This document shows, one piece after another, positions 1-64,000 of a stretch of 64,000 nucleotides of DNA. This DNA is from an uncultured delta proteobacterium (GTDB lineage: Bacteria; Desulfobacterota; Desulfobacteria; Desulfobacterales; B30-G6), in NCBI GenBank assembly GCA_963823335.1, contig CAWGLD010000001.1, forward strand, positions 1,184,001 through 1,248,000, in the 5' to 3' direction. The position numbers and the translations under genes were made by a program. Within the stretch, counting starts at the first letter, position 1; each line of letters starts with the position of its first letter. Under the pieces are notes generated by a model. It worked only from the letters and a program-made list of their open reading frames with translations, made no database searches and had not been told where the DNA came from.

Positions 1-1718
1 TTGACCTTACCCTTAAAAGGCTTAACGATCTTTTATATGAACAGAAATTTGGTCCAAGCAGTGAGGTCGTGATGTTCGGCAGGGATGGCAGTATTATCGC
101 GTCATCTGACCTCCGGGCGCCAGATGAAAAGAGCGATGCCTTTCTTGTCCAGGCCCTTGAAAAAGGTCAAACAGACCATCTCCTTCGCTATAAAGAGCAT
201 GGTGAGGATCTGTTTGCCATGGTCACGACCCTTTCGACTGAAATAAGTACCGATACCCACCTTGGCATCAGCATCGATGCGGATGTCATGCTCAAGCCTT
301 ACCACGAAAAAATTGTTTATTCCTTGGTCATTGCCGCCATATTCCTGTTTTTGGCAATGCCACTGATCTTCTATACAACCTCGCGTATCGTCAGACCAAT
401 CAAGGAGCTCATGTTCCAAAATGATAAAATCAAAGCACGCCATTTTGATGAAGTTACACCGATCAAGACCCGTATCTCAGAACTGATTGATCTTTCCGCT
501 TCGCTGGTTTCCATGACCAAGAGCATCCAGGCCTACCAAAAGGCGCAAGCGGAACTGATGGATTCCTTTATCAAGCTTATCGCTGATGCCATCGATGCCA
601 AGTCACCTTATACAGGTGGGCACTGTCAACGGGTCCCGGAAGTCGCTATGCTGCTGGCGAAAGCCGCCCATGCTGTAAATGACGGCCCTTTTAAGGCTTT
701 CCGTTTTGACAATGATGAGGCCTGGAGAGAGTTTGAGACCGGCGCCTGGCTGCATGACTGCGGTAAAGTGACGACGCCCGAGTACGTCGTCGACAAGGCA
801 ACCAAACTCGAAACCATCCACAACCGGATTCATGGAATCCGGACCCGTTTTGAAGTGATCTGGCGCGATATCGAGATAGAGGCATATGAGCGGCGTCTTC
901 AGGGTGAAGATGAAATACAGATCAGCACCTGGAAACAAGAAACGCAGCAGGCCCTTGTGGATGATTTTGCTTTTATTGCCGAGTGCAATATCGGCGGAGA
1001 GTTTATGAGTCAGGAGAAACAGGAACGTATCAAAAGTATTGCAGGCCGAACCTGGATACGCCACTTTGATGATCGACTCGGCCTTTCAGACGCTGACATG
1101 CTGCAGTATGAGGGAATTGAAGTGATTCCAGTTCCGGCTGTCGAGCAACTTATGAGCGACAAGCCCGAGCACCTTGTTAAACGACCCAACTTTGACGGGG
1201 AAGCCTACCGCAAACAGGGCTTCAAGCTGGAAGTTCCTGAATTCCTATATAACCATGGTGAAATCTATAACCTCTGTATTGAAAAAGGGACCCTCACGCC
1301 TGAAGAGCGTTTCAAGATCAACGAACATGTCATCATGAGCATCAAAATGTTAGAGCGACTGCCCTATCCTGAAAATATGGAACAGATACCGGAGTATGCC
1401 GGTACCCACCATGAAACCATGATCGGCACAGGATATCCGCGACGGCTTCACAAGGAGGATCTTTCGATACCTGCACGTATCATGGTCATTGCCGATATTT
1501 TTGAAGCTCTGACCGCTTCAGACCGACCATATAAAAAGGGTAAAACACTTTCCCAAGCAATCAAGATAATGCATTTTATGAAAAAAGACGAGCATATCGA
1601 TGCAGAGCTCTTTGACCTATTTTTAACTTCGGGGGTCCATCTCGAGTATGCAAAACGCTATCTGAAACCCGAGCAGGTTGATGAAGTGAAGATAGAAGCG
1701 GAGCCTTCAAACCCGTGA
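1..1718 (+). CDS. HAMP + HD-GYP domain phosphohydrolase (c-di-GMP phosphodiesterase-like), 5'-truncated by window edge
   Basis: TM helix, HAMP-like RIVRPIKEL, DAKSPYTGGHC, WLHDCGK and HHETMIGTGYP motifs; frame is open back to base 3. Confidence 0.9.
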   Translation, partial: DLTLKRLNDLLYEQKFGPSSEVVMFGRDGSIIASSDLRAPDEKSDAFLVQALEKGQTDHLLRYKEHGEDLFAMVTTLSTEISTDTHLGISIDADVMLKPYHEKIVYSLVIAAIFLFLAMPLIFYTTSRIVRPIKELMFQNDKIKARHFDEVTPIKTRISELIDLSASLVSMTKSIQAYQKAQAELMDSFIKLIADAIDAKSPYTGGHCQRVPEVAMLLAKAAHAVNDGPFKAFRFDNDEAWREFETGAWLHDCGKVTTPEYVVDKATKLETIHNRIHGIRTRFEVIWRDIEIEAYERRLQGEDEIQISTWKQETQQALVDDFAFIAECNIGGEFMSQEKQERIKSIAGRTWIRHFDDRLGLSDADMLQYEGIEVIPVPAVEQLMSDKPEHLVKRPNFDGEAYRKQGFKLEVPEFLYNHGEIYNLCIEKGTLTPEERFKINEHVIMSIKMLERLPYPENMEQIPEYAGTHHETMIGTGYPRRLHKEDLSIPARIMVIADIFEALTASDRPYKKGKTLSQAIKIMHFMKKDEHIDAELFDLFLTSGVHLEYAKRYLKPEQVDEVKIEAEPSNP

Positions 1719-1782
1719 GGCGCTTTCATTGGCGAAACGTCCTGTTTGTCAATATGCCCATGGTGAAGAGATTTTTATTTCT

Positions 1783-2922
1783 TCAGGCTCTCAAACGTTT
1801 GATAGCGCATGTTACGACATCGATGGCCGTTTCGATCTGTTCCGGTGTCGTCATGCGGCCGGTGGAAAAGCGTAGCGTCCCTTTGGCCCATTCCAGGGGA
1901 ATCTGCATGGCCTCCAGAACATGGGATAGCGTCACCGTGCCTGAATGACAGGCGGCGCCAGCGGAGGCCGCCACTTCCAGGCCGATCTCCTCCAATATGC
2001 GGTTGGCCTCAAGACCCTTGAAAGAGAGGCTCAGGGTGTTGGGCAGGCGTAAATCAGGATGGCCATTGAGGCGCATGTTATCCAACTGTGCCGACAGGCC
2101 GTTGTGCAGCCTGTCGCGCATGGCCGTTAAATAGCTTCCGGTGTAGTCGAGGCTGGCATCGGCCATCTCGCAGGCTTTGCCCAGACCCACGATCTCCAGT
2201 ACATTTTCGGTGCCTGCGCGCCACCCCATCTCCTGGCCTGCCCCATGGCAGAATTTTTCCGGTAACAATCCCTTTTTGATGTATAAGGCACCGATCCCCT
2301 TGGGGGCGTATATTTTGTGTCCGGCGATGGAGAGCAGGTCTATGTTCATTTCCTGAACATCTGTTGCAATTTTTCCTGCGCTTTGGGCCGCATCGGTGTG
2401 GATACAGATGCCTTTCTGTCTGGCCAGCAGGGCAATATCCCGTATGGGCTGAAGGGTTCCCACCTCGTTGTTGGCATGCATAATGGTAATCAATATCGTG
2501 TCCGATCGAATGGCGGCCGCAATATTTTCCAGGCTGACCATACCGGTATCATCCACATCCACGCGGGTGGTATCGAAACCCTCGTTCTTAAGATATTCGC
2601 AGACTTCCAAAACTGCCGGGTGCTCCACGGTGCTGGTGATGATATGGCGGCCTTTGTTCTTCAGGACCCTGGCCATTCCCTTGATGGCGTGGTTGTTGGA
2701 TTCGGTGCCACCGGAGGTAAAAAGGACTTCCTCTGCCTGGCAATTGAGCATATCTGCCACCTGCTGCCGGGCTTTTTCCACGGCTCTCTTGGGGCGGATA
2801 CCGTACCAATGAGAACTGGACGGATTACCGAATTCGGTTTCCAGGAACGGCCGCATGGCCGCAATCACCTCCGGGTCATGGGGTGTGGTACCGTTGTAGT
2901 CCAGATAGATGGGCTGAACCAT
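1783..2922 (-). CDS. NifS/IscS-family cysteine desulfurase (class V PLP enzyme)
   Basis: YLDYNGTTP, FGNPSS, TSGGTESNN, HTDAAQ, GHKIYAPKG, SAGAACHS; AAGGAGG RBS before ATG 2922. Confidence 0.92.
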   Translation of the reverse strand: MVQPIYLDYNGTTPHDPEVIAAMRPFLETEFGNPSSSHWYGIRPKRAVEKARQQVADMLNCQAEEVLFTSGGTESNNHAIKGMARVLKNKGRHIITSTVEHPAVLEVCEYLKNEGFDTTRVDVDDTGMVSLENIAAAIRSDTILITIMHANNEVGTLQPIRDIALLARQKGICIHTDAAQSAGKIATDVQEMNIDLLSIAGHKIYAPKGIGALYIKKGLLPEKFCHGAGQEMGWRAGTENVLEIVGLGKACEMADASLDYTGSYLTAMRDRLHNGLSAQLDNMRLNGHPDLRLPNTLSLSFKGLEANRILEEIGLEVAASAGAACHSGTVTLSHVLEAMQIPLEWAKGTLRFSTGRMTTPEQIETAIDVVTCAIKRLRA

Positions 2923-2924
2923 CT

Positions 2925-3110
2925 TTATGCCTCCTTTTGAGGGACCGAAAATCCCAGGTCGAAGATGCGATGGCAGGCCGGGCATATGAATAGCCACTCT
3001 GTCTTGTCACCCGATTTTTGAAACATGGAATGGAATCCGTCCCCGTAGCTGCAGACGGGGCAATCCTTGAAGGTCTGATGCATGTCAATTTTCATGATGT
3101 CTTGATCCAT
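2925..3110 (-). CDS. small zinc-ribbon-like protein (61 aa, CPVC...CPAC)
   Basis: Two CxxC pairs, AGGAGG RBS, stop abuts the desulfurase start. Confidence 0.75.
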   Translation of the reverse strand: MDQDIMKIDMHQTFKDCPVCSYGDGFHSMFQKSGDKTEWLFICPACHRIFDLGFSVPQKEA

Positions 3111-3310
3111 TTTAAGCCTCCTTGATAATCGGTTGGGAAAAGGATAGCTGAAAAATGGGTCCATCGCAATCACAAGTTCGCCCCGACTAACTTCACATCG
3201 GCTCAAATGGTTGCATGCGTTTTAAAACGCTATAGCTGAACTTCTAGGTGTTTACAGGGGCTGAATTCCATTGACCATGCTGGTGTATAAAGGTATTCAT
3301 TCTTTCAAAT

Positions 3311-3393
3311 GTTGAACCGAAAAAGAGAGGCACCCCAGCGACGTGTTGGTACGTGGCGGAATTTCCGGCTTGTCTGGACCGCAGGATTCTTTA
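3311..3393 (-). repeat. degenerate copy of repeat family A in the mtbB leader
   Basis: GTTGAACCGAAAAAGAGAGGCACCCC...CCGCAGGATTCTTTA resembles GTTGAACCGAAACAGCGAGCGCATTCCCC...CTGCGGGGCTCTTCA at 21017. Confidence 0.55.
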
Positions 3394-3415
3394 TTTCCCA
3401 AATAAGGAGAGACAT

Positions 3416-4798
3416 ATGAATAAAATTATATCCCGGATGGGTGATGGTTGGTTGGTGGCGTTCAGTGAGCAGGAATTGAAACGGGAGTTGGAGGAAGGCA
3501 CGCAGGATGCCGCCGCTCAGGGTGATATTGACCCGCTGCTCGAAGATGAATTGGAATATCTCTTTGAAATTTGTCGGTCGGGCAACAAAATGACAGGGGT
3601 TGAAGCCGGCCGAGAGGTTGTCCTCTCCTACGATGGTCCGACGTTTGAAATTAGACGACTGGGGATCCTGGCGAACCGTCAGACGGCATTGCAAATATAT
3701 GAAAGATGTTTTGGTGCCGACACCCTAGAATTTTCCCATATTGATTACAGCTATAAACAGGTGAAACCCATTGTGCATGAGGAGCTGCCCCTCTTTGAAC
3801 AGCTTCAATCCTTGACCGTAGCGCCCATGCTCTATGGCGCCATGCCCAATTTAGGGCTGTACACAAAACCAGACGGCCCGGTTGCCAACCCGAGTGAGTT
3901 GATGCCCCAGGGAAAAATAAAGGATGCCCAGGAGGCTTATGAAGAGGCCGTTGAAATGTCTGTGAACGACATGGTTTTTGTCGCTTCAAAGTTTTATGAG
4001 GCTGGTTGTGACGGTATCAATATCGACACCGTAGGGGCCTCTGGCGACCCTGATTTTAAAGCGGCTCTGTTAGCGACAGAAGCGCTCAGGAATAAATATC
4101 CCGATATCAATATTGAAATTGGAATGGCAGGTGAATTTGTTCTGGGTATGCATGGAGAGATGACACACAACGGGAGACGATTGGCCGGCATGTATCCCCA
4201 TGAACAGGTTAAGCTGGTGGAGGAGGCCGGTGCCCACATATTTGGGGCCGTGGTAAACACACAGACACGCCAGTCCTTTCCCTGGAATCTGGCCAGATCA
4301 GTGACCTTTAGTAAAGCATGCACAGCGGCAGCCAATATCCCAGTACACGGTAATATGGGGATGGGCGTCGGTTCACTGCCCGTTTGCGAGATGCAACCGG
4401 CTGAAACGGTATCCATGGCCTCCAAGGCAATGGTCGAAATTGCCCGTCTTGATGGCTTGTAGGTTGGCACCGGTGATCCTGCCGGTGTGGCCATTACACA
4501 TGCCATGACCTCGGGAATGGGTGGAATACGGACCACAGGAGATCTTGTGGCTCGGATGCAAATTTCGCGGGGCATGAAAATTGGTAAGGCCAAACAATAT
4601 GTAGCAGAAAAATTGGGTGTATCCATCCAGGATATACACGATGCAGTGGCTATGCGAGAGACACGGGAAGACCTCCGTATCGGTGTACTGCAATCGTTGC
4701 CTGGTCACCCAAAAGGCATTGAAGCCAAGTACAATATTGCCAGAGTACTCGGAATTGAATTGAATTCCTTACGTTCTTCAAAAGTCCGTATCGGATGA
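3416..4798 (+). CDS. mtbB: dimethylamine:corrinoid methyltransferase, pyrrolysine-containing (in-frame TAG 4460-4462, codon 349 of 460 aa)
   Basis: ORFs 3353..4462 and 4487..4798 share a frame; YGAMPNLGLY, IEIGMAGEFVLGMHG, FPWNLARSVTF, then MVEIARLDGL-TAG-VGTGDP and GDLVARMQ match MtbB around its Pyl site; AAGGAG RBS. Confidence 0.93.
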
Positions 4799-4932
4799 GC
4801 CGGCAAAGATCAGTCTGAATCACAACAGAGACTGCACTCCTGTGGCTTGTCGTGTCTGCAAGGCTCTGCTTTGTGCTTTTTGTCAACAGCGGCCCCAAAT
4901 TCTCCAGGCTAAGAATAAACCTTAGGAAAAAA

Positions 4933-4962
4933 TTGACTTCATGGAGAATGAAACGCTATAAT
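4933..4962 (+). promoter_or_regulatory. sigma70-type promoter upstream of mttB
   Basis: TTGACT-N18-TATAAT. Confidence 0.6.
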
Positions 4963-5066
4963 TTCCAGCAACAGGCGAGCGCAACCGGCCAGGGGGATGT
5001 AATAGCGGTTCCCCCTGGTCAAACCCCTGCCCCATAGTATCATTTGTGGTATTGAAAGCCGTTGAG

Positions 5067-5148
5067 GTTGAAGAACCTCGCAGCAGGCTACGAGGAATGT
5101 TCCGCCTTACGGCAGAACCTACGGGGTTAGCGCTCGCTGTTGCGGTTC
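5067..5148 (+). repeat. repeat family A (GTTGAAGA...CGCAGCA...CTACGGGG...GCGCTCGCTGTTGCGGTTC)
   Basis: Aligns by eye with copies at 6714, 21017 (reverse) and 55885. Confidence 0.8.
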
Positions 5149-5224
5149 GGATTTGGATTCGAGTGTTTCAAGTTTACACTGCTGTAGACAGGATTACTAA
5201 AGATGTCCAAAAAAGGAGAATAAT

Positions 5225-6718
5225 ATGCCAATCGAAACAATAGCCCAGGCAGTAAAAAAATGCGGTGTTGCCATCGAGCCGGCCGTGTCTTTTCGACTGC
5301 AGTGCCTGAGCGATGAGGACTGCCGGAGAATCCATAATGCCACATTGGAAGTCCTGGATCAAACCGGCATTTTTGTTCCCAGCAACAGGGCAACGGAAAT
5401 TTTTGCAGATCATGGCGCCAGGGTGAACAAACACGATCGGCGGGTGTTTTTATCGGCGCACATCGTCGAAAAAGCACTGTCCACCATTCCCGATCAAATT
5501 CGAATCCCCGGACGGGAGCGATCACGGGACTACATCATGGGGGGAGAGTCCCTGGGCTTTATCAATTTCGGGACCACGGTGTTTATAAACGATTTAGCCA
5601 CGGGTGAACGACGTAAATCGACCAAGGAAGATGTGGCCCAGGCGACCCGCGTTTTGGACGCGTTAAACAGCATTGATATATTGATCACCGTATTGAGCTG
5701 TACAGAAAAATCTTCTATGACCGAAACCATGCACGCCACGGCAGCCATGCTCGCAAACACGACCAAACCGGTGGAAGCGGTACCCCCCACGGCCAATTTA
5801 ATTCCCAAAATGGCCCTGATGGGAGAGGCGGCTGTCGGCAGAGATGTCTTTTGCAAAAATCCGTTCTTCTTTACCGGGGTTTGCGTTGTGAGCCCTTTAC
5901 AACTGGTGGACGAGTGCAGTGAAGTGCTGCTGGCATCTGTGGAACATAATTTTGTCACCAGTGTCCTCTCCATGTGCCTGGCCGGAGGGACATCGCCCAT
6001 CCATCTTGCAGGAACAGTGGTCCAGCACAATGCCGAAGTGCTAAGCGGGCTGATTTTGGGACAACTTCTGAAGCCCGGTGCGCCCATGATATACAGCAGC
6101 TCCACCACATCGATGGATATGCTTTTTGGCACCGCTGCCGTCGGGTCCGTGGAAGGCGCTATCCTGAACGCGACCCTGGCCCGCATGGGTCGCTATTACC
6201 ACATACCCGTAAGGGTATCGGGCGGGTAGGTGGACAGTAAACTATGTGACGCCCAAACCGGTTACGAGTCCTTGCTTACAGCGCTTCTTCCCTCATTGGC
6301 AGGTGCCAATCTGGTTTATGGAGCAGGCATGCTGGACAGCGGAATGGTTCTGGATTACGGCAAAATGATTCTTGATGATGAGATCAATCATACTATCAAG
6401 CGCATCGTTAAAGGGGTGCAGGTTACGGAAACATCGCTTTCGGCGGACCTTATCAAGGAGGTAGGGCACACCGGGAATTATTTGACGCATCCGAGCACCT
6501 TGGAGCACTTTTCCGAGTTGGTACAACCCAAACTTATGAACCGGGAAAACTATGAAAACTGGTCGGCCAAAGGTCGAACCGACGTGCACGAAAGGGCATT
6601 GGAAAGAGCCAGGGAACTGGTGGCGAATCATCAGCCTCAGCCTATCAGCGAAAAGGCGCAAAAAGAAATCGATGAAATCATCCGCGAGACTGAAAAAGAA
6701 CTCGATGTGGACAGTTGA
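5225..6718 (+). CDS. mttB: trimethylamine:corrinoid methyltransferase, pyrrolysine-containing (in-frame TAG 6227-6229, codon 335 of 497 aa)
   Basis: ORFs 5225..6229 and 6230..6718 are contiguous and in frame; IHNATLEVL, GGTSPIHLAG..VQHNAEVLSG, YHIPVRVSGG-TAG-VDSKLCDAQTGYE and GANLVYGAGML match MttB around its Pyl site. Confidence 0.93.
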
Positions 6719-6768
6719 AGAGTCCTCGCAGCAAGTTACGGGTAACGCGCTCACTGTTGCGGTTCAAC
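6714..6768 (+). repeat. repeat family A, short form; supplies the mttB TGA stop
   Basis: GTTGAAGAGTCCTCGCAGCAAGTTACGGGTAACGCGCTCACTGTTGCGGTTCAAC with GTTGAA/TTCAAC termini. Confidence 0.8.
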
Positions 6769-6906
6769 CAACAGGGTCACGGGTTCGACAGGGTCGAATC
6801 GATGCATCTTGAAATAGGAGAGAAAGGGTTTCGCGATACAGATGCAAACGCCGTCAAAACAGCCAAAATTATCGCGACTGCCTTGAACGGCATCAGCTTA
6901 CACTAA
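6769..6906 (+). pseudogene. possible C-terminal remnant of an unknown gene starting at the repeat boundary
   Basis: Protein-like frame QQGHGFDRVESMHLEIGEKGFRDTDANAVKTAKIIATALNGISLH* with no convincing start of its own. Confidence 0.35.
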
Positions 6907-6980
6907 GCGCGTGGTTGGCCGCAGCGAGGGTCATCAATAATTGAAAAACAGATCATCGAGTAAATGAATCCTCAGGCATC

Positions 6981-7000
6981 AAGGTCAGAGCTGACTTTTT
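6981..7000 (+). terminator. possible intrinsic terminator
   Basis: AAGGTCAG-AG-CTGACTTT short stem running into a T tract. Confidence 0.35.
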
Positions 7001-7069
7001 ATTAAGTCCAATTAGTAAAGGACGTCCCTAAAATCTCTAAAAGTTTCGGGAGAGAGGAGGAAATACGTT

Positions 7070-7252
7070 ATGCGTGGTGTTTTCATCATCGTTACCCTTA
7101 TCGCAATGCTATTCGCCGTATTTCTGGTTGTCAGGAACTTAAAAACAGACACTGTCGATGGTGTAGACAAAATGGAAACCATCCAAAAGGCGAAAGATAC
7201 CGCCGATATTGTCGATAATGGGGTCAAGAAAATGAAAAAAGCAATGGAGTAA
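7070..7252 (+). CDS. small single-TM hypothetical protein (60 aa)
   Basis: GAGGAGG RBS, N-terminal hydrophobic helix, charged tail. Confidence 0.7.
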   Translation: MRGVFIIVTLIAMLFAVFLVVRNLKTDTVDGVDKMETIQKAKDTADIVDNGVKKMKKAME

Positions 7253-7300
7253 AATCATAACAATGCATTGGTCCAACGCTACAGTGGCGGTTGATTTATC

Positions 7301-7591
7301 TTAACACACGCTCGTACACTTGTCCCTGGCCATTTTGGCGGGAAGCGTCTCAATGACACGCATGGTTTTCCACTTGCCCTGGTAATAGCGAAGGAAGGAA
7401 GCAGAGCACAGGGAGATCACGTACAAGGTCAGGATGATCCAGCAAGTGTAGATGCCCCATCCCAGGAATCTGACGCCTATGGTGATGGGCAAGATCATGA
7501 TCACAAGGGTGACAATTCCGATACTCCACATGATAAAGCGGGTGTCGCCGGCGCCCTTTAGCACACCGGTAAAGATAAAATATAAGGCAAG
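7301..7591 (-). pseudogene. MATE efflux transporter C-terminal fragment
   Basis: LALYFIFTGVLKGAGDTRF...RYYQGKWK is a typical MATE C-terminus; no N-terminal part; abuts the upstream stop. Confidence 0.75.
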
Positions 7592-9091
7592 TTAGGGGAC
7601 GTCCTTGACTATATTGACTAATTTAGAGCGTGTTGTTGCGTGTGTCACTGCATGGCGGATACCCCGCAAGGCCCTTTCTACGTTGGCAAACACCGGAATG
7701 CCGTGGGACTGATATGCCTTGCGCAGGATGCGGGATGTTTTTTCCACATCCACATCCGCAACGGTCACGGCGTGGTTTTCGAAAACAGCAATAATTTCCC
7801 TGCCAGATTTATTTTTCAGCCGTTCGAGCACCGGCAGCATTTCTTCCAGATACGCCCCGGGCGGTCCTGCCGGCACACCAGCCATTTCCATAAAAGAGCG
7901 CACTTCCACCTCAAGGGGTCTTAACAGGAATACCATGATCAGGATATCAATGGGTTCCGAGTCAAGGATAATTTCCAGAGATTTTTCGATAACATCTGCG
8001 GGAACAACAGGTGATCCCGTATCCAGTGGGTTTTGCATGCTGTTGCCGGGTGTGGGATAAAATTGACGAAGCCGCTTTTGTGTTGCAGCACTAAAGTGAT
8101 CCAGGGTCAGGCCTGATCTATGGGACACATCACAGCTGAATACGCCGATGGCACCGCCCCCCCCTACCAGGGCTATTCGAGGTCCCGGTTTTTTGAGGTA
8201 TTTCAGCGCCACGAGGGCATCCATGAGTTCGTCCAGGCCCTGAACAGGGATGGCATGACCCTGTCTGAGAACACCCTTCCATATGTCGGCATCACCTGCC
8301 AGAGAAGCTGTATGACTTTGGGTCGCTCGATTTCCCGGGGGTGTCAGGCCGGCCTTCCAGATCACGACCGGTTTTTGCCGTGTTACCCGGCGGAGTGTTT
8401 CCAAGAATTCTTGCCCATCCCTGACTCCTTCCAGATAGGCGGCTATTACGTCTGTTTCAGAATCGGTAGATAAGTAGTCGAGAATCGCGATGGCGTCCAG
8501 GTCACATCCATTGCCGAATGATACCATTTTGCTGAGATGGATACCTGCCAGACGGGCTTCATACCCGAAATCAGTCGCAACACCGCCACTCTGCGAGAGC
8601 ATGGCAATCGAGCCGGGCTTTTTGGAGAAATCAGCTCCCGGTAACAGAGTGACGCCGCCACGGGGTGAATGAATACCAAAGCAATTGGGACCGACTACCC
8701 GGATTCCCTCACGTGCGATAAGCGCCACTTCTCTCTGCAGGGCGATACTTTCAGCTGAACCGATCTCGGCAAAGCCGGATGAATGAATTTGAGCACCTGT
8801 AACACCATATCGCAGACAGGATCTTAAAATATCGGGTACAAATTTGGCCGGAACCGATATGGACGCCAGATCAACAGGACCTTCCACCTCCTCGATGCAT
8901 TTATAAATTTTGTGCCCGTTCAGTTCTCCGCCCTTGGATGAGATGGGGTATAGCTTTCCCGGATAGCCATATCGGATCAGGCTTAAGGCGATGAGGTTGC
9001 CAAAGGCACCGGGCCTGCTGATTCCGCCAAAAACCGCAATTCCCCTGGGGGCAAAGATTCTGTCCAATGGATTGTTTTTCTTTTTTGTCAT
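7592..9091 (-). CDS. NDP-forming acyl-CoA synthetase alpha-subunit-like (CoA-binding domain protein)
   Basis: IFAPRGIAVFG, RVVGPNCFG, SQSGG, SFGNGCD, QSHTASLAG (phospho-His), NPLD. Confidence 0.88.
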   Translation of the reverse strand: MTKKKNNPLDRIFAPRGIAVFGGISRPGAFGNLIALSLIRYGYPGKLYPISSKGGELNGHKIYKCIEEVEGPVDLASISVPAKFVPDILRSCLRYGVTGAQIHSSGFAEIGSAESIALQREVALIAREGIRVVGPNCFGIHSPRGGVTLLPGADFSKKPGSIAMLSQSGGVATDFGYEARLAGIHLSKMVSFGNGCDLDAIAILDYLSTDSETDVIAAYLEGVRDGQEFLETLRRVTRQKPVVIWKAGLTPPGNRATQSHTASLAGDADIWKGVLRQGHAIPVQGLDELMDALVALKYLKKPGPRIALVGGGGAIGVFSCDVSHRSGLTLDHFSAATQKRLRQFYPTPGNSMQNPLDTGSPVVPADVIEKSLEIILDSEPIDILIMVFLLRPLEVEVRSFMEMAGVPAGPPGAYLEEMLPVLERLKNKSGREIIAVFENHAVTVADVDVEKTSRILRKAYQSHGIPVFANVERALRGIRHAVTHATTRSKLVNIVKDVP

Positions 9092-9291
9092 ATGCCTTAC
9101 ACGGCCTTTTAATGCGTCTGGTATCAAGTGGGCTGCAGCGTCCCATATGTTAAATATAAATCAGTTCTTTCCCTTATCCATTCCATGAGTAAATTGCAAT
9201 TCCTTACTTGAAATGAAGCTATTGAACTACTATGCTGCAATGGTATCTCAAAATGAGAAAAACCATGACTGCAGAACTGAAAGCGAAAACC

Positions 9292-10617
9292 ATGAAACCT
9301 CGAATCGGCCCGCTTTTTGCGGATTTATACCAACTGACCATGGCGGCTGCCTATTTTCAAAAAGGCATGCAAGGGAATGCGACCTTTTCCCTTTTTGTGC
9401 GGGAGTCTGAAGTCCGGAATTTTTTTGTGGCGGCAGGGCTTGATGCGGTTCTGAATGAACTGGCATTTTTCAGGTTTTCTGAAGGAGAGATAGATTATTT
9501 AAAGGAGACAGGTCTTTTCTCGGATTCGTTTCTCTCTTTTCTGAAAAAAGTTCGTTTCAAGGGAAATATTTTCGCCATGCCGGAGGGGTCGATTTTCTTC
9601 CCGGACGAACCTCTACTCGAGGTAACAGCCCATATCGTCGAGGCCCAGATTATTGAAACCTTTTTGCTGAATACCATTGGCTCCCAGACCCTGTTTGCCT
9701 CCAAGGGTGCGCGGTGCATTCATGCGGCTGATGGGCGGCCTCTGGTTGATTTCTCTTTGAGAAGGACACAGGGCCAGGACGCCGGACTGAATGTTGCCAG
9801 AAGCACTTATATTTCGGGGTTTTCCGGAACAAGCAATCTATTGGCCGGACAACGCTACGGCATCCCTGTTTCCGGTACCATGGCGCATTCGTATATTTCA
9901 GCATTTGAACACGAGATCGATGCCTTTCGCACCTATGCAGCCATTTTCCCGGAACATTCTGTATTCCTCATCGACACATACGATACCATCGAGGGAGCCA
10001 GACAGGCGGTGCGTGTGGGCCTGGAAATGAGAAAACAGGGCCACTCACTCAAAGGGGTTCGTCTCGATAGTGGCGACATGATCGACCTGAGTTGCAGGGT
10101 ACGGGAACTTCTCGACAACGCCGGGCTTTCCGATGTTAAAATCTATGCCAGCAGCGGGTTTGACGAGTTTAAAATTCACGAACTGCTGGCAAAAGGTGCC
10201 TGCATCGATGCCTTCGGGGTTGGAACAAAGGTCGGCGTTTCCGCAGATGCGCCTTATTTGGATATCGTTTACAAGCTGGTCAAAATAAATGACAGGCTTG
10301 TGAGGAAATTGAGTTCGGGAAAGCAAACACTGGCCGGTGAAAAGCAGGTATTTCGAAAATATGATGCCCAAGGAAAGTTTGTTGAAGATATCATTGGTTT
10401 GAAAAACGAAACCATTGACGGTGCGACACCGCTGCTGTCAGCTGTGATGCAGCAGGGAAAACGAGTTGACATGCATTCGACCCTTAAGGATATTCAGGTT
10501 TTTTTCAAATCGAATTTCAGCGCATTGCCGGACCATTACAAATCGATCCATAAAAGACATCGCTATCCTGTGCACCTCAGCGGGCAGCTTGTTCTGGCAC
10601 AGAGCAGCATTTCATGA
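9292..10617 (+). CDS. pncB: nicotinate phosphoribosyltransferase
   Basis: DLYQLTM, DFSLRR, GTMAHS, LIDTYD, GVRLDSGD, FGVGT; start could be 9265. Confidence 0.93.
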   Translation: MKPRIGPLFADLYQLTMAAAYFQKGMQGNATFSLFVRESEVRNFFVAAGLDAVLNELAFFRFSEGEIDYLKETGLFSDSFLSFLKKVRFKGNIFAMPEGSIFFPDEPLLEVTAHIVEAQIIETFLLNTIGSQTLFASKGARCIHAADGRPLVDFSLRRTQGQDAGLNVARSTYISGFSGTSNLLAGQRYGIPVSGTMAHSYISAFEHEIDAFRTYAAIFPEHSVFLIDTYDTIEGARQAVRVGLEMRKQGHSLKGVRLDSGDMIDLSCRVRELLDNAGLSDVKIYASSGFDEFKIHELLAKGACIDAFGVGTKVGVSADAPYLDIVYKLVKINDRLVRKLSSGKQTLAGEKQVFRKYDAQGKFVEDIIGLKNETIDGATPLLSAVMQQGKRVDMHSTLKDIQVFFKSNFSALPDHYKSIHKRHRYPVHLSGQLVLAQSSIS

Positions 10618-10689
10618 CCATCAGCTCAAAGATGAAGATTGGCGGGGAATCTTTTATCGTGCATCTCTAAGAGATTACAAGGAGGCGAC

Positions 10690-11724
10690 ATGACGGCAAA
10701 TGAATTGCCCATCCCATCTTTTTTTAATGCCGCCCGTGTTGGGAAGGTTTGGAGGGTCCCTTATCAGGAAAGAGCCGGTGATGCGCAAAAATGGCGAGCC
10801 CGGTATGGCATCAGAACAAGTGCCCAGGATGTATTCAGAGTATGTCTGATGCTCATCGATGTTCAAAACACATTCTGTGTCCCGGGTTTTGAACTCTATG
10901 TGGGCGGGGCGACCGGAAACGGTGCCGTGGATGACAACCGGCGATTGGGAGCCTTTATCTACCGCAACATACCAGCGATCACGCAAATTTGCCCCAGCAT
11001 GGATACCCATCAGGTAATGCAGATTTTTCACAGTATTTTTCTTGTCAGCGATACCGGAGATCACCCGGACCCCTACACGCCCATATCGCTGGAAGATATC
11101 GAGAAAGGTGTCTGGCGTTTTAATAGAGAACTTATTGAAAGCCTTAAGATCGACGAACGATACGGGCAGGCCCATCTGGTGCACTATGCACGCCAGCTGA
11201 AGGCGGGGGGGAAATACGACCTTACCATCTGGCCCTATCATGCCATGCTTGGAGGTATCGGGCACGCACTGGTGTCAACCGTGGAGGAAGCGATCTTTTT
11301 TCATGCCATGTGCCGGTCCAGTCAACCTGATTTTCAGCTTAAAGGGGTTCATCCCTTTACCGAAAACTATTCTGTACTGCGTCCTGAAATCATCGAAGGC
11401 TTGGACAACAGTGAGCTTGGGGGGATAAATCAGCAACTTATGGACACGCTTCTGACATTTGACGCCCTCATTATTGCCGGGCAGGCAAAAAGCCATTGTG
11501 TGGCCTGGACCGTAGCGGATCTGTTATCTGAAATCGAAAACAAGGACCCGACCCTGGCATCCAAAGTATATCTGCTGGAAGATTGTACCTCCCCGGTGGT
11601 AATACCGGGCGTCATCGATTATACCGAGCCGGCCAATAAAGCATTTGAGCGATTCGAAAAAGCGGGGATGCATATTGTAACGTCCACAGATCCTTTGGTA
11701 AACTGGCCTGGCTTCCCGTCCTGA
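10690..11724 (+). CDS. isochorismatase-family / nicotinamidase-like hydrolase
   Basis: LIDVQNTF, MDTH, IWPYH, AGQAKSHCV; directly after pncB; GGAGG RBS. Confidence 0.85.
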   Translation: MTANELPIPSFFNAARVGKVWRVPYQERAGDAQKWRARYGIRTSAQDVFRVCLMLIDVQNTFCVPGFELYVGGATGNGAVDDNRRLGAFIYRNIPAITQICPSMDTHQVMQIFHSIFLVSDTGDHPDPYTPISLEDIEKGVWRFNRELIESLKIDERYGQAHLVHYARQLKAGGKYDLTIWPYHAMLGGIGHALVSTVEEAIFFHAMCRSSQPDFQLKGVHPFTENYSVLRPEIIEGLDNSELGGINQQLMDTLLTFDALIIAGQAKSHCVAWTVADLLSEIENKDPTLASKVYLLEDCTSPVVIPGVIDYTEPANKAFERFEKAGMHIVTSTDPLVNWPGFPS

Positions 11725-11807
11725 TCGATCCCGCCGTGGTGTTATTCAACCTTCGCAGTAGTATACTACGGCTTCAAGTTGAAATGCCTTGCGGCAGAAC
11801 CGATCAG
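11721..11807. repeat. 87-bp palindromic element with imperfect terminal inverted repeats
   Basis: CTGATCGATCCCGCCG/CGGCAGAACCGATCAG termini, inner TTCAAC/GTTGAA, central GTAGTATACTAC. Confidence 0.6.
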
Positions 11808-11884
11808 AACGGAAACCGTTTGGGATTTGTCGCAATGGCTCAAATCGGCTTCAGCAAAGCATGTCCCAATTTCCTCTAACAGGC

Positions 11885-12040
11885 TAATCCGAAGTGGTTT
11901 CAATTACTTCAATTGGGTTCAAGGTCAAGGCGGATTGGAATGTTTAACCGGAAGAATACCCAGGGTATTTTGAGGATTAAACATACCGGTCCAACGCAGA
12001 CATTGGACGCGAGGGGAGTAATTGAAACCACTTCTGGTTA
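11885..12040. mobile_element. MITE-like element, family B
   Basis: TIR GAAGTGGTTTCAATTACT/AGTAATTGAAACCACTTC; core CAAGGCGG...ATAC..GTATT.TGAGGA...CCAAC.CAGA shared with 51759 and 62388. Confidence 0.75.
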
Positions 12041-12745
12041 TATGCCCAGGTAGGCCTTCTTGACATTTTCATCGGCAAGCAGGTTCTGGCTGCTGTCGGA
12101 CAGGGTGATGCGTCCGTTTTCCATGACATATCCCCTGTGGGCAACCTGCAGGGCAAGGTTGGCATTCTGCTCCACAAGAAAGATCGTGGTTTTGTTTTCC
12201 TGATTGATTTTGCGAATAATTCTGAAAATCTGTTTTACGATCAATGGGGCTAGGCCCAGGGAAGGTTCATCCAGGAGAAGGAGCCTGGGTCTTGCCATAA
12301 GGGCCCTTGCGACCGCCAGCATCTGTTGCTCACCACCGCTGAGGGTGCCCCCTGACTGGTGACGCCGCTCAGCCAGGATAGGAAAAAGATCAAAGATATA
12401 TTCCACGTCTTTGTGAATCTCACTGGTATCGTTTCGTAAAAAGGCGCCCATATCAAGATTTTCCATTACGGTAAGATAGGGGAAAATCCGGCGCCCTTCA
12501 GGTACCTGACTGATGCCAAGGGCCACGATCTGGTTGGGAGAAAGTTTCTGGAGTGGTTTTCCCAAAAAGAGGATCTCACCGGATCTCGGGGGCACGATGC
12601 CGGATATGGACATGAGGGTCGTGGTTTTTCCGGCACCATTTGCACCGATCAGGGTAATGATCTCACCTTCTGAGATTTCTAGACTAATTCCCTTTATGGC
12701 CTGAATATTACCATAGTAGGTCTGAATGTTCTTAACCTCAAGCAT
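12038..12745 (-). CDS. livF: branched-chain amino acid ABC transporter ATPase
   Basis: GANGAGKTT, VPEGRRIF, LSGGEQQMLA, LLLLDEPSLGLAP. Confidence 0.95.
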   Translation of the reverse strand: MLEVKNIQTYYGNIQAIKGISLEISEGEIITLIGANGAGKTTTLMSISGIVPPRSGEILFLGKPLQKLSPNQIVALGISQVPEGRRIFPYLTVMENLDMGAFLRNDTSEIHKDVEYIFDLFPILAERRHQSGGTLSGGEQQMLAVARALMARPRLLLLDEPSLGLAPLIVKQIFRIIRKINQENKTTIFLVEQNANLALQVAHRGYVMENGRITLSDSSQNLLADENVKKAYLGI

Positions 12746-13526
12746 CCAATTCTTCTCCCAGATACGCTTTTATAACAGCTGGATTGGCCTTGATTTCCCG
12801 GGGTGTTCCTTCGGCAATTTTTTTGCCGTAGTCCACCACATAAATACGATCGGACAGGCTCATCACCAGTTTCATGTCGTGCTCGATAAGCAGGATGGAA
12901 ATATTTTCCTGGTCGCGTATGCGGACAATCAGATCGTCGAGCTCTTTGGTTTCCCTGGCATTCATTCCTGCGGCGGGTTCATCCAGAAGCAGAATCGATG
13001 GGTCCGTTGCCATGGCGCGGGCGATTTCCAGGCGTCGCTGTGCACCGTAGGGAAGGTTTTTTGCGTATTCGTTGACAAATTGTTCCAAACCTATTTTTTC
13101 AAGCACCCTGTAGCTGTCCTCGACAACTTTTTGTTCTTCTCTGACCGTGGCAGGATTTCTGAAAATGGCGCCGGGTATGCCGGCAGACATGCGACAATGA
13201 CGGCCGATCATGACGTTTTCCAGAACCGTCATGTTTTGGAACAGACGAATATTCTGAAACGTACGGGCCATACCGTTTTCAGTAACATGGTTGGGTTTCA
13301 GACCCTTGATAAGTGTTCTTTCTCCCCCGGGCGGGGTGATGGCAACATCCCCTTTTGTGGGTGGATATATACCGGTGATGCAGTTAAAAAAGGTGGTCTT
13401 TCCCGCACCATTGGGGCCAATCAGTGCAACGATTTCACCTTGCCCGACAGTCAGACTGATGTCGTCCAGGGCTCTTAGCCCGCCGAAATCTTTGGTCAGA
13501 TTTGTTACTTCGAGAATCGGTTTCAT
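12738..13526 (-). CDS. livG: branched-chain amino acid ABC transporter ATPase
   Basis: GPNGAGKTT, ARTFQNIRLF, LPYGAQRRLEIARA, IEHDM. Confidence 0.95.
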   Translation of the reverse strand: MKPILEVTNLTKDFGGLRALDDISLTVGQGEIVALIGPNGAGKTTFFNCITGIYPPTKGDVAITPPGGERTLIKGLKPNHVTENGMARTFQNIRLFQNMTVLENVMIGRHCRMSAGIPGAIFRNPATVREEQKVVEDSYRVLEKIGLEQFVNEYAKNLPYGAQRRLEIARAMATDPSILLLDEPAAGMNARETKELDDLIVRIRDQENISILLIEHDMKLVMSLSDRIYVVDYGKKIAEGTPREIKANPAVIKAYLGEELDA

Positions 13527-13530
13527 ATAC

Positions 13531-14751
13531 TTAAACAGTCGGTTGCTTGCTCTTTAATCCTTTGAACTTGTATGTTTTTCGAACATCCGTAATAATTCCC
13601 CCGGGTCGGAAGACCATCATGATGACCAGCGTGGCTCCAAAAATTAGCATGCGGTACTCGGAAAATGCCCGCAGATATTCCGGCAGAAGAATCAGAACCA
13701 GGGCGCCGAAAATAACACCCAATACAGACCCCATGCCACCCAGGACCACGATACATAAAATAATGATGGATTCCCAGATGGTAAAACTGGCAGGATTGAT
13801 GAACGTGGTTTTTGCTGCAAAGACCACGCCGCCGATGCCGGCCCAGGTAGCACCTAGGGCAAAGGCGCTCAGCTTGGTCCGGGTCTTGTCAATACCCATG
13901 GCCTGACACGCCACCTCGTCCTCCCTGAGGGCAATCCAGGCCCTTCCCAGCCGAGAGTCCTGCAGACGTTTGACCACAAAGATGGTAAAAATGGCCATAC
14001 CGATCATCAGGAAATAAACATAGGTGATGGATTGAGACAGGGAGAACTCCATACCGAAAAAACCGGGTCTGGGGATATTGGCAATGCCGCTGGGTCCAAA
14101 AGAAAAGGCATTCCAGTTTTCCAGAATCAGGCGGATGATCTCACCAAATCCCAGAGTGACGATGGCCAGGTAATCTCCCCGAAGACGGAGGACCGGGAAA
14201 CCCAGCATGACACCGAAAAGAAAGGCGAATGTGGCCCCGATGGGCAGAGCCGCCCAGAACCCCAGCCCGAAATGATGATTGAGCAGGGCGTAACTGTAGG
14301 CACCCACGGCGTAAAACGCGACATATCCCAGATCGAGCAGTCCGGCGAGACCGACAACAATGTTCAGACCCAGCCCGACGACCACATAAATAAGTGCTGT
14401 GGTCATGATGTTGGTTTGATACATGGAAAAGACAAAAGGAAAGGCAATGATGAAAATACCAAGCGCGATGGCAGCGGGAACACTGAATTGCCTGTTCTTG
14501 ATGAGTCTCTGTACAAGGGGCAGGGTTCCGGCCTCCTCGGCTTTTTTTTCACCGGCTTCTTTTCTTTTGTGGAGGTATCGCCAGAGGAATGACAGAAAAA
14601 ACGCACCGATCCCCACCATGAACATTCTTTTCCAGCGCCATTCAATGATATCGTCGATCGTGTTCACACGAATTACCATGATGGGAAAGGTCAGGAACAT
14701 CAGCCACAACGCCACCAGAAACGATTTTCTTATTTCATTGAAACGAAACAT
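13531..14751 (-). CDS. livM: branched-chain amino acid ABC transporter permease
   Basis: GLAGLLDLGYVAFYAVGAY, LRLRGDYLAIVTLGFGEI. Confidence 0.93.
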   Translation of the reverse strand: MFRFNEIRKSFLVALWLMFLTFPIMVIRVNTIDDIIEWRWKRMFMVGIGAFFLSFLWRYLHKRKEAGEKKAEEAGTLPLVQRLIKNRQFSVPAAIALGIFIIAFPFVFSMYQTNIMTTALIYVVVGLGLNIVVGLAGLLDLGYVAFYAVGAYSYALLNHHFGLGFWAALPIGATFAFLFGVMLGFPVLRLRGDYLAIVTLGFGEIIRLILENWNAFSFGPSGIANIPRPGFFGMEFSLSQSITYVYFLMIGMAIFTIFVVKRLQDSRLGRAWIALREDEVACQAMGIDKTRTKLSAFALGATWAGIGGVVFAAKTTFINPASFTIWESIIILCIVVLGGMGSVLGVIFGALVLILLPEYLRAFSEYRMLIFGATLVIMMVFRPGGIITDVRKTYKFKGLKSKQPTV

Positions 14752-14764
14752 AATTTTTTTAATG

Positions 14765-14859
14765 GTTTTAAGTTTTAGGTTTTAAGTTTTAGGATTGGTT
14801 TTCAGTGAGTATAAATAGCGGGTCTTCATACTTAACACTTAAAACCTAACACCTAAAAC
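14765..14859. repeat. inverted pair of 7-nt tandem repeats
   Basis: (GTTTTAR)x4 at 14765-14792 faces (CYTAAMA)x4 at 14831-14858. Confidence 0.8.
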
Positions 14860-14885
14860 ATGATGAATTCATCCGTTTGAATTCA

Positions 14886-15788
14886 TCATACTTTATCTGT
14901 ATCTGATCTGCCCAAAATACCCGAAGGCCTGAATATCAGGGTAAACACCAGAAAGAGGAAAGCGAAGACATCCTCATAATCACTGGAGATATAGCCTGTG
15001 AAAAAGCTTTCCGACATGCCCAGCACCAGGCTTCCCAGCACAGCCCCCGGCATGCTGCCGATGCCGCCCAGCACAGCGGCCACGAAGGCCTTGATGCCGG
15101 CGATAAATCCTATGTAGTAATTGATCTGTCCCGTGTGGGACGCGATCAGGACACCTCCCAATGCGGCGGTGGCGGAACCGACAATAAATGTCATCGAAAT
15201 GACTTTGTTGACATCGACCCCCACCAGCATGGCCATGTTGCGGTCCTGGGCGGTGGCCCGCATGGCTTTTCCGATTTTGGTGAACTTGATGAGAACGGTC
15301 AGGAGAACCATGACGATGGTGGTGGTGACATAGATTACGATTTCGGAGGAGCGGACAATATGTTCAACGGGTTCCAGGAATTTAAAATCCGGAATCAGGT
15401 TGGGGAACGGCATATAATTGGAAGTCTGGGCCAGCAGCACGTAGTATTGCAGAAACATGGACATACCGATGGCGCTGATGAGCGCCGAGAGCCTGGGTGC
15501 CTGGCGCAGCGGTTTATAGGCTATTTTTTCGATGGTGAACCCGTAAGCGGCGGAGTAAACAACCGCTACAATAGAAGCGATAACGAGAATGGCAATCTGG
15601 TTCCAGCCCAGCATAGATAGAATGCCGGCCACGATAAGGGCGGTAAAGGCACCCAGCATGTAAATCTCACCATGGGCAAAATTGATGAGCTGGATGATAC
15701 CGTACACCATGGTGTACCCGAGGGCAATCAGGGCGTAAATACTTCCCCGTGTGAGGCCTCCCAGAAAAAGTTCTATAAAATAGTCCAT
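14886..15788 (-). CDS. livH: branched-chain amino acid ABC transporter permease
   Basis: GSIYALIALGYTMVYG..INFAHGE, KAFVAAVLGGIGS. Confidence 0.95.
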   Translation of the reverse strand: MDYFIELFLGGLTRGSIYALIALGYTMVYGIIQLINFAHGEIYMLGAFTALIVAGILSMLGWNQIAILVIASIVAVVYSAAYGFTIEKIAYKPLRQAPRLSALISAIGMSMFLQYYVLLAQTSNYMPFPNLIPDFKFLEPVEHIVRSSEIVIYVTTTIVMVLLTVLIKFTKIGKAMRATAQDRNMAMLVGVDVNKVISMTFIVGSATAALGGVLIASHTGQINYYIGFIAGIKAFVAAVLGGIGSMPGAVLGSLVLGMSESFFTGYISSDYEDVFAFLFLVFTLIFRPSGILGRSDTDKV

Positions 15789-15804
15789 CGGTAAATTCTT
15801 AATT

Positions 15805-15842
15805 AAAAAAGACAGGGGTCAGGCCCTCATGGCCTGGCCCCC
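15805..15842 (-). terminator. hairpin (terminator or attenuator) after the substrate-binding gene
   Basis: GGGGTCAGGCC-N5-GGCCTGGCCCC stem with a minus-strand T tract. Confidence 0.65.
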
Positions 15843-15865
15843 GAAGTGTTTGGTGTCATGATGGG

Positions 15866-17020
15866 TTATTTGACTTCATAATAAGCGCCGTTTTTAACCC
15901 GATACATGGAAAAACCGACGCCGGTGGCATCGCCATTTTTGTCAAAGCGGATCTTTCCCAGGGGTGTGTCGACATACTCTGTTTTCAATGCAGTGGTGAT
16001 GGCATTGTAATCCATTTCGCCTTTGTTGATACCCTCGGCACCTGCTTTTTCAATGGCATTCAAAAGTGCCAGGGCTGCAGAATAGGCATTCAGAAAAAAT
16101 GCACCCGGATCCTCACCATAAGCTGCTTTGTGGGCCTCATTGGCTGCTACTGCCATGGGGTTCGAGGATACGTCCTTGGGACCGGTAGCATAAACGCCTT
16201 CAGCATAAACACCGGCTACCTTGATGAAGGTATCGTCCTTAACGCCATCATCGGAGATGAAAATGGTTTTCATTTTTTTCTTGCGCATTTCCATGACAAT
16301 TTTGGATGCTTCCGGGTGATAGCCGCCAAAAATTACGGCTTCCGCACCGGACCGCTTAATCTTTTGAACCACAGCGGCGTAGCTGACAGCGCCAGGTGTG
16401 ACACCTTCATATAGCACCACCTCTGCTTCGGGCTCAGCTTCCAGGAAACTTTTGGCAAATTCTGCCAATCCTTTACCGTAGTCACCCTTGTCATGCAGAA
16501 CGGCGATTTTTTTCACCCTTAGAATATCCAGAGCAAAGTCAACCTCCAGCCGTGCCTGAGCATCGTCTGATGCGATGGTTCGGTAGAAGTTCGGGTAGTC
16601 TCCACTTTGTGTTAATCCAGGATTGGTTGCCGATGGAGACATGACAACGACTTTTGAGCCCATATATATACCGAGGGCTGCCTTGGTGGCACCACTGCAG
16701 ATATGACCCAAGACCACGTTTACGCCTTCCCCGACCAGCTTGGTGGCAGTGTTTGTAGCAACTTCAGGTTTACAGACGTCATCTTCGACCACGAGTTCAA
16801 CCGGTTTTCCCATAACGCCGCCCTTGGCATTGATCTCTTTGACAACAAGCTCTGCGGCTTTGACCGTCGGGATACCGTAAGAGGCTAGATCGCCACTGTG
16901 TGGCCCTGCAACACCCAGTTTGATTGTGTCTGCCGCAAGTGACAAGCCTGACAGGGTCAAGCAGAGAAACGTGGTCGTAAATGCGATCGCGAGTATTTTC
17001 CGGACATGGTTTTTCATCAT
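15866..17020 (-). CDS. branched-chain amino acid ABC substrate-binding protein (LivJ/LivK family)
   Basis: Signal peptide, IKLGVAGPHSG, GHICSG, SPSATNP, HDKGDYGKGLA. Confidence 0.93.
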   Translation of the reverse strand: MMKNHVRKILAIAFTTTFLCLTLSGLSLAADTIKLGVAGPHSGDLASYGIPTVKAAELVVKEINAKGGVMGKPVELVVEDDVCKPEVATNTATKLVGEGVNVVLGHICSGATKAALGIYMGSKVVVMSPSATNPGLTQSGDYPNFYRTIASDDAQARLEVDFALDILRVKKIAVLHDKGDYGKGLAEFAKSFLEAEPEAEVVLYEGVTPGAVSYAAVVQKIKRSGAEAVIFGGYHPEASKIVMEMRKKKMKTIFISDDGVKDDTFIKVAGVYAEGVYATGPKDVSSNPMAVAANEAHKAAYGEDPGAFFLNAYSAALALLNAIEKAGAEGINKGEMDYNAITTALKTEYVDTPLGKIRFDKNGDATGVGFSMYRVKNGAYYEVK

Positions 17021-17071
17021 TGCATTTCCTCCTTATATGTTAATAAATAGAATATCCTAACAAGGTTAGAA

Positions 17072-17100
17072 TTTATAAACCCAAGTAGGAGTTGAGTCAA
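17072..17100 (-). promoter_or_regulatory. sigma70-type promoter of the liv operon
   Basis: Minus strand TTGACT-N17-TATAAA. Confidence 0.55.
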
Positions 17101-17283
17101 GCTAAAAGAGGCAGAACCAGTATCACTCAATCATGTTTCCGGGTAAATTTCAAGAATATGATAAAAAATATTGCTGTTTGATGTGCTTCCCGGTAAGAAA
17201 GCAGCATTGTGGAACATCTCCCGGGTCACTGTCGTTATGAAGGCAAACAAGAGCATAAATGCCTGTCTGGAGTCTTTAACGCC

Positions 17284-18141
17284 TTGAAAAAAATAGGAGT
17301 CGTCGTCAAAGAAGATACAGAGGCCATGAACCAGGCCGATAAATTTGAGTCCTGGCTGGTTGCCAATGGGGTTTCCGTCATCCGCAGGAATATCGAGTGG
17401 ACGGATGGCGCCAACCTCGAACGCGGCCCTTCCTGTGCTTCACCGGATCTGTATTGTGTCTTTGCCCTGGGTGGCGATGGAACCTTTCTGAGTGCGGTCC
17501 GCTGGATCGGTGATCAGAAAATTCCCATTCTGGGGGTGAAATTCGGTGAGTTGGGCTTTCTTGCGGAGACAGATGAAAACAGCCTTTTGCGTGTGGGGGA
17601 AGCTGTTTTGAAAGGGGCCTTTAAAACCCGGCCGAGGATGCGGCTTCAGGTCAAGATTGACCGTCATGGTAAGCAAATTTCAAAAGCAACCGTGCTCAAT
17701 GACGTGGTGATCAATCGAGGTGCATCGACGCACCTGGCACATATTCAAACCTATATCGACGAGCATTTTTTAACGGAGTACCGGGCGGATGGACTTATCG
17801 TTTCAACACCCACAGGATCCACCGCATATTCACTGGCCGCCGGCGGCCCGATTGTCCATCCAGGAGTCAACAGCATACTGTTGTCGCCCATCTGCCCATT
17901 TACATTGACAAATCGGCCTTTGCTCGTTCCCGACTCTGTACGGATCAAAATTCAGCTGGCTGAGAGATCTTCAGATGCCATCGTGACCTTTGACGGCCAG
18001 GCCGCGTGCGAAATCGATTCAGGGGATATGATCACCATCCAGAAAGGTGATCATCCCATTTATGTGATTACACTACTGGACCATGACGATTATTTTGACC
18101 TCTTGAAGACCAAGCTCAGGTGGAGCGGTTCGCGGGTTTAA
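17284..18141 (+). CDS. nadK: NAD+ kinase
   Basis: LGGDGTFL, GELGFL, LNDVV, DGLIVSTPTGSTAYSLAAGG; TTG start inferred. Confidence 0.93.
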   Translation: MKKIGVVVKEDTEAMNQADKFESWLVANGVSVIRRNIEWTDGANLERGPSCASPDLYCVFALGGDGTFLSAVRWIGDQKIPILGVKFGELGFLAETDENSLLRVGEAVLKGAFKTRPRMRLQVKIDRHGKQISKATVLNDVVINRGASTHLAHIQTYIDEHFLTEYRADGLIVSTPTGSTAYSLAAGGPIVHPGVNSILLSPICPFTLTNRPLLVPDSVRIKIQLAERSSDAIVTFDGQAACEIDSGDMITIQKGDHPIYVITLLDHDDYFDLLKTKLRWSGSRV

Positions 18142-18211
18142 AACACGAGGGTTTGAGGGTCGCTGTCAGCCACCCTTCGACCCTTCAGTCCTCCACTCCT
18201 CCAACCCTATA

Positions 18212-19249
18212 TTACCTCCGCAATCCAGCATCGGTGTTTTCACCCACCGCTTCTGGGGGTAGATTCGATTTTATGAGGAAATTTTTCTGTAGGGACTGGA
18301 AGACCTTATCTACATTTTCAACGCCATCCCTTATTTCTTGAATACCACGTATGGTGGATGTCGTAATTTCCGGAACATCCTGACTCCCTTTTTCAACATT
18401 TTCCAGGATTGCTTTAATGGTGGGCATATTGGTTTCAATCTGAACCAGGATGTCTTTCAAAATCGCCACACTTTCTGTAACCCCCCTTGTAACATCTTCA
18501 ACACCGGCCAGACTGGTTTGTGCCTGATCCACCGTGCCGGGTGTTTTTGAGCTGGCTTCCGAAAGAGATGCCAGTATTTCACCAACGCTTTTGAGCCGCA
18601 TTAAAATGACGTCCAGCAGCTGGGTCGACGTTAACAGGTTTCCCAGGGTGCCGTCGCCGTCCTCGATTCCCCTCGTTATGGCTTCGACATGTTGGGTTGT
18701 CTTGTTGATGTTTTCAAACGCAGATAAAAGCGGCCCATTGGGATCGTTGAGCGTCTGAGTGAATTCTGCGATATCCTGAATGGCCTGGACAAGCTTCCTG
18801 ACGGTTTCTTCCACCTCAAACTCGGCCATGACATCGGCAATCGATTTTTTAGCTTTTGATGAAATGTCACCTCCCTGGGGTAGCAACGGGGCATCGGCGG
18901 AACCCGGAATGATGGATATGTACTCGGACCCGATTAAAGTGGGACTCTCGACGGTGGCCAGGGTATCTGTACGGATTCTTGATTCATATTTTTCTAAAAT
19001 GACGAGTTTGACCTTGACCTTGTTTTCGACGGTAATGGCCTTGACCGTGCCGATGTTGGTTTTGAACAGTTTCACATCGGCACCGACCTTCAGGTTGTAG
19101 CTTTCATTGAAGGTCGTATAATATGTATTGTACTTCTCAAACCAGTTTTTACCGCGCCCTATGACAATAATGGCTGACAACAACAGTAAAGCGATGGAGA
19201 TAACAAATATACCGACAATTTTTTCTTTTCTGTTATATGTGATTTCCAT
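18212..19249 (-). CDS. MlaD/MCE-family protein
   Basis: N-terminal TM (VGIFV), LKVGADVK...IGTVKAI, LIGSEYISIIPGS, helical C-terminus. Confidence 0.88.
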   Translation of the reverse strand: MEITYNRKEKIVGIFVISIALLLLSAIIVIGRGKNWFEKYNTYYTTFNESYNLKVGADVKLFKTNIGTVKAITVENKVKVKLVILEKYESRIRTDTLATVESPTLIGSEYISIIPGSADAPLLPQGGDISSKAKKSIADVMAEFEVEETVRKLVQAIQDIAEFTQTLNDPNGPLLSAFENINKTTQHVEAITRGIEDGDGTLGNLLTSTQLLDVILMRLKSVGEILASLSEASSKTPGTVDQAQTSLAGVEDVTRGVTESVAILKDILVQIETNMPTIKAILENVEKGSQDVPEITTSTIRGIQEIRDGVENVDKVFQSLQKNFLIKSNLPPEAVGENTDAGLRR

Positions 19250-19283
19250 GTCTTAGCCTTTTTAGGGTTTAGACTGAAGGCTG

Positions 19284-19458
19284 TTATTGCCTCGGCAGTT
19301 AAACACCCTACGGATGTCATTCCCGCGAAAGCGGGAATCCAGAAAGGCACTGGATGCGCCCGCTAACTAATTGCTGGGGCAGGCTTATCAAGCTTGTCCC
19401 CGACCTGATCGGGGATCCGGCATGACGGTGTTTGGCTATTTAGTTGCCGGGTTAATAG
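19284..19458. repeat. REP-type cassette with imperfect terminal inverted repeats
   Basis: GTCATTCCCGCGAAAGCGGGAATCCAG at 19316-19342, then CTGGATG...CCGGCATGAC and CCCCGA..TCGGGG hairpins. Confidence 0.75.
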
Positions 19459-20148
19459 CTATCCTCGGCCCCTTGAACCTTCAGTCACTTCCTGGAGTGT
19501 TCCTTTTGATATCACAAGTTTTCTCTTGGAGAAAGTTTCAATAAAATGTCGATACTCGGATAGAAACGCAAAACAAACGTTTTCACCCAGCATGTCGAAC
19601 AATATTGTGTTCAATGTCTCAAGATTGGCTATCCCTATATATTTTTCGGGATATTCCATGAGCAACATCTCTGGTGTTTTGGCGAATTCTCTGACCGTAA
19701 CGGCAAAACGGTAATCAAGACCTGTAAGGGCTTCCGGTCTTAAGTCGAGTTTGTCCTGGAGCGAAAACAGTCTGCAGAGCTCCTGTGTACGCAGATCCAG
19801 TTGCCTGGAAAAAGAATTCGTGAAGTAAGCATCCATGAGGAGCAAATTTTCCCGCACGGTTAGATTGCTTATCAGAGCAGAGTGGGACGTGATGAATCCG
19901 ATATTCTTTTTTGTATCAAGGAGGTTTCTGTAATTCGAAAAATCCAACATGTTTCCTTTGTATCGATAGTCACCGTGCAAAGGACGAATCAGCGTAGCCA
20001 ATGACATTAAAAAGTTGAGAGCGTCATCGGCGGAATCCGTCGAAATCGAAACCACATCACCCGGGGTCATGGAAAAATAAAAGGGCTGGAAGGGGCGGCC
20101 TGTTTTCTTGGAATCAAAAGAATATTCAGTAAGTTCGACGAGTTTCAT
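19459..20148 (-). CDS. MlaF-like ABC ATPase with degenerate catalytic motifs
   Basis: IGFI..LISNLTVRENLLL is ABC-like, but the Walker A, signature and Walker B regions are altered; lies between mlaE-like and mlaD-like genes. Confidence 0.8.
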   Translation of the reverse strand: MKLVELTEYSFDSKKTGRPFQPFYFSMTPGDVVSISTDSADDALNFLMSLATLIRPLHGDYRYKGNMLDFSNYRNLLDTKKNIGFITSHSALISNLTVRENLLLMDAYFTNSFSRQLDLRTQELCRLFSLQDKLDLRPEALTGLDYRFAVTVREFAKTPEMLLMEYPEKYIGIANLETLNTILFDMLGENVCFAFLSEYRHFIETFSKRKLVISKGTLQEVTEGSRGRG

Positions 20149-20150
20149 TT

Positions 20151-20927
20151 TTAAAGATAGAATAATGCGGATATGGTTGCACTGACGATCAGACAGGCTC
20201 CAAGGCACTGCACGGATGCTTTGGAAGCGGCTACGGGAATCTGGGTAATATGCTGTTTTGTCTTGAATCCATGATAAAGACAAATGACGGTAATGGCAAT
20301 GCCGAACAATATGGCCTTTATAATTCCGACGACAATATCAGCGGCGGATATGTTATTGGCGATCTGAAAAAAATTATCCCCAAGACTGGTATAGGTGACG
20401 AGCCAGACGACGCCATAACCACCCACGATGGCGGTAATGTCGAATACGATAAAAAGAGAGAGAATAGCTGATGTGATGCCCACCAGTCTTGGGACGCATA
20501 TGACCCAGAGTGGGTCGAGTCCCGACATTTCCAGGGCGTCCATTTCATTAAAGACATTCATGTAGCTGATTTCTACTGTAACCGCTGTTGCCGATCGGAG
20601 AATGATCAGGAGGGCCGTCAGGGTCGGCCCTAAATCTCGGATGAGAATCAGGGCGATAATATTCCCAAGCGTTGACTGCCCTGAAACTTTGGAAAACTGA
20701 AGGATAATCATACTGCCGATCAGTATCGCAAAGAGAAGGATAACCGGTAGTGTCTGAACGGCGGTGAAATAGACCTGCTCCAATGTAATGCGGCGGACCA
20801 GGAACATTCCCTTTTTTGGCGGAAAGACCATGGTGCGGAGAATGTGATAAGCAAAGGTAAGGAGTGTGGAAAAACGGTTGGACAAATGGATCGTTCGCCT
20901 GCCTATTGCACCGATGATGGTTTGCAT
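20151..20927 (-). CDS. MlaE-family ABC permease
   Basis: QVYFTAVQTLP, IRDLGPTLTALLIILRSATA, EMDALEMSGLDP. Confidence 0.9.
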   Translation of the reverse strand: MQTIIGAIGRRTIHLSNRFSTLLTFAYHILRTMVFPPKKGMFLVRRITLEQVYFTAVQTLPVILLFAILIGSMIILQFSKVSGQSTLGNIIALILIRDLGPTLTALLIILRSATAVTVEISYMNVFNEMDALEMSGLDPLWVICVPRLVGITSAILSLFIVFDITAIVGGYGVVWLVTYTSLGDNFFQIANNISAADIVVGIIKAILFGIAITVICLYHGFKTKQHITQIPVAASKASVQCLGACLIVSATISALFYL

Positions 20928-21016
20928 ACATGCCTTCAGGTTTACAGATCTTGATCTATGACTGCGTGAAGGTTCAGCCGTCAGCACTTTCCGCGAAGCG
21001 TTTATCCGCCAGACAG

Positions 21017-21094
21017 GTTGAACCGAAACAGCGAGCGCATTCCCCGTAGGTTCTGCCGTTCGGCGGTGCTTCGCATGCTGCGGGGCTCTTCAAT
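21017..21094 (-). repeat. repeat family A, reverse orientation
   Basis: Reverse complement ATTGAAGAGCCCCGCAGCATGCGAAGCACCGCCGAACGGCAGAACCTACGGGGAATGCGCTCGCTGTTTCGGTTCAAC. Confidence 0.8.
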
Positions 21095-21111
21095 CGGGGC
21101 CGGTCTTATTG

Positions 21112-21140
21112 TTGACACAAAAAATCTTACACTATATAGT
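21112..21140 (+). promoter_or_regulatory. sigma70-type promoter (overlaps a possible divergent one)
   Basis: TTGACA-N17-TATAGT; minus strand TTGACC-N18-TAAGAT overlaps it. Confidence 0.6.
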
Positions 21141-21423
21141 CTAAAAAGGTCAACAAAATTAAGTGAATATGTTCTGTGGGATTGCCCAATTGATTCTTCC
21201 CGAAGAGATCAAGCGGATTGAATCCATCAAAACAGAATCCAGCGGGGAGGAGATCTTATCTGGAAGCGATTCTGTTTCCCCTCCCGTAACGGCAGCGGAG
21301 AGATATACAGGGTGTGGTGGCGGATGGCTGTGGCAACCCGGGCGCTTCCAGCGGTGGGTGCCGCTGATCGTAGACGAACAGATATATCGTGCTGTCATTG
21401 TACTTGACTGAACCGGAGGGGAC

Positions 21424-21870
21424 ATGCTTTCTAGTAACTCAATTGTCAATTTCGTGTTTTCGTGTTTTCGTATTTTCGTGATAAAAGATCTTTTGTTTTC
21501 TGTCCGGGTCAGAAGCCTGCTGCCTGTCCTGCCCGTTGTCTGCCTGTTGTTCCTGGTGTCATGCGGACCGGAAACCATTATGCTGAGACCCGGCTTGGAT
21601 ACGCCGTTTCAACATGTTGATAATGGATATAAATTGATGACATATGACAAAACCGACGCTGCCATCAGAGAATTTAATCGAGCGATGGAGCTCGACGCCG
21701 GGTATGCCCCCGCCTATGTAGGGCTTGGAATCGTATATGGAATGAAGGGGGATCTGGGTCAGGGAAGAGCCCTGATGGAGAAAGCAAAAACCTTGGCAAG
21801 AAATGACGAACAGAAAAAGGAAGTTGAGATGGGGTTCGAGCGACTGGATTATATGGAGAAGGGGAACTGA
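21424..21870 (+). CDS. TPR-repeat lipoprotein (start uncertain)
   Basis: Lipobox LVSC; TPR-like AIREFNRAMELDAGYAPAYVGLG. Confidence 0.75.
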   Translation: MLSSNSIVNFVFSCFRIFVIKDLLFSVRVRSLLPVLPVVCLLFLVSCGPETIMLRPGLDTPFQHVDNGYKLMTYDKTDAAIREFNRAMELDAGYAPAYVGLGIVYGMKGDLGQGRALMEKAKTLARNDEQKKEVEMGFERLDYMEKGN

Positions 21871-21953
21871 GGGTCCGAGGGTGGCTGAAAGCGATCAGAA
21901 AAAAGTATCTGCCAGGCTACTGCCCAAACCCTAAAAAAGTTATCGAGCGTTAT

Positions 21954-22000
21954 AAAAAAAGCCCTCAGCTATGAGCAACAATCAACTTATAGCTGAGGGC
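21954..22000 (-). terminator. intrinsic terminator after ahcY
   Basis: GCCCTCAGCTAT...ATAGCTGAGGGC stem with adjacent A7 (U tract on minus strand). Confidence 0.7.
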
Positions 22001-22057
22001 GAATAGCTTACCCTCGAACCCTTGTATCACCCTCCAACCCCTGAATCCTTTTTTTTC

Positions 22058-23320
22058 CTATGTCCCGATATTCCATGAAGAAAGGTATTGTTTCTGTTCA
22101 CGAGTGAGCCGGTCAATCTTGATGCCCATGGAAACCAGTTTTTCTTTTGCTATGGCGGCGTCTATTTTTTCCGGAACCGGGTGCACATCCAAGGCCAGCG
22201 AATCTGCCAGCTTGACCATATGTTCGATACAGAGGGCCTGATTTGCGAAACTCATATCCATAACACTTGACGGATGACCTTCTGCGGCAGCCAGGTTGAT
22301 GAGTCTGCCGTCCCCCAACACATTGATGCGTTTCCCGTCCGCCATCACGTACTCTTCCACAAACGGCCGGATCATCCTTCTGCTTTTGGCCAGTTCGGCC
22401 AGAGACGCGAGGTCCAGTTCGACGTTGAAGTGACCGGAATTGGCCACCATGGCACCATCTTTCATGAGGGAGAAATGTTCTTTACGGATAACATTGATGT
22501 TACCGGTTACGGTACAGAAAAAGTCCCCTACCCTGGCGGCTTTATTCATAGGCATGACGGAGAAACCGTCCATGACCGCTTCCAGTGCTGTCAAGGCATC
22601 GACCTCTGTAACGATGACGTTTCCACCCATTCCTCTGGCCCTCATGGCTAGACCGCGACCACACCAGCCATACCCGCAGACAACAAATATCGATCCAGCT
22701 ATCAAGCGGTTCGTGGCGCGAATAATTCCATCTATGGTACTCTGGCCGGTGCCGTAGCGGTTGTCAAAGAAGTGCTTTGTCTTGGCGTCGTTGACGGCAA
22801 TGATGGGGTACTTCAACACGTGGTCCGCCGCCATGCTCTTGAGCCGGATGACACCGGTTGTGGTCTCTTCCGTGCCTCCCTGAACCAGGTCGATGAGTTC
22901 GGATCGTTCTGAGTGCAGGATGGAGACCAGATCGGCACCATCATCCATAGTATACTGAGGCTTTGTGTCTATAACGGCGTTGATGTGACTGTAATAGGTC
23001 TTGTTGTTTTCACCTTTGATGGCAAAAACGGCAATTTTGTCGGTTTTTACCAGGGAGGCGGCCACGTCATCCTGGGTGCTCAGAGGGTTGGAAGCGCAGA
23101 GGGAAACCTGTGCGCCGCCGGCTTTGAGGGTCTGCATCAAAGAGGCTGTTTCCGTTGTTACGTGAAGACAGGCGCCGATACGTTTTCCCTTCAATGGTTT
23201 TTCTTTTTCAAATCGTGCTTTGATACGATTCAGCACCGGCATGTTTTGATTGGCCCACTCGATGCGCAACTGGCCTCCCTGGGCGAGTTTCAGGTCCTTT
23301 ACATCATGATTCATATTCAT
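22058..23320 (-). CDS. ahcY: S-adenosylhomocysteine hydrolase
   Basis: [47 protein letters not shown]. Confidence 0.97.
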
Positions 23321-23394
23321 TTTTCTCCTGTTGATTGCTTTCATACTTTTTTATAGGGATCCGCAGAAAAAGAATGCGGTGGAAGTATCTCAGG

Positions 23395-24564
23395 TTATAA
23401 GCCAGCTTTTTTTCTTATCTCTTCTACTTTATTGGTCTTCTCCCATGAAAATTCGGGTTCGGATCGACCAAAGTGACCATATGCGGCTGTTTTACGATAG
23501 ATGGGCCGCAACAGATCGAGGTATTCGATAATAGCGGCAGGGCGCAGATCAAAGACATCATTTACGATATCTTCCACCTGTTGCTTTGGAATCACGCCGG
23601 TTCCCATGAGATCAACCATGATGGAGACCGGCTCGGCAACACCGATGGCATAGGCGATTTGAATTTCACATTTTTTAGACAGTCCGGCAGCAACGATATT
23701 TTTGGCAATATGCCGGCCCATGTAGGAAGCGCTCCGGTCTACTTTAGAGGGGTCCTTGCCGGAAAAGCATCCGCCCCCATGACTCCCCTGGCCGCCATAG
23801 GTGTCGACGATAATTTTTCTTCCGGTGACACCGCAGTCACCCATGGGGCCGCCCACCACAAATTTGCCTGTCGGGTTGATAAAATAACGGGTATCGCCAT
23901 CCCGCAAGTCTGCTGGTATGGTCTTTTTGATGACCTCTTCGATAACGGCTTCCCTGAGGTCTTCATAGGACACATCCGGTTTATGCTGGGTAGACACCAC
24001 CACGGTATCCACTCGCCGGGGCACTCCGTTGTCATATTCGATGGTGACCTGGGACTTGCCGTCCGGTCTCAGAAAATCGAGGGCGCCGCTCTTGCGGATC
24101 CGGGCAAGACGTTTGCACAGGTTATGTGCGAATATGATCGGCATAGGCATGAGTTCAGGTGTTTCATCGGTGGCAAAACCGAACATCAGACCCTGGTCGC
24201 CGGCTCCCTGTTCCTTGTAAAGCCCCTCACCGATGTTGATACCCTGGGCGATATCAGGGGACTGCCTGCCAATACTGGTAATGACGGAACAGGTCTGATA
24301 ATCAAACCCCATCATGGAAGAGCTGTAACCGATGTCACGGATGGTATCACGGACAATTTGGGGCATATCCACATAACATTGGGTGGTGATTTCGCCGGCA
24401 ATAAAGGCAAGACCGGTGGTTACGAGTGTTTCACATGCAACTCGGCAGTTTTTGTCTTCCGCGATAATTGCATCCAAAATCGCGTCAGAAATCGCGTCGG
24501 CCACCTTGTCCGGGTGTCCTTCCGTTACCGACTCGGATGTAAAATAGAATTTTTCTTTTTGCAT
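23395..24564 (-). CDS. metK: S-adenosylmethionine synthetase
   Basis: [42 protein letters not shown]. Confidence 0.98.
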
Positions 24565-24637
24565 GGATCGTCTCCTCTGAATTGGAATCGCCATTTGTTT
24601 GGCAGGCCCGACAGCAACATTCAAGCCCAAACCACAA

Positions 24638-24666
24638 ATAATATGCCTATGGGTTAGAAATGTCAA
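24638..24666 (-). promoter_or_regulatory. sigma70-type promoter of metK-ahcY
   Basis: Minus strand TTGACA-N17-TATTAT. Confidence 0.65.
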
Positions 24667-24754
24667 TATCTGCAGGTGGTGTTGTTACATCGATGAAAAT
24701 ATCGAAGCGAGATATGACATACGTCTATTCATATGGGGAAGTTATCTCTGCTGT

Positions 24755-25366
24755 TCAGACGCCGATCATTTGGCAAACTAGTTTTTCCGCCATGTTTAAA
24801 TCTATTCGATTCATGTTGAGAACCAAATGATAGAGACCTGGGTTGTCATAATCTTTTTTGTGTAATTTCCGATATAAACTCAAGCGGCGTTTATCCTCAT
24901 TGGTAACGACCTGGTTCGCCTTTTTTGGTGAAAATTGGTAGCGGTCGACCAGAAATTGCACGCGATTTTCAAATTCATCCACCAGGAGAATGTGGAAGGC
25001 ATCTGGATGGTCGTTCAAGATATACTGACTGCCGCGGCCGATAATGACCACATTGTTTTCATCGGCCATCTTGGCGATAATCAGGACAAGGTAGTCGAGA
25101 TATATCTGTTCGTCCAGATAGCCTCGTTCATCTTTAAGGACACGATCGATCCATTTCTGGGAAACCATGGAAGAGATGACGCGCGACAACTTGGTACCGG
25201 CTTCCTTTTCAAACGCTTCGACCCATTGGGGGGAAACATTCGCTTCTCTGGCAATTTCCTGGATGATTTCTGTATCCGCAAACGTATATCCGAGTTTGTC
25301 TGCAATCATTTTTCCGAGGGTTATACCCCCGGCACCGAATTGTCTCGATATGGTGAGAACCGCCAT
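24755..25366 (-). CDS. cytidylate kinase-like family protein
   Basis: LTISRQFGAGG, VVIIGRG, YHLVLN. Confidence 0.85.
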   Translation of the reverse strand: MAVLTISRQFGAGGITLGKMIADKLGYTFADTEIIQEIAREANVSPQWVEAFEKEAGTKLSRVISSMVSQKWIDRVLKDERGYLDEQIYLDYLVLIIAKMADENNVVIIGRGSQYILNDHPDAFHILLVDEFENRVQFLVDRYQFSPKKANQVVTNEDKRRLSLYRKLHKKDYDNPGLYHLVLNMNRIDLNMAEKLVCQMIGV

Positions 25367-25388
25367 CTATATTACCTCCAAAGGCTGA

Positions 25389-26264
25389 TTATGTTACGGG
25401 TGGTATCAGTAGTGTGGGTATGTCCGTTTTTTCCGCCAGGTACCGGGGGGTGCTCCCGACCAGTTTTTCTTTTAAAGACGGGTTTGAGGACGTGCCGGCA
25501 ATGACCATGGTGGCATTGAACTCTTTGGCCGCCATAACAATTTCCTTAGCCGGATTTCCAACATACACGGCAGGCGATGCGTCTATCCCTTCTGCGATAA
25601 GCAGATCGCATAGTTTATCGAGTTTCCTGCGAATTTTTTTTCTGGTTTTCTGGACTCCCATGGCCGATGGCTCTTTCAAGCTTTTTGGATCCCCCACGTG
25701 GACAATGGTTGCTTTTTTAATGACCGGGGCCAAGGGTTTCAAATAATCGATTACTTTTTGGTTTGTTTTGGAGAAACAGGTGGCAAGGAGGGGTCGTTCA
25801 AATGGCTTTTCTACGGACAGGGTATTGTCGGGTTTGTACTTGTAAACCAGCACCGGTGTTTGAGATCGACGGATGATTCCCAGAATATCCGAAGAGGAAT
25901 AGAGCTGTTCGATACGACCTTTTTTCTTATAACCGACGACGATGAGATCGATATCTTCTTTCTCAGCGGCGGTGATAACCTGTTTTACCAGGCTCCCTAC
26001 AACAATATATGCCCCGACCTCGAGTCCTCTTTCAAACAGGGTTTCGGCCCAGTTGATAAAGCGGATATTGGCCATTTCTTTCAGGCGGACTTCTTCGACT
26101 TTCTGGTACCCTTTTCCTCTTCTCAGGGCGACTTTTTCCCGTTCAATGACATTGAGAAAAACGACATGATCGAAAGAGATTTTTCTTAAATCCATCAGAG
26201 ATTCAACTGCATCAAACCAAAGCTCTTCAAATTTGGTAACAAATAAAATTTTCCGGATATCCAT
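25389..26264 (-). CDS. tandem-domain universal stress protein
   Basis: RKILFVTKF, DLIVVG, LVGSTPRYLAE..IPTLLIP. Confidence 0.88.
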   Translation of the reverse strand: MDIRKILFVTKFEELWFDAVESLMDLRKISFDHVVFLNVIEREKVALRRGKGYQKVEEVRLKEMANIRFINWAETLFERGLEVGAYIVVGSLVKQVITAAEKEDIDLIVVGYKKKGRIEQLYSSSDILGIIRRSQTPVLVYKYKPDNTLSVEKPFERPLLATCFSKTNQKVIDYLKPLAPVIKKATIVHVGDPKSLKEPSAMGVQKTRKKIRRKLDKLCDLLIAEGIDASPAVYVGNPAKEIVMAAKEFNATMVIAGTSSNPSLKEKLVGSTPRYLAEKTDIPTLLIPPVT

Positions 26265-26358
26265 AATGATGGTTCCTTCTTTACCCCCGTGCGTAGCGAG
26301 GTTCAGTCAAAAAGGTGCTTTTGCAACTTGGCGAAACAAAGTGTTTTGGCAGATCGCT

Positions 26359-26751
26359 TTATCCGATAAACTTGTTGATCGCTGCTGAAAGTTCCTCGGG
26401 TTCAACCGGTTTTTCAAGGTAGATTTCGGGTTCCGGCACACTCTCACCGCCAAACTCGGTCAAGGCTTTTTGTGAACGCAGGAATGTTTTTTTTGCAATA
26501 CCGGAAAGAAGAATAACGGGAATATGTTTCAGGGACTTGTCGGTTTTCAAATCTCTGAATAGCCTGATACCGCTCTGTCTCGGCATGAGCACATCCAGAA
26601 TGACAAGGTCCGGTTTCTCTTCTTTCAGCAATTTGAGTCCTTCTTCGCCATTGCTTGCTTCAATGGGTGTAAAACCATTTTCCTCCACCACGGTAACATT
26701 GAACAATCTCACATCAGGGTCGTCATCTACGACAAGTACTTTTTTGCTCAT
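26359..26751 (-). CDS. single-domain response regulator
   Basis: VLVVDDD, PDLVILDVLMP, YLEKP. Confidence 0.93.
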   Translation of the reverse strand: MSKKVLVVDDDPDVRLFNVTVVEENGFTPIEASNGEEGLKLLKEEKPDLVILDVLMPRQSGIRLFRDLKTDKSLKHIPVILLSGIAKKTFLRSQKALTEFGGESVPEPEIYLEKPVEPEELSAAINKFIG

Positions 26752-26910
26752 GGTAAGGCCTCCCAGTGCCTGAATAAATAGTCTGTCACGACAGTCTGTA
26801 TCACCGATCGGTGATACAATTATCGAGTTGCCAAATTTTATTGATTCTTCTCCACTTTGGCTGGAGAAGAGGATTGAAGAATCTATTTTAGAGTGTATTT
26901 TTCATTATGC

Positions 26911-29900
26911 TTAATCTTCTTTCGGTTTAAAGGCCAACTTCATGATAAACGTCGTACCCTGGTTTAAATTGGAAATAACGTCGATACTTCCATGGTGCTC
27001 TTCAATCAGCTTGCGGGTTACGAGCAACCCCAGTCCGGTACCCTTGGCGCCTTTTGTGCTGAAAAAAGAAGAAAAAAGTTTTGTCTTGACACTGTCGGAC
27101 ATTCCGGAACCGTTGTCCGAGACTTCAAAGCGGATAATTGTTTCCCTTTCGAGAGCGGTCAGGACGCGGACTTCATGTTTTTTATCGACATTGTCGTCGA
27201 AGGTACACGCATCAATGGCGTTGGACACCAGATTTAGCAAGCACTGGTGGACCGTGTTCGGATCCATCCTGACTTCGCCGATGGCGGTCGAGAAATCTTT
27301 GACGATGTGAACACCATGGGTGCTTGCCATTTCCGTTACGAGCTCACAGACGTCATCGGCAATATCGTTAGGGAAGCAATTCTGGTATTCGGGCTCTCTT
27401 TCTTTTGAATAGGACAGAAGATCCATGACAAGATCGGATGTTTGATCGATGTTGCGCTTGATCATCTGCCAGCCATTAATTAGCTTGTCGGTGTTGTTTT
27501 TGTCAATGCCGAGATCTACCAGATAGCGGCCACCTTTAAAACCGGCAAGGATATTTTTTATGCCATGGGCCATGCCTGCTACGGTCTGGCCTATTGCGCC
27601 AAGGCGCTCGGAGTTGATCAGCTCACGCTCGAGTTTTTTGATCTCTGTCAGGTCCTGAAAAAACGCCACACCGCCCATCATCTGATTTTTTTCAAACAGC
27701 GGCATTCCAGAATAGTTGACGGGTATCTGCCGGCCATTTTTGGATTGGATCGTCGCTTCTTTCCACAATGTGAGGGGACGCAGCTCGGGGATGTTTATTT
27801 TTTCTTCGATGGACTGAATGACCTCACCAGGGAGGATGTCTTTTGCGTTAAGGTCTTTGGGGAGCTTGGGCCGGGTGTGTCCGAAAAGCCGTTCCGCTTC
27901 GGGATTGAAAAGAACGATATTCCAGTCTGCGTCGGTTGCCACAATGGCATTGTTAGAGCAACTGATGAGCTTGGACTGAAAATGGGCTTTTCGGCGGATT
28001 TCCTCCTGTAGTATGGAATTTTCAATGGCAACACCCATCCGGTTGCCGATAAGCTCCAGTACTTGGCGGTCTTCAGTGGTGAACTGTTTGAGCTGTCTGC
28101 TACTTGCCCGGATAACACCAAATGTCTTTTTTCCCTTATCCACAAGCGGGATATAGGCCAGGGATTGAAAGCCGACTTTTTTTAGTACGACGATTTCGCT
28201 GTTTTCGCTGCTTTTGATGTCTTCGAAAAGTTTGGCTTGATTGGTTTGGGCTACCTCGAACACCATGCTCTTGTTGTCAGGAAGACCATATTTTTTACAA
28301 AGGTCGCGATACTGGCCATGGCTGTATTTGAGACAGAATCTGCCATCCTCTCCAAGGATAAAAACGCAAATGACATCAAACAAAAATATATCGATAACTT
28401 TCTGTAATGCGTTGTTGATCCTTCCATCCAAATCCAGAGGTGCACTTAGTGTTGAATAGATGGCGCAGAGCGTTGCCAGTTCTCTGTTGCGTCTTTCCCG
28501 TTCTTCCTCGGCCCGTTTTTCATCGGTTCGATCCCAGATGGTTTCGATGGCACCGATCACGGTACCATCCGGATCTGTTATGGGGGCAGCGGTGAAAAGA
28601 ATCCATTTTTTCTCTTCTTCCGAACGGCCAAAATATTCTTCAGCTTCATATGCGCCGTCTATCAACTCCGATTTTTTCCACTGTGTGCCATAATAGCGCC
28701 AGAATTCTTCTTCACCGGCCTTGTCTAAAATAAGATCAGCCATGGTAGGTCTTTTTTCATCCCATGAAGGTTTCCAGTGCTGGTCTGTGCCGATGATTTG
28801 ATCCGCGGCATAGCCAGTCAGTTTTTCACAGGCTTTATTCCAGTGTGTCACGATATGATTTTTGTCTATCACAAAGGTGGGTATGGTGCTCCCCTGGATG
28901 ATCTGAGTCATGGTTTTTTCGCTGGCTTTGAGTGCTTTTGCCTTTTGGGCCAGTTCAACGTTCTGCTTTTCACGTTCTGTCTGAGCCTTTTTCTCTGCGG
29001 TTTTGTCCCAGATGGTTTCGATGGCGCCGATAATTTTGCCTTCCGGCGATCGGATGGGAGCAGCCGTGAAAAAGCACCATTTGCCCCCAGTTCCCAAATT
29101 GGGAAAAAAGACTTCAGCCTCATAAGCCTCATTCAGAAGGGCGGATTTGTGCCATTTTGTCCCATAAAGGCGTTTGATTTCCAGTTCACTGGTCTGATCT
29201 AATATGACGTCAGCCATGGACGGGCGCTTTTGATCGTAAAAGGATTTCCATTGATCCTTGGTGCCCACCATTTCCCGGGAGGGCAGTCCTGTGAGATTTT
29301 CCAGAGCCCTGTTCCAGTGCGTGATAACATGATTGATGTCGATGACAAACGTGGGGATGGTGCTGCCCTGGATGATTTGGGACATGATCTGCTGGCTTGC
29401 GGTTATGGCCCGGGTTTTTTCTGTCAGGGCGATATTGTGCTGCTTCCGCTCTTCATGGGACAATTTTTCTTCTGTTTTGTCCTGGAGTGTCTCGATGGCG
29501 CCGATGGTGATGCCTTGGGCGTTTTTTATGGGTGCAGCCGTAAAAAAAAGCCACTTGCCGTTGTCGCCGAGATGGTCGAAATACTCTTCGGCTTCATACG
29601 CCCCATTGATGAGATCCGATTTCTTCCACTTTGTCCCATAGTAGCGCCAGACCTCTTCCTCCTTTACACCGTCCAAGATCAGATCGGCCATGATGGGCCG
29701 TTCTTTTGATCTGAAAGGTTTCCAGTGGTTGCGGGTACCAACGATCTGTTTGGCGGAATAACCTGTCAGTTTCTCACAGGCCCTGTTCCAGTGGGTAACG
29801 ACATGATTTTTATTGATAAGGAATGTGGCGATGGTGCTGCCCTGAATAGCTTGAAATAAGGCTTTTTCACCGGTCACCATCTCTTTTCGGTTTGTCTGTG

Positions 29901-30372
29901 CGTAGACGTCCTGTTCTGTGGTCAGGTGTATGATGGATTGATAAAACTCCTCAAAGAGAGCCTCAATCTTCGCACCATCGTTTCGAGTTTCGCGGAGTCT
30001 TTTCAACAGCTCAGTTTTTTTTGTCTTTATTGACAATTGCTGCAGAATAAAACGTGCCTCGAAAAAATCGACAAACGCAACCCCGGGAGGTTTGTTTAAT
30101 AGGATATCTTCCCCCAGGTTGATGTCCTTGGTCAGTTCGATAATTAGATCCAGGTTTTCAAGAGTGAAAAGCTCTTTATAATCTGTGGTGGTAAAAATTC
30201 CCATTTCTCGAGCATAGACCAGACCGGCAGCTTCCAGGTTCAGATCGGCCACCCCGAGGACATTGGGCTTTCCGGCATCGAAAGCCTCGCTGAAAATGGA
30301 TTTGAGAAGTGCCAGGCAGAATCGGCCGCCTCCGACGATGACAATATTCGCTTTTTCTAATCGTTCTATCAT
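26911..30372 (-). CDS. soluble multi-PAS/GAF histidine kinase with an N-terminal Rossmann-like domain
   Basis: IVIVGGG N-terminus, three repeated PAS/PAC units, GAF, PAS, AHGIKN H-box, NLVSNAIDA, DNGSG, GTGLGL. Confidence 0.92.
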   Translation of the reverse strand: MIERLEKANIVIVGGGRFCLALLKSIFSEAFDAGKPNVLGVADLNLEAAGLVYAREMGIFTTTDYKELFTLENLDLIIELTKDINLGEDILLNKPPGVAFVDFFEARFILQQLSIKTKKTELLKRLRETRNDGAKIEALFEEFYQSIIHLTTEQDVYAQTNRKEMVTGEKALFQAIQGSTIATFLINKNHVVTHWNRACEKLTGYSAKQIVGTRNHWKPFRSKERPIMADLILDGVKEEEVWRYYGTKWKKSDLINGAYEAEEYFDHLGDNGKWLFFTAAPIKNAQGITIGAIETLQDKTEEKLSHEERKQHNIALTEKTRAITASQQIMSQIIQGSTIPTFVIDINHVITHWNRALENLTGLPSREMVGTKDQWKSFYDQKRPSMADVILDQTSELEIKRLYGTKWHKSALLNEAYEAEVFFPNLGTGGKWCFFTAAPIRSPEGKIIGAIETIWDKTAEKKAQTEREKQNVELAQKAKALKASEKTMTQIIQGSTIPTFVIDKNHIVTHWNKACEKLTGYAADQIIGTDQHWKPSWDEKRPTMADLILDKAGEEEFWRYYGTQWKKSELIDGAYEAEEYFGRSEEEKKWILFTAAPITDPDGTVIGAIETIWDRTDEKRAEEERERRNRELATLCAIYSTLSAPLDLDGRINNALQKVIDIFLFDVICVFILGEDGRFCLKYSHGQYRDLCKKYGLPDNKSMVFEVAQTNQAKLFEDIKSSENSEIVVLKKVGFQSLAYIPLVDKGKKTFGVIRASSRQLKQFTTEDRQVLELIGNRMGVAIENSILQEEIRRKAHFQSKLISCSNNAIVATDADWNIVLFNPEAERLFGHTRPKLPKDLNAKDILPGEVIQSIEEKINIPELRPLTLWKEATIQSKNGRQIPVNYSGMPLFEKNQMMGGVAFFQDLTEIKKLERELINSERLGAIGQTVAGMAHGIKNILAGFKGGRYLVDLGIDKNNTDKLINGWQMIKRNIDQTSDLVMDLLSYSKEREPEYQNCFPNDIADDVCELVTEMASTHGVHIVKDFSTAIGEVRMDPNTVHQCLLNLVSNAIDACTFDDNVDKKHEVRVLTALERETIIRFEVSDNGSGMSDSVKTKLFSSFFSTKGAKGTGLGLLVTRKLIEEHHGSIDVISNLNQGTTFIMKLAFKPKED

Positions 30373-30391
30373 AAAATGCTATCCAGCCTTA

Positions 30392-31279
30392 TTATGGAAT
30401 CAGTAGAACCGGGAGTTCAGACAGTTCTGCTATTTGATGAGAAACGCCTCCCAGCCAGTATTCCTGGAACCAGTCTTTTCCTGTTCTTCCCATCACAATC
30501 ATGGAGGCTTTATGGTCTCTTGAAAGCCTTACAAGCTCCGGAACGGTTTTTCCGGCTGACAGGTGATACTCAGCCTGCATACCGGATTGTGCGATCTTCC
30601 GACAGTAGTTTTGGAGCCGTGATTTACTTTCCTTTTCAATCTGGTTGAGTCTGTCGTGATTCATTCCTTTGGTGAGTTTGGCATCAATGACATGCACCAC
30701 GAGAATGGTTTTTGCAAGTCCCTTTAATGCTGACATGCCTTGCCTTGCATTATCTGATGGCTGCGACCAGTCCGTGGCGAGCATCGGTCGTTCAAAAATA
30801 TGTTCGTTGGTTCGTGTTAGCTGCTCGTTTTCCCATTCAAACTGAACCATATATTTGCTCATGAGTACCGGCACCTTACTACGCCGCAGGATATCCATGA
30901 TGTGTGAACCCACGTATACCCTTTCCATCAGGGTTCTTTTTTTCCTGCCGATGACAATCAAGTCAACATCCTCTTTTTCGGCAATGGTCAGAATTTCCGC
31001 ATTCGGGGCACCGACTTCGATCCTGATATGGCTCTCAATGCCATGTTGGGCGATTGTTTCCTGCCAGTCCTCGAACCGCATGCGTGCTTCCGCTTTCAAC
31101 TGGGCTTCTGTTTCCTTGAGATAGCCCCCATATGGAACAAAGGAGACCTCGTCCCGTGGAATGATATGGGTCAGGAAAATCGATTCCAGTCCTGCTTTTT
31201 TCAATTCCAGAATGGTCTTTAGGGAATTGAGTGCCAGTTCTCTGAAATGTGTATGAAATAAAACCTTTCTAAAAATCAT
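30392..31279 (-). CDS. tandem-domain universal stress protein
   Basis: FRKVLFHTHF, DLIVIGR, LATDWS, LGGVSHQIAE..LPVLLIP. Confidence 0.88.
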   Translation of the reverse strand: MIFRKVLFHTHFRELALNSLKTILELKKAGLESIFLTHIIPRDEVSFVPYGGYLKETEAQLKAEARMRFEDWQETIAQHGIESHIRIEVGAPNAEILTIAEKEDVDLIVIGRKKRTLMERVYVGSHIMDILRRSKVPVLMSKYMVQFEWENEQLTRTNEHIFERPMLATDWSQPSDNARQGMSALKGLAKTILVVHVIDAKLTKGMNHDRLNQIEKESKSRLQNYCRKIAQSGMQAEYHLSAGKTVPELVRLSRDHKASMIVMGRTGKDWFQEYWLGGVSHQIAELSELPVLLIP

Positions 31280-31293
31280 GAATCAACTCCTTT

Positions 31294-32814
31294 TCAAAAG
31301 AAAATGAGGGAGACAATGGCAAATGTGGGAATGAGAAAAATCATGGAATATTTAAATATGTAGCCAAAGAAGCTCGGCATGGGTGTTCCAGTTTCTTCGG
31401 CAATCGAGCGGACCATGAAGTTGGGCGCATTGCCGATATAACTGCATGCGCCGAAGAAGACTGCCCCTGTTGAGATGGCTTTTAAATAAATTGCATTTTC
31501 GGTCATCAACAGGGGCACGGCCTGAGCTTCGGTGAGGCCGGAATAAAAACTTCCCAGCGCCGTGTTGAAAAAGGTAAGATAGGTGGGAGCGTTGTCCAGA
31601 AAGGCGGACAGCGCGCCGGTAACCCAGAAGTAATGATAGGGTTTTTCCACGATGCTGATCAGGAAAGCCAGATCACCATGGGTGCCAGCCTTCAGTATCA
31701 GCAGACATGGTATCATGGTAATAAATATGCCGATAAAGAGATAGGCCACTTCAATAATGGGAAACCAGGTAAACTCATTGTCCTCCCTGAGTTTAATGGG
31801 TGTCGTAACCAGGGAGGCGACACCCAGCAGAACCAGAAGGCCGTCTCGGAGCCAGTCCTGAATTGCCCTGTGAATTCCCAGGATGTTGATTTCCCCCAGA
31901 TCGACCATGCCGCTCATCAAAACGGAACCCACCACACCGCCAAGAAACAGGAAGTTGTAGGTTCCTTCGATTTTAAGGGCTTCTTTTGCTTCTTCCTTGG
32001 GAACGGATGCAGATTCTTTGCGGTAATGGTAGGTGTCCAAAAAGAAATATATGATCAGAAGCATACCAGACACCATCAGCATGTGGGGCATGATTTTAAA
32101 TGTCCAGAAAAAAGTGACACCATGGAGGTAGCCCAGAAACAAGGGTGGGTCCCCCAGGGGTGTGAGCGACCCGCCCACATTGGCGACCAGGAAGATGAAA
32201 AAAACCACCATGAAGGTTCTGTTTTTGCGATAGTTGTTGGCTCTCAGGAACGGACGTATCAAGAGCATGGCGGCCCCTGTGGTTCCCATCCAGGACGCCA
32301 GGAGGGTACCGAGAATCAGTATGATGGTATTGACGACCGGTGTCCCCCTCAGGGAACCCCGTAATAAGATACCACCCGAAACCGTATAAAGCGACCAGAG
32401 AAGGATGATAAATGGCACATAATCAACCAGGATGATATGCAGGATTTCATAAACGGCCCCGCCCCTGAAAACCCATAAAAAGGGAATGCCCAGAACGGCC
32501 GCCCAAAAAGCGGAAATTTTGCCGAAATGATGATGCCAGAAATTTGGCAGGAGTAGGGGCAGCAGGGCGATGGAGAGCAGCATGCATGCAAAAGGGATAC
32601 AGCTCCACAGGGGCAGAATTTCTCCAAGGTTGACATGCCCGCTCCCATGTGCCGATGCCTGGGTGGAACCATGTGCTGCAGGATCATCCGTGTTTTCCGG
32701 AGCATGCCCGGTACTTGGGGTATCGGATGCGTGGGTTTCGGCAATCATCGGTACCGGCCAGAACAAGAAACACAGCAGGAATAAAAGGACAGCCATTGTT
32801 TTTGGAAAACGCAT
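31294..32814 (-). CDS. ion-transporter superfamily protein (putative Na+/H+ antiporter or carboxylate transporter)
   Basis: Many TMs; ANVGGSLTPLGDPPLFLG, SAFLDNAPTY, YIGNAPNFMV; signal peptide and His-rich linker. Confidence 0.8.
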   Translation of the reverse strand: MRFPKTMAVLLFLLCFLFWPVPMIAETHASDTPSTGHAPENTDDPAAHGSTQASAHGSGHVNLGEILPLWSCIPFACMLLSIALLPLLLPNFWHHHFGKISAFWAAVLGIPFLWVFRGGAVYEILHIILVDYVPFIILLWSLYTVSGGILLRGSLRGTPVVNTIILILGTLLASWMGTTGAAMLLIRPFLRANNYRKNRTFMVVFFIFLVANVGGSLTPLGDPPLFLGYLHGVTFFWTFKIMPHMLMVSGMLLIIYFFLDTYHYRKESASVPKEEAKEALKIEGTYNFLFLGGVVGSVLMSGMVDLGEINILGIHRAIQDWLRDGLLVLLGVASLVTTPIKLREDNEFTWFPIIEVAYLFIGIFITMIPCLLILKAGTHGDLAFLISIVEKPYHYFWVTGALSAFLDNAPTYLTFFNTALGSFYSGLTEAQAVPLLMTENAIYLKAISTGAVFFGACSYIGNAPNFMVRSIAEETGTPMPSFFGYIFKYSMIFLIPTFAIVSLIFF

Positions 32815-33108
32815 TTACAAGCACCTTTCCTTATAGTATCTTTTCATCGTTATCATTTTCATCGTCGTCATATAGATGCATAGAGTTTCGATTCTAAGGC
32901 ATACCGGCTGTGCAACAGCGCCATCATCATTCTATCGTGGCGGAGGTAAGATAGTGAAAGCACATCCTATACCAAGTTTCAATATAATTCAACGCATGAT
33001 CCATAAACCAAAAAAAATAATTATTGCATTTTCAGATGGGTATGCTATCGAAGAAAACCTGCGTTTCCAATCCCGAAGCATCTGTTTCCTTACATGCTGG
33101 GGGGTTGC

Positions 33109-33342
33109 GTGAACCTCGATTACAAAAAGCATCGTGCATGGGCGGAAAATCTTTCCATTGTCATGCAGATAGGACTGACCATGGCAGGATGTGTTGGTTT
33201 TTGTTTTTTTATCGGTCTCACTCTTGACCGGTGGCTCGGCATTCGAGGACTTTTTACGGTGATTTTTATTCTTTTGGGGATTGCAGGCGGGGCCAATGTC
33301 GTCTATCGTCAGGTTATGGAGATCATCGAGCCAAAAAAGTAA
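33109..33342 (+). CDS. AtpZ/AtpQ-like F0 accessory protein
   Basis: Two TMs, IGLTLDRWLG motif, first gene of the atp cluster. Confidence 0.8.
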   Translation: MNLDYKKHRAWAENLSIVMQIGLTMAGCVGFCFFIGLTLDRWLGIRGLFTVIFILLGIAGGANVVYRQVMEIIEPKK

Positions 33343-33361
33343 AGTGTCATGTTAGGGAAGA

Positions 33362-33748
33362 ATGGAAGCTATTCACCATACACAGAAAAAATTTGGATCC
33401 AGGGCCATGGTCATGGCTGTTATCGCCGGTATGATTTTTATCCTGGTGGGTCAAAAGTCGATTGCCAAAGGCTTGGTGCTCGGTTCTGTTTTCAGTGTCA
33501 TCAATTTTGTTCTGATCGGTGAAATTATGCCGATGATCATCACGGCATCCCGTAAGAGATCTGTTCTGTTCTCCTTTGCTTCGATGCTGTTTCGATTTCT
33601 GTTGTTATCGGCGCCCCTTCTTTTGTCGCTGAAAATGGAAAGCCTGAATTTTGCTGCTGCCACCGTCGGAATCTTTATGGTGCAGATCGTGATCATGGGA
33701 AGCCATCTTCTAAGGTTAATTTACCCCGAAGGGATGCAAGGGACGTAA
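33362..33748 (+). CDS. ATP synthase protein I-like
   Basis: Four TMs, GLVLGSVFSVINF, FRF; precedes subunit a. Confidence 0.8.
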   Translation: MEAIHHTQKKFGSRAMVMAVIAGMIFILVGQKSIAKGLVLGSVFSVINFVLIGEIMPMIITASRKRSVLFSFASMLFRFLLLSAPLLLSLKMESLNFAAATVGIFMVQIVIMGSHLLRLIYPEGMQGT

Positions 33749-33760
33749 CATAGGACTGTT

Positions 33761-34435
33761 ATGGGAGAACTGGGTAGAATACATCAGCTGATCATTCCGT
33801 TTTACGGACATGACATCACGTTGAATCTGGAAGTCATCCTCATGACGTGGATTGTTTTCTTTCTGTTGATCCTTGTGGGCTTTTTGTCCTCACGCAAGAG
33901 AGCCGTCTACCCCAAGGCCATGCAGGTCTTTGGAGAAATTTTTATCACCCAATTTTATCAGATCACCGAGGATGCGCTGGACAAGAAGATGGCAAAAACA
34001 TATGGTCCTATGATTTGTGCGCTTTTCATGTTTCTTGTGCTGGCAAACTGGCTCGGTATTATTCCCTATCTGGAGGAACCCACAAAGGATCTGAACACAC
34101 CCCTCAGCCTGGGTCTCATGGGGTTTGTGATTGCCCATGTGGCCGGTATTAAATCGAAGGGTTTTAAAGCATATGCCAGGGAATATTTTGAACCGATGTT
34201 TTTTATGATGCCGCTGAATGTCATTGGCGAGTTGGCCAAAATAGTTTCCATATCCTTTAGGCTTTTTGGAAACATCATGGGAGGATCGATCATTATCCTG
34301 GTGGTCTCTTACCTCACATACAGCGTACTCCTGCCGCCTCTGCTCAACGCATTTTTCGGTCTTTTTGTGGGGACGATACAGGCCTTTGTTTTTACCATGC
34401 TGACGGTTGTTTATATTTCGGTCCAGGTAAAGTAG
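33761..34435 (+). CDS. atpB: F0 subunit a
   Basis: PTKDLN, SISFRLFGN (essential Arg), IQAFVFTML. Confidence 0.95.
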   Translation: MGELGRIHQLIIPFYGHDITLNLEVILMTWIVFFLLILVGFLSSRKRAVYPKAMQVFGEIFITQFYQITEDALDKKMAKTYGPMICALFMFLVLANWLGIIPYLEEPTKDLNTPLSLGLMGFVIAHVAGIKSKGFKAYAREYFEPMFFMMPLNVIGELAKIVSISFRLFGNIMGGSIIILVVSYLTYSVLLPPLLNAFFGLFVGTIQAFVFTMLTVVYISVQVK

Positions 34436-34438
34436 AAC

Positions 34439-35413
34439 ATGATTATGGATGTCCATACAGTTGTAACCCTTTCCGCATTCACCGGTGCCGGTGTCGCCAT
34501 GGGGCTGGGTGCCATCGGTGCCGCCATCGGAGAGGGCTATACCGCCGGTGTAGCGAATACCGCCATTTCCAGGAACCCGGAGATCTCCGGTGACATTTTC
34601 AAAAATATGCTGGTGGGACAGGCGGTTGCAGAATCTGCATCTATTTTTGCTCTGGTAATTGCGGTGCTGATGCTTTTTCTGGATGTTCCGACGGACAACC
34701 TGCTGAAGGGAGCGGCCCTTTTTGGCGCAGGACTTTGTATGGGGTTTGGTGCGGTGGGTTCGGGTGTGGGTTCTGGATTTCCAGGCGGACAGGCGTGTCT
34801 GGGTATTTCGCGTCAACCGGCCGCTGCATCCCGTTTGACCACCGGTATGTTGATCGGCTCCGCAGTATGCCAGACACCCGCCATTTTTTCCATGGTTATC
34901 GCATTGATGCTGATCTTTATGGATTTCAGCCACCTGCCGCTTGCCCCGACGTGGGCAGCTATTTTAGGTGCGGGACTGAGTACCGGTCTTGCAGCGATTG
35001 GTTCCGGTTATGGCGGTGGACTGGCGGCCGGTGCCAGCTGTGAAGGAATTTCCAGACAACCTGAATCGGTGGGCAATGTAACCACCGTAATGCTGGTGGG
35101 ACAAGCCGTCGCGCAAACACCATCCATTTTCGGATTGCTGGTCAGTTTTATTCTTATCTTCAAATCGTTTCCTGAATCATACACGTTGCAGGCATCCATG
35201 GCTCTGTTATCTGCAGGTGTCTGTATGGGATTCGGTGGTATCGGACCGGGTATCGGCAACGGTATGGCTGCTGAAGGAGCGGTACGGTGGGTCGCCCGTA
35301 ATGTGGAGAATGCCGGTGAACTCATGCGGATCATGCTGGTGGGACAGGCGGTCTCACAGTCGACAGCTATCTATGCCATGGTAGTGTCGCTGGTGTTGAT
35401 ATTTGTCGTGTAG
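34439..35413 (+). CDS. fused four-hairpin F0 c subunit (324 aa)
   Basis: Four GxGxxMGxGA/R(N/Q)P-type units of about 80 aa; carboxylate position is E65, Q145, Q226, Q307. Confidence 0.9.
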   Translation: MIMDVHTVVTLSAFTGAGVAMGLGAIGAAIGEGYTAGVANTAISRNPEISGDIFKNMLVGQAVAESASIFALVIAVLMLFLDVPTDNLLKGAALFGAGLCMGFGAVGSGVGSGFPGGQACLGISRQPAAASRLTTGMLIGSAVCQTPAIFSMVIALMLIFMDFSHLPLAPTWAAILGAGLSTGLAAIGSGYGGGLAAGASCEGISRQPESVGNVTTVMLVGQAVAQTPSIFGLLVSFILIFKSFPESYTLQASMALLSAGVCMGFGGIGPGIGNGMAAEGAVRWVARNVENAGELMRIMLVGQAVSQSTAIYAMVVSLVLIFVV

Positions 35414-35504
35414 TTTTATTTATAGAATAATAGATGAAGTTTAATTAGCGGCGCAGCCGCGACACATAAAATCGTGTAACGATTTTATTAAGGAGGAACG
35501 ACAA

Positions 35505-35753
35505 ATGGCTATTGAAGGTGTTGATATTGTAAAAGCCGCGGCTTTTTTAGGCGCAGGTATCTCCATGGGTCTCGGTGCCATCGGCCCGGGCGTGGGTGAG
35601 GGAATGGTGGCTGCCAAGGCATGTGAAGCCATCGGCAAGAATCCGCGCGAGGCAGGACTGCTGACCCGGACCATGCTGGTGGGACAGGCCGTATCTGAGT
35701 CCACCGGTATCTATTCCCTGGTCATAGCGTTGCTGCTGTTGTTTGTGGTGTAG
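35505..35753 (+). CDS. atpE: F0 subunit c with Na+-binding signature
   Basis: GPGVGEG...ESTGIY; strong AAGGAGG RBS. Confidence 0.95.
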   Translation: MAIEGVDIVKAAAFLGAGISMGLGAIGPGVGEGMVAAKACEAIGKNPREAGLLTRTMLVGQAVSESTGIYSLVIALLLLFVV

Positions 35754-35760
35754 TCCACCT

Positions 35761-36216
35761 ATGCAGATTATAAGTAACATAGCGCTCATCAGCATCAACG
35801 AGACCCTGGTGATCCAGTTGATCTCTTTTTTAATCTTTCTTTTCATTATCAACCGGATCATGATTCGGCCGCTACGGGCAACCATGGCGGAAAGGGATAA
35901 CCATATTCAAATGGTCCGGGAGGACATTCTCGATTCGAAGAAGGAACTCGAGGAGATCGTGGATGAATCAAACCAGGAGGAAAAAGAGATACGGCAGGCG
36001 GCCCTCCAGATCGTGGCCGAGATGGAAGGCCTTGGGCAGCATGAAGCCCACGACATCATTGGCGTGGCAAGGAAAGAAATTGCTGTCGTGAAAAAGCAAA
36101 CACAGGCTGAAATTGAGCGCCTTCTTGCCGAGGCCATGACATCCGTACAAAAAGAGGCTGAGATCCTTTCGGTTTCCGTCATGGAAAAGATCCTGGGTAG
36201 GAAGGTGTCACCATGA
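35761..36216 (+). CDS. F0 subunit b'
   Basis: INETLVIQLISFLIFLFIINRIMIRP followed by coiled coil. Confidence 0.88.
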   Translation: MQIISNIALISINETLVIQLISFLIFLFIINRIMIRPLRATMAERDNHIQMVREDILDSKKELEEIVDESNQEEKEIRQAALQIVAEMEGLGQHEAHDIIGVARKEIAVVKKQTQAEIERLLAEAMTSVQKEAEILSVSVMEKILGRKVSP

Positions 36217-36809
36217 CACCAATGGTTTTTAAAAACTGGAAAAGCATTGCCTGGTGGATGTTTTTTATGGTTATGGTGGTGACAACCACAGAGGCCCTGG
36301 GTGCGGAAGCGGCGGTTAACTGGCGCCCGACTTATGACAGTGTGATGCGCTGGCTCAACTTTGGGATACTGATCGTGCTCTTTTTCAGGTATGCCCGCAA
36401 ACCGTTGGTAACCTTTTTAAACGGGAAATCCAGGCAGATCGAAGAAAACATCAAAAGTGTCGAAGCGGAAAAAGAGGCCATCAGGATACGTATCGATGAA
36501 CTGCAAAGGGAACGAGAAGAAGGCCGCCAACAACTGCACCAGATTCGGGACAGAGTCATTTCCCAGGGAAAGCTGAAAAAGCAGAAAATCATCGATGACG
36601 CCAAAAAAGAGAGTCATCTGTTATTGGAAAGTGCCAAACAGAAAATAGAGCATGAAATAACATCTGCACGAAAGAAGCTGCAAGCTGAAATAGTTGATCA
36701 GTCCATTGACCTGGCCATGCAAAAACTCCCCCAAATGATGACCGATCAGGATACCCAAAACAGCCTGAAAATGTATCTTGAAGGGATTCATTCCCTGACC
36801 AAATCCTGA
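36213..36809 (+). CDS. atpF: F0 subunit b
   Basis: RWLNFGILIVLFFRYARKPL followed by coiled coil. Confidence 0.88.
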   Translation: MTPMVFKNWKSIAWWMFFMVMVVTTTEALGAEAAVNWRPTYDSVMRWLNFGILIVLFFRYARKPLVTFLNGKSRQIEENIKSVEAEKEAIRIRIDELQREREEGRQQLHQIRDRVISQGKLKKQKIIDDAKKESHLLLESAKQKIEHEITSARKKLQAEIVDQSIDLAMQKLPQMMTDQDTQNSLKMYLEGIHSLTKS

Positions 36810-37109
36810 CCGTCCCTATTTATGGTTAATTAAGATACTATACGCCGGCAAGTAGCATCTATCAAAATTATATTTCCAAACTGCCTCTCATATCACAGTT
36901 TTTGGATCAGGATAATATTTTCATCTTCTGGTGGGCTATTTCAGAATTCATAAAAGTGAAAACGTTTTCCGTGATTGTGACTTCGGATATCCCCGGGTTG
37001 ATGCCATTTCAGAAGCTTTGCCCTTTTCATTCGATTGTGCTATGTAAAATCAATTCATAACGTAGGTTTATACTCCCTCACCCGAATCTTTTTTTAGTAA
37101 GGAGCCGAC

Positions 37110-37658
37110 ATGAATAAAACTCAAGTGAAAGAGATAATGATTCCGATCTTGAACTACGTGACAGTTAAAAAAGAAAATACCCTGGTTGAGGTTTTACAGT
37201 CTTTGGAACAGGCCCGGAAGTCAGAGAACGAACATGCCCATAGAGACGCAATCGTGGTTGATGCAAACGGTGTTTTTGTAGGCAAAGTTACCATGATCGA
37301 TGTTTTTTGGGCCCTGGAGCCTAATTATTCAAAGGTTGAACAGCAACAGGAACAGGGCGTACTGACTGCCGATTTTGTCATGAAAGCCGCCAAAGATTTT
37401 AATTTATGGATTGAACCCACGCAAACCATTTGCGAGCGAGGGAGCCGCTTAACGGTTTCCGATGTAATGCATACGCCGGAAAAGATGGAATATATCGAAG
37501 AAACAGCCACCATTGATAACGCATTGCATTTATATGTTCTGGGCATCCATCAGCCACTTATCGTGAACAATAAGGACGCGAAGGTTACAGGCGTTTTACG
37601 GTTTGGTGATGTATTTGAAGTCGTCAGACAACGTTTGTTGAACTGCAGTGTTTCTTAA
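37110..37658 (+). CDS. CBS domain protein
   Basis: VKEIMIP, VGKVTMID, VSDVM, VTGVLRFGD. Confidence 0.85.
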   Translation: MNKTQVKEIMIPILNYVTVKKENTLVEVLQSLEQARKSENEHAHRDAIVVDANGVFVGKVTMIDVFWALEPNYSKVEQQQEQGVLTADFVMKAAKDFNLWIEPTQTICERGSRLTVSDVMHTPEKMEYIEETATIDNALHLYVLGIHQPLIVNNKDAKVTGVLRFGDVFEVVRQRLLNCSVS

Positions 37659-37715
37659 ATTTTCGACATGACTTCTAAAATAAAAGTTAAGGAATAACGT
37701 ATAGATATAACGCCA

Positions 37716-39557
37716 ATGAATTTTCCCCCACCACCCAATACCCATGCCATGGCCGTGCTGATCCTTACCATTGTTGCACTGGTCCTGTTTACCCGTGAAA
37801 AGATACCCCTAGAATCCTCCAGTTTCCTGGTGCTCATCGGTCTGGCCGTTGGGTTCGAAGTCTTTCCGTTCCAGGCGAACGGAGGCGTTTTACACGCCGT
37901 GGACTTTTTCCGGGGTTTCGGACACGAGGCGCTGGTTGCCGTCTGCGCTCTGATGATCGCCGGGCAGGGTATCGTCCGCACGGGGGCGCTGGAACCCGTG
38001 GGAAGGGTGCTGACGCGGTTCTGGAAGGTGAGCCCGAGCATCTCCCTGCTGCTGACTCTTATTGTTGGAGCCCTTATCAGTGCGTTTATAAACAATGTTC
38101 CCGTTGTCGTATTGTTTCTCCCTATTTTGATCAACGTTTCCCTGCGCACGGGTATGAAGGCCTCTTCCGTGTTGATGCCCATGGGATTCGCCACCCTGCT
38201 GGGGGGCACGTGCACCACCATCGGAACCTCCACAAATCTGCTGGTGGTCTCCGTGGCAGCAGAGATGGGCTTGAAACGGATGGATATGTTCGATTTCCTG
38301 GTGCCGGCAGCCATTGCCGGAAGCATCGGTATCGCTTATCTCTGGCTCGTGGCGCCTCGGATCATACCGGAGCGTGAACCAACCATGGCAGACACATCTC
38401 CCAGGGTTTTCTCTGCCCATCTTGCCATTCCTGAAGGAAGCCCGATTGAAGGAAAGACGCTGGCCCAAGCCAGAAAAAAAGTAGATGGGGCCATGAAAGT
38501 CACAAGCGTGGAGCGTGGGCTTGACAATTTCATGATACCCTTTCCAACTCTGGTGCTGAAAGCCGGCGACCATCTGATTATCCGTGACACGCCCGATCGC
38601 TTGAAGGAGTTTGAAAAGATACTGGAGGGAACGCTCTATGCAGATGACGCCATGGTCGCACCTGTTGACGATGAGCACCCGTTAAAGGATGAAGATCAGC
38701 AGATCGCGGAGGTCGTCCTCATAGAAGGCTCCCGTCTTGCGGGAAGAACTCTCAGCGGAACCCGATTCGCGGACCGGTACGGGATGATTACCCTGGCCAT
38801 ACACAGGGCCGGCATTCACCCGGAAAAGTTATACGACGAAATCGGGGATATTCGTCTGAAAGCCGGGGATATCCTCCTGGTTCAGGGACCCCGAGAACAG
38901 ATCGCCGGTCTCAAAAAAGAAAAGGATTTTCTCGTGCTGGATGCCACGGCGGATCTGCCTTTTGCCCGTAAGGCACCGTTGGCCCTGCTCATTATGCTGG
39001 GTATCATTGTTTCGGCCGCCGTAGGGTTTCTGCCCATCGCCATCAGCGCATCGCTCGGGGCGCTGTTGATGATTTTCACGGGATGCCTGGGATGGCGTGA
39101 TGCCACCAGCGCACTGAATGCGCAGGTTATCCTTATCGTGACCGCAAGTCTCGCCATCGGGGTTGCAATGCTCAAGACCGGCGGTGCTGATTACCTTGCA
39201 CAACTTTTTGTTGCTCTGGCAGGGGGCACTTCGCCGGTCCTAGTGATCAGCGGGCTGATGCTTCTGATGGGCATCCTCACCAACATCGTTTCCAACAACG
39301 CAGCAGCGGTCATCGGCACCCCCATCGCCGTTTCAATTGCCGCCCAGATGGGACAGCCGGCCGAACCGTTTGTCCTGGCCGTGCTCTTCGGAGCCAATAT
39401 GAGCTATGCCACCCCCATGGCCTACAAAACCAATCTCCTCGTCATGAACGCTGGGAACTACACCTTCAATGATTTTCTTCGAGTTGGGGTACCGCTGGTC
39501 CTGATAATGTGGGTTACGCTTTCCTGGTTGCTTCCGACCCTTTACGGTATAAAATAA
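37716..39557 (+). CDS. SLC13/DASS-type permease with TrkA-C domains
   Basis: SAFINN, GGTCTTIGTSTN, two RCK-C-like units, TNIVSNNA, TPMAYKTNLLV. Confidence 0.9.
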   Translation: MNFPPPPNTHAMAVLILTIVALVLFTREKIPLESSSFLVLIGLAVGFEVFPFQANGGVLHAVDFFRGFGHEALVAVCALMIAGQGIVRTGALEPVGRVLTRFWKVSPSISLLLTLIVGALISAFINNVPVVVLFLPILINVSLRTGMKASSVLMPMGFATLLGGTCTTIGTSTNLLVVSVAAEMGLKRMDMFDFLVPAAIAGSIGIAYLWLVAPRIIPEREPTMADTSPRVFSAHLAIPEGSPIEGKTLAQARKKVDGAMKVTSVERGLDNFMIPFPTLVLKAGDHLIIRDTPDRLKEFEKILEGTLYADDAMVAPVDDEHPLKDEDQQIAEVVLIEGSRLAGRTLSGTRFADRYGMITLAIHRAGIHPEKLYDEIGDIRLKAGDILLVQGPREQIAGLKKEKDFLVLDATADLPFARKAPLALLIMLGIIVSAAVGFLPIAISASLGALLMIFTGCLGWRDATSALNAQVILIVTASLAIGVAMLKTGGADYLAQLFVALAGGTSPVLVISGLMLLMGILTNIVSNNAAAVIGTPIAVSIAAQMGQPAEPFVLAVLFGANMSYATPMAYKTNLLVMNAGNYTFNDFLRVGVPLVLIMWVTLSWLLPTLYGIK

Positions 39558-39614
39558 CACCCGAAATCGTATCAATTGCATCGATACTATCTAAATTTCA
39601 ACTGCGCGACGATA

Positions 39615-40610
39615 TTAGCCAACAGTTCCAGCGAAGAAACAGGATACCCTATGGCCCTGTTCTATTTCTTTAAAAGGGGGCTCCTGGGTACGACAGACAT
39701 CTTTTACATAGAGGCAGCGCGTGTGAAACCGGCACCCTTTTGGCGGGTCGATGGGGCTGGGGACATCTCCCTTCAGAATGATCCGTTTTTGTTTTATGGT
39801 GGGGTCCGGGGTGGGAGATGCGGATAACAAGGCCTGGGTATAGGGGTGCAGGGGGCGCCGATAGAGTTTTTCACTGTCGGCGAGCTCCACGAGTTTACCC
39901 AGGTACATGACGGCCACCCGGTCGCTGATGTGTTCTACAACACTCAGGTCGTGGGAGATGAACAGGTAGGTCAAGTTGAACTCCTCCTGCAGATCTTGAA
40001 AAAGATTGATGACCTGTGCCTGGATCGAAACGTCCAGCGCTGATACGGCTTCATCACAGATGATAAGCTGGGGGTTGAGAGCCAGCGCCCGCGCAACACC
40101 GATTCGCTGACGTTGCCCACCTGAAAACTGGTGCGGATAGCGTCGCATGTGTTCCCGTTTCAGCCCCACGACTTCCAGAAGTTCCAAAACCCTGGCATCT
40201 CTTTCTCTGCGGTCTCCGACGCCATGAACCAGCAGGGGTTCTCCGATGATATGGGCGACTGTTTTCCTCGGGTTCAATGAAGAGAAAGGGTCCTGAAAGA
40301 CGATCTGCATTTCTCTTCGCAGGCTGCGGACTTGTGCAGGGCTGTATTCGAGAATGTTTTCCTCGTTGAAATAAACAGCGCCGGCCGTGGGTTCTTCCAG
40401 TCGCACAATGGCGCGACCCAGGGTCGATTTTCCGCACCCGGATTCACCTACGAGACCCAGGGTTTCCCCTTTGTTGATGGAGATATCCACACCATCGACC
40501 GCTTTGACGGAGGCAATCTCTTTTAAGAACACGCCGCCAAGAATCGGATAATGTTTTACCAGCCCTTCGGCTCTCAAAAGCGGTTTTATTCCGGAAGCGG
40601 TATCATGCAT
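39615..40610 (-). CDS. dppF: dipeptide/oligopeptide ABC ATPase
   Basis: [33 protein letters not shown]. Confidence 0.9.
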
Positions 40611-41580
40611 ATTTCAGGCACCTCACCGCATGATTTTCCCCCACAGCATATTGCCGGGGGGATATTTTGCGACAGTCGGAAAACACATCCGGGCAGCGGT
40701 CACTGAAGAGGCAGCCCTCCGGCAGGTCAAAAAGAGACGGAACCACACCTGCAATAGTGGAAAGTCGTTTTGATTTTATCTTTTTTCCCAGAACGGGAAT
40801 CGATTCCATGAGGCCGATGGTATACGGGTGTTTTGGGGTCAAGAAAAGGGTTTTGGCACTGGCATACTCCACGATGCGCCCGGCATACATGACGGCTACG
40901 TGTTGTGCCATTTCGGCAATGACCCCCAGGTCATGGGTGATAAAGAGAATGGATGCCCCTGTGTCCTCTTTCAGTTTGTTCATGAGATCGAGAATCTGAG
41001 CCTGAATAGTTACATCCAGCGCTGTCGTCGGTTCATCTGCGATCATCATTTTAGGGTTACAGGCCAGCGCCATGGCAATCATGACCCGTTGCCGCATGCC
41101 ACCACTCATCTGGTGAGGGTATTCATCCAAACGTCGATCCGCAGCCGGGATGCCGACCCGCTGAAACATTTCGACTACCCGTGAGCGGGTTTCTTTTGCC
41201 GATAGCTTTTTGTGCAATCGAATTACCTCTCCCACCTGATCCCCTACGGAGAAAACCGGGTTGAGGGATGTCATGGGTTCTTGAAAAATCATGGAAATCT
41301 GATTGCCCCTGATTTTTCGCATCTGTTTTTCAGAATAGGCGAGCAGATTATTGCCATTGAAAATGATTTGACCACCCACGATTTTGCCGGGGGGATCTGG
41401 AATCAGTTGAATGATGGAATGGGCGGTGACGCTTTTACCGCAACCGGATTCTCCCACAAGACCCAAGGTCTGTCCCGATTCGATGGTCAGACTGACATCG
41501 TCGACAGCTTTTGCCACCTGGCCGCGCACAAAAAAATGGGTTTGTAAATTAACGATGTCTAATAGTGCAGTATCCGGCAT
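40603..41580 (-). CDS. dppD: dipeptide/oligopeptide ABC ATPase
   Basis: [38 protein letters not shown]. Confidence 0.9.
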
Positions 41581-41585
41581 TCGAT

Positions 41586-42479
41586 TTAGTCTCTCAAGCG
41601 AGGGTCAAGTGCATCCCTGAGACCGTCGCCAAAAAGGTTGAATCCAAGAACGGCAAATAAAATGGCGATACCCGGGAAAGTCATTACCCAGGAAGCCCTG
41701 AGAATCAGGGAACGGCTTCGCGCGATCATGGCGCCCCATTCAGGTGTGGGCGGTTGTGCACCGAGCCCTAGAAAACTCAAAGCGGCGGCATCAAGAATCG
41801 CCGATGCAAAGGACAGGGTTGTCTGGACGATGAGGGGACCCAGGCAGTTCGGTAATATTGCCAGGAAAATAATACGAAGATCCCTGGCGCCGATGGAACG
41901 GGCTGCGGTCACATAATCTTTCCCACACTCTTCCAGGACACTTCCCCGGACAATACGTGCAAAACGGGGAACATAGGTGATACCGATGGCCATCATGGCA
42001 TTTTTGAGACTGGGACCTAGATAGGCGACCACGACGATGGCCAGAAGCAGATACGGGAATGCCAGGATAATATCCATGACGCGCATGATGAGGCTGTCCA
42101 GTTTTCCTTTGTAGTAGCCTGCCACGGATCCGAAAAACGTCCCCAGCACAAAGGCCAGACCGACACTGACCATGGAAACCATCAGGGATACCCGCGCACC
42201 GTAAATTAATCTGGAGAGGATGTCCCGGCCCAGATCGTCGGTTCCCAGAATATTTTTTGTGGTTCCCTTGTCGTGCCACATGGGTGGTTTTAGTTGATCA
42301 TACAGGGATGTTTCGTTCGGATCATGGGGGCTCAGCAGGGGAGCAAAAGTGGCTGTTATAAAAAAAAAGGAGACGAGTATCATGCCGGCCACAGCGGTCT
42401 TGTTCCGCCAGAGCTGGGATAACTGGTCGAGAAATGGGTGTCGATCCTGCGGATTTTTTCGTTTCGGGTTGTCAGACAT
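41586..42479 (-). CDS. dppC: dipeptide ABC permease
   Basis: LGTDDLGRDILSRLIYGAR, LSFLGLGAQPPTPEWG. Confidence 0.9.
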   Translation of the reverse strand: MSDNPKRKNPQDRHPFLDQLSQLWRNKTAVAGMILVSFFFITATFAPLLSPHDPNETSLYDQLKPPMWHDKGTTKNILGTDDLGRDILSRLIYGARVSLMVSMVSVGLAFVLGTFFGSVAGYYKGKLDSLIMRVMDIILAFPYLLLAIVVVAYLGPSLKNAMMAIGITYVPRFARIVRGSVLEECGKDYVTAARSIGARDLRIIFLAILPNCLGPLIVQTTLSFASAILDAAALSFLGLGAQPPTPEWGAMIARSRSLILRASWVMTFPGIAILFAVLGFNLFGDGLRDALDPRLRD

Positions 42480-42483
42480 TGTA

Positions 42484-43488
42484 TTACTGGACACTTATCC
42501 TCGGGTTAATGATGGCATAGAGAATATCCACACACAGATTGATCAATATGAAAAGGGCTGCAATAAAGAGAGTACCTCCTTGAATGACCATATAATCGCG
42601 TTGCATGACCGCATCGTACATCCATTTTCCGACACCCGGCCAGGCAAAAATGGACTCGGTCAGTATGGCACCTCCAAGGGTGACGCCGAACTGCAGACCG
42701 ATGGTTGTCACCACCGGGATCAAGGCATTTCGAAGACCATGCTTATAGATTACCTTGAACTGTGAAAGCCCTTTTGCTTTGGCGGTTTTGATATAGTCCT
42801 GACGCAACACTTCCAGCATGGCCGAGCGTGTCATTCTGGCGATGATCGCCATGGGAATGGTGCTCAGGGTTACCGCCGGCATGATGAGGTGCCACACGGC
42901 GTCTCTAAAGGCCACCCAGTTGCGGGTCAGCAAGGCATCCAGGGTATAGATGTTCGTGATAACCTGGAGGTCGACATCGATACTCAGACGGGCGGATAAG
43001 GGGAGCCATCCCAGGTTGACGGAAAAAATGAGCATAAAAACAAGACCAAGCCAGAAAATGGGCATACTGACCCCTGTAAGGGCTCCCAGCATACTGACGT
43101 AGTCGAAAATTGAATACTGCTTTGTGGCGGAAATGATGCCCAGGGTTACACCGAACAGACAGGCGATAAAAAGAGCGGTCACAGCCAGTTCCATGGTTGC
43201 CGGAAAGCGCTGCTTGACTTCGATCCAGACCTTTTGACGGGTCCAGATGGTTTCACCCAGATCACCTTTCATCAATCGTTTCAGAAACATGCCGTACTGG
43301 ATATATAACGGCTCATTCAACCCCAGATGCTCACGGATCTGGTACAGTGCTTCGTCTGTGGCCCGTTCTCCCAGCAGCAGTTCGGCTGGATCGCCCGGTG
43401 TCAGGTGAAGCATGAGAAAGACAATGATAGACACCCCTAGCAGGGTGGGTATCAAAATCAGGATGCGTCTGATGGCGTAAGAAAGCAT
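42484..43488 (-). CDS. dppB: dipeptide ABC permease
   Basis: PGDPA, RFPATMEL, ARMTRSAMLEVLRQDYIKTAKAKG. Confidence 0.9.
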   Translation of the reverse strand: MLSYAIRRILILIPTLLGVSIIVFLMLHLTPGDPAELLLGERATDEALYQIREHLGLNEPLYIQYGMFLKRLMKGDLGETIWTRQKVWIEVKQRFPATMELAVTALFIACLFGVTLGIISATKQYSIFDYVSMLGALTGVSMPIFWLGLVFMLIFSVNLGWLPLSARLSIDVDLQVITNIYTLDALLTRNWVAFRDAVWHLIMPAVTLSTIPMAIIARMTRSAMLEVLRQDYIKTAKAKGLSQFKVIYKHGLRNALIPVVTTIGLQFGVTLGGAILTESIFAWPGVGKWMYDAVMQRDYMVIQGGTLFIAALFILINLCVDILYAIINPRISVQ

Positions 43489-43490
43489 AT

Positions 43491-43561
43491 AGCTATAAGC
43501 TGTAAGGGGTAAGCTGTAAGCCATAAGCCGTAAGCAGCTTATCGCTTACAGCTTATGGCTT
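43491..43561. repeat. inverted 7-nt tandem repeats
   Basis: GCTATAA/GCTGTAA/GCCATAA/GCCGTAA units followed by TTATCGC/TTACAGC/TTATGGC. Confidence 0.7.
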
Positions 43562-43569
43562 GGTATCGT

Positions 43570-45183
43570 CTATTTCAAACTGACGTTTTTCATCCGTACG
43601 GATCCTGTGGGATGCAGCTTGAAGTTCTGAACACTTTTCTGAGCCGGCCAGATAACGGTGGAGTGTGCCACGGGAATGACCGGGCATTCATCGAACATCA
43701 GCTGCAGCGCGTCTTGATAGATTTTGATGCGCATGGCCTGATCAACCGTTTGTTTGCCCTTCAGCATCAGGTCGTGATAGGTCTCGTTATGCCACTGGGT
43801 TCTGATGGCGGATGAGGCCAGGCCGTCAAACAGTACGGCCAGGAAGTTGTCCGGATCACCATTGTCGCCGGTCCATCCCAGCTGGAACAGATCCATATCA
43901 TCCGGCTGCTCTCGTTGCCTTTTGAGATAGGTTCCCCAGTCATAGCTGACGATTCTGGCGGTGATGCCCAGTTTTTTCAGGTCGGCTGCCATGGCGACAC
44001 CGATCTTCTGGCCTTCGGGGTTGTAGGGCCGGGGTACCGGCATGGACCACAGGGTAATTTCTCCCAGTCCCTCGCCTTCGGGAAAACCGGCTTTTGCTAA
44101 GTACTCTTTTGCCAGGTCAACATCATAGGCATAGCCCGGAACCGACGTATTGTAACCCCACATGGTCGGGGGAATGGGATTCTTGGCAACCTGCCCCATG
44201 CCCTGATAAATATTGTCCACAATGGCTTGGCGATCGATACCGTGGGCAATGGCCTTGCGCAGATTGACGTTGCTCTTCCAGGGTTCCTTGGTGTGGTTGA
44301 AGGAAAGATACCCGACATTCATGCCCGACTGGGTCGGAAGAATCAGATTGGGGTCCTTGCTCGCCATATCGATATCGGCCGGATTGGGGAACTGGCAGAT
44401 ATGGATGTTTCCGGTTTTCAGTTCCAGAAAGCGGACAGAGTTTTCAGGAATGGATCGGAATACCAGTTTGTCGAGATATGGGCCGCCGGATTTGTCCCAG
44501 TAATCCTTGTTTTTTTCTAGAACGATACGGTCGTCTTTGATCCACTGGGCAAATTTGAACGGGCCTGTTCCCACGGGGTTACGTAAAAATTCCTTGGGAT
44601 TTTTCAAAAAGGCGCTGGGGCTGATGATATCGGCAAAATCCATACCCATGTTTGCCAGAAAAGGAGCTTCCACGCGTTTCAGTTTAAAAACCACGGTGTA
44701 ATCATCCACGGCTTCGATACTGCCGATGGTGTCGTCCATCTCCATGGATACCCAGTATTCAGGTGGGCGTTCCTGGGCGGGGATGTCCAAGCCCTTGCCA
44801 AAGAATTTTACGTTACGCTCTTTCATCATCCGGCCGATGGAAAAGACCACCGCATTGGCATTAAAGGGCGTACCGTCATGAAATTTAACATCTTTCTGCA
44901 GATGAAAGGTATACGTCTTGCCATCGGATGAGATATCCCATGACTTGGCCAGACCGGGCTCCAGAGCCGTGCTCTCATCGGCATAAGCCACCAATGCTTC
45001 GAAGATGTTGTCACAGACCATAAAAGAATTGCCATCTGTTTCATAGGCCGGGTCCAGACCGACGCTGTCCCCGCCGCGTCCAAAGACCAGTGTTTTGCTT
45101 ATGGCGGATCCGGGAACGGCTGCAATTGTAAAAAATAAAATTAAACACAGCGAAAGTAGTTGAACCATTGGTTTATGTTTCAT
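43570..45183 (-). CDS. dppA: dipeptide ABC substrate-binding protein (family 5)
   Basis: Signal peptide, LDPA, VKFHDGTPFNA, GTGPF, MPVPRPYNP, GWTGDNGDPDNF. Confidence 0.9.
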   Translation of the reverse strand: MKHKPMVQLLSLCLILFFTIAAVPGSAISKTLVFGRGGDSVGLDPAYETDGNSFMVCDNIFEALVAYADESTALEPGLAKSWDISSDGKTYTFHLQKDVKFHDGTPFNANAVVFSIGRMMKERNVKFFGKGLDIPAQERPPEYWVSMEMDDTIGSIEAVDDYTVVFKLKRVEAPFLANMGMDFADIISPSAFLKNPKEFLRNPVGTGPFKFAQWIKDDRIVLEKNKDYWDKSGGPYLDKLVFRSIPENSVRFLELKTGNIHICQFPNPADIDMASKDPNLILPTQSGMNVGYLSFNHTKEPWKSNVNLRKAIAHGIDRQAIVDNIYQGMGQVAKNPIPPTMWGYNTSVPGYAYDVDLAKEYLAKAGFPEGEGLGEITLWSMPVPRPYNPEGQKIGVAMAADLKKLGITARIVSYDWGTYLKRQREQPDDMDLFQLGWTGDNGDPDNFLAVLFDGLASSAIRTQWHNETYHDLMLKGKQTVDQAMRIKIYQDALQLMFDECPVIPVAHSTVIWPAQKSVQNFKLHPTGSVRMKNVSLK

Positions 45184-45596
45184 TTTTATCTACCTCCCTC
45201 TAGATAGCGGTGCGTGGGTCTTGAAAACAGCACCTTGTTGTGTGTTGGTCAGGCTTGGTCGGTATCAATCCGTTTATTGGTACCATAGCCATTTAAATAT
45301 ATTAAGCATTTGTTTTGGAGCCGTGGACTGGAAATATGAATTATACCTATCAGATCAAATTGGCTTTGTCAAAAAGAAGGCAGTTTTTTGATGTGCATTT
45401 ATTTTTCTTGGCAAGATCAATTTTTTGGGAAAATAATCCCAAAAAATCAACTGGAGCGTAACGCCCAACAAATGATTTTTCGATACATTATAGAAAAATC
45501 ATGGGCGGAAAATCCATCCCGATCGGTTTTCTTGGAAACCGATACAGATGAAAAGGTTTATGTGCTATTTTGACAACTTTCATGCCGCCGGTTCCT

Positions 45597-46922
45597 TTAG
45601 ATGTCTTTCAGAATTTGATTGTCAGGATGGGCTTCGATGGTTGCCTGAAAATTTTTCATGGCTTGGCTAAGGACGCTTGATTCACGGGTTTGAGGAATCG
45701 GCAATTGGTCGGTCCCGATACGTTCCAGCGCATTTGTTACATAGCCGATGGTAATGAGACTGATATCGAGAGCCGGCTGAAACACGGACTCCTCACCGGT
45801 GTCAGAATCCATTTCAGAAACAATTTTCGAGGCTACCAGGTCAAGGAGAGTCCTTTGAACCAGGCGTAAGGGGATTTCGATTGCAGCTGATATCTGGTGA
45901 GCGGTAGCGGGTTTTTCAGCCTTGGCAAAATTTGTCACCAGGAGATGTGCAATCTGGAGCGCCAGTCGTTTTCTTAAAGAGAAGCTGATATTATGGGATA
46001 CCTGTTCGAACTCAAAGGTTTCGTTATTCTGATGGGCAAATGCGATCTCGGCACCGAACAGGACAATCAACCAGCTGGTCTGCAGCCAGATGAGAAAAAG
46101 AGGCAGGGCAGCAAAACTTCCGTAAATGGCATTGTATTTCGAGAGCAGAAACTGAAAGTTGATGTAAACCATCTGAAGTACCTGATAGATGGTCCCGGCC
46201 ACAATACCGGCTACCAGGCCAGAGCTGATTCTGACTTTTGTGTTGGGCATCATCAGGTAAGTGAAGGTAAAGAGCGCCCAGATCAACACATAAGGGATCA
46301 ATTTAAATGAAATATAGATCAGCGGGCTAAAAAAGCCCAGCAGGGCGATTCTGTCCACGATCAGGGTGATCTGGGTCTTGATGAAAACCGTTGCGCTACT
46401 GGAAAGGATGACCAGCACCGGGCAGATGAGCATGATGGTCAGGTAATCACTGAATTTTCGCCATAAGGACCGGGCCCTGGAGACATTCCAAATGTCGTTG
46501 AACGATTGTTCGATATGGCCCAAAACCTTGATGACGGCCCAATAGAGAACGATGATGCCGATCCCCGCGATCAGTCCCCCCCTTGTTTTTGCCAGCAGTG
46601 TCCTGGCAAACGCGAGTGCTTTGACCAGGATCTCCTGCTGCCCTGGAAAGCGTTCGAGCAGTTGATCCTGCAGGAGCGCGTCAAAACCAAAGCCCTTTGC
46701 AACGGCAAATACCATGGCCAGCACAGGGACGATGGCCAGCATGGAATAAAGCGTCAGCGCGGAGGCCCTCAGTTGAAGTTTATCCTCTTTGAAACCGCGG
46801 AAAGCAAGGATGATGACCCGAAGCTGCCTGAGAAAAAACGATTTACTCCAGGAGGTGTTTTTGGACTCAATATGCCAGATGTCGGTTGTGACGAATTGGA
46901 TGATTTTATGCAGTGTGCTCAT
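45597..46922 (-). CDS. YihY/BrkB-family membrane protein with C-terminal winged-helix-like domain
   Basis: RASALTLYSMLAIVP, YNAIYGSFAALP..LIW; HTH-like ATAHQISAAIEIPLRLV. Confidence 0.88.
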   Translation of the reverse strand: MSTLHKIIQFVTTDIWHIESKNTSWSKSFFLRQLRVIILAFRGFKEDKLQLRASALTLYSMLAIVPVLAMVFAVAKGFGFDALLQDQLLERFPGQQEILVKALAFARTLLAKTRGGLIAGIGIIVLYWAVIKVLGHIEQSFNDIWNVSRARSLWRKFSDYLTIMLICPVLVILSSSATVFIKTQITLIVDRIALLGFFSPLIYISFKLIPYVLIWALFTFTYLMMPNTKVRISSGLVAGIVAGTIYQVLQMVYINFQFLLSKYNAIYGSFAALPLFLIWLQTSWLIVLFGAEIAFAHQNNETFEFEQVSHNISFSLRKRLALQIAHLLVTNFAKAEKPATAHQISAAIEIPLRLVQRTLLDLVASKIVSEMDSDTGEESVFQPALDISLITIGYVTNALERIGTDQLPIPQTRESSVLSQAMKNFQATIEAHPDNQILKDI

Positions 46923-46992
46923 GAGATTTCAGGTCCTCAGGGACTTTGTTGACGGGGCAGTCAAAGTACAATAAAATCGTTGTACGATTTTA

Positions 46993-48177
46993 TTAAAATA
47001 TGCCGATTAAGAGCACTAAGTCAATCCCCCCGTGAAAAATCGGGTACCGCTTGAACCTTTTCGGAAACCGCTTTGCGATGGCCCGGTCCTTGACAAGGAT
47101 TGCGACTTGCCAGTGCCGGAAGTCTTTTTCGAGTTTGTTTAGGATGTCATGATAAAAAGTTTTCGGCTTTTCATTCGTATTCAGACGAACACCAAACGGG
47201 GGGTTGAGAACCAGTATGCCGGGTGTTTCGGTCATGTCCTGAGGTGTGAGATGGAAAAAATCATGGGTAGCCACCTGGACCACATCCAGCAATTCAAATG
47301 TGACGGAAATTTTTTTAAGCTCCGTGATTCGTTTCAAATCCTTGTCTGAAGCAAAAATCAAGGGTATCTTTGTACGCCTGATATCATCAGCTGCTTTCCG
47401 TTTGAGATGGTGCCACTGGGGTTCACGAAAGGCCGGCCATTGCATGAATGCAAAATCCCGGTAAAAGCCGGGCGGGATGTTCCTGGCCAGCATTGCCGCT
47501 TCCAGAGAAAAGGTTCCGGAACCGCACATGGGGTCGAGCAGGGCTTGTGAACCATCATAGCCGCTCAGTTTCAATATGGCCGCTGCAAGGGTTTCCCGAA
47601 TGGGTGCTTTTCCAACGTCGTGTTTTAATCCTCTTTTAAAAAGTAGATCACCGCTGCTGTCCAGGGAAAGCAAGAGCTGATCATCCATGGCCCTGACATA
47701 CAGGTGCTGACTGTCTTTTATTTCCGGAAGACCTGGTTTTCCGAAAGGCATCCGGGGTATTCGTTGGCGGATGCAGGTTTCTATGCGTTTTGTAATGGCA
47801 CTTGTATGAAAAAGCCTGGAGTGTCTGGCTGTTACACTGAAACAAAGCTCTGATGACGGGGAAAGATAGAGCTCCCAGGGGAATTGCAGCACATTTTTTT
47901 CGAGTTGCCGGAAGTTGGTGGCCTTGAAATCGGTCAGACGCATAAGGATCCTGTTCGGGATCCTGAGGTGGAGGTTGGCAGCATAGCAACCGGCAAGCCG
48001 GCACCTGAATTCAACGCCGCCCGGAACGATTACGACGTCATATATATCGGTGGGCAGGGCAGCGATTTCCTGGGCGCAGATGGGTTCAAGACCCGGTGGG
48101 GTTGTGGCAAAAAAAGTGTGTTCCTTGGCGACGACATGTCGCTTGATCCGCTTGTGGATGGGGGTGTTCAGGGGCAT
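46993..48177 (-). CDS. THUMP-domain RNA methyltransferase (RlmL/TrmN-like)
   Basis: LSLDSSG..LFKRG, APIRETLAA, DPMCGSGT, NPPFG. Confidence 0.88.
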   Translation of the reverse strand: MPLNTPIHKRIKRHVVAKEHTFFATTPPGLEPICAQEIAALPTDIYDVVIVPGGVEFRCRLAGCYAANLHLRIPNRILMRLTDFKATNFRQLEKNVLQFPWELYLSPSSELCFSVTARHSRLFHTSAITKRIETCIRQRIPRMPFGKPGLPEIKDSQHLYVRAMDDQLLLSLDSSGDLLFKRGLKHDVGKAPIRETLAAAILKLSGYDGSQALLDPMCGSGTFSLEAAMLARNIPPGFYRDFAFMQWPAFREPQWHHLKRKAADDIRRTKIPLIFASDKDLKRITELKKISVTFELLDVVQVATHDFFHLTPQDMTETPGILVLNPPFGVRLNTNEKPKTFYHDILNKLEKDFRHWQVAILVKDRAIAKRFPKRFKRYPIFHGGIDLVLLIGIF

Positions 48178-48395
48178 CCTGGTCCTTTCTAAGATGAGCG
48201 ATTGCCGATCTTACTGCATCTACGGCGTCAGATGCCATGCCGCATAGTTCACTATAGCGGAACAGCATCTTCCTTGTAGCTGCGGCAACCGCGACAATTG
48301 TTCAACTTTGTCCTTATCATTATTGCGCTTGATATTGAATCGTATGCATAATATTAGAAGCTAACTCAAACTTTGTAAATCAATTTCAGGAATCA

Positions 48396-49502
48396 ATGGT
48401 CGACGTATATTTCAGACATACCCAATATGATGATTCCGGTCTGAAGCAGGTTGTTTTCGACATGATGCGGGCCATGGGAGGCGACGCAGTTTCCGCCGGA
48501 ACAAAGGTCATCATCAAACCGAACTTTCTGCTGGCGGCAGACCCGGAAAAGGGAGTTACCACCCACCCCAGGATCGTACGATATGTGGCTGAATTCATCC
48601 TTGATAAAGGATGCAGCCCCATCATTTCAGACAGCCCGCCCATTGGTTCATTCGAAAAGATTCTGTCAAAAGGGGGCTATGTCGAGGCACTTTCAGGCCT
48701 GGATGTGGTGTTTCGGCCTTTCAGGGAACCCGCTAAAATTGATATCGGAGAGCCCTTTGGCGTTGTCGAGATTGCCAGAGACGCGCTTGAAGCTGACGTG
48801 GTAATCAATCTGGCAAAGCTCAAAACCCATGCGAAGATGCTGCTGACCCTCGGTGTGAAGAACATGTTTGGCTGCGTGATCGGTCTCAAGAAACCTGAAT
48901 GGCATTTTCGGGCGGGTACGGACAGGGAAGTGTTTGCACGATTGCTGGTGCAGATATACAAGGCTGTCAGTCCGGCCATGACAATCATCGATGGTGTCCT
49001 GGCCCTCGAGGGGCAGGGACCGGGAAGAAGCGGCACGCCCAGGGAGCTGAACCTGCTTGCAGGAAGTCAAGACGCCATTGCGGCGGACATGGCCATCTGC
49101 AGTGTTCTGGGCCTGGAACCCCAGAAGCTGTTGACTAACCGGGCGGCCGGTCAGTTGCAGCTGGTGCCGGAAGATATCCATGTACATGGTGAATACAATA
49201 TCCTGAGTGACTTCAAATTTCCGGAAATAGATTCCATGGCTATCGGACCTGATATTCTGCAAGGATTTATGCGCAAATATGTCCTTCAGAAGCCGGTGTC
49301 AGACAATCAGAAATGCAAACTGTGCGGTGAGTGCTGGCGTTGTTGCCCGGTCAATGCCATCAATCGTCGTGTCAAGGGTGTCCGATTCACGTACAATACC
49401 TGTATCCGCTGTTATTGCTGTCTGGAAATATGCCCTTATGGCGCCATCACCAGCAAGAAACCGCTGCTGGGAAGACTCTTTCGGAAGCACGATACACATT
49501 AA
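48396..49502 (+). CDS. DUF362 protein with C-terminal 2x[4Fe-4S] domain
   Basis: VIIKPN, TTHP, KLKTH, GVKNMFG; CKLCGECWRCCP and CIRCYCCLEICP. Confidence 0.9.
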   Translation: MVDVYFRHTQYDDSGLKQVVFDMMRAMGGDAVSAGTKVIIKPNFLLAADPEKGVTTHPRIVRYVAEFILDKGCSPIISDSPPIGSFEKILSKGGYVEALSGLDVVFRPFREPAKIDIGEPFGVVEIARDALEADVVINLAKLKTHAKMLLTLGVKNMFGCVIGLKKPEWHFRAGTDREVFARLLVQIYKAVSPAMTIIDGVLALEGQGPGRSGTPRELNLLAGSQDAIAADMAICSVLGLEPQKLLTNRAAGQLQLVPEDIHVHGEYNILSDFKFPEIDSMAIGPDILQGFMRKYVLQKPVSDNQKCKLCGECWRCCPVNAINRRVKGVRFTYNTCIRCYCCLEICPYGAITSKKPLLGRLFRKHDTH

Positions 49503-49570
49503 TTAGAAGCTATCTGGATAAATACACGCTTCATCTGAACTTTTATTCGTCTCGACAGTCAGGCTTCTAA
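49503..49570. repeat. short degenerate family B-like element
   Basis: TTAGAAGC...GCTTCTAA termini immediately after a stop codon. Confidence 0.4.
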
Positions 49571-49600
49571 TTTCATCATGATCAGTCAATCTGTTTCATG

Positions 49601-49629
49601 TTGACAAAAGTCACTATCATCGCTAGCTT
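49601..49629 (+). promoter_or_regulatory. sigma70-type promoter of the thioredoxin-rhodanese pair
   Basis: TTGACA-N17-TAGCTT. Confidence 0.5.
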
Positions 49630-49730
49630 AGTGTTGGCATGACACAATGTGGTATGTTTGGAAAATTTCCCAGTGATCTGCAAAGTTAGCGAGCGCTGTT
49701 GCGATTCAATTGTTAAGGGTGAGGAATGAT

Positions 49731-50144
49731 ATGTCAAAGTTAAAGGGAGTCACAATATTTTTGCTTGTTGTTTTTATTTTGAATACCGTTCCTATTGTGT
49801 CTATTTCCGCACCGAATGCGATTGAATGGCAATCATACACCACCGGAATGGACTTGGCTAAAAAAAATAGCAAGTCGGTCTTTCTTCATTTTTATGCAAC
49901 ATGGTGCAGTTATTGTACAAAAATGGAAAAAGAATCGTTTCAAGATGATTCTATCGCCGAATACCTGAATGACAATTTTGTTTCGATAAGAGTAGATGTG
50001 GATAAAGAACAGAATATCGCTGACATGTACAATGTGTTTGGTTTGCCCACCACATATTTTTTTTCCTCGAGTGGCGAAAATCTTGGATCGGTTCCAGGAT
50101 ATATTTCAAAAGATCGTCTGATGACAATGCTGAAGGAGATATAG
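49731..50144 (+). CDS. exported thioredoxin-fold protein (SoxW-like)
   Basis: N-terminal hydrophobic segment, FYATWCSYC, VFGLPT, PGY. Confidence 0.85.
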   Translation: MSKLKGVTIFLLVVFILNTVPIVSISAPNAIEWQSYTTGMDLAKKNSKSVFLHFYATWCSYCTKMEKESFQDDSIAEYLNDNFVSIRVDVDKEQNIADMYNVFGLPTTYFFSSSGENLGSVPGYISKDRLMTMLKEI

Positions 50145-50147
50145 ATA

Positions 50148-50579
50148 ATGCGAAGCTCATATTTTAAAACACAAGCGATTCTCGCATCACTGATCTTTGC
50201 TTTCGTCGTATCATTGTCTCTGACTGTAACCGCTGCCGAACTTTCTATGATGTCCGTAAACCAGCTCCAGCGTGTATTGGACAACCCCGAGATAGTTGTA
50301 CTTGATGTTCGTGGCAGTAAAGACTGGACTTCCAGTGACTTTAAAATTAAAGGCGCCGTCAGGAGAGCCCCGATAAGTTTTGAATCCTGGGCCAACGAAT
50401 ATTCCAAGGACAGTGTACTGATCTTATACTGAGCATGATCCCAAGAGCAAACGAGTGTCAGTTTGGCACGAAAGCTTATCTCAAAAGGATTTAACCGGGT
50501 TTACGTCTTGAAGGGTGGATGGGATGCTTGGTCAAGATCTAATTTTCCTGTTGAAGAAAAATCACCTCTTCTAAATTAA
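50148..50579 (+). CDS. exported rhodanese-like selenoprotein with predicted U-x-U motif (TGA 50430-50432 and 50436-50438)
   Basis: VLDVR..IKGA..VLILY-TGA-GCA-TGA-SQEQTS..LISKGFNRVYVLKGGWDAW..FPVE; frame open to TAA 50577-50579. Confidence 0.85.
50455..50469 (+). promoter_or_regulatory. putative bacterial SECIS hairpin
   Basis: GTGTCA-GTT-TGGCAC stem with G-first loop, 16 nt after the second TGA. Confidence 0.6.
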
Positions 50580-50816
50580 TAACCTCCACCATGGGTTCGA
50601 CTCTGCCCATCCCTCCTCCAATCATAAGGATGTCACCACCATTACATTTATTGAAAAGTATTCTTCTTGGGTTTGATTTATTTTGATTTAAAAGATAAGG
50701 TTTCATTTTGATTGTACAGCCATATAATTAAATTTGACACTCGTATTATTGTTTGGCAATTATAAAGAAGGTGCTGGCGTTAACGATTGAAGTTTTTCAT
50801 CAAGGGGAGGTATCAA

Positions 50817-51248
50817 ATGGCAGGTGTTAACAAGGTATTGCTTATCGGTCGACTGGGACGGGACCCGGAGGTTCGTTATACACCCGATGGGACCGCCATC
50901 GCAAATTTCAGTATCGCGACATCCGAGGAGTGGAAAGACAAGAAAACAGGCGAAAAGCAAGAACGCACGGAGTGGCACCGAATTGTGGCCTTTCGCCGGC
51001 TCGGAGAAATATGCGGTGAATATCTTTCCAAGGGAAGACAGGTGTATATTGAAGGGCGCCTTCAGACCCGCGATTGGCAGGATAAAGACGGCAACAAGCG
51101 TTATACCACTGAAATTGTCGCTTCACAGATGCAGATGCTCGGTTCCAGGGATATGGGTGACACTTCAGGAGGATCCGGGTTCGGTAAGAACGAGATACCT
51201 CCCGGACCGGAATTTTCGGGTTCCCAGGATGACGATATTCCATTTTGA
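50817..51248 (+). CDS. ssb: single-stranded DNA-binding protein
   Basis: [21 protein letters not shown]-terminal DDDIPF. Confidence 0.97.
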
Positions 51249-51344
51249 GCCTGAACCGTAACAGTGAACAAACATGAATTAGAAAGAATTTCTTACCACT
51301 GGGCATACTTAAAACCATTGAACCTTTTAAAACGGAGACCGAAC

Positions 51345-51761
51345 ATGAAACGTATTCGAAAAAGGTTGAGATCTGTCAGTGTTTTCCTGGTGATATTGAT
51401 GCTGATGTTGTCGCTGCCGTATCAGTCCGCCCTGGCAGCCTTGATTGGTACGGAAGACCTGATGGGATCTCAGAAGGCGGTGGAAGCACGGGCATATATT
51501 TCAAGTGTGCTGGCACGTGAAGATATTCAGGGCGCACTCATCGCCCGCGGTATCGACCCCATTGAAGCACAGGCAAGGGTCAGTACCCTGACGGACCAGG
51601 AAGCCATCCAGTTCGCAGAGACCATGGAACAACTGCCCGCGGGTGGTCTCATCGCTTATCTTGTGGGTCTTGCGGTACTGGTTTTTCTGGTGCTGCTGGT
51701 AACGGACATTCTCGGATACACAGATATATTTCCCTTTGTCAAAAAGACAGTCAAAAATTAG
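51345..51761 (+). CDS. PA2779-like exported protein
   Basis: Signal peptide, RVSTLTDQE, LPAGG, LLVTDILGYTDIFPF. Confidence 0.8.
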   Translation: MKRIRKRLRSVSVFLVILMLMLSLPYQSALAALIGTEDLMGSQKAVEARAYISSVLAREDIQGALIARGIDPIEAQARVSTLTDQEAIQFAETMEQLPAGGLIAYLVGLAVLVFLVLLVTDILGYTDIFPFVKKTVKN

Positions 51762-51904
51762 AAGCCATCTCAAAAAAAGGGTTTTGGGTCAAGTTCAAGG
51801 CGGGTCCGAACTTCAACCCGCAAGCATACTGAAGTATTCTGAGGAGTTGAAGCAAGGGACCAACACAGAAATTGGGCCAAAAAACTTTTTTGAGATAGCT
51901 TCTA
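51759..51904. mobile_element. MITE-like element, family B
   Basis: TIR TAGAAGCCATCTCAAAAAA/TTTTTTGAGATAGCTTCTA and the shared core. Confidence 0.8.
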
Positions 51905-51909
51905 GTACT

Positions 51910-52854
51910 ATGCCGGTATCAGGCACAGGGTTTTTTGTGTGCCTGATTTTGGCAACTGCTATTTGGGGTTGCGCAGGCACCCTGCCACGGCAATGGTCTT
52001 TACCATTCAATGGCATACCTGAGCGGCATCGGATCTCTTCGGTTCCCTTTTTCCCCCAGACAGAATATCAGTGCGGCCCGGCGTCTCTGGCCATGACACT
52101 TGTCTGGAGCGGTGTTTCCACAGATCCGGAACAGCTTGCCGGGTCGGTGTACACGCCCTCTCTGAAAGGAAGTCTGCAGCCGGCCATGATCGGCGCTGCC
52201 CGGCGCCATGGAAGGGTGGCCTATGTGATTTCAAGCCCGGAGGAACTTCTCACAGAGGTAGCCGCCGGCTACCCGGTAATCGTTCTTCAGAACCTGGGGC
52301 TGTCATGGGTTCCTGTTTGGCACTATGCCGTGGTGATCGGGTATGATGCTGATTCAGGTGTGGTTACCTTGCATTCCGGTGAAACGAACAGCAAAGAAAT
52401 AAGCCTGCGCGTTTTCGACAACACCTGGTCCCGGAGCAGCTACTGGGGCTTATTAACCCTCCCACCGGACCGGTTACCTGCCACTGCCAGTGAAACAGGC
52501 TACACGGAAGCGGTATTGGGTCTCGAAAAAGCGAGAAGATGGCCGGAAGCTATTAAGGGATATCGTACGGCCTTGAAAAAATGGTCCAGCAATCTTAATG
52601 CCCGTATGGGTATCGGAAACAGCTACTATGCCATGGGAGACCTGCCGTCCGCGGAACAATCATTTTCTGAGGCAACGCTTCAATTCCCCACAGAGGGTGC
52701 CGCATTCAACAATCTTGCCCAGGTGTTATTTGAACAGGGAAAAAAGAAGGCGGCGCTGACCGCCGCTGAAAAAGCCGTAAGCATGGGCGGTCCCCTGTCC
52801 GGTGTCTTCCAGGAAACACTGCAAGAAATTAGATCGAGCCTGAACCGACCCTGA
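51910..52854 (+). CDS. PA2778-like C39-type cysteine peptidase lipoprotein with TPRs
   Basis: WGC lipobox-like, VPFFPQ..QCGPASLA, WHYAVVIGYD, TPR C-terminus. Confidence 0.85.
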   Translation: MPVSGTGFFVCLILATAIWGCAGTLPRQWSLPFNGIPERHRISSVPFFPQTEYQCGPASLAMTLVWSGVSTDPEQLAGSVYTPSLKGSLQPAMIGAARRHGRVAYVISSPEELLTEVAAGYPVIVLQNLGLSWVPVWHYAVVIGYDADSGVVTLHSGETNSKEISLRVFDNTWSRSSYWGLLTLPPDRLPATASETGYTEAVLGLEKARRWPEAIKGYRTALKKWSSNLNARMGIGNSYYAMGDLPSAEQSFSEATLQFPTEGAAFNNLAQVLFEQGKKKAALTAAEKAVSMGGPLSGVFQETLQEIRSSLNRP

Positions 52855-52960
52855 CAGGCTGACCATACTCAATACTCCGCGTACTATAGACGTCGTCATA
52901 AGTCGATCTCTTGCAGGCTTATGTAATGAGCCAAAGCACAGATGAGGTAAGCGATTGTTC

Positions 52961-55867
52961 ATGAAAAAACCGATGACAGCCAATAAAACAACGTCCACTC
53001 GTAAAACCAAAAGCGCGCAAGAGCTGGATGCCATCATTGTCAAGGGTGCTAGAGAACATAATCTCAAGGACCTCCATATCTCTCTGCCCAAGAAAAAGCT
53101 GATCGTGTTTACGGGGGTGTCGGGGTCAGGAAAATCGAGCCTGGCCCTGGACACCATTTTTGCAGAAGGGCAACGACGGTATGTCGAATCCCTGTCCGCC
53201 TATGCCCGCCAATTTATCGGCCAGATGGAAAAACCCAGGTACGATACCATCAGGGGGCTTTCCCCCACCATTGCCATTGAACAGAAATCCGTCAGTAAAA
53301 ATCCAAGATCGACGGTGGGTACGATCACAGAAATCTATGATTATTTGCGCGTCCTGTTTGCGAGGGTTGGGGAGCAGTATTGCTATAAATGCGGCCGGCG
53401 TGTTGGAAGGGGAGATGCCGAGAGCATGGTCTCCCAGGCTTTAAACCTACCGGAAGGCACCAGGATTCTCATCATGGCTCCTGTTATTGAAAACAGAAAG
53501 GGTGAATACCGGGAGCTGTTAAGAAAGATAGAAGGAGACGGGTTTGCAAGGGTGCGTGTGGATGGGATTGTAAGTGACATTCAGGTGGTGCAGAGCCTTG
53601 CCAGGCACAAGAAACACACCATCGAGGTGGTGGTGGACCGGCTGGTGGTCAAGGCGGGCAGTTCTTTTCGCAAACGGTTGACCGACTCGGTGGAGACAGC
53701 CCTCAAGCTCGGTCAGGGCAGGATCATTCTGCGCGTGATGGGAAAAGAAGATATACGCATGAGTGAAGCCAGGTCCTGTTGCGGCATCGCCTACCCTGAA
53801 CTGGACCCACCTCTGTTTTCCTTTAACTCGCCCATGGGGATGTGCCCGGACTGCAATGGCATCGGATCCATGCTCTCCATGGATGTCGAAAAAATCGTTC
53901 CCGACAAGACCAAAACCATCCGGGAAGGCGCGGTCATTCCCTGGCAGAACTATTTTTCCAAACCAGAGACGGAAAATGGATCCTGGGGATTCATGCGACT
54001 CAAGGCCATGGCCTCCCAATGGGGCCTCGATCTGGATGTTCCCTGGACCCGGTTGCCCAAAGAACACAAGGAGCTGATATTGAAGGGCTCCAATGGAATG
54101 GAGATGGTGGTCAACTGGCATTCCGAAAAAATTCAGGGGGAATTCACCACCACCCATGAAGGACTCCTCAACAGTCTCATGCGGCGATATAAGCAGACCC
54201 ACTCTGAAAGCATGAAAAAGTGGTATGCCCGGTTCATGTCTTCCAAGGACTGTCCCACCTGCAAGGGAAGGCGTCTCAAGCCGGAAGTCTTGAGCGTGAA
54301 AGTCAACGGGCGCTCTATTATCGATATCACGGAGATGACGATCCAGGAGGCTGCCCGTTTTCTGGATGTCCTTTCACTGTCAGGGAACCGTAAGATGATT
54401 GCCGATGAGCTGTTGAAGGAGATTGGCAGTCGTTTGGGCTTCCTGATAAATGTCGGTCTGGGGTATCTGTCTCTGAACCGCAAGGGCCCGACATTGTCCG
54501 GAGGAGAATCACAGCGCATTCGCCTGGCATCCCAGATAGGTTCTGAGCTCACAGGTGTTCTGTATATTCTGGATGAACCCTCCATCGGTCTTCACCAGAA
54601 AGATAATATCAAACTGCTCAACACACTGGGTCATCTACGGGATATCGGTAACACCCTGATTGTGGTGGAACATGACAAGGAAACCATAGAATCGGCAGAC
54701 TGGCTGGTGGATTTCGGGCCCGGCGCCGGGCATCTTGGTGGTGAAATCGTGGCACAGGGAACCCCGGTCCGGGTGATGAAAAACCCCAAATCCATTACGG
54801 GTAAATATCTTGCCGGCAAGGAAAGAATTGAGATACCGGAAATCAGAAAATCCGTAAGGAATACCGGCAATAAATGGGTGACGATCCGAAAAGCCTCGGA
54901 AAACAATCTCAAAAACATGCATGTGCGCATACCCCTTGGTTTGCTCGTGGCAGTCACGGGTGTGTCCGGTGCGGGTAAATCAACGCTGGTCAATCAGATC
55001 CTCTATCCGGCCCTGGCGCGTAAGCTTCACGATGCTCCCCTGGGGGTGGGCAAACATGGCAGCATCCAGGGCTTGCCACACCTCAACAAGGTGATCAACA
55101 TCGATCAGAAGGCCATCGGTAGAACCCCACGGAGCAATCCGGCTACCTACACAAAGGTGTTTGATCATATACGGGATTTTTATGCTCTTCTGCCGGAGTC
55201 GAAATTGCGCGGCTACCCAAAAGGGCGCTTTTCCTTCAATGTGAAAGGGGGCAGGTGCGAGACATGTCAGGGAGATGGTCATATCAAGGTGGAGATGCAT
55301 TTTCTGGCGGATGTGTACGTGCCCTGTGAGAACTGCAAGGGAAAAAGATTTAACACATCCACCCTGGAAATCAAATACAAGGGCCATTCCATTTCAGACA
55401 TTCTGAATCTTTCGGTTCATCAGGCCCGGGATCTGTTCGGCAACCACCCAAAAATCAAATCGATTCTCGACACACTGATGGACGTAGGGCTGTCCTATAT
55501 CAAACTTGGTCAACCCGCCACAACCCTTTCGGGGGGTGAAGCCCAGCGGATCAAACTGGCCAGAGAACTTGCAAAACGGGCCACCGGCCAAACCCTTTAC
55601 ATTCTCGATGAACCCACCACGGGACTCCACTTTCATGACATCAAGATGCTGCTATCCGTATTGCAGCGCCTTCGGGATGCCGGCAATACCATTGTGATTA
55701 TCGAACACAACCTGGATGTCATCAAGACCTGTGACTGGATTATCGATCTTGGACCGGATGGGGGGCATGAAGGCGGGACCATCGTCGCCCAGGGCACTCC
55801 TGAAAAAGTTTCTACGGTAAAGAAAAGCTACACAGGACAATTTTTAAAAGAAATCCTGAAAAAGTGA
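52961..55867 (+). CDS. uvrA: excinuclease ABC subunit A
   Basis: GAREHNLK, GVSGSGKSSLA, LSGGESQRIRLA, second Walker A, LSGGEAQRIKLA. Confidence 0.97.
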   Translation: MKKPMTANKTTSTRKTKSAQELDAIIVKGAREHNLKDLHISLPKKKLIVFTGVSGSGKSSLALDTIFAEGQRRYVESLSAYARQFIGQMEKPRYDTIRGLSPTIAIEQKSVSKNPRSTVGTITEIYDYLRVLFARVGEQYCYKCGRRVGRGDAESMVSQALNLPEGTRILIMAPVIENRKGEYRELLRKIEGDGFARVRVDGIVSDIQVVQSLARHKKHTIEVVVDRLVVKAGSSFRKRLTDSVETALKLGQGRIILRVMGKEDIRMSEARSCCGIAYPELDPPLFSFNSPMGMCPDCNGIGSMLSMDVEKIVPDKTKTIREGAVIPWQNYFSKPETENGSWGFMRLKAMASQWGLDLDVPWTRLPKEHKELILKGSNGMEMVVNWHSEKIQGEFTTTHEGLLNSLMRRYKQTHSESMKKWYARFMSSKDCPTCKGRRLKPEVLSVKVNGRSIIDITEMTIQEAARFLDVLSLSGNRKMIADELLKEIGSRLGFLINVGLGYLSLNRKGPTLSGGESQRIRLASQIGSELTGVLYILDEPSIGLHQKDNIKLLNTLGHLRDIGNTLIVVEHDKETIESADWLVDFGPGAGHLGGEIVAQGTPVRVMKNPKSITGKYLAGKERIEIPEIRKSVRNTGNKWVTIRKASENNLKNMHVRIPLGLLVAVTGVSGAGKSTLVNQILYPALARKLHDAPLGVGKHGSIQGLPHLNKVINIDQKAIGRTPRSNPATYTKVFDHIRDFYALLPESKLRGYPKGRFSFNVKGGRCETCQGDGHIKVEMHFLADVYVPCENCKGKRFNTSTLEIKYKGHSISDILNLSVHQARDLFGNHPKIKSILDTLMDVGLSYIKLGQPATTLSGGEAQRIKLARELAKRATGQTLYILDEPTTGLHFHDIKMLLSVLQRLRDAGNTIVIIEHNLDVIKTCDWIIDLGPDGGHEGGTIVAQGTPEKVSTVKKSYTGQFLKEILKK

Positions 55868-55884
55868 CCCTATCAACACACGGG

Positions 55885-55950
55885 ATTGAAGAGCCTCACA
55901 GCATGCGAAGCACTGCCGAACGGCAAAACCTACGGGGGGGGGGGAGCGCG
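55885..55950 (+). repeat. repeat family A, 3'-degenerate with G11 run
   Basis: ATTGAAGAGCCTCACAGCATGCGAAGCACTGCCGAACGGCAAAACCTACGGGG nearly matches the reverse complement of the 21017 copy. Confidence 0.8.
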
Positions 55951-56013
55951 CATTTTTTTTGTGCATGGATAGTGTGGCATTAGACGTCACGGACAGCTCT
56001 GGAGTTTAAAAAA

Positions 56014-57129
56014 ATGGAATCTCATTCAGAACTGAAAACCGGGGGAGCGGCGGAAACCATTCGCATGTTGATGGAAGATATTTACGCCCTTGGGAAACTT
56101 ACACGCACCAAGGCCATTTTAGGTGGCTATTGCAATAAAAGTTATGCCGTATGGATGTCGGACAACAAGCGTGTCCAACGGTATTTTCTGCGGCTGTATA
56201 ACCCCAACGCAGTTGAAAAGGAAATCCGGTTTGAACACGCTCTGGTGAATCATTTGAGAACAAATGGGTTTAGCCTTGCAGCGGCTGTTATACCGTGTAA
56301 AAACGGTGAAACGCTGGTGGTCACCCCTTCACCGGAAGATCATCCGGGGAGTCAAGCGCTTTGGGCGGTGTTTGAGTTCCTTGAAGGAGAAGACAAGTAT
56401 TCCTGGACCGACACGGATCTGACGGACAATGAATTCATCAGTGCGGCTGGAATTCTTGCCCGTCTTCATCACTGCTCCCATGGGTTCAAAAAACCACCCG
56501 GTGTCGATCGTGCCCAACCCCGGATCATGGACTTTATTTCCACATTCAAGAACACCTTTAGCACATTTCTGGAACGGACTGTTGATCGTCGGTGTGACCG
56601 GTTGTTCAGGGATAATTATACGGCAATCTGTAACGCCCTGGATGATGCGCTAACATTTGATGCCGGGTTTCAGGGAATGATGGAATTGCCGATTCATGGT
56701 GATTATCACCCCGGAAATCTGAAATATCGGGATGAAACAGGTGTCGGCATTTTCGACTTTGACTGGTCAAAAATCGATTTCCGATTGTTTGATCTTGCCC
56801 TGGGTCTGGTTTATTTCACCAGTATCTGGGATGACCATACCACAGGCCTGCGACCTGATAAATTTTCTCTTTTCCTGAGCACCTACAATGACAGCTGCCA
56901 TCAGTCGGATCGTATCGAGAACTTGACGGAGCAGGAACAGAACGCTCTGATTCCCATGTTGGCCATTGCCAACCTTTATGTGCTCAATTGGGACCTGGTT
57001 GATTTTTTTAACACGACCGAAGCGGATGATGACGCGTATTATGGGTTCATCCACCACAATATCGGTTTGATGCACTGGCTAATCCTTCACAGAGAGATGC
57101 TGGAACGCTTGATACGCCAGGCGGTGTAA
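56014..57129 (+). CDS. APH / type II homoserine kinase-family phosphotransferase
   Basis: GGYCNKSY, LRLY, LARLH, IHGDYHPGN, IFDFD. Confidence 0.85.
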   Translation: MESHSELKTGGAAETIRMLMEDIYALGKLTRTKAILGGYCNKSYAVWMSDNKRVQRYFLRLYNPNAVEKEIRFEHALVNHLRTNGFSLAAAVIPCKNGETLVVTPSPEDHPGSQALWAVFEFLEGEDKYSWTDTDLTDNEFISAAGILARLHHCSHGFKKPPGVDRAQPRIMDFISTFKNTFSTFLERTVDRRCDRLFRDNYTAICNALDDALTFDAGFQGMMELPIHGDYHPGNLKYRDETGVGIFDFDWSKIDFRLFDLALGLVYFTSIWDDHTTGLRPDKFSLFLSTYNDSCHQSDRIENLTEQEQNALIPMLAIANLYVLNWDLVDFFNTTEADDDAYYGFIHHNIGLMHWLILHREMLERLIRQAV

Positions 57130-57196
57130 GCCGGAAAAGACGCATTTATCCCTGAACTGTCGGCACATCTCTTCAGGAAAAACCGCTCAGCGCGGA

Positions 57197-58579
57197 TTAA
57201 AGAATTAATTCTCTAATAAATTCTATAAGTTGATTCAGATTTCCGCAGGGCCTGACCTCATGGCAGATCTCCTGGTAGGTCTTCATCTCACTGTCACCTG
57301 AGTACCAGAACACCTCTGTTTCGGGATTGAGCCAGAGCACGCGCCGGCATTTTTCCCGCATCTCGTCGAGGATGCCTGCTTCGGGATTGGTGTAGTTGGA
57401 TCGGCCGTCGCCGATGATTATGAGGGTTGTCTTTTTGTTCAGGATATCCATGTAGTCGGCCTTGAATTCCCGAAATGTCTGACCGTAATCGGTGGAGATG
57501 TCATAGGCAATGTCTGCGTCGCTCATGACCCGGTCAATGGCCTGTTCCACATCGTGGTCTTCAAAAAAATGACTGACCTCGTCAAGCCCGGAGACAAAAA
57601 CAAAAGAGCGCACCTTGGTAAAACATTCCTGAAGTGAATAGAGCATATTGAGCATGAATTTTGCCGACGACCAGACCGAACCTGATACATCACAAAGGAC
57701 CACTATTTTGCCGCGCCGGGGCGGTTTTTTGCGGTAGACGATCTCCAGGGGCAGCCCCTGGTACTGGGCTGCCTTTCTGAGGGTTTTTTTTACATCCAGA
57801 ACACCTCTTGCGTGGGTGGCATATCGGAGCGTAATGGTGTCTTTCAGCTTGCGTACCAGAGCCCTTATGGCATCCCGCATTTCTTCTATTTCTTTTCTGG
57901 TCAATGATGTGAAGGCGGTTTCTCCGAGTTTCCCCAGGTGCCGGTCATAGGACTTCCGTATTCTGGGTCGTCTCTTGACCGCGTTAGGGCTGGCGGTCAA
58001 AAGACGAAGGGCGCTGTTCAGTCGCTGTTGATAATGCGTCTCGATGTCCTGGCGGGTTTCCCAATGGATTCTGGTGCGGTTTTTAGCTAGAAACTGAGAG
58101 ACGGACGCGCTTGCCCGGTTGATGGAGAGCATGATATCGAGACGTCTGACCATGCCCCCAAATCCGGTCCCCACTCCCCTGATGGCGCCGGTGCCTTCCG
58201 ATTCGAGTTGCCGCAATCGTTCAAGATAACTTACGAGGTCGCCATCTAAAAAGTCGATGATGGACATCATGGTATCGTCATTCTTGAGATGGATCTCAAG
58301 TTGTTTCCGGATCTCTTTTTTAATATGGGAAATCTTTTCGGAGCCGCTGAGATTCTCACCATCCCGCAACTCATGGAAGAAGAGGTCGTAGAGGTGGTTG
58401 AAAAGATGCTGATCCCGGTGGCTCTTGGCAAAATTGGCCCGCAGGGTCCGTGAAAACTGGGATTCCTCTAGTGGATCGATATGCTGAAGCTGATTGAGGC
58501 AGTCGAGTGTTTCGGATGTTGATATTCGCAGACCCGCTGCCCTTGCGGTAGCAATAAACTTTAGGATAAGGTTTTGCAT
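57197..58579 (-). CDS. CoxE-like VWA domain protein
   Basis: LRISTSE, DVKKTLR, LCDVSGS, TDYG, IIGDGRSN, WLNPE. Confidence 0.88.
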   Translation of the reverse strand: MQNLILKFIATARAAGLRISTSETLDCLNQLQHIDPLEESQFSRTLRANFAKSHRDQHLFNHLYDLFFHELRDGENLSGSEKISHIKKEIRKQLEIHLKNDDTMMSIIDFLDGDLVSYLERLRQLESEGTGAIRGVGTGFGGMVRRLDIMLSINRASASVSQFLAKNRTRIHWETRQDIETHYQQRLNSALRLLTASPNAVKRRPRIRKSYDRHLGKLGETAFTSLTRKEIEEMRDAIRALVRKLKDTITLRYATHARGVLDVKKTLRKAAQYQGLPLEIVYRKKPPRRGKIVVLCDVSGSVWSSAKFMLNMLYSLQECFTKVRSFVFVSGLDEVSHFFEDHDVEQAIDRVMSDADIAYDISTDYGQTFREFKADYMDILNKKTTLIIIGDGRSNYTNPEAGILDEMREKCRRVLWLNPETEVFWYSGDSEMKTYQEICHEVRPCGNLNQLIEFIRELIL

Positions 58580-58603
58580 ATGGATCATCTCCAAGAGAGC
58601 TGA

Positions 58604-59515
58604 TCAAATTTTTCGAACAGTCCGCAAGAGATGCTCTTTAACCATATCGGCATCCGAGCGATGTTTGACGATCACATTCAAGGTGTTCAGAATCACATCC
58701 CTGGACAGGTCTTCCACCTGAAGCGCCATGAGCGCGTTGGCCCAGTCGAGGGTTTCGGAAATAGCGGGCTTTTTTTTCAGATCCATGGTCCTGATGGTCT
58801 GGATCGATTCCACCAGCTGGTCGCACAGTTTCTGCTGGATAGCCGGGATTTTCAGACGTACGATCCTGGTTTCGAGATCCTTGCCCGGATAATCGATGTA
58901 CAGATGAAGGCATCGTCTCTTGAGGGCATCGCTCATATCCCTGTAGTTGTTGGATGTTAAGATGACAAACGGGATATGTGCTGCCTTGCGTGTGCCGATC
59001 TCAGGAATGGAGATCTGAAAATCGCTCAGAATCTCCAGCAGAAAGGCCTCGAATTCAGGGTCGGATTTGTCCACCTCGTCCACCAGGAGTACCACGGGTT
59101 TTTCTGAAGAAATGGCTTTCATCAACGGGCGTGGCTGAATAAATCTTTCTGAAAAGAAGGCATCTTCCTGGGCTGCGATTCTATCTGCCGCTTCCGTCAG
59201 GGATGCCGCGCCATCGATAACCAGGTTGATTTTTTCTTTCATCATTTGTGTATAAAGTAACTGCTTGGCATATTCCCATTCATAAAGTGCCTTGGCCTCA
59301 TCCAGACCTTCGTAACACTGCAGCCGTATGATATCCCGCCCGAGGCACCTGGAGACGGCTTTGGCCAGTTCGGTCTTTCCGACACCGGCAGGTCCTTCAA
59401 CGAGGATCGGTTTGTTTGTAGCCGCCGACAGAAAGACGACCGTCGCAATTTCGCTGGAACAGATATAGGCTGCATCTTTTAACCGGCTTTCTGTTTCCTG
59501 TATGGATGTAAACAC
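58604..59515 (-). CDS. MoxR/CoxD-family AAA+ ATPase
   Basis: EGPAGVGKT, RLQCYEG, LLVDEVDK, DALKRRC. Confidence 0.92.
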   Translation of the reverse strand: MFTSIQETESRLKDAAYICSSEIATVVFLSAATNKPILVEGPAGVGKTELAKAVSRCLGRDIIRLQCYEGLDEAKALYEWEYAKQLLYTQMMKEKINLVIDGAASLTEAADRIAAQEDAFFSERFIQPRPLMKAISSEKPVVLLVDEVDKSDPEFEAFLLEILSDFQISIPEIGTRKAAHIPFVILTSNNYRDMSDALKRRCLHLYIDYPGKDLETRIVRLKIPAIQQKLCDQLVESIQTIRTMDLKKKPAISETLDWANALMALQVEDLSRDVILNTLNVIVKHRSDADMVKEHLLRTVRKI

Positions 59516-59530
59516 GATGGGTTCCTTTCT

Positions 59531-60529
59531 CTATATTTCCTTGATGAACATTGCTACCCCGGGAGATTGTTCCTGACGGGTCTGGTACAGGGTTGTTTTT
59601 CGCCTTTCAAAGCCGAGACCGCGATAGAGCTTCTGGAGTAGAGGATTATTTGTGAAAGAGATAAACCGTCGATAACCTTTTCGGGTCATCCGGTCTACGA
59701 AGGCATTGATGGTAAAATTGCCCACGCGCTGATTTCGGAATCTGGCAGATATGGCAAGAGCCCCGAGTTCAACCGTTTCAGCGTCGATATCGAGTTGTTC
59801 TACACAGCCTACGATAATACCGTCGATTTTCGACACATAAAAACGGGAGGCCCGGTTAAGAATATACTGCAGGTTGCGTGGCTTGAGAAACTGTTCGCGC
59901 TTGTACATACTGAGGATACCGGCTACAATTTGAGCTTCGTACTTACCGGATATCTTTTCCAACGATTCTTCATAGTTATTCGCTATCAGGGTGCCGGACC
60001 CTTCGATGGAAAAAAGCTCGTGTTTGATGGTATACCGACCGGCCGGAAGAATATGCACCCGGTCGATGTTTCCATGATCAATTTTCTGACAGATCATTTC
60101 CAGAATGGATTTAAAATTGACATTTCCGATAAGGTCGCCATATCTGTCAATGGACTGCCGGACTCTTTGGGTTGTGATGGCATTTATTTTCAGGCCCTTC
60201 TGGTCAACAAGATATTTTCTTTCCAGAAATATGATTTTGAAGACAGGGCCCCGGTATTCAAGAACATGATTATAAAAATTGACTTCGGGAAGCACTTTGA
60301 CCACGCGTGTTTCAGGCAGTCGACTGGCAATTTCGCGAAAGTGTTTCTGATTGGAGAATCGATTCGAAATATTGTGGAACAGGGTCGTAACAACACCTTG
60401 GCGCGTCAGGAATTTTATATCCGCAATGATATCGGAGAAATGGTCTCTTAATATACCTTCCCTGCAGGCAATGAAGACATGTTTTCCTGACAATGATTTG
60501 GTATATTCTTTTACATAGAGTTTTGGCAT
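59531..60529 (-). CDS. ArgA-like GNAT N-acetyltransferase with shortened N-terminal domain
   Basis: IIADIKFL, RVHIL..ELFSIEGSGT, ELGALAI..RNQRVG. Confidence 0.7.
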   Translation of the reverse strand: MPKLYVKEYTKSLSGKHVFIACREGILRDHFSDIIADIKFLTRQGVVTTLFHNISNRFSNQKHFREIASRLPETRVVKVLPEVNFYNHVLEYRGPVFKIIFLERKYLVDQKGLKINAITTQRVRQSIDRYGDLIGNVNFKSILEMICQKIDHGNIDRVHILPAGRYTIKHELFSIEGSGTLIANNYEESLEKISGKYEAQIVAGILSMYKREQFLKPRNLQYILNRASRFYVSKIDGIIVGCVEQLDIDAETVELGALAISARFRNQRVGNFTINAFVDRMTRKGYRRFISFTNNPLLQKLYRGLGFERRKTTLYQTRQEQSPGVAMFIKEI

Positions 60530-60665
60530 CGGTTTCGTGGAATGAAAGGGCAGGCAAGATACGAGGCGACGTCATGCATCTATCGTCCACCTGTTTGTCA
60601 CCGGCGATTGCAGGGATGAAAGATCCGAATGGTTTCGTTGTCAGTGGCGGTACAGGGTGATTCAA

Positions 60666-60848
60666 TCAGGATTCTTTATTTTCCTCGATTTTATCATTCT
60701 CTTCTTTGTCGGTTTTGGAGGTCGCGTTTCTGAAATTTCGAATGGCTTTCCCCATTCCACCGCCGATTTCAGGCAGTTTTCCGGCCCCAAAGATGATCAG
60801 AATAATAACGAGTATGATGATGAGTTCCGGCATTCCTATTCCAAACAT
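60666..60848 (-). CDS. tatA: twin-arginine translocase TatA/E
   Basis: [27 protein letters not shown]. Confidence 0.95.
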
Positions 60849-60865
60849 TTACGCCTCCTGTTACG

Positions 60866-61276
60866 TTAAATCGACCCGCCCTGCTTCAATTCCTGCAAAA
60901 GCCGAGTAAATTCTTTTGATTTTAAGTAGGTATCGATTGCGTGTTGATAATGGATCCATTTTTGCCAGATGTCAAGCCAGGCGTCGTTGTGCCAGTAATA
61001 CGCTGGATTGCCCTTACCCTGCAATCGCGCTATGTAGTCTATGTACTCTTCGGAACAGCTTTCACAGAAATTATATGGGATCTTTCTGTTCTGTTGTGTT
61101 GTCTGCCCGTTAAGCGGGTCGACACCCAGTTGTGAACCGCATTTTTCACACTTGGAAGCGCAATGTGTACAGTGAAAGACCTTCCTGACCGCCATGATTT
61201 TGTGCATTCGAATCAGGTCGGAGCGCTCTTTGTCTTTTATTTTTCTTTTTTTGTCAATGGCAATGACGTCTGCCAT
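60866..61276 (-). CDS. Cys-rich hypothetical protein
   Basis: CTHCASKCEKC...CESC; AAGGGG RBS-like upstream. Confidence 0.75.
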   Translation of the reverse strand: MADVIAIDKKRKIKDKERSDLIRMHKIMAVRKVFHCTHCASKCEKCGSQLGVDPLNGQTTQQNRKIPYNFCESCSEEYIDYIARLQGKGNPAYYWHNDAWLDIWQKWIHYQHAIDTYLKSKEFTRLLQELKQGGSI

Positions 61277-61535
61277 GGCAACCCCCTTATCATGCATCAC
61301 CTAAAATTTAAAATTATCATAACATCGGGACCTGGGAGTGTCAATCCTTTAGCGGGAGCTCTTTCGGGACGAAAACGTTGTATGGAAGACGTTTGCCGCC
61401 CTGTTGGAACACATGGAAAAAGGATGCTGAGTATCGGTTTCAAGTTGCCTGTTGCGCTTTGTTTCGACTTCTACTATGAAGTGCTTTTAAGGATGACCAA
61501 GGGCGTTTCGGATACTATGAGAAGAGAGGAGCGTT

Positions 61536-62390
61536 ATGCTTGACACGGAAAAAGACAAGAAATTTAGTGGGGCGACACAGTACGTATTGGACGAGGAACT
61601 GGCGAGTATCGTGAATGTTTCCATGGCACTGGAAATGCCGCTGTTGTTAAAAGGCGAGCCCGGTACCGGGAAGACCATGCTGGCATACGCTATTGCGGAG
61701 AGTCTGCACATGCCGCTGATCGTTCTGAATGTGAAATCGAGCATGAAACTTGTGGAAGCCCTCTATCAGTACGATACACTTACACGGCTCAATGACAGTC
61801 GATTCAGTGACTCTGCAAGGGATGTCAGTAACATCGAGGACTATATCAAAATGGGCAAGATCGGCCAGGCCTTTACATCGGATGTCCGGACCGTGTTACT
61901 CATCGACGAAATCGACAAGGCAGACACTGATTTTCAGGATGACATGCTCGATGTCCTGGATCAGATGGAATTTGATATCATCGAGATCGACAAGGTTATA
62001 AAAACCAAACATCGACCGGTGATCATCATTACTTCCAATGCCAAGAAAGACCTGTCAGACCCATTTTTGGGAAGATGCAATTTTCATCACATTGCATTTC
62101 CGGACCCAAAGATGATGCGCAGGATCATCAATGTTCATTTTCCGACGCTGGGTTCCGACCTGACCGATACCGCCATCGATACTTTTTACCGGCTGCGGGA
62201 GTTGGATGCCGTGGAAAAACGTCCAGCCACCCGGGAATTGATCAACTGGATCCGGGCCCTGGATTCGGATCCGGACTTCAAACCGAAAAATCTTTCCAAG
62301 GGTGAGGTGCCGTTTCTGGGTGTGCTGTTCAAAAAAAGCCAGGACTACAGCAGGGCGGTGCAGCAGACGGAGCGCAGACGTTTATTTTAG
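61536..62390 (+). CDS. MoxR-family AAA+ ATPase
   Basis: KGEPGTGKT, LLIDEIDKAD, IITSN. Confidence 0.92.
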   Translation: MLDTEKDKKFSGATQYVLDEELASIVNVSMALEMPLLLKGEPGTGKTMLAYAIAESLHMPLIVLNVKSSMKLVEALYQYDTLTRLNDSRFSDSARDVSNIEDYIKMGKIGQAFTSDVRTVLLIDEIDKADTDFQDDMLDVLDQMEFDIIEIDKVIKTKHRPVIIITSNAKKDLSDPFLGRCNFHHIAFPDPKMMRRIINVHFPTLGSDLTDTAIDTFYRLRELDAVEKRPATRELINWIRALDSDPDFKPKNLSKGEVPFLGVLFKKSQDYSRAVQQTERRRLF

Positions 62391-62536
62391 AAGTCATCTC
62401 AAAAAATGTCTTTTGGCCCAATCTCTGTGTTGGCTTCGCGTTTCAACCCCTTAAAATACTTTAGTATTCCTGCGGATTGAAACGTTTGTCCGCCTTGAGC
62501 GTGAACCAAAATCTTATTTTTTCAGACAACTTCTTA
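62388..62536. mobile_element. MITE-like element, family B (reverse orientation)
   Basis: TAGAAGTCATCTCAAAAAA/TTTTTTCAGACAACTTCT; core is the reverse complement of the 51759 copy. Confidence 0.8.
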
Positions 62537-62556
62537 TAAAATCGTGGAGCGATTTT

Positions 62557-63747
62557 ATGTTTATCGATTTTTTCTACAAACTCAAGGAAACCGGTATTCC
62601 GGTAAGCCCGACGGCCTTTTTGACACTCCACAAGGCCTTGAACAGGGGGCTTGTCCGGTCGCTCGATGAATTTTATACGTCCGCCCGCACGATCCTGGTC
62701 AAGAGCGAGCGCTACTTCGATCTGTTCGACCAGGTATTTGCCCACCACTTCAAAGGGGCAGAAATGCCGGACTATGAAGGCTTCGAGTTGGACGAGATGG
62801 CCAGGGCGTTGCTGGAGTCCTGGCTTCAGAATCCCAAGGAGATTGCCGACGCACTTGGTATCGATGAAAAAGAGCTCAAAAATCTCTCACCCGAAGAACT
62901 GATCGAATACTTCAAGGAGCGTCTCAAAGAACAGACCGAGGAACATCACGGGGGCAGCAAGTGGATTGGAACCGGGGGCACATCCCCCGTGGGTCACTCC
63001 GGTTTTCATCCGGGGGGCATGCGGGTGGGCGGGGTGTCACGAAACAGGTCGGCCGTCAAAGTGGCCATGGACAGGCGGTATAAGGATTACTCTCTCAGTG
63101 GCCCTCTGACCCAGGCCATGATGGGTGAGGCCCTGAAAAGGTTGCGCAACCTGGTACCGGTGGGACCCAAGGACCAGGTCAACATCGAAGAGACCATCTA
63201 CCAGACCATGAAGAATGCCGGTGAAATCGATATCGTATTTGACCGGGACTTGAGAGACAGGTTGAAGGTGATTCTTGCCATCGACAACGGTGGCTGGTCC
63301 ATGGATCCATACGTGACGGTGGTTCAGACGCTCTTTGATTACACGCGGGCGCAGTTCAAGGACCTGAAAACCTATTTTTTCCATAACACCATTTACAGCA
63401 CCTTGTGGGAAGATGCGCCCCGCTATAAAAAACCTTTTAGAATAGAGAATTGTATTCGCTTCGATCCGGAAACACGCATCATCATCGTGGGCGATGCCAG
63501 CATGGCGCCCTATGAGCTCATGGCTGCGGATGGTTCCATCCACCTGGAGGAGCGAAGCGGAAAACGGAGTGTTGACTGCCTGCAGTTTCTGGCGGACACC
63601 TTTTCGCATTGTGTCTGGTTGAACCCCATACCTCAAAAAATGTGGAGCTATACCCAGACCATTCTGGCCATCAATAACATCTTCCCCATGTACGAGCTGT
63701 CCATTGACGGTCTGGAAAAGGCCGTTACCCACCTGATGTCCAAATAA
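62557..63747 (+). CDS. VWA-domain partner of MoxR
   Basis: MFIDFFYKL, HHGGSKWIGTGGTSP, IDNGGWSM, FFHN, VGDASMAPYE, WLNP. Confidence 0.9.
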   Translation: MFIDFFYKLKETGIPVSPTAFLTLHKALNRGLVRSLDEFYTSARTILVKSERYFDLFDQVFAHHFKGAEMPDYEGFELDEMARALLESWLQNPKEIADALGIDEKELKNLSPEELIEYFKERLKEQTEEHHGGSKWIGTGGTSPVGHSGFHPGGMRVGGVSRNRSAVKVAMDRRYKDYSLSGPLTQAMMGEALKRLRNLVPVGPKDQVNIEETIYQTMKNAGEIDIVFDRDLRDRLKVILAIDNGGWSMDPYVTVVQTLFDYTRAQFKDLKTYFFHNTIYSTLWEDAPRYKKPFRIENCIRFDPETRIIIVGDASMAPYELMAADGSIHLEERSGKRSVDCLQFLADTFSHCVWLNPIPQKMWSYTQTILAINNIFPMYELSIDGLEKAVTHLMSK

Positions 63748-64000
63748 ATTTATATGCTTTTTCCTAAATTATTCTTGTGCGAATGCAGGCCAATTATTTT
63801 TTCAATGGCCATCGAATTTGATAAACTGGCCTCACCCGCCCAGTATAAAATCAATGCTAACCAATTGATTTATTAGACCGAAGATTTATGGCGTTATGTC
63901 AACTGTCTGGTGTCAATAACGATCCAGCCTTTTGTTACACAATCAACACCTAAGGGGTGCTGTCGGGATTGATGTAATCACCGCTTTTCGGTAATGATAA

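Follow-up and report, generated by a model that had tools for sequence, protein, structure and literature searches.

We analysed a window of 64,000 nucleotides of DNA from an uncultured delta proteobacterium of the sulfate-reducer type, in which open reading frame (ORF) and Pfam analyses identified a plus-strand operon at 33094-36809 encoding, in this order, an AtpZ-like protein, AtpI, F0 subunit a, a four-hairpin fused c subunit, a single-hairpin c subunit, and the stalk subunits b' and b (Table 1). An earlier description made from the letters alone, hereafter the sequence-only reading, had reported the same seven-gene F0 layout, followed by an AT-rich spacer of about 300 bp and a CBS gene, and both analyses confirmed it; its start at position 33109 is an in-frame GTG within the ORF that begins at 33094. 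The start of b', taken as the longest ORF, overlaps the end of c, and the coiled-coil part of b is of full length. A scan of 55 window ORFs detected no member of the alpha/beta, gamma, delta, or epsilon families, so that the reported absence of F1 genes from the window also held. The sole PF00006 signal in the window, at about 41401-41499 (20.9 bits, below the cut-off), lies inside an ABC-transporter ATPase gene. The upstream spacer matched no Rfam family at E<=1, and sigma-70-like sites were not in excess (9 found against 7.0 +/- 2.7 expected from shuffles), while no terminator-like site was called in the spacer that closes the operon.

Table 1. Features of the F0 operon and its borders, in window coordinates.
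Feature	Position	Strand	Evidence or remark
Spacer between the divergent CitMHS_2 gene and atpZ	32815..33093		Presumed promoter region
atpZ-like small membrane protein, 82 aa	33094..33342	+	PF09527 ATPase_gene1, 4.6e-15
atpI, 128 aa	33362..33748	+	PF03899 ATP-synt_I, 1.8e-06
F0 subunit a, alternative paralogue, 224 aa	33761..34435	+	PF00119, 8.8e-50
Fused c, 324 aa, four hairpins	34439..35413	+	Four PF00137 stretches, 8.8e-57
Single-hairpin c, 82 aa	35505..35753	+	One PF00137 hairpin, 1.3e-18
Stalk subunit b', 157 aa (longest ORF)	35743..36216	+	PF00430, 1.3e-16
Stalk subunit b, 198 aa	36213..36809	+	PF00430, 6.5e-16
AT-rich spacer closing the operon, 300 bp	36810..37109		GC 0.37-0.40 vs about 0.45-0.55 in genes
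CBS-pair gene	37110..37658		1.3e-10

All seven genes stand in the same order in the 80 closest loci, as far as the contigs reach, and pairwise dN/dS of the window genes against three close relatives was 0.00-0.05 for a, fused c, and c, 0.03-0.20 for the atpZ-like gene and atpI, and 0.20-0.31 for b' and b. Since the gene order is kept and dN/dS is low, the arrangement is no chance pattern of ORFs, and all seven operon genes are under purifying selection. In related loci as well, the atpZ-like gene precedes atpI and a. We found no counterpart of the CBS gene in the related loci. It is very improbable that the operon is what is left, in decay, of a second ATP synthase that has been lost: the absence of F1 genes, and nothing further, would speak for it, whereas the ORFs are intact in related loci, dN/dS stays within 0.00-0.31 across the seven genes, and the alternative a forms a deep clade whose tree groups the families much as that of the ordinary a does.

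We then counted the F0 and F1 gene sets of the whole genome (11 contigs, 93.9% complete), as the sequence-only reading had proposed. Two a genes are present, one in the window and one on contig C8, where an a of 229 aa and a c of 93 aa lie with atpZ and atpI in an ordinary Z-I-a-c module. The window accounts for five c hairpins and C8 for one, and the b family has four members, two in the window and two on contig C5. Whole-genome searches placed the one gamma, the one alpha, and the one beta on C5 only, in the sole F1 cluster, b'-b-delta-alpha-gamma-beta-epsilon, which carries its own b'-b at its head. Two other PF00006 matches above the cut-off were rejected as further alpha or beta subunits, as they are Rho-type proteins. 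The genome thus holds two F0 sets and one F1 set. The sequence-only reading had named two findings that would count against it, namely that this was the only F0 of the genome, or that a dedicated F1 cluster lacking b and b' existed elsewhere; a second a/c pair with atpZ and atpI was instead found on C8, and the only F1 cluster proved to be led by b'-b.

An F1 dedicated to the operon might have been lost in an assembly gap, in which case the operon would be one part of a split, complete second ATP synthase, and the 93.9% completeness on 11 contigs leaves room for such a gap. However, five of five further carriers of the operon, including the complete genome of Desulfosarcina widdelii PP31 and a chromosome-level MAG (two finished chromosomes), combine two F-type a genes with a single F-type alpha/beta pair, which makes a gap unlikely as an excuse. 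An N-ATPase-like set is present in D. widdelii as well, with an a gene between its second beta and second alpha. In a phylum sample of Desulfobacterota, a multi-hairpin c was detected in 44 of 401 genomes (34 of 255 genera), and 42 of the 43 such genomes other than our own have one gamma scoring as F-type (E 1e-90 or better); the gamma of the genome G241 is in two pieces on two contigs. An extra, far lower-scoring gamma (E 1e-51 to 1e-60) occurs in seven genomes, and the operons fetched for six of these were N-ATPase-ordered. With these counts against it, a missed F1 is highly improbable. At least two a genes were found in 41 of the 43 genomes, the two with a single a being 81% and 89% complete, and in 39/39 loci the second a belongs to a Z-(I)-a-c module that neither b nor F1 genes adjoin.

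We also asked how loci of this type are placed relative to F1 genes. Among the close relatives, none of the 59 loci that were scorable (b' and b present and at least 2 kb of downstream DNA) has an F1 gene after b, and none of 79 close loci has one within 7 kb. In the phylum sample, 10 of 30 scorable loci have the same F0 type directly before delta-alpha-gamma-beta-epsilon; delta overlaps the stop of b in nine of these F1-linked loci, and the tenth (L109) has a tandem b'b-b'b ahead of delta. In one further locus (L103/L143), delta-alpha-gamma-beta-epsilon lies directly upstream of Z-I-a-c4-c-b'-b, c4 being the four-hairpin c. Since it is found in cis with F1 in these 10 of 30 loci, the window's F0 type is a genuine F1 partner. 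AtpI is retained in the F0-only loci and was undetected in the relatives' F1-linked operons. Only one b'/b pair scored above the Pfam cut-off in all five F1-linked genomes checked, so that, provided that both are functional, the two a/c modules of these genomes must share a single stalk and a single F1. In all 20 F0-only genomes checked, the F1 has its own b'-b.

The lack of an F1 gene within 7 kb in 79/79 close loci would also be expected of an F0 that acts without F1, either as a gated conductance for Na+ or as a membrane rotor with another partner, and the upstream neighbours within 3.5 kb, which include genes for stress and transport functions (Usp in 24 of 63 loci, CitMHS_2 in 17 of 63), would suit such a role. 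We consider this quite unlikely, because two full-length stalk genes are kept under purifying selection, the same F0 type stands in cis with F1 in the phylum sample, and the stalk subunits themselves point to F1. Thus, the C-terminal ...EKILGR motif of the window b' is common to F1-linked b' genes, and the b'/b pair appears to stem from a duplicated F1-linked pair.

Phylogenetic trees, which the sequence-only reading had also called for, were built by a quick search with SH-aLRT support only. The window a is 30% identical (67/221) to the other a of the genome, and it falls in an alternative clade of 42 sequences (support 99), apart from an ordinary clade of 40 (95) and an N-type outgroup of 6 (100). 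The family groupings are much alike in the alternative and ordinary clades, and the a genes form two old paralogous clades by their sequences. Arg167 of the SFRLFGN motif, which we take to be the essential stator residue of the penultimate helix, is present in all 88 of the a sequences that we aligned. In F0-only genomes, the alternative-linked and F1-linked stalk genes group together in one clade, for b (82) as for b' (87), with the copies from F1-linked operons outside, and the sister clade of the window b consists of F1-linked b genes; the b tree was computed with LG+G4 without a mixture model, and its key nodes have support of 79-91. The trees thereby separated the alternative a from the N-type outgroup and placed b' and b near F1-linked copies. 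They suggest that the window layout arose by duplication of b'b and operon fission: in an ancestral operon Z-a-cN-c-b'-b-delta-alpha-gamma-beta-epsilon, b'-b would have been duplicated, and the operon would then have split between the two pairs. Furthermore, complex prediction for delta with the C-terminal parts of the alternative b' and b was weakly supportive, with a score of 0.60 (best of 3 controls, 0.18; contact agreement at least 95%, partner pLDDT at least 79). It passed a mark that 116 of 157 solved complexes, but also 2 of 215 mismatched pairs, attain, although scores of 0.60 or less include only 18 of the passing solved complexes and both passing mismatches. Because stalk-delta complexes have been solved, this pass may mirror nothing more than likeness to them.

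We next turned to the rotor. In a hairpin alignment, the fused c carries the ion-binding Glu only in hairpin 1 and Gln in hairpins 2-4. Its AlphaFold2 model (pLDDT 95.0, pTM 0.91) has four helical hairpins, and its best solved match was chain J of 4BEM, the c1 subunit of Acetobacterium woodii, both by sequence (1.6e-24) and by fold (E 8.2e-07, rmsd 1.7 A over 156 columns). Among the relatives, the hairpin number of the fused c ranges from 2 to 6, and the carboxylate count is not uniform, two or three being kept in 20 of 40 fused c genes of the phylum sample. For the single c, we aligned the Na+ ligand positions, whose roles in c subunits are described in PMC3692424 and PMC2359735, to the structures 3ZK1 (Fusobacterium nucleatum) and 1YCE (I. 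tartaricus), taking as the full set Gln/Glu 32, Glu65, Ser/Thr66, a polar residue at 67, and Tyr70. The single c has E32, E65, S66, T67, and Y70 in place, and of 119 related single c genes, 115 share its two-carboxylate Na+ motif. In the fused c, hairpin 1 reads E, E, S, A, F, an incomplete Na+ ligand set. The ordinary c on C8 reads Q, E, S, L, Y, with no polar residue at 67, and the ordinary c genes have Leu or Ile there, with Gln32 in 33 of 40 and with Glu65, Ser66, and Tyr70 present. By its motifs, the alternative F0 looks Na+-coupled. The ordinary c is probably H+-coupled, as Leu or Ile occupies a position that is polar in Na+ enzymes; since this call hangs on one missing ligand, the ordinary c could bind Na+ as well.

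The closest known system is the Na+ F1F0 ATP synthase of A. woodii, with its c1(c2/3)9 ring (4BEM), which likewise has a fused multi-hairpin c gene directly before a single c, Na+-type ligands, and, in our alignment, Gln for Glu in the ion-less hairpin. Its c1 has two hairpins, one of them ion-less, and its ring a single ion-less hairpin, whereas the window's fused c has four hairpins, three of them ion-less; we found no solved or biochemical precedent for three consecutive ion-less hairpins in the papers and structures consulted. The F0 and F1 genes of A. woodii lie in one operon, an arrangement seen in 10/30 phylum-sample loci and in neither the window nor the 59 scorable close loci, and to our knowledge this organism has no second F0. 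The window F0, in contrast, lacks a dedicated F1 and occurs alongside an ordinary F0 in the same genome. The c11 ring of F. nucleatum (3ZK1; PMC3692424) shares the ligands Glu32, Glu65, Ser66, Thr67, and Tyr70 with the window's single c, but, unlike the window's rotor, it has one c type and 11 sites on 11 hairpins.

N-ATPases (Dibrova, Galperin & Mulkidjanian 2010, as cited in PMC4154653) also provide a second, Na+-motif rotary membrane sector beside an ordinary F-ATPase, and some carriers of the window's operon have one as well. We recognized them by the gene order beta-epsilon-(Q,R)-a-c-b-alpha-gamma, which includes dedicated genes for beta, epsilon, alpha, and gamma and none for delta. Their operons carry these F1 genes (beta-epsilon-...-a-c-b-alpha-gamma in 6/6 loci), which the window lacks, and their a subunits form a clade (support 100) separate from the window's a. 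When scored as N-ATPase subunits, the window's proteins were rejected for a (126.9 against a TIGR03306 cut-off of 302.1), for b' and b (32 and 25.8 against 224.7, TIGR03321), and for the single c (65.1 against 130.85, TIGR03322), the four-hairpin c exceeding this last cut-off (152.2) only through the summing of four hairpins. A split of deltaproteobacterial atp genes between 0C and 0B is noted in PMC4154653, and the ordinary set of our genome, with a-c apart from b'-b-delta-alpha-gamma-beta-epsilon, matches it exactly. The window operon, as the sequence-only reading had maintained, fits neither pattern: it is an extra third locus without F1, which has an a, two c genes, and a b'/b pair to itself. 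A duplicated ectopic F0 has been described in Desulfococcus oleovorans (Koumandou & Kossida 2014, PMC4154653), and likely belongs to the same operon family. In the portion of that account used here, the duplicated b copies group within deltaproteobacteria and a and c with Thermotogae, the set is read as possible HGT or species-specific duplication in one species, and fused c, Na+ motifs, F1 sharing, and wider spread are not mentioned.

Taken together, we favour, with a probability of roughly 0.7, the reading that the operon encodes a second, Na+-coupled F0 with a fused-c rotor, which assembles with the sole F1 and originated from a split operon. The seven genes encode the parts of a complete F0, namely a, fused and single c for a rotor, an own b'/b stalk, and the assembly factors AtpZ and AtpI, and this F0 would join the cell's only F1 (alpha3beta3-gamma-delta-epsilon, contig C5) to give a second enzyme form in addition to the ordinary one, which uses the a/c module of C8. 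By analogy with c1(c2/3)9 of A. woodii, fused and single c would sit in one ring and the three Gln hairpins would pass the stator Arg without an ion, so that each turn, and each ATP, would involve fewer Na+ than the number of hairpins leads one to expect. Such a low-ratio form would yield more ATP per ion at a steep Na+ gradient and, in reverse, would move Na+ up a steeper gradient. With this second motor, the cell is probably able to change the gearing of a single enzyme. The sequence-only reading had proposed a complete alternative F0 that borrows F1 from another locus and changes coupling ion or gearing. The borrowing is supported by the two F0 sets for one F1 and by the cis linkage in relatives, which make such assembly plausible; a change of ion is consistent with the Na+ motif facing an incomplete one, and a change of gearing with one carboxylate per four hairpins.

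The two modules might instead mix at the level of subunits, the fused c and/or the Na+-type single c joining the ordinary ring, or the two a subunits being interchangeable, so that the operon would be a modifier kit. Parts are shared anyway in the five F1-linked genomes, with one b'/b pair for two a/c modules, and rings of unlike c exist, 4BEM containing nine C2 chains and one C1 chain. Nevertheless, mixing seems rather unlikely, given that the genes for the alternative a, the fused c, and the single c travel together in all loci seen, that the alternative a is so far from the ordinary one, that the two c types differ at their ion ligands, and that the module has its own stalk genes in the window's lineage.

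An ATP synthase is usually viewed as one fixed machine per operon, whose ion/ATP ratio follows from ring size. In a large group of anaerobes of environmental importance, there appear to be two F0 per F1 head with different predicted coupling ions, and one predicted rotor has up to three quarters or more of its hairpins ion-less. If the pairing of the second F0 with the sole F1 is real, it would be a natural modular re-gearing of a rotary motor, would test how poor in sites a c-ring can become and yet turn, and would offer energy-limited sulfate reducers a route to balance their proton and sodium economies. More tentatively, we suggest that in part of the Desulfobacterota (the 44 of 401 genomes) H+-type and Na+-type a/c modules may compete for one F1, with the number of fused hairpins setting Na+/ATP. 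If this doubtful but possible gearbox exists, 2 to 6 fused, mostly ion-less hairpins would set the ratio stepwise by lineage, from about 3.3 down to 2.0 with one fused subunit per 11-hairpin ring, and the window's lineage would be furthest along, its Na+ module having its own stalk and a separately regulated operon. Were both forms present at once, the cell could also trade proton force for sodium force, or the other way round, via its ATP and at an exchange ratio of its choice. Among the carriers, D. widdelii PP31 (locus L059) is in culture, and its genome is complete.

The operon comprises seven co-directional open reading frames (ORFs), with gaps of at most 91 bases or short overlaps, whose products matched, in order, the Pfam families ATPase_gene1 (AtpZ-like, Z) and ATP-synt_I (I), subunit a, a 324-aa four-hairpin ATP-synt_C (c4), an 82-aa c and a pair of ATP-synt_B proteins, b' and b. 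A Pfam scan of 55 ORFs of the window revealed no F1 subunit. The sequence-only reading had described seven F0 genes with no F1 gene in the window, which proved accurate, and the fusion it had noticed in c is real, but it spans four hairpins, not two. A 300-bp spacer of 37-40% GC follows the operon, and then a CBS-pair gene, for which no counterpart was found in the related loci compared.

Positions in the window of the operon and of the genes discussed with it
Feature	Position	Strand	Remark
Methylamine methyltransferase gene	3353-4798	+	one in-frame TAG, frame runs on to TGA
Methylamine methyltransferase gene	5225-6718	+	one in-frame TAG, frame runs on to TGA
Signalling/stress block adjoining the operon	25392-32814	-	five genes
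Tandem-Usp	25392-26264	-	
Response regulator	26362-26751	-	
PAS/GAF histidine kinase, 1153 aa	26914-30372	-	
Second tandem-Usp	30392-31279	-	
CitMHS_2 transporter	31294-32814	-	upstream of the operon, divergent, as is the tandem-Usp gene
F0 operon	33094-36809	+	
CBS-pair protein and 613-aa CitMHS permease with two TrkA_C domains	37110-39557	+	3' of the operon

We searched the assembly (11 contigs, 93.9% complete) with family models for all F0 and F1 genes. As a result, two a genes were detected, in the window and on contig C8, with c hairpins in these two places only. Genes of the b family number four, one pair in the window and another on contig C5, which also carries the single gamma, the single alpha and the single beta. 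The remaining two PF00006 matches above the cut-off carry Rho RNA-binding domains. The two Rho-type proteins are encoded at G000:C1:1734548-1738162 (L003) and G000:C7:191629-195240 (L004); one, of 415 aa, has Rho_N, Rho_RNA_bind and the ATPase domain, and the other, of 382 aa, is without Rho_N. ORF reading gave the order b'-b-delta-alpha-gamma-beta-epsilon on C5 and atpZ-atpI-a-c on C8, where c is a 93-aa single hairpin. The genome thus has the split set common in deltaproteobacteria and, as a third locus, the window's operon, which encodes a complete F0 including its own stalk, so that two F0 sets stand against one F1 set. That the window holds the genome's only F0 is excluded by the second a/c module on C8, and a dedicated F1 lacking b and b' elsewhere by the sole F1 cluster, on C5, which begins with its own b'-b. 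The earlier proposal of a swap-in F0 that borrows its F1 from another locus is therefore supported, within what genome data can show, by these counts, by the loci of relatives and by F1 linkage across the phylum.

A scan of one genome per species gave 212 loci with relatives of the fused c, of which the best 80 were analysed. All of these 80 came from Desulfobacterales-type records, including the complete Desulfosarcina widdelii PP31, a chromosome-level MAG and an Olavius symbiont MAG, and kept the order Z-I-a-c4-c-b'-b wherever the contig allowed. Among the same 80, no F1 gene lay behind b in any of the 59 loci having b', b and at least 2 kb downstream, nor on the same strand in the 7-kb flanks of 79 fused-c loci. 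Each of the five carrier genomes searched whole had a single F-type alpha/beta pair alongside two F-type a genes; an additional set in D. widdelii has a third a between a second beta and a second alpha, which is the N-ATPase order. The F1 counts in other carrier genomes speak strongly against an F1 set missed through an assembly gap. The operon genes are maintained: in comparison with three close relatives, dN/dS was 0.00-0.05 (a, c4 and c), 0.03-0.20 (Z and I) and 0.20-0.31 (b' and b).

The comparison was extended to 401 genomes, sampled evenly across the phylum and covering 255 genera. A multi-hairpin c, in open frames matching 2 to 6 hairpins, was found in 44 of these genomes and in 34 of the genera. 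Leaving out the window's genome, 41 of 43 carriers have at least two a genes, the two with a single a being 81% and 89% complete. One gamma of F-type score (E 1e-90 or better) was present in 42 of the 43; in genome G241 the F-type gamma lies in two pieces on two contigs. A further gamma of far weaker score (E 1e-51 to 1e-60) occurred in seven of the 43, and the six such operons fetched were N-ATPases of order beta-epsilon-...-a-c-b-alpha-gamma. The second F-type a, hereafter the ordinary one, always lay in a Z-(I)-a-c module whose c is a single hairpin and which has no b or F1 gene adjacent to it (39/39 loci). The decisive comparative result is that the alternative F0, the window's type with fused c, stands directly 5' of F1 genes in 10 of the 30 sampled loci having b', b and at least 2 kb downstream. 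Nine of these F1-linked loci read Z-a-cN-c-b'-b-delta-alpha-gamma-beta-epsilon, where cN is a fused c of N hairpins and delta overlaps the b stop; the tenth, L109 (G319:C14:36977-55977), reads Z-I-a-c4-c-b'-b-b'-b-delta-alpha-gamma-beta-epsilon, with its stalk pairs in tandem.

In five F1-linked genomes searched for b, the only b'/b pair above the Pfam cut-off was the operon's own, so the stand-alone Z-I-a-c module must share stalk and head there, if it works. In the 20 genomes examined whose alternative operon is F0-only, that is, without F1 genes, the F1 cluster begins with its own b'-b in every case. A further arrangement was seen in genome G391 (contig C2, loci L103/L143/L189), where delta-alpha-gamma-beta-epsilon lies immediately upstream of Z-I-a-c4-c-b'-b with no b gene 5' of delta. 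This genome also has an N-ATPase operon (L160, G391:C51), and a search of its 95% complete assembly found no ordinary a or a/c module, only an N-type a; if the ordinary module is truly absent, the four-hairpin F0 is the only F-type membrane sector of G391. The reading of two F0 sectors to one F1 extends to an old feature recurring across the phylum sample, of which the window appears to show a derived, fully separated form.

One relevant precedent is the duplicated F0 of Desulfococcus oleovorans, of which a and c group with Thermotogae and b falls within deltaproteobacteria (PMC4154653); its meaning is left open by the authors in the passages dealing with it. Literature searches, together with term look-ups in ProAD (PMC11738941) and in preprint 10.64898/2026.10.01.756066, found no paper that describes a multi-hairpin F-type c, or two F0 sectors to each F1, for Desulfobacterota; the supplements of the latter two may list such clusters.

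Phylogenies of a, b and b' (quick searches, with moderate support) bear on the origin of this layout. The tree of 88 a subunits, with six N-type a subunits as outgroup (100), separated an ordinary clade of 40 rows (SH-aLRT 95) from an alternative clade of 42 rows (99), and the stator Arg was retained in all 88 sequences; the two a proteins of the window's genome share 30% identity. Family groupings were much the same within the two clades, pointing to a pair of ancient paralogues passed on by vertical descent; this likeness, with an unremarkable base composition, also speaks against an island gained by recent horizontal transfer. Membership in the N-ATPases is contradicted by the N-type model scores, by the gene order of real N-ATPase operons and by the separate a clade. 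The tree of 122 b and b' proteins split b from b' (100), and in F0-only genomes the copies linked to the alternative F0 and those linked to F1 formed, within each half, a clade of their own (supported at 82 in b and at 87 in b'), to which the copies from F1-linked operons did not belong. The simplest reading suggested by these trees is that a complete operon, with F0 and F1 together, would have undergone tandem duplication of b'-b, a state still present in L109, and then fission between the pairs, giving the window's layout; L109 looks like the intermediate between the F1-linked and F0-only layouts.

We also investigated whether the alternative stalk fits the genome's only F1. The alternative b' ends in ...EK(I/V)LGR, common to F1-linked b', and the alternative b has a weaker form of the C-terminal D-Q..L pattern. 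When delta of the genome was modelled in complex with the C-terminal regions of both alternative stalk proteins, b' and b, the prediction scored 0.60 (three controls, 0.18 at best), with contact agreement of at least 95% and partner pLDDT of at least 79; the tool rated it 'weak support'. Of 157 solved complexes, 116 reached the mark applied, as did 2 of 215 mismatches, yet scores of 0.60 or below occurred in only 18 of those solved complexes and in both passing mismatches. Since stalk-delta complexes have already been solved, the pass may mirror likeness only.

The rotor genes indicate a likely coupling ion. Hairpin-by-hairpin alignment of the fused c showed the helix-2 Glu only in hairpin 1 (E..AESA..F), with Gln in its place in hairpins 2, 3 and 4 (CQTP, AQTP, SQST). 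Among solved structures, both c proteins of the window are closest to the A. woodii ring 4BEM, an entry with nine C2 chains and one two-hairpin C1 chain, in which Glu is likewise replaced by Gln in the second hairpin. Modelled with AlphaFold2 (pLDDT 95.0, pTM 0.91, 27-row alignment), the fused c formed four helical hairpins and matched 4BEM_J best (E 8.2e-07, rmsd 1.7 A over 156 columns), ahead of V-type c/K subunits; the fold search returned no solved chain spanning all four hairpins. Helix 1 of the single c carries a Glu and helix 2 the sequence ESTxxY, residues that align (HMMER) to I. tartaricus c (1YCE) and to Glu32, Glu65, Ser66, Thr67 and Tyr70 of F. nucleatum c (3ZK1), which the relevant passages of PMC3692424 assign to Na+ coordination. 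Among single c proteins adjoining a fused c, EST..Y is combined with E32 in 115 of 119 and with Q32 in three. Ordinary c proteins keep Glu65-Ser66 and Tyr70 (40/40), with Leu or Ile at position 67 and, at position 32, Gln in 33, Met in six and an alignment gap in one. As Mulkidjanian et al. state, in the part of their paper on predicted Na+ enzymes, that all of these have a polar residue at the Thr67 position (PMC2359735), the non-polar versus polar residue there predicts that the ordinary module is probably H+-coupled and the alternative module Na+-coupled.

The pattern of one Glu in four hairpins recurred in 78 of 79 close relatives from the best 80 of the 212 loci, the exception being a truncated ORF, and EQQQ, EQQQQ and EQQQQQ together account for 116 of the 120 best database proteins. 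Among 40 fused c proteins of the phylum sample, 20 retain one carboxylate and 20 two or three (EQQQ, EQQE and EQQ, 8 each; EQQQE, 7; EQQQQQ, EQEE and EQE, 2 each; EQQQQ, EE and EQ, 1 each), the number differing by lineage (loci L100-L142). Some of the five-hairpin forms resemble a fusion of a four-hairpin c with the single c that follows it. Any Na+/ATP figure for a fused-c rotor would be conjecture.

As for the control of the operon, no Rfam family matched at E<=1 in window 32500-37300, and neither promoter sites (9, against 7.0 +/- 2.7 in shuffles) nor terminator sites (6, against 4.8 +/- 2.6) were in excess. Parts of the operon were present in 16 estuary metatranscriptome runs (share of words 0.05-0.42), and contigs from four of these covered all seven genes at 93-99+% likeness, as well as 21 to 29 of the 30 bins of window 29000-41000. 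These contigs show neither level nor strand and may stem from DNA carry-over, and are thus no evidence of transcription; the sparse cover of the two spacers was likewise not used as evidence. In 63 related loci the upstream DNA was long enough to inspect the 3.5 kb before the fused c; a Usp gene occurred there in 24 and CitMHS_2 in 17, a neighbourhood that may hint at stress-linked control. Elsewhere in the window, one of the two methylamine methyltransferase genes is Dimeth_PyL (2.5e-134), with its TAG at codon 370, and the other, split between two ORF calls (4.8e-55, 4.1e-33), is MTTB, with its TAG at codon 335, the pattern expected for pyrrolysine-encoding genes.

Follow-up and report, generated by a model that had tools for sequence, protein, structure and literature searches.

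The locus described here raises the question of whether a c subunit built of four fused helical hairpins, only one of which retains the ion-binding carboxylate, can serve as a working part of an ATP synthase rotor and, if so, which F1 head its ring would drive. The gene, termed c4 below, was found in a window of 64,000 nt (the whole stretch of DNA that was analyzed) from an uncultured delta proteobacterium of the order Desulfobacterales. Our answer, which we regard as reasonably probable, is that c4 is a real c-ring subunit of a Na+ motor, residing in a mixed ring with the single-hairpin c subunit encoded beside it, in a membrane module that docks on the cell's single F1. The features on which the argument draws are collected in Table 1.

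Table 1. Features of the Fo module and of its fused c subunit (positions are those of the window)
Feature	Position	Strand	Basis
AtpZ-like small membrane protein, first operon gene	33094..33342	+	PF09527 ATPase_gene1, E 4.6e-15
AtpI, assembly factor family	33362..33748	+	PF03899 ATP-synt_I, E 1.8e-06, 28.8 bits vs cut-off 25.1
Fo subunit a of the extra module	33761..34435	+	PF00119, E 8.8e-50, full length
c4, fused four-hairpin c subunit, 324 aa	34439..35413	+	Open ORF, four PF00137 stretches
Glu65, sole ion-binding carboxylate of c4, pairing with Glu32 of helix 1	34631..34633	+	GAA
Gln145, silent position of c4 hairpin 2	34871..34873	+	CAG; motif CQTPAIF
Gln226, silent position of c4 hairpin 3	35114..35116	+	CAA; motif AQTPSIF
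Gln307, then Ser308, Thr309 and Tyr312, c4 hairpin 4	35357..35374	+	CAG at 35357; QSTAIY
Ribosome-binding site, 8 nt before the single-c start	35490..35496	+	AAGGAGG
Single-hairpin c	35505..35753	+	PF00137, E 1.3e-18
Fo subunit b' of the module	35743..36216	+	PF00430, E 1.3e-16
Fo subunit b, last operon gene	36213..36809	+	PF00430, E 6.5e-16

An earlier note, made from the letters of the sequence, had described the c4 product as four c-type hairpins, and a scan with the Pfam ATP-synt_C profile (PF00137) returned the four stretches that this predicts (E 8.8e-57, 189.7 bits against a cut-off of 24), placing c4 within the subunit c family by profile score. The hairpins span roughly residues 1–81, 82–162, 163–243, and 244–324. 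When its four 81-residue units were aligned with one another and with the single c encoded downstream, the carboxylate column read E65/Q145/Q226/Q307; the conserved carboxylate expected of the family is thus present in hairpin 1 only, and the note's assignment of Glu to unit 1 and Gln to units 2–4 holds at each of the four codons. The same alignment bears out its reading of the helix-1 ligand column as GEG, GSG, GGG, and GNG in hairpins 1–4, respectively. Within c4, the Ser-Thr..Tyr motif occurs in the last hairpin only. The loop of a c subunit makes contact with gamma/epsilon, and its R-N/Q-P motif is kept in hairpins 1–3, while hairpin 4 keeps the R.

The seven genes of the operon are arranged in the order atpZ-I-a-c4-c-b'-b and encode Fo components only; no F1 gene follows b, where the operon ends. 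Subunit a retains the arginine motif (SFRLFGN) and shares 33% identity with the genome's other a subunit. Both stalk subunits are full length, with PF00430 covering 131 of 132 and 125 of 132 profile positions, and the best NCBIfam match of b' is the B' model PRK07353, below that model's cut-off. The gene immediately downstream of c4 encodes, as the earlier note had stated, a one-hairpin c with a full Na+ signature (GEG and SESTGIY). Its residues E32, V63, E65, S66, T67, and Y70 make up the two-carboxylate Na+ motif, and the single c thus carries every element of the Na+-binding consensus (Q/E32, E65, S/T66, S/T67, Y70); its best PDB matches are 4BEM_J, 4BEM_A, 1YCE, and 3ZK1. In c4 the same motif is split, with E32 and E65 in hairpin 1 and the S, T, and Y in hairpin 4. 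The c4 gene is preceded by only a weak AGGT-type ribosome-binding site, and the strong AAGGAGG before c, judged from these sequences, would fit an excess of c over c4.

Near-identical sequence of the c4 module is also present in RNA libraries. Contigs from four estuary metatranscriptome runs, mostly 95–99% identical, cover all seven genes including c4; these contigs document presence only, as opposed to transcript ends or levels, and the libraries may include DNA.

The family to which c4 belongs is very widespread. A protein search gave 2348 matches at E <= 0.001 among 8000 candidates scored, and the best 120 were analyzed. These are about 324, 405, or 485 aa in length, corresponding to four, five, or six hairpins, and in 116 of 121 proteins (the best 120 plus the query) Gln occupies the column in every hairpin but the first, which has Glu. 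Five proteins deviate: the pattern is E-Q-Q-Q-Q-E in two and E-Q-Q-Q-E in another, it is shifted in a fourth of 434 aa, and one more row also differs. When species-representative genomes were scanned, 212 relatives emerged, of which the best 80 were kept as loci. All 80 come from Desulfobacterales-type records, including the cultured Desulfosarcina widdelii PP31 and two gutless-worm symbionts, and in every one of them the E-Q-Q-Q pattern, E32, E65, and the hairpin-4 Q together with the equivalents of S66, T67, and Y70 are each conserved. The Z-I-a-c4-c-b'-b order holds in all of the 80 whose contig is long enough. Conservation of the E/Q/Q/Q pattern and of synteny among homologs were among the checks that the earlier note had proposed for its reading, and it passes both among these best 80 of 212 loci; a pattern this constant is not due to chance. 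The cognate single c carries the signature EVESTY in 75 of the 76 loci with a downstream c, the remaining one being cut off, and its identity across related loci is 87–98%.

The fused gene is also widespread within the order. When the window's order was sampled evenly, 89 of 151 genomes had a fused c at E <= 1e-40, as did 69 of the 113 high-quality genomes and 70 of 110 genera. Frames of 163 and 244 aa in the same sample hint at two- and three-hairpin forms. The genes flanking the operon were also considered as a clue to function and were set aside, as they recur too patchily across the 80 related loci: a downstream CBS protein and a CitMHS/TrkA_C transporter have counterparts in none of these best 80 of 212 loci, while 16 loci share the upstream CitMHS_2 transporter and 22 a USP gene.

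With three of four catalytic carboxylates lost, c4 might at first sight be taken for a decaying tandem duplication, a pseudogene in the making. To this reading we give almost no credence. The c4 reading frame is intact in all 80 loci (best 80 of 212), the E/Q pattern is identical among them, and each hairpin has its own conserved motif. Moreover, dN/dS for c4 relative to the five closest loci is 0.021–0.051, at dS values (0.48–0.74) that are not saturated. Such strong purifying selection, combined with E-Q-Q-Q in 80 of 80 loci, excludes decay and vindicates the earlier note, which had taken the E-to-Q changes as a product of selection; with dN/dS at 0.02–0.05, the pattern is clearly being maintained. 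In the two closest loci, dN for hairpins 2 and 3 is about 0 at dS 0.43–0.63, and by this measure the ion-blind hairpins are at least as constrained as the live one.

A clue to where c4 resides comes from the way in which Na+ sites are shared between hairpins. In Na+ rings of known structure, the ion is bound by E/Q32 and E65 from a single hairpin together with V63 and S66 of its neighbor; Glu65 is hydrogen-bonded by Tyr70 and Ser66, and Thr67 keeps a water in place (PMC3692424). In the fused NtpK of Enterococcus hirae, Gln110 and Glu139 are contributed by the second hairpin and Leu61 and Thr64 by the first (PMC2359735), so that the helper ligands come from the preceding hairpin. The c4 family follows this logic closely. 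Among the best 120 homologs plus the query, position 70 is F or L in all 446 hairpins that precede a Gln hairpin, positions 66–67 of these hairpins being mostly T-P or S-A, while the last hairpin carries S-T..Y in 121 of 121 proteins. The same interface rule applies to the c1 subunit of Acetobacterium woodii, where the 4BEM_J alignment gives ETSGIF for hairpin 1 and QTTGIY for hairpin 2. In three of the 121 homologs the last hairpin bears Glu despite a T-P..F hairpin before it, and the rule leaves these unexplained. Since S-T..Y is found only in the last hairpin, hairpin 4 would abut a live, Glu-bearing hairpin and c4 would be part of a ring. The residue patterns at the c4 hairpin interfaces thus support a place for c4 in the rotor ring beside a live site, as far as residues can tell.

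The AlphaFold2 model of c4 (pLDDT 94.6, pTM 0.91) consists of eight long helices forming four helical hairpins, and in hairpins 2 and 3 the Q-T-P motif interrupts the outer helix. Among solved folds it matches 4BEM_J best (target TM 0.83, rmsd 1.3 A, 164 columns), followed by NtpK and eukaryotic V-ATPase c subunits; the solved chains cover at most about half of the model, with a query TM of at most 0.47. A PDB comparison by sequence likewise ranks 4BEM_J first (E 1.6e-24), ahead of the Na+ rings 1YCE and 3ZK1. A hairpin tree made by a quick method from 102 rows and 78 columns, with 47 of 99 inner branches drawn open and many forks unresolved, groups the first, the penultimate, and the middle hairpins each together, joins the last hairpins with the cognate single c, and places the extra units of the five- and six-hairpin forms among the middle type. 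Finally, a prediction of the c4 and c complex lent weak support, scoring 0.57 against 0.00 for the best of three controls, with runs agreeing on at least 96% of contacts and a partner pLDDT of at least 82. Of 80 solved complexes, 58 attained the pass mark, as did 2 of 110 mismatched pairs, and scores of up to 0.60 were obtained by only 7 of the 80 solved complexes and by both of the passing mismatches; since a like complex (4BEM) has already been solved, the pass may reflect memory.

The closest known relative of c4 is the c1 subunit (AtpE1, 4BEM chain J) of A. woodii and Clostridium aceticum, in keeping with the earlier note's suggestion that c4 is a more extreme relative of this protein, 4BEM_J being its best match by both sequence and fold. 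Like c1, c4 is an F-type protein of fused hairpins in which the first is live and E-to-Q changes follow (described for c1 as 'Q....ET' and 'Q....QT'; PMC7911925), it is encoded beside a normal Na+-type c, and its position 70 is Phe ahead of dead sites and Tyr ahead of live ones. The differences are of degree and of context: c1 has two hairpins with one silent position, whereas c4 has four, with three silent positions in a row, and its relatives have five or six; helix 1 bears Gln in c1 but Glu32 in c4; the middle hairpins of c4, unlike c1, carry Q-T-P with a proline predicted by the model to break the helix; and the A. woodii operon carries its own F1 genes (PMC7911925), whereas the c4 operon is Fo-only. 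Taken as a class, the c4 family would be a further form of the hybrid F/V rotor subunit, sharing with c1 the fused, live-first F-type architecture beside a single Na+-type c, but departing from it in hairpin and silent-site number and in lacking a complete atp operon with F1.

Several other known systems resemble the c4 module in part. The c11 ring of Fusobacterium nucleatum (3ZK1) shares E32 and E65, S66, T67, and Y70 with the single c, and the same set of site residues would be formed in c4 by hairpin 1 and the hairpin preceding it; F. nucleatum has single-hairpin subunits only, with every site live, unlike c4. Among V/A-type proteolipids, archaeal c subunits are reported with 1, 2, 3, or 13 hairpins (PMC9171764), and NtpK (2BL2) and V-ATPase c resemble c4 in having fused hairpins with fewer carboxylates than hairpins, with fold matches at a target TM of 0.8–0.85 over two hairpins. 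Assignment of c4 to this class was rejected, as all NCBIfam V-type K models scored below their cut-off (the best, 91.4 bits against 188) and its neighbors are F-type a, b, b', and AtpI. N-ATPase is, like the c4 module, a second, Na+-linked F-like enzyme of marine bacteria, and c4 does pass the alt_F1F0_F0_C cut-off through its summed repeats (152.2 against 130.85). This assignment was likewise rejected on the basis of the models TIGR03306, TIGR03321, and TIGR03322, with the single c at 65.1 against 130.85, a at 126.9 against 302.1, and the b subunits at 32 and 25.8 against 224.7. The cluster, with neither beta-epsilon nor alpha-gamma, also departs from the N-ATPase gene order beta-epsilon-Q-R-a-c-b-alpha-gamma, and Pfam and NCBIfam scans of the operon products named no AtpQ- or AtpR-type family.

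If c4 belongs to a ring, the composition of that ring has to be considered. One alternative is a ring made of the fused subunit alone, three c4 or two six-hairpin proteins giving 12 hairpins. With 2–3 Na+ sites per turn, it would move at most about one ion per ATP and could run only as a Na+ pump driven by ATP, leaving the single c to a separate ring or to another assembly state. Hairpin numbers of four, five, and six do multiply to plausible ring sizes of 10–12, and the S-T..Y of hairpin 4 would complete hairpin 1 of another c4 just as well. Nevertheless, a cognate c with a complete Na+ motif adjoins the fused gene in nearly every locus and is highly conserved (75/76 loci, 87–98% identity), its ribosome-binding site is much stronger than that of c4, and the A. 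woodii precedent is a mixed 9 + 1 ring (PMC9171764). We therefore consider a fused-only ring quite unlikely and favor the mixed ring.

The second part of the question concerns the F1 head. The window's assembly (4.37 Mb, 11 contigs, 93.9% complete) contains six PF00137 matches, namely the four in c4, the cognate c, and one further c on contig 8. It has two a genes with one alpha/beta pair, one gamma, and one delta, a count that leaves room for a second F1 at 93.9% completeness. By Pfam, contig 8 carries an AtpZ-like protein, AtpI, a, and c, while contig 5 carries b', b, delta, alpha, gamma, beta, and epsilon. The window thus holds a second, complete Fo without an F1 of its own. Homologs of alpha, beta, gamma, delta, and epsilon were likewise found within the 6-kb flanks of none of the 80 related loci (best 80 of 212).

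Genome-wide counts extend this relationship. Fo and F1 genes were counted in 26 relatives that are at least 90% complete, the window's own genome included, of which 21 have the fused gene. In all 21, the number of a genes minus the number of alpha/beta pairs equals the number of fused-c loci, and in 19 of them there are two a genes and one alpha/beta pair. The departures are consistent with the same arithmetic: one genome (G004) has three a genes, one alpha/beta pair, and two fused-c loci, one of four and one of five hairpins, while another (G016) has three a genes and two alpha/beta pairs, one of which brackets an a gene in an N-ATPase-like layout. In the five genomes without the fused gene the difference is 0, with one of these (G008) having only a beta-like match above threshold. 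Unpaired PF00006 matches of 440–500 aa, with E of about 1e-86 to 1e-91, were read as putative FliI-like proteins. In D. widdelii, too, the Fo-only locus occurs together with an ordinary F1 set, and there is another set whose order is beta-c-alpha. The Fo-only nature of the operon, the single F1 set, the wide spread of the family, and the five- and six-hairpin forms had all gone unremarked in the earlier note.

Because the operon is a complete second Fo without F1 genes, it most likely docks on the single F1. It is conceivable, with no F1 genes in or near the operon, that the module instead has no need of F1 and conducts Na+ passively or serves another motor, or that it is merely a redundant, horizontally acquired Fo copy, but we judge this rather unlikely. 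Full-length b and b' stalk subunits are present, for which we know of no use besides holding F1, and the fused gene persists, with strong purifying selection acting on it, in 89 of the 151 genomes sampled from the order. The idea of a redundant copy does have an antecedent, in that an ectopic, duplicated ATPF0 complement, its a and c placed among those of Thermotogae, was reported for Desulfococcus oleovorans and considered a possible case of horizontal transfer (Koumandou and Kossida 2014, PMC4154653). That extra Fo-only set, from the same group of sulfate reducers, is probably the same kind of module as that of c4. It was presented as a single-species duplication or transfer, with multi-hairpin c subunits or lost carboxylates unmentioned in the parts of that account consulted (PMC4154653), whereas the fused gene is spread through the majority of the sampled order.

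The excess of Fo over F1 sets also bears on the possibility that c4 is not a working rotor part, but rather a template for ring assembly or a parking arc that stops Na+ leak through F1-free Fo. An F1-free Fo could indeed exist under these circumstances, making leak control useful, and conservation within the protein is highest in the silent hairpins 2 and 3. Set against this, a parking arc would still belong to the ring, and the live hairpin-1 site (E32 and E65 in 80/80 loci) together with the kept loop motifs points to turnover. To our knowledge, there is no precedent for a c subunit acting as an assembly template or parking element, and we regard this explanation as improbable, if worth bearing in mind.

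Returning to the favored mixed ring, the module might operate as follows. In c4, hairpin 1 alone would bind Na+, through Glu32 and Glu65, with the Gln hairpins 2–4 being silent, and hairpin 4 would supply the Val-Ser-Thr..Tyr portion to the Na+ site of whichever hairpin comes next in the ring. Together, c4 and the cognate single c would assemble into a mixed ring, as c1 does with c2/3 in A. woodii, and this ring would work against the module's own a subunit while the module's b/b' hold it to the single F1. The Fo module would most likely dock onto that F1 (delta, alpha, gamma, beta, epsilon), giving the cell a second option besides its ordinary a/c motor. The place of c4 in the ring, the c4:c ratio, the sharing of F1, and the direction of work are what we infer here from the directly observed residue anatomy and its conservation, the Fo-only layout, and the gene counts. 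The chief argument against such a ring working easily comes from Bacillus PS3, where ATP synthesis was lost once one E56Q change was made in a fused c10 (PMC8809890, citing Mitome 2004); to pass three consecutive dead sites, subunit a would have to be adapted.

Each c4 would place three ion-blind positions in a row and would thereby lower the number of Na+ per turn and per ATP. Rings of 11 hairpins have been described for Ilyobacter tartaricus, F. nucleatum, and A. woodii, and on the assumption of 11 hairpins here, a ring of 11 single c subunits, all live, would have 11 live sites and pass 3.7 Na+ per ATP; one c4 with seven c would have 8 live sites and pass 2.7; and two c4 with three c would have 5 live sites and pass 1.7. 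A lower ratio raises both the sodium-motive force needed for synthesis and the force that can be reached by pumping. Thermodynamically it favors pumping, the shift that the earlier note had thought possible, but it could equally give more ATP per Na+ at high sodium-motive force. Three RnfD/NqrB-family genes are present in the window's genome, and Rnf has been reported as a constitutive sodium pump in this bacterial group (PMC11887813); on this basis, pumping driven by ATP is no more plausible than a Na+ circuit that leads to ATP synthesis.

The ion/ATP ratio of an ATP synthase is thought to be set mainly by the number of its c subunits. Among bacterial F-type enzymes, the only exception that was found described is that of A. 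woodii, with a single silent position, whereas the c4 family has three to five in a row. The full texts searched yielded no description of an F-type c with four to six hairpins and one site, and no proposal of two Fo motors sharing one F1. Such genes or proteins may nevertheless be listed in the ProAD tables (PMC11738941) or among the proteome tables of PMC11887813.

If they are in rings, c4-type proteins would probe how long a stretch of rotation past subunit a is possible with no ion being carried, which bears on the Bacillus PS3 result, in which one E-to-Q change in a fused c10 killed ATP synthesis. D. widdelii PP31 is a cultured carrier with a complete genome in which biochemistry is feasible. 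Moreover, the combination of an Fo-only layout with a single F1 raises the question of whether a membrane motor can be exchanged under one head, changing both coupling ion and gear. The order dominates carbon oxidation in marine sediments, and the fused c was found in most of its sampled genera. It is tempting, albeit tentative and in our estimation somewhat short of probable, to suggest that these marine sulfate reducers have one F1 head and two interchangeable motors, namely the ordinary a/c motor and a sodium motor with a four- to six-hairpin, one-site subunit in its ring, hence a long ion-blind arc and a much lower Na+/ATP ratio. If true, Fo swapping would represent something undescribed for any organism, a natural gear-and-ion shift of the ATP synthase.

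Coordinates of the genes flanking the Fo operon are given in the table. Directly 3′ of the operon are two genes, one for a CBS-domain protein and the other for a transporter of the CitMHS family that bears two TrkA_C domains. One report on Desulfobacteraceae (PMC11887813) links CBS proteins with Na+-dependent DASS sulfate transporters. This pair occurs beside the module in none of the 80 loci compared (the best 80 of 212 relatives), so the adjacency is not conserved. On the other side, the CitMHS_2 transporter gene and the Fo operon are divergently oriented, and upstream of that transporter gene and the tandem-USP gene lies a sensor histidine kinase gene whose product bears three nearly identical PAS-type repeats.

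In the window's operon, the spacer between the fused four-hairpin c subunit (c4) and the single c contains a short, GC-rich inverted repeat. Metatranscriptome contigs of three runs cease to match at 35414/35418, directly past the c4 stop codon, and continue into unlike sequence; the spacer therefore varies among close strains.

Coordinates and strands of the features discussed
Feature	Location	Strand
Sensor histidine kinase, 1153 aa	window 26911-30372	-
Tandem-USP gene	window 30392-31279	
CitMHS_2 transporter, His-rich N-terminus	window 31294-32814	
c4-c spacer	window 35414-35504	
CBS-domain protein and CitMHS-family transporter	window 37110-39557	+
Ordinary c subunit, 93 aa	L013:5427-5708 (contig 8 of the window's own genome, G000)	-
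Fused-c modules of G004, one four-hairpin and one five-hairpin	C184:14823-16397 and C236:2292-4100	
Fused c with adjoining a gene, and alpha/beta pair, of G016	C64:29133-32137 and C64:44121-47242	opposite strands

Relative genome G004 (92% completeness, 2% contamination) possesses two fused-c modules, each with a separate a subunit, and only one alpha/beta pair. In G016, a more distant relative (54% identity), an alpha/beta pair sits on the opposite strand of the same contig, about 12 kb from the fused c gene and the a gene that goes with it.

The ordinary c subunit of the window's own genome reads GQG ... IESLCIY, a Na+ motif complete except for the residue two positions after the Glu; its coupling ion is therefore uncertain as well. 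Among 121 fused-c proteins (the query and the best 120 of 2348 protein matches at E <= 0.001), three, namely the homologue P0009 and two others, have a Glu once more in the last hairpin. The hairpin before the last reads T-P..F in these homologues, and two of the three carry Ile in helix 1. The last-hairpin Glu may represent either a proton-type or a non-functional site.

Follow-up and report, generated by a model that had tools for sequence, protein, structure and literature searches.

The window, by which we mean the whole stretch of 64,000 nucleotides of DNA that was analysed, carries a short rhodanese gene with two in-frame TGA codons in its active-site region, immediately downstream of a gene for a thioredoxin-like protein. 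The following features were assigned to this locus (positions are those of the window):

49710 to 50144, + strand: thioredoxin-like gene whose product has a hydrophobic N-terminus and carries a WCSYC motif (Pfam Thioredoxin_2, E 2.3e-18; Thioredox_DsbH, E 2.9e-17)
50133 to 50138, + strand: AAGGAG, Shine-Dalgarno-like, 9 nt before the ATG (sequence reading)
50148 to 50579, + strand: predicted selenoprotein gene of the rhodanese family (143 codons and a TAA stop) whose active site reads LY-U-A-U (sequence, Pfam, NCBIfam NF041203, AF2 model; nearest solved folds are rhodaneses)
50148 to 50234, + strand: residues 1-29, probably a signal peptide of the Sec type (MRSSYFK, then a hydrophobic run and TVTA/AE; from the sequence and the lone N-terminal helix of the model)
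50430 to 50432, + strand: first of the two in-frame TGAs (codon 95), a site occupied by Cys or TGA throughout the 31 aligned family members (sequence, orthologs, independent contigs)
50436 to 50438, + strand: second in-frame TGA, codon 97, corresponding to the U of LYCAU; TGA in every TGA-bearing ortholog examined (sequence, orthologs, independent contigs)
50455 to 50469, + strand: SECIS-like hairpin GTGTCA-GTT-TGGCAC, with a 6-bp stem and a GUU loop (sequence, register and covariation in orthologs)

By direct reading of the sequence, the rhodanese frame starts with the ATG at 50148, passes through TAC-TGA(50430-50432)-GCA-TGA(50436-50438)-TCC and stays in phase until the TAA at 50577-50579. 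When both TGAs are read through, translation yields 143 residues (...DSVLILY-U-A-U-SQEQTSVSLARKLISKGFNRVYVLKGGWDAW...PVEEKSPLLN); the table-11 ORF of the gene is 94 aa long and ends at ...VLILY. The earlier note had proposed precisely this in-frame continuation of the 94-aa ORF from VLILY to 143 aa, and it is borne out by the sequence and by a Pfam match crossing both TGAs, in which the Rhodanese model (PF00581) aligned with residues 37-130 (E 7.2e-13; 49.3 bits against a gathering threshold of 22.2).

The protein is also a member of the curated NCBIfam family NF041203 ("rhodanese_LYCAU"), which it matched with 165 bits against a cut-off of 115 and over profile positions 6-126 of 126. It shares with this family its length, its hydrophobic N-terminal leader, the C-terminal pattern ...KGGW..W...P.E.K and the register of the hairpin, but departs from it in that the Cys of LYCAU is also a TGA here (LYUAU), so that the family's criterion of a Cys at the third position finds a TGA instead. 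Judged from the sequence, LYUAU is best described as a Cys-to-Sec variant inside the NF041203 family and not as an exclusion from it.

Such a variant is already known. A UxU form of the rhodanese-related sulfurtransferase was reported in 2007 from the metagenome of the Olavius algarvensis symbionts (Zhang & Gladyshev, PMC1976440), which, by title and abstract, is the only one of the papers found on UxU selenocysteine to concern this family. Its passages on the UxU form are silent on the SECIS register, the recurrence and the export of that form, and the relevant passages of later reviews give rhodanese_LYCAU as a CxU form with one Sec (PMC9312934, PMC13188914). Judging by titles, the papers found on bacterial rhodanese selenoproteins and diselenides include no apparent experimental study of this protein. 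In a genome of an Olavius Delta 1 symbiont, we located a rhodanese_LYCAU member with the motif FY-U-T-U-KNERTSAR and a hairpin in the same register. This copy resembles the present protein in family and in the second Sec giving UxU, but is only 36% identical to it and has a separate origin on our tree; its motif resembles the K-N-E-R copies of two related genomes (G042 and G024). The predicted double-Sec rhodanese is thus a mis-annotated member of a known family, and the earlier note, which had presented it as a rare enzyme, overstated its novelty, given the 2007 report and the existing NF041203 model. The note also went too far with the terms exported, diselenide-capable and enzyme.

The sel genes on which a reading of the TGAs as Sec depends are all present in the genome: tRNA-Sec, i.e. 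selC (75.4 bits, anticodon tca), SelA (524.5 bits), SelB (73.4 bits) and SelD (372 bits), the gene of the latter itself holding one in-frame TGA. The genome is moreover rich in selenoproteins, with in-frame TGAs in four of five FlpD/MvhD matches, in a peroxiredoxin-like gene and in four further rhodanese-domain matches including TsoB:

Contig C5, 144246 to 145172, - strand: selD, one in-frame TGA
Contig C1, 1610688 to 1611056, 952159 to 952527 and 1683402 to 1683770, and contig C5, 443626 to 443997: four FlpD/MvhD-type genes, one in-frame TGA each
Contig C1, 1849620 to 1850054: peroxiredoxin-like gene, W-U-PYC, one in-frame TGA
Contig C1, 266929 to 267204 (+), 344094 to 344375 (-) and 344412 to 344660 (-): rhodanese-domain matches, one in-frame TGA each
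Contig C1 outside the window (locus L140, 220 to 1965), - strand: TsoB, 582 aa, FY-U-AGLA-U, UGAs 15 nt apart (NF045694, 949 bits against a cut-off of 805)

Among the three further one-TGA rhodanese matches, one reads VY-U-AVGGRS, with the predicted Sec at the canonical Cys, and the tandem pair reads YCEGYT-U and YCEGPT-U. TsoB (the UxxxxU family with two Sec) is comparable to the present protein in combining a rhodanese domain with two close Sec residues in the same genome. However, the present protein scores only 28.2 bits against the TsoB cut-off of 805 and is not a member of that family, and TsoB is a U-x4-U membrane fusion of 582 aa (rhodanese-DsbD-thioredoxin), as opposed to a soluble single domain of 143 aa.

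That TGA encodes a standard amino acid in this organism, as in a table 4 or 25 type of code, and that both codons are ordinary sense codons is close to inconceivable: some database entries of the family do carry W at probable TGA sites (CAW in P0003, P0004 and P0008; WSW in P0010), but TGA closes 438 of 1231 open frames of at least 400 codons (35.6%) and is therefore an ordinary stop in this genome, the TsoB model comes to its end at a TGA that closes the frame, the Sec machinery is complete, and the in-frame TGAs fall at Cys-aligned redox positions with hairpins after them.

The authenticity of both TGAs was examined using independent assemblies. Three independent DNA studies yielded contigs that span the site and are identical to it at 50430-50438, which supports the TGA at 50430 at the level of contigs, not raw reads. 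A diverged variant contig, with 17 differences over 323 bases, retains both TGAs as well. Over the 41 codons after the motif, dN/dS was 0.11-0.40 in those U-A-U pairs whose dS was not saturated (eight of ten), similar to the values for C-A-U pairs, and the sequence after the first TGA is thus under purifying selection. Together, the independent contigs, the diverged variant and the dN/dS values make it very unlikely that the first TGA stems from faulty sequencing or assembly or from a nonsense mutation, i.e. that the gene is a pseudogene or truly C-A-U. Such an explanation would fit with public gene calls ending at residue 94 (P0002 for this protein; P0009, P0012 and P0013 for relatives) and with the copy of one relative (genome G007), which does look broken past the motif. 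Nevertheless, U-x-U followed by an intact and conserved C-terminal half recurs in five more genomes of our first set, in four loci of a species-representative collection and in the Olavius Delta 1 symbiont.

The copy in G007 (L020:1510-1827, - strand) is a U-A-U gene without any similarity past ...TSVSL, and the 3' arm of its hairpin has been replaced (GTGTCA GTT TAAAAA); it represents either a broken gene or a misassembly. A contig from an RNA library that reaches position 50434 was set aside as evidence of expression, since it is a contig, accounted for a small share of words, and DNA is possible in such libraries.

How the motif varies across the family was examined in two sets of genomes. 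A six-frame search of 61 related genomes (the first set) gave a match in 45, and 31 matched stretches were translated. Six of these read U-A-U (this genome, G002, G007, G008, G009 and, in another family, G016), 16 read C-x-U, and the other nine are more distant rhodaneses without a TGA at the site. Position 95 was Cys or Sec in all 31 aligned sequences, and the orthologs all have a comparable N-terminus in the alignment. The second, independent set, a collection of species-representative genomes, contained at least 539 relatives; among the best 80 of these, 75 loci were CxU, four were UxU and one could not be parsed, and almost all belonged to Thermodesulfobacteriota or "delta proteobacteria". 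Position 97 was a TGA in all 22 TGA-bearing orthologs of the first set and in all 79 parsed loci among the best 80 of the second. U-x-U is a scattered minority of the family, most members of which are C-x-U.

At the protein level, 21 database homologs were fetched from 52 matches. Seven of them carry C-A-C or C-S-C, and seven keep Cys-95 with S, D, G or E at position 97; with the C-x-U orthologs above, the former supply the Cys/Sec exchange at codons 95 and 97 that the earlier note's reading predicted among homologs. Four others have W at an expected TGA (CAW, WSW), and three end at or just after the first TGA position. More generally, the entries P0002, P0009, P0012, P0013 and P0025 end at residue 94 or 95, so that the public gene call for this protein and its U-A-U relatives (the first four of these entries) is a 94-aa stump; Sec is annotated in none of these five, nor in P0003, P0004, P0008 and P0010. 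The WSW of P0010 probably stands for a U-S-U form, to judge from its sequence. The gene is thus chiefly of importance for annotation, since searches at the protein level miss the double-Sec members altogether because of such stumps and of Trp standing in for Sec.

A tree of 101 rows was computed with the motif masked, leaving out the truncated copy of G007 and the unparsed locus (L093). The ten UxU genes on this tree require seven changes, at least four of which are forced by well-supported branches alone; a smaller, more careful tree forces at least two changes. Within the genus of the present organism, G004 and G001 are C-A-U, and this genome, G002, G007, G008 and G009 are U-A-U. This mixture within a genus, together with the repeated switches across the tree, indicates that the Cys/Sec state of residue 95 is evolutionarily labile.

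The hairpin that the earlier note had placed 22 and 16 nt after the two TGAs does lie at 50455-50469 and begins at exactly those distances. When the 76-nt hairpin region was folded alone, its stability was no better than that of shuffled sequences (z = 0.01), and a search of the region against Rfam returned no SECIS match, its sole match being a chance lncRNA (E 0.93). With no folding signal in isolation, the significance of the hairpin rests on comparison. In 21 of 21 aligned orthologous genes it was found in the same register, with 93.7% of the cells paired, compared to 23-55% when the partner was slid; three of the six pairs were changed on both sides, and the covariation score was reached by none of 500 shuffles. 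A G at column 32 of this alignment was invariant. Among the best 80 of the at least 539 species-representative relatives, 78 of the 79 parsed loci keep five or six of the six pairs. Part of this conservation is protein-driven, since the hairpin overlaps the conserved T-S-A/V codons; synonymous changes from AGU..GCA to AGC..GCG argue for pairing of the RNA, but they are few (five cells changed on both sides).

The hairpin register is identical in C-x-U and U-x-U genes, suggesting that the hairpin is placed for the second UGA, at 16 nt, and that the first UGA makes use of it from 22 nt. The hairpins of other selenoprotein genes in the genome (selD, the peroxiredoxin-like gene, FlpD) have a stem of 5-7 bp and a loop beginning with G, as in the rhodanese gene. 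Their spacing is 12-16 nt for selD, the peroxiredoxin-like gene, two FlpD genes and each of the three other one-TGA rhodaneses, and 22 nt for one FlpD gene; a simple hairpin scan of a further FlpD gene (FlpD1, GUHPGECH) found none. The first UGA of TsoB lies 25-30 nt from its candidate hairpins. Because the other selenoprotein genes of this genome hardly reach a spacing as wide as 22 nt, decoding of the first UGA may be inefficient, and a truncated product of 94 aa may exist. That one SECIS serves two nearby UGAs is plausible by analogy with TsoB, which offers a curated precedent.

It might in turn be argued that only UGA-97 is efficiently decoded as Sec, with UGA-95 mostly terminating translation or being read by a near-cognate tRNA (Trp or Cys), so that little or no double-Sec protein is made. 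The 22-nt spacing, outside the 12-16 nt cluster, would agree with this, as would the defined spacer of 11 nt to the minimal stem-loop given for Escherichia coli in PMC8659212. Nevertheless, we consider this explanation unlikely. Purifying selection downstream of the first UGA in several species requires some read-through, the U-x-U variant has at least four separate origins and is kept throughout a genus, and the genome itself provides spacings as long or longer in FlpD (22 nt) and TsoB (25-30 nt). Moreover, the replacement of TGC or TGT by TGA at an otherwise invariant Cys (31 of 31) resembles a Cys-to-Sec exchange, and a Trp in place of that Cys would be hard to tolerate. We therefore infer Sec rather than another residue at UGA-95. 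The earlier note's suggestion that both positions are Sec from one SECIS is likewise supported by the Cys or Sec of the homologs, the Sec machinery, the single conserved, covarying hairpin and the independent assemblies, all the computational checks put forward in the note having turned out in its favour.

Our preferred reading, to which we assign a probability of about 0.8 as a whole, is that the gene encodes an exported LY-U-A-U member of rhodanese_LYCAU, a (seleno)protein family of bacteria of the sulfate-reducer type (Thermodesulfobacteriota), that receives two Sec residues via one hairpin and would act as a redox protein or as a carrier of sulfane sulfur or selenium. The usual Sec-97 would be joined by a second Sec at position 95, where most rhodanese_LYCAU members have Cys. 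SelB and Sec-tRNA(Sec) would recode both UGAs, guided by one short hairpin at the fixed position of the family. The N-terminus, with its basic start, hydrophobic core and TVTA/AE, probably is a signal peptide as predicted from these features, and the protein would then work outside of the cytoplasm. Both selenols would be carried by the three-residue turn that links the central strand to the next helix, and could close an intramolecular diselenide, where the common C-x-U form would instead close a selenenylsulfide. Such ring closure would allow the rhodanese a redox-active or sulfane-sulfur/selenium-carrying role in the periplasm, and a candidate for its reductant in this genus is the thioredoxin-like protein, co-transcribed with it and likewise exported.

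The AF2 model of the protein (pLDDT 90.4) has a strand at residues 90-94 that ends at Y94, a turn at residues 95-97 and a helix at residues 98-112 (pLDDT 96-98), next to a lone N-terminal helix at residues 4-24 of lower confidence. Its nearest solved folds are Alr3790, BH2092 and GlpE, and the top Foldseek matches are all rhodanese domains. The fold is shared with Alr3790 (3ILM/3HIX; Foldseek E 3.5e-8 and TM 0.79 for 3ILM), GlpE (1GMX; rank 24) and Sud (1QXN), which were also matched by profile (3ILM 9.6e-11, 1GMX 1.1e-8, 1QXN 6.9e-7). In contrast to the present protein, these three lack Sec, contain a single Cys and have a longer active-site loop, at 21-27% identity. Sud is a periplasmic carrier of polysulfide sulfur.

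Since the modelled strand ends at Y94, residue 95 would sit at the position of the rhodanese nucleophile and residue 97 at the N-terminus of the helix. The best-scoring ungapped alignment (6MXV) sets residue 97 on the catalytic Cys; an alignment to 6PFZ, the end of the strand in the model and the invariance of position 95 point to residue 95 instead. Owing to this conflict, sequence alignment to solved structures was dropped as a means to assign the catalytic residue, and residue 95 is only somewhat favoured over residue 97 as the canonical nucleophile.

In one relative from another family (G016; L029:358-1935, - strand), the frame of the U-A-U rhodanese continues uninterrupted into a multihaem cytochrome c region of 389 aa that bears eight CxxCH motifs (Pfam Multi-haem_cyto, E 1.5e-13). 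This fusion is a possible clue to an extracytoplasmic redox role.

The turn that bears the motif is shorter than the classical rhodanese cradle, and sulfurtransferase activity is therefore not assured. The protein could be no sulfurtransferase at all, and use its rhodanese scaffold only to act as a thiol/selenol oxidoreductase of the CxC type or to bind metals or metalloids, which we regard as a real possibility even if not the one we would favour. In the model, the motif occupies a three-residue turn between strand and helix without a six-residue cradle, and no Arg or Thr clearly takes the place of the one conserved in classical CX5(R/T) loops. The in-frame fusion to a multihaem cytochrome would fit such a function as well, as would the coupling of a related rhodanese domain to a DsbD-like electron conduit in TsoB. 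On the other hand, the closest solved folds are ordinary rhodanese domains, and non-Sec homologs that keep only Cys-95, with S, D, G or E at position 97, fit a single-nucleophile persulfide carrier better than an obligate dithiol pair.

With regard to the genomic context, the stop codon of the thioredoxin-like gene lies 3 nt before the rhodanese ATG. By NCBIfam, the encoded neighbour is similar to the thioredoxin domain at the C-terminus of TsoB (64.7 bits, well short of the cut-off of 805) and to that of DsbD. Among the 30 loci of the first set, the gene adjoins the rhodanese only in this genome, G004 and G007; the pairing is thus common to only two other genomes and is no feature of the rhodanese_LYCAU family, and the neighbour was rejected as a family-wide partner. 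Just upstream of the thioredoxin-rhodanese pair, positions 48396-49502 (+) of the window encode a DUF362 protein with a C-terminal 4Fe-4S dicluster domain, a gene that was not found beside orthologs in other first-set loci. A terminator scan at the rhodanese locus found none, and promoter-like matches there were uninformative because of the AT-rich spacer.

A different neighbour recurs elsewhere in the family. In 45 of 98 located loci (100 examined; L044-L123 and L011-L030), a co-directional polytopic membrane protein of about 410-450 aa is encoded directly upstream of the rhodanese. It has no Pfam or NCBIfam match; a protein atlas gave an amino-acid-permease-like lead (score 0.98), with AA_permease_2 on 35% of the cluster members. 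A tblastn search of the window's genome with one representative did not find this protein, and it was rejected as context for the present copy.

A more far-reaching proposal is that U-x-U represents a periplasmic vicinal diselenide, functionally distinct from the selenenylsulfide of C-x-U and repeatedly selected as an upgrade of it, and that one minimal 6-bp hairpin routinely suffices for SelB to decode a pair of UGAs spaced by 6 nt. We regard this combination as rather doubtful. If true, the spacing tolerance of SelB (16-22 nt or more) would be much wider than in the E. coli paradigm, and the multihaem cytochrome to which the rhodanese is occasionally fused would hint at a part in the redox chemistry of sulfur or selenium outside the cytoplasm.

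The family provides a clean natural series of C-x-C, C-x-U and U-x-U within a single small, soluble domain, in which one site has switched between Cys and Sec at least four times independently. This series is suited to two questions, namely what benefit a second selenium brings and which distances between UGA and SECIS bacteria can tolerate. Both questions have been asked before, and the variant itself was published in 2007. What is added here is the fixed SECIS register common to one-Sec and two-Sec forms, the at least four switches at residue 95, the systematic truncation in public protein sets, and leads from context (the cytochrome fusion and the permease-like neighbour).

The ortholog of Desulfacinum hydrothermale DSM 13146 (L076:3001-3411, + strand) has a non-TGA stop inside the conserved ...MGF*KVYALKGGW..., which possibly reflects a pseudogene or a sequencing error, in a cultured strain. 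In G001 (L014:1450-1878, + strand), the codon of S139 is a TGA, followed by the conserved PLLN and another TGA (PVEEK-U-PLLN-U); the first of these could be a premature stop behind which the tail has stayed conserved, or yet another recoded codon. A TGA directly after ...E-K closes the frame in many orthologs.
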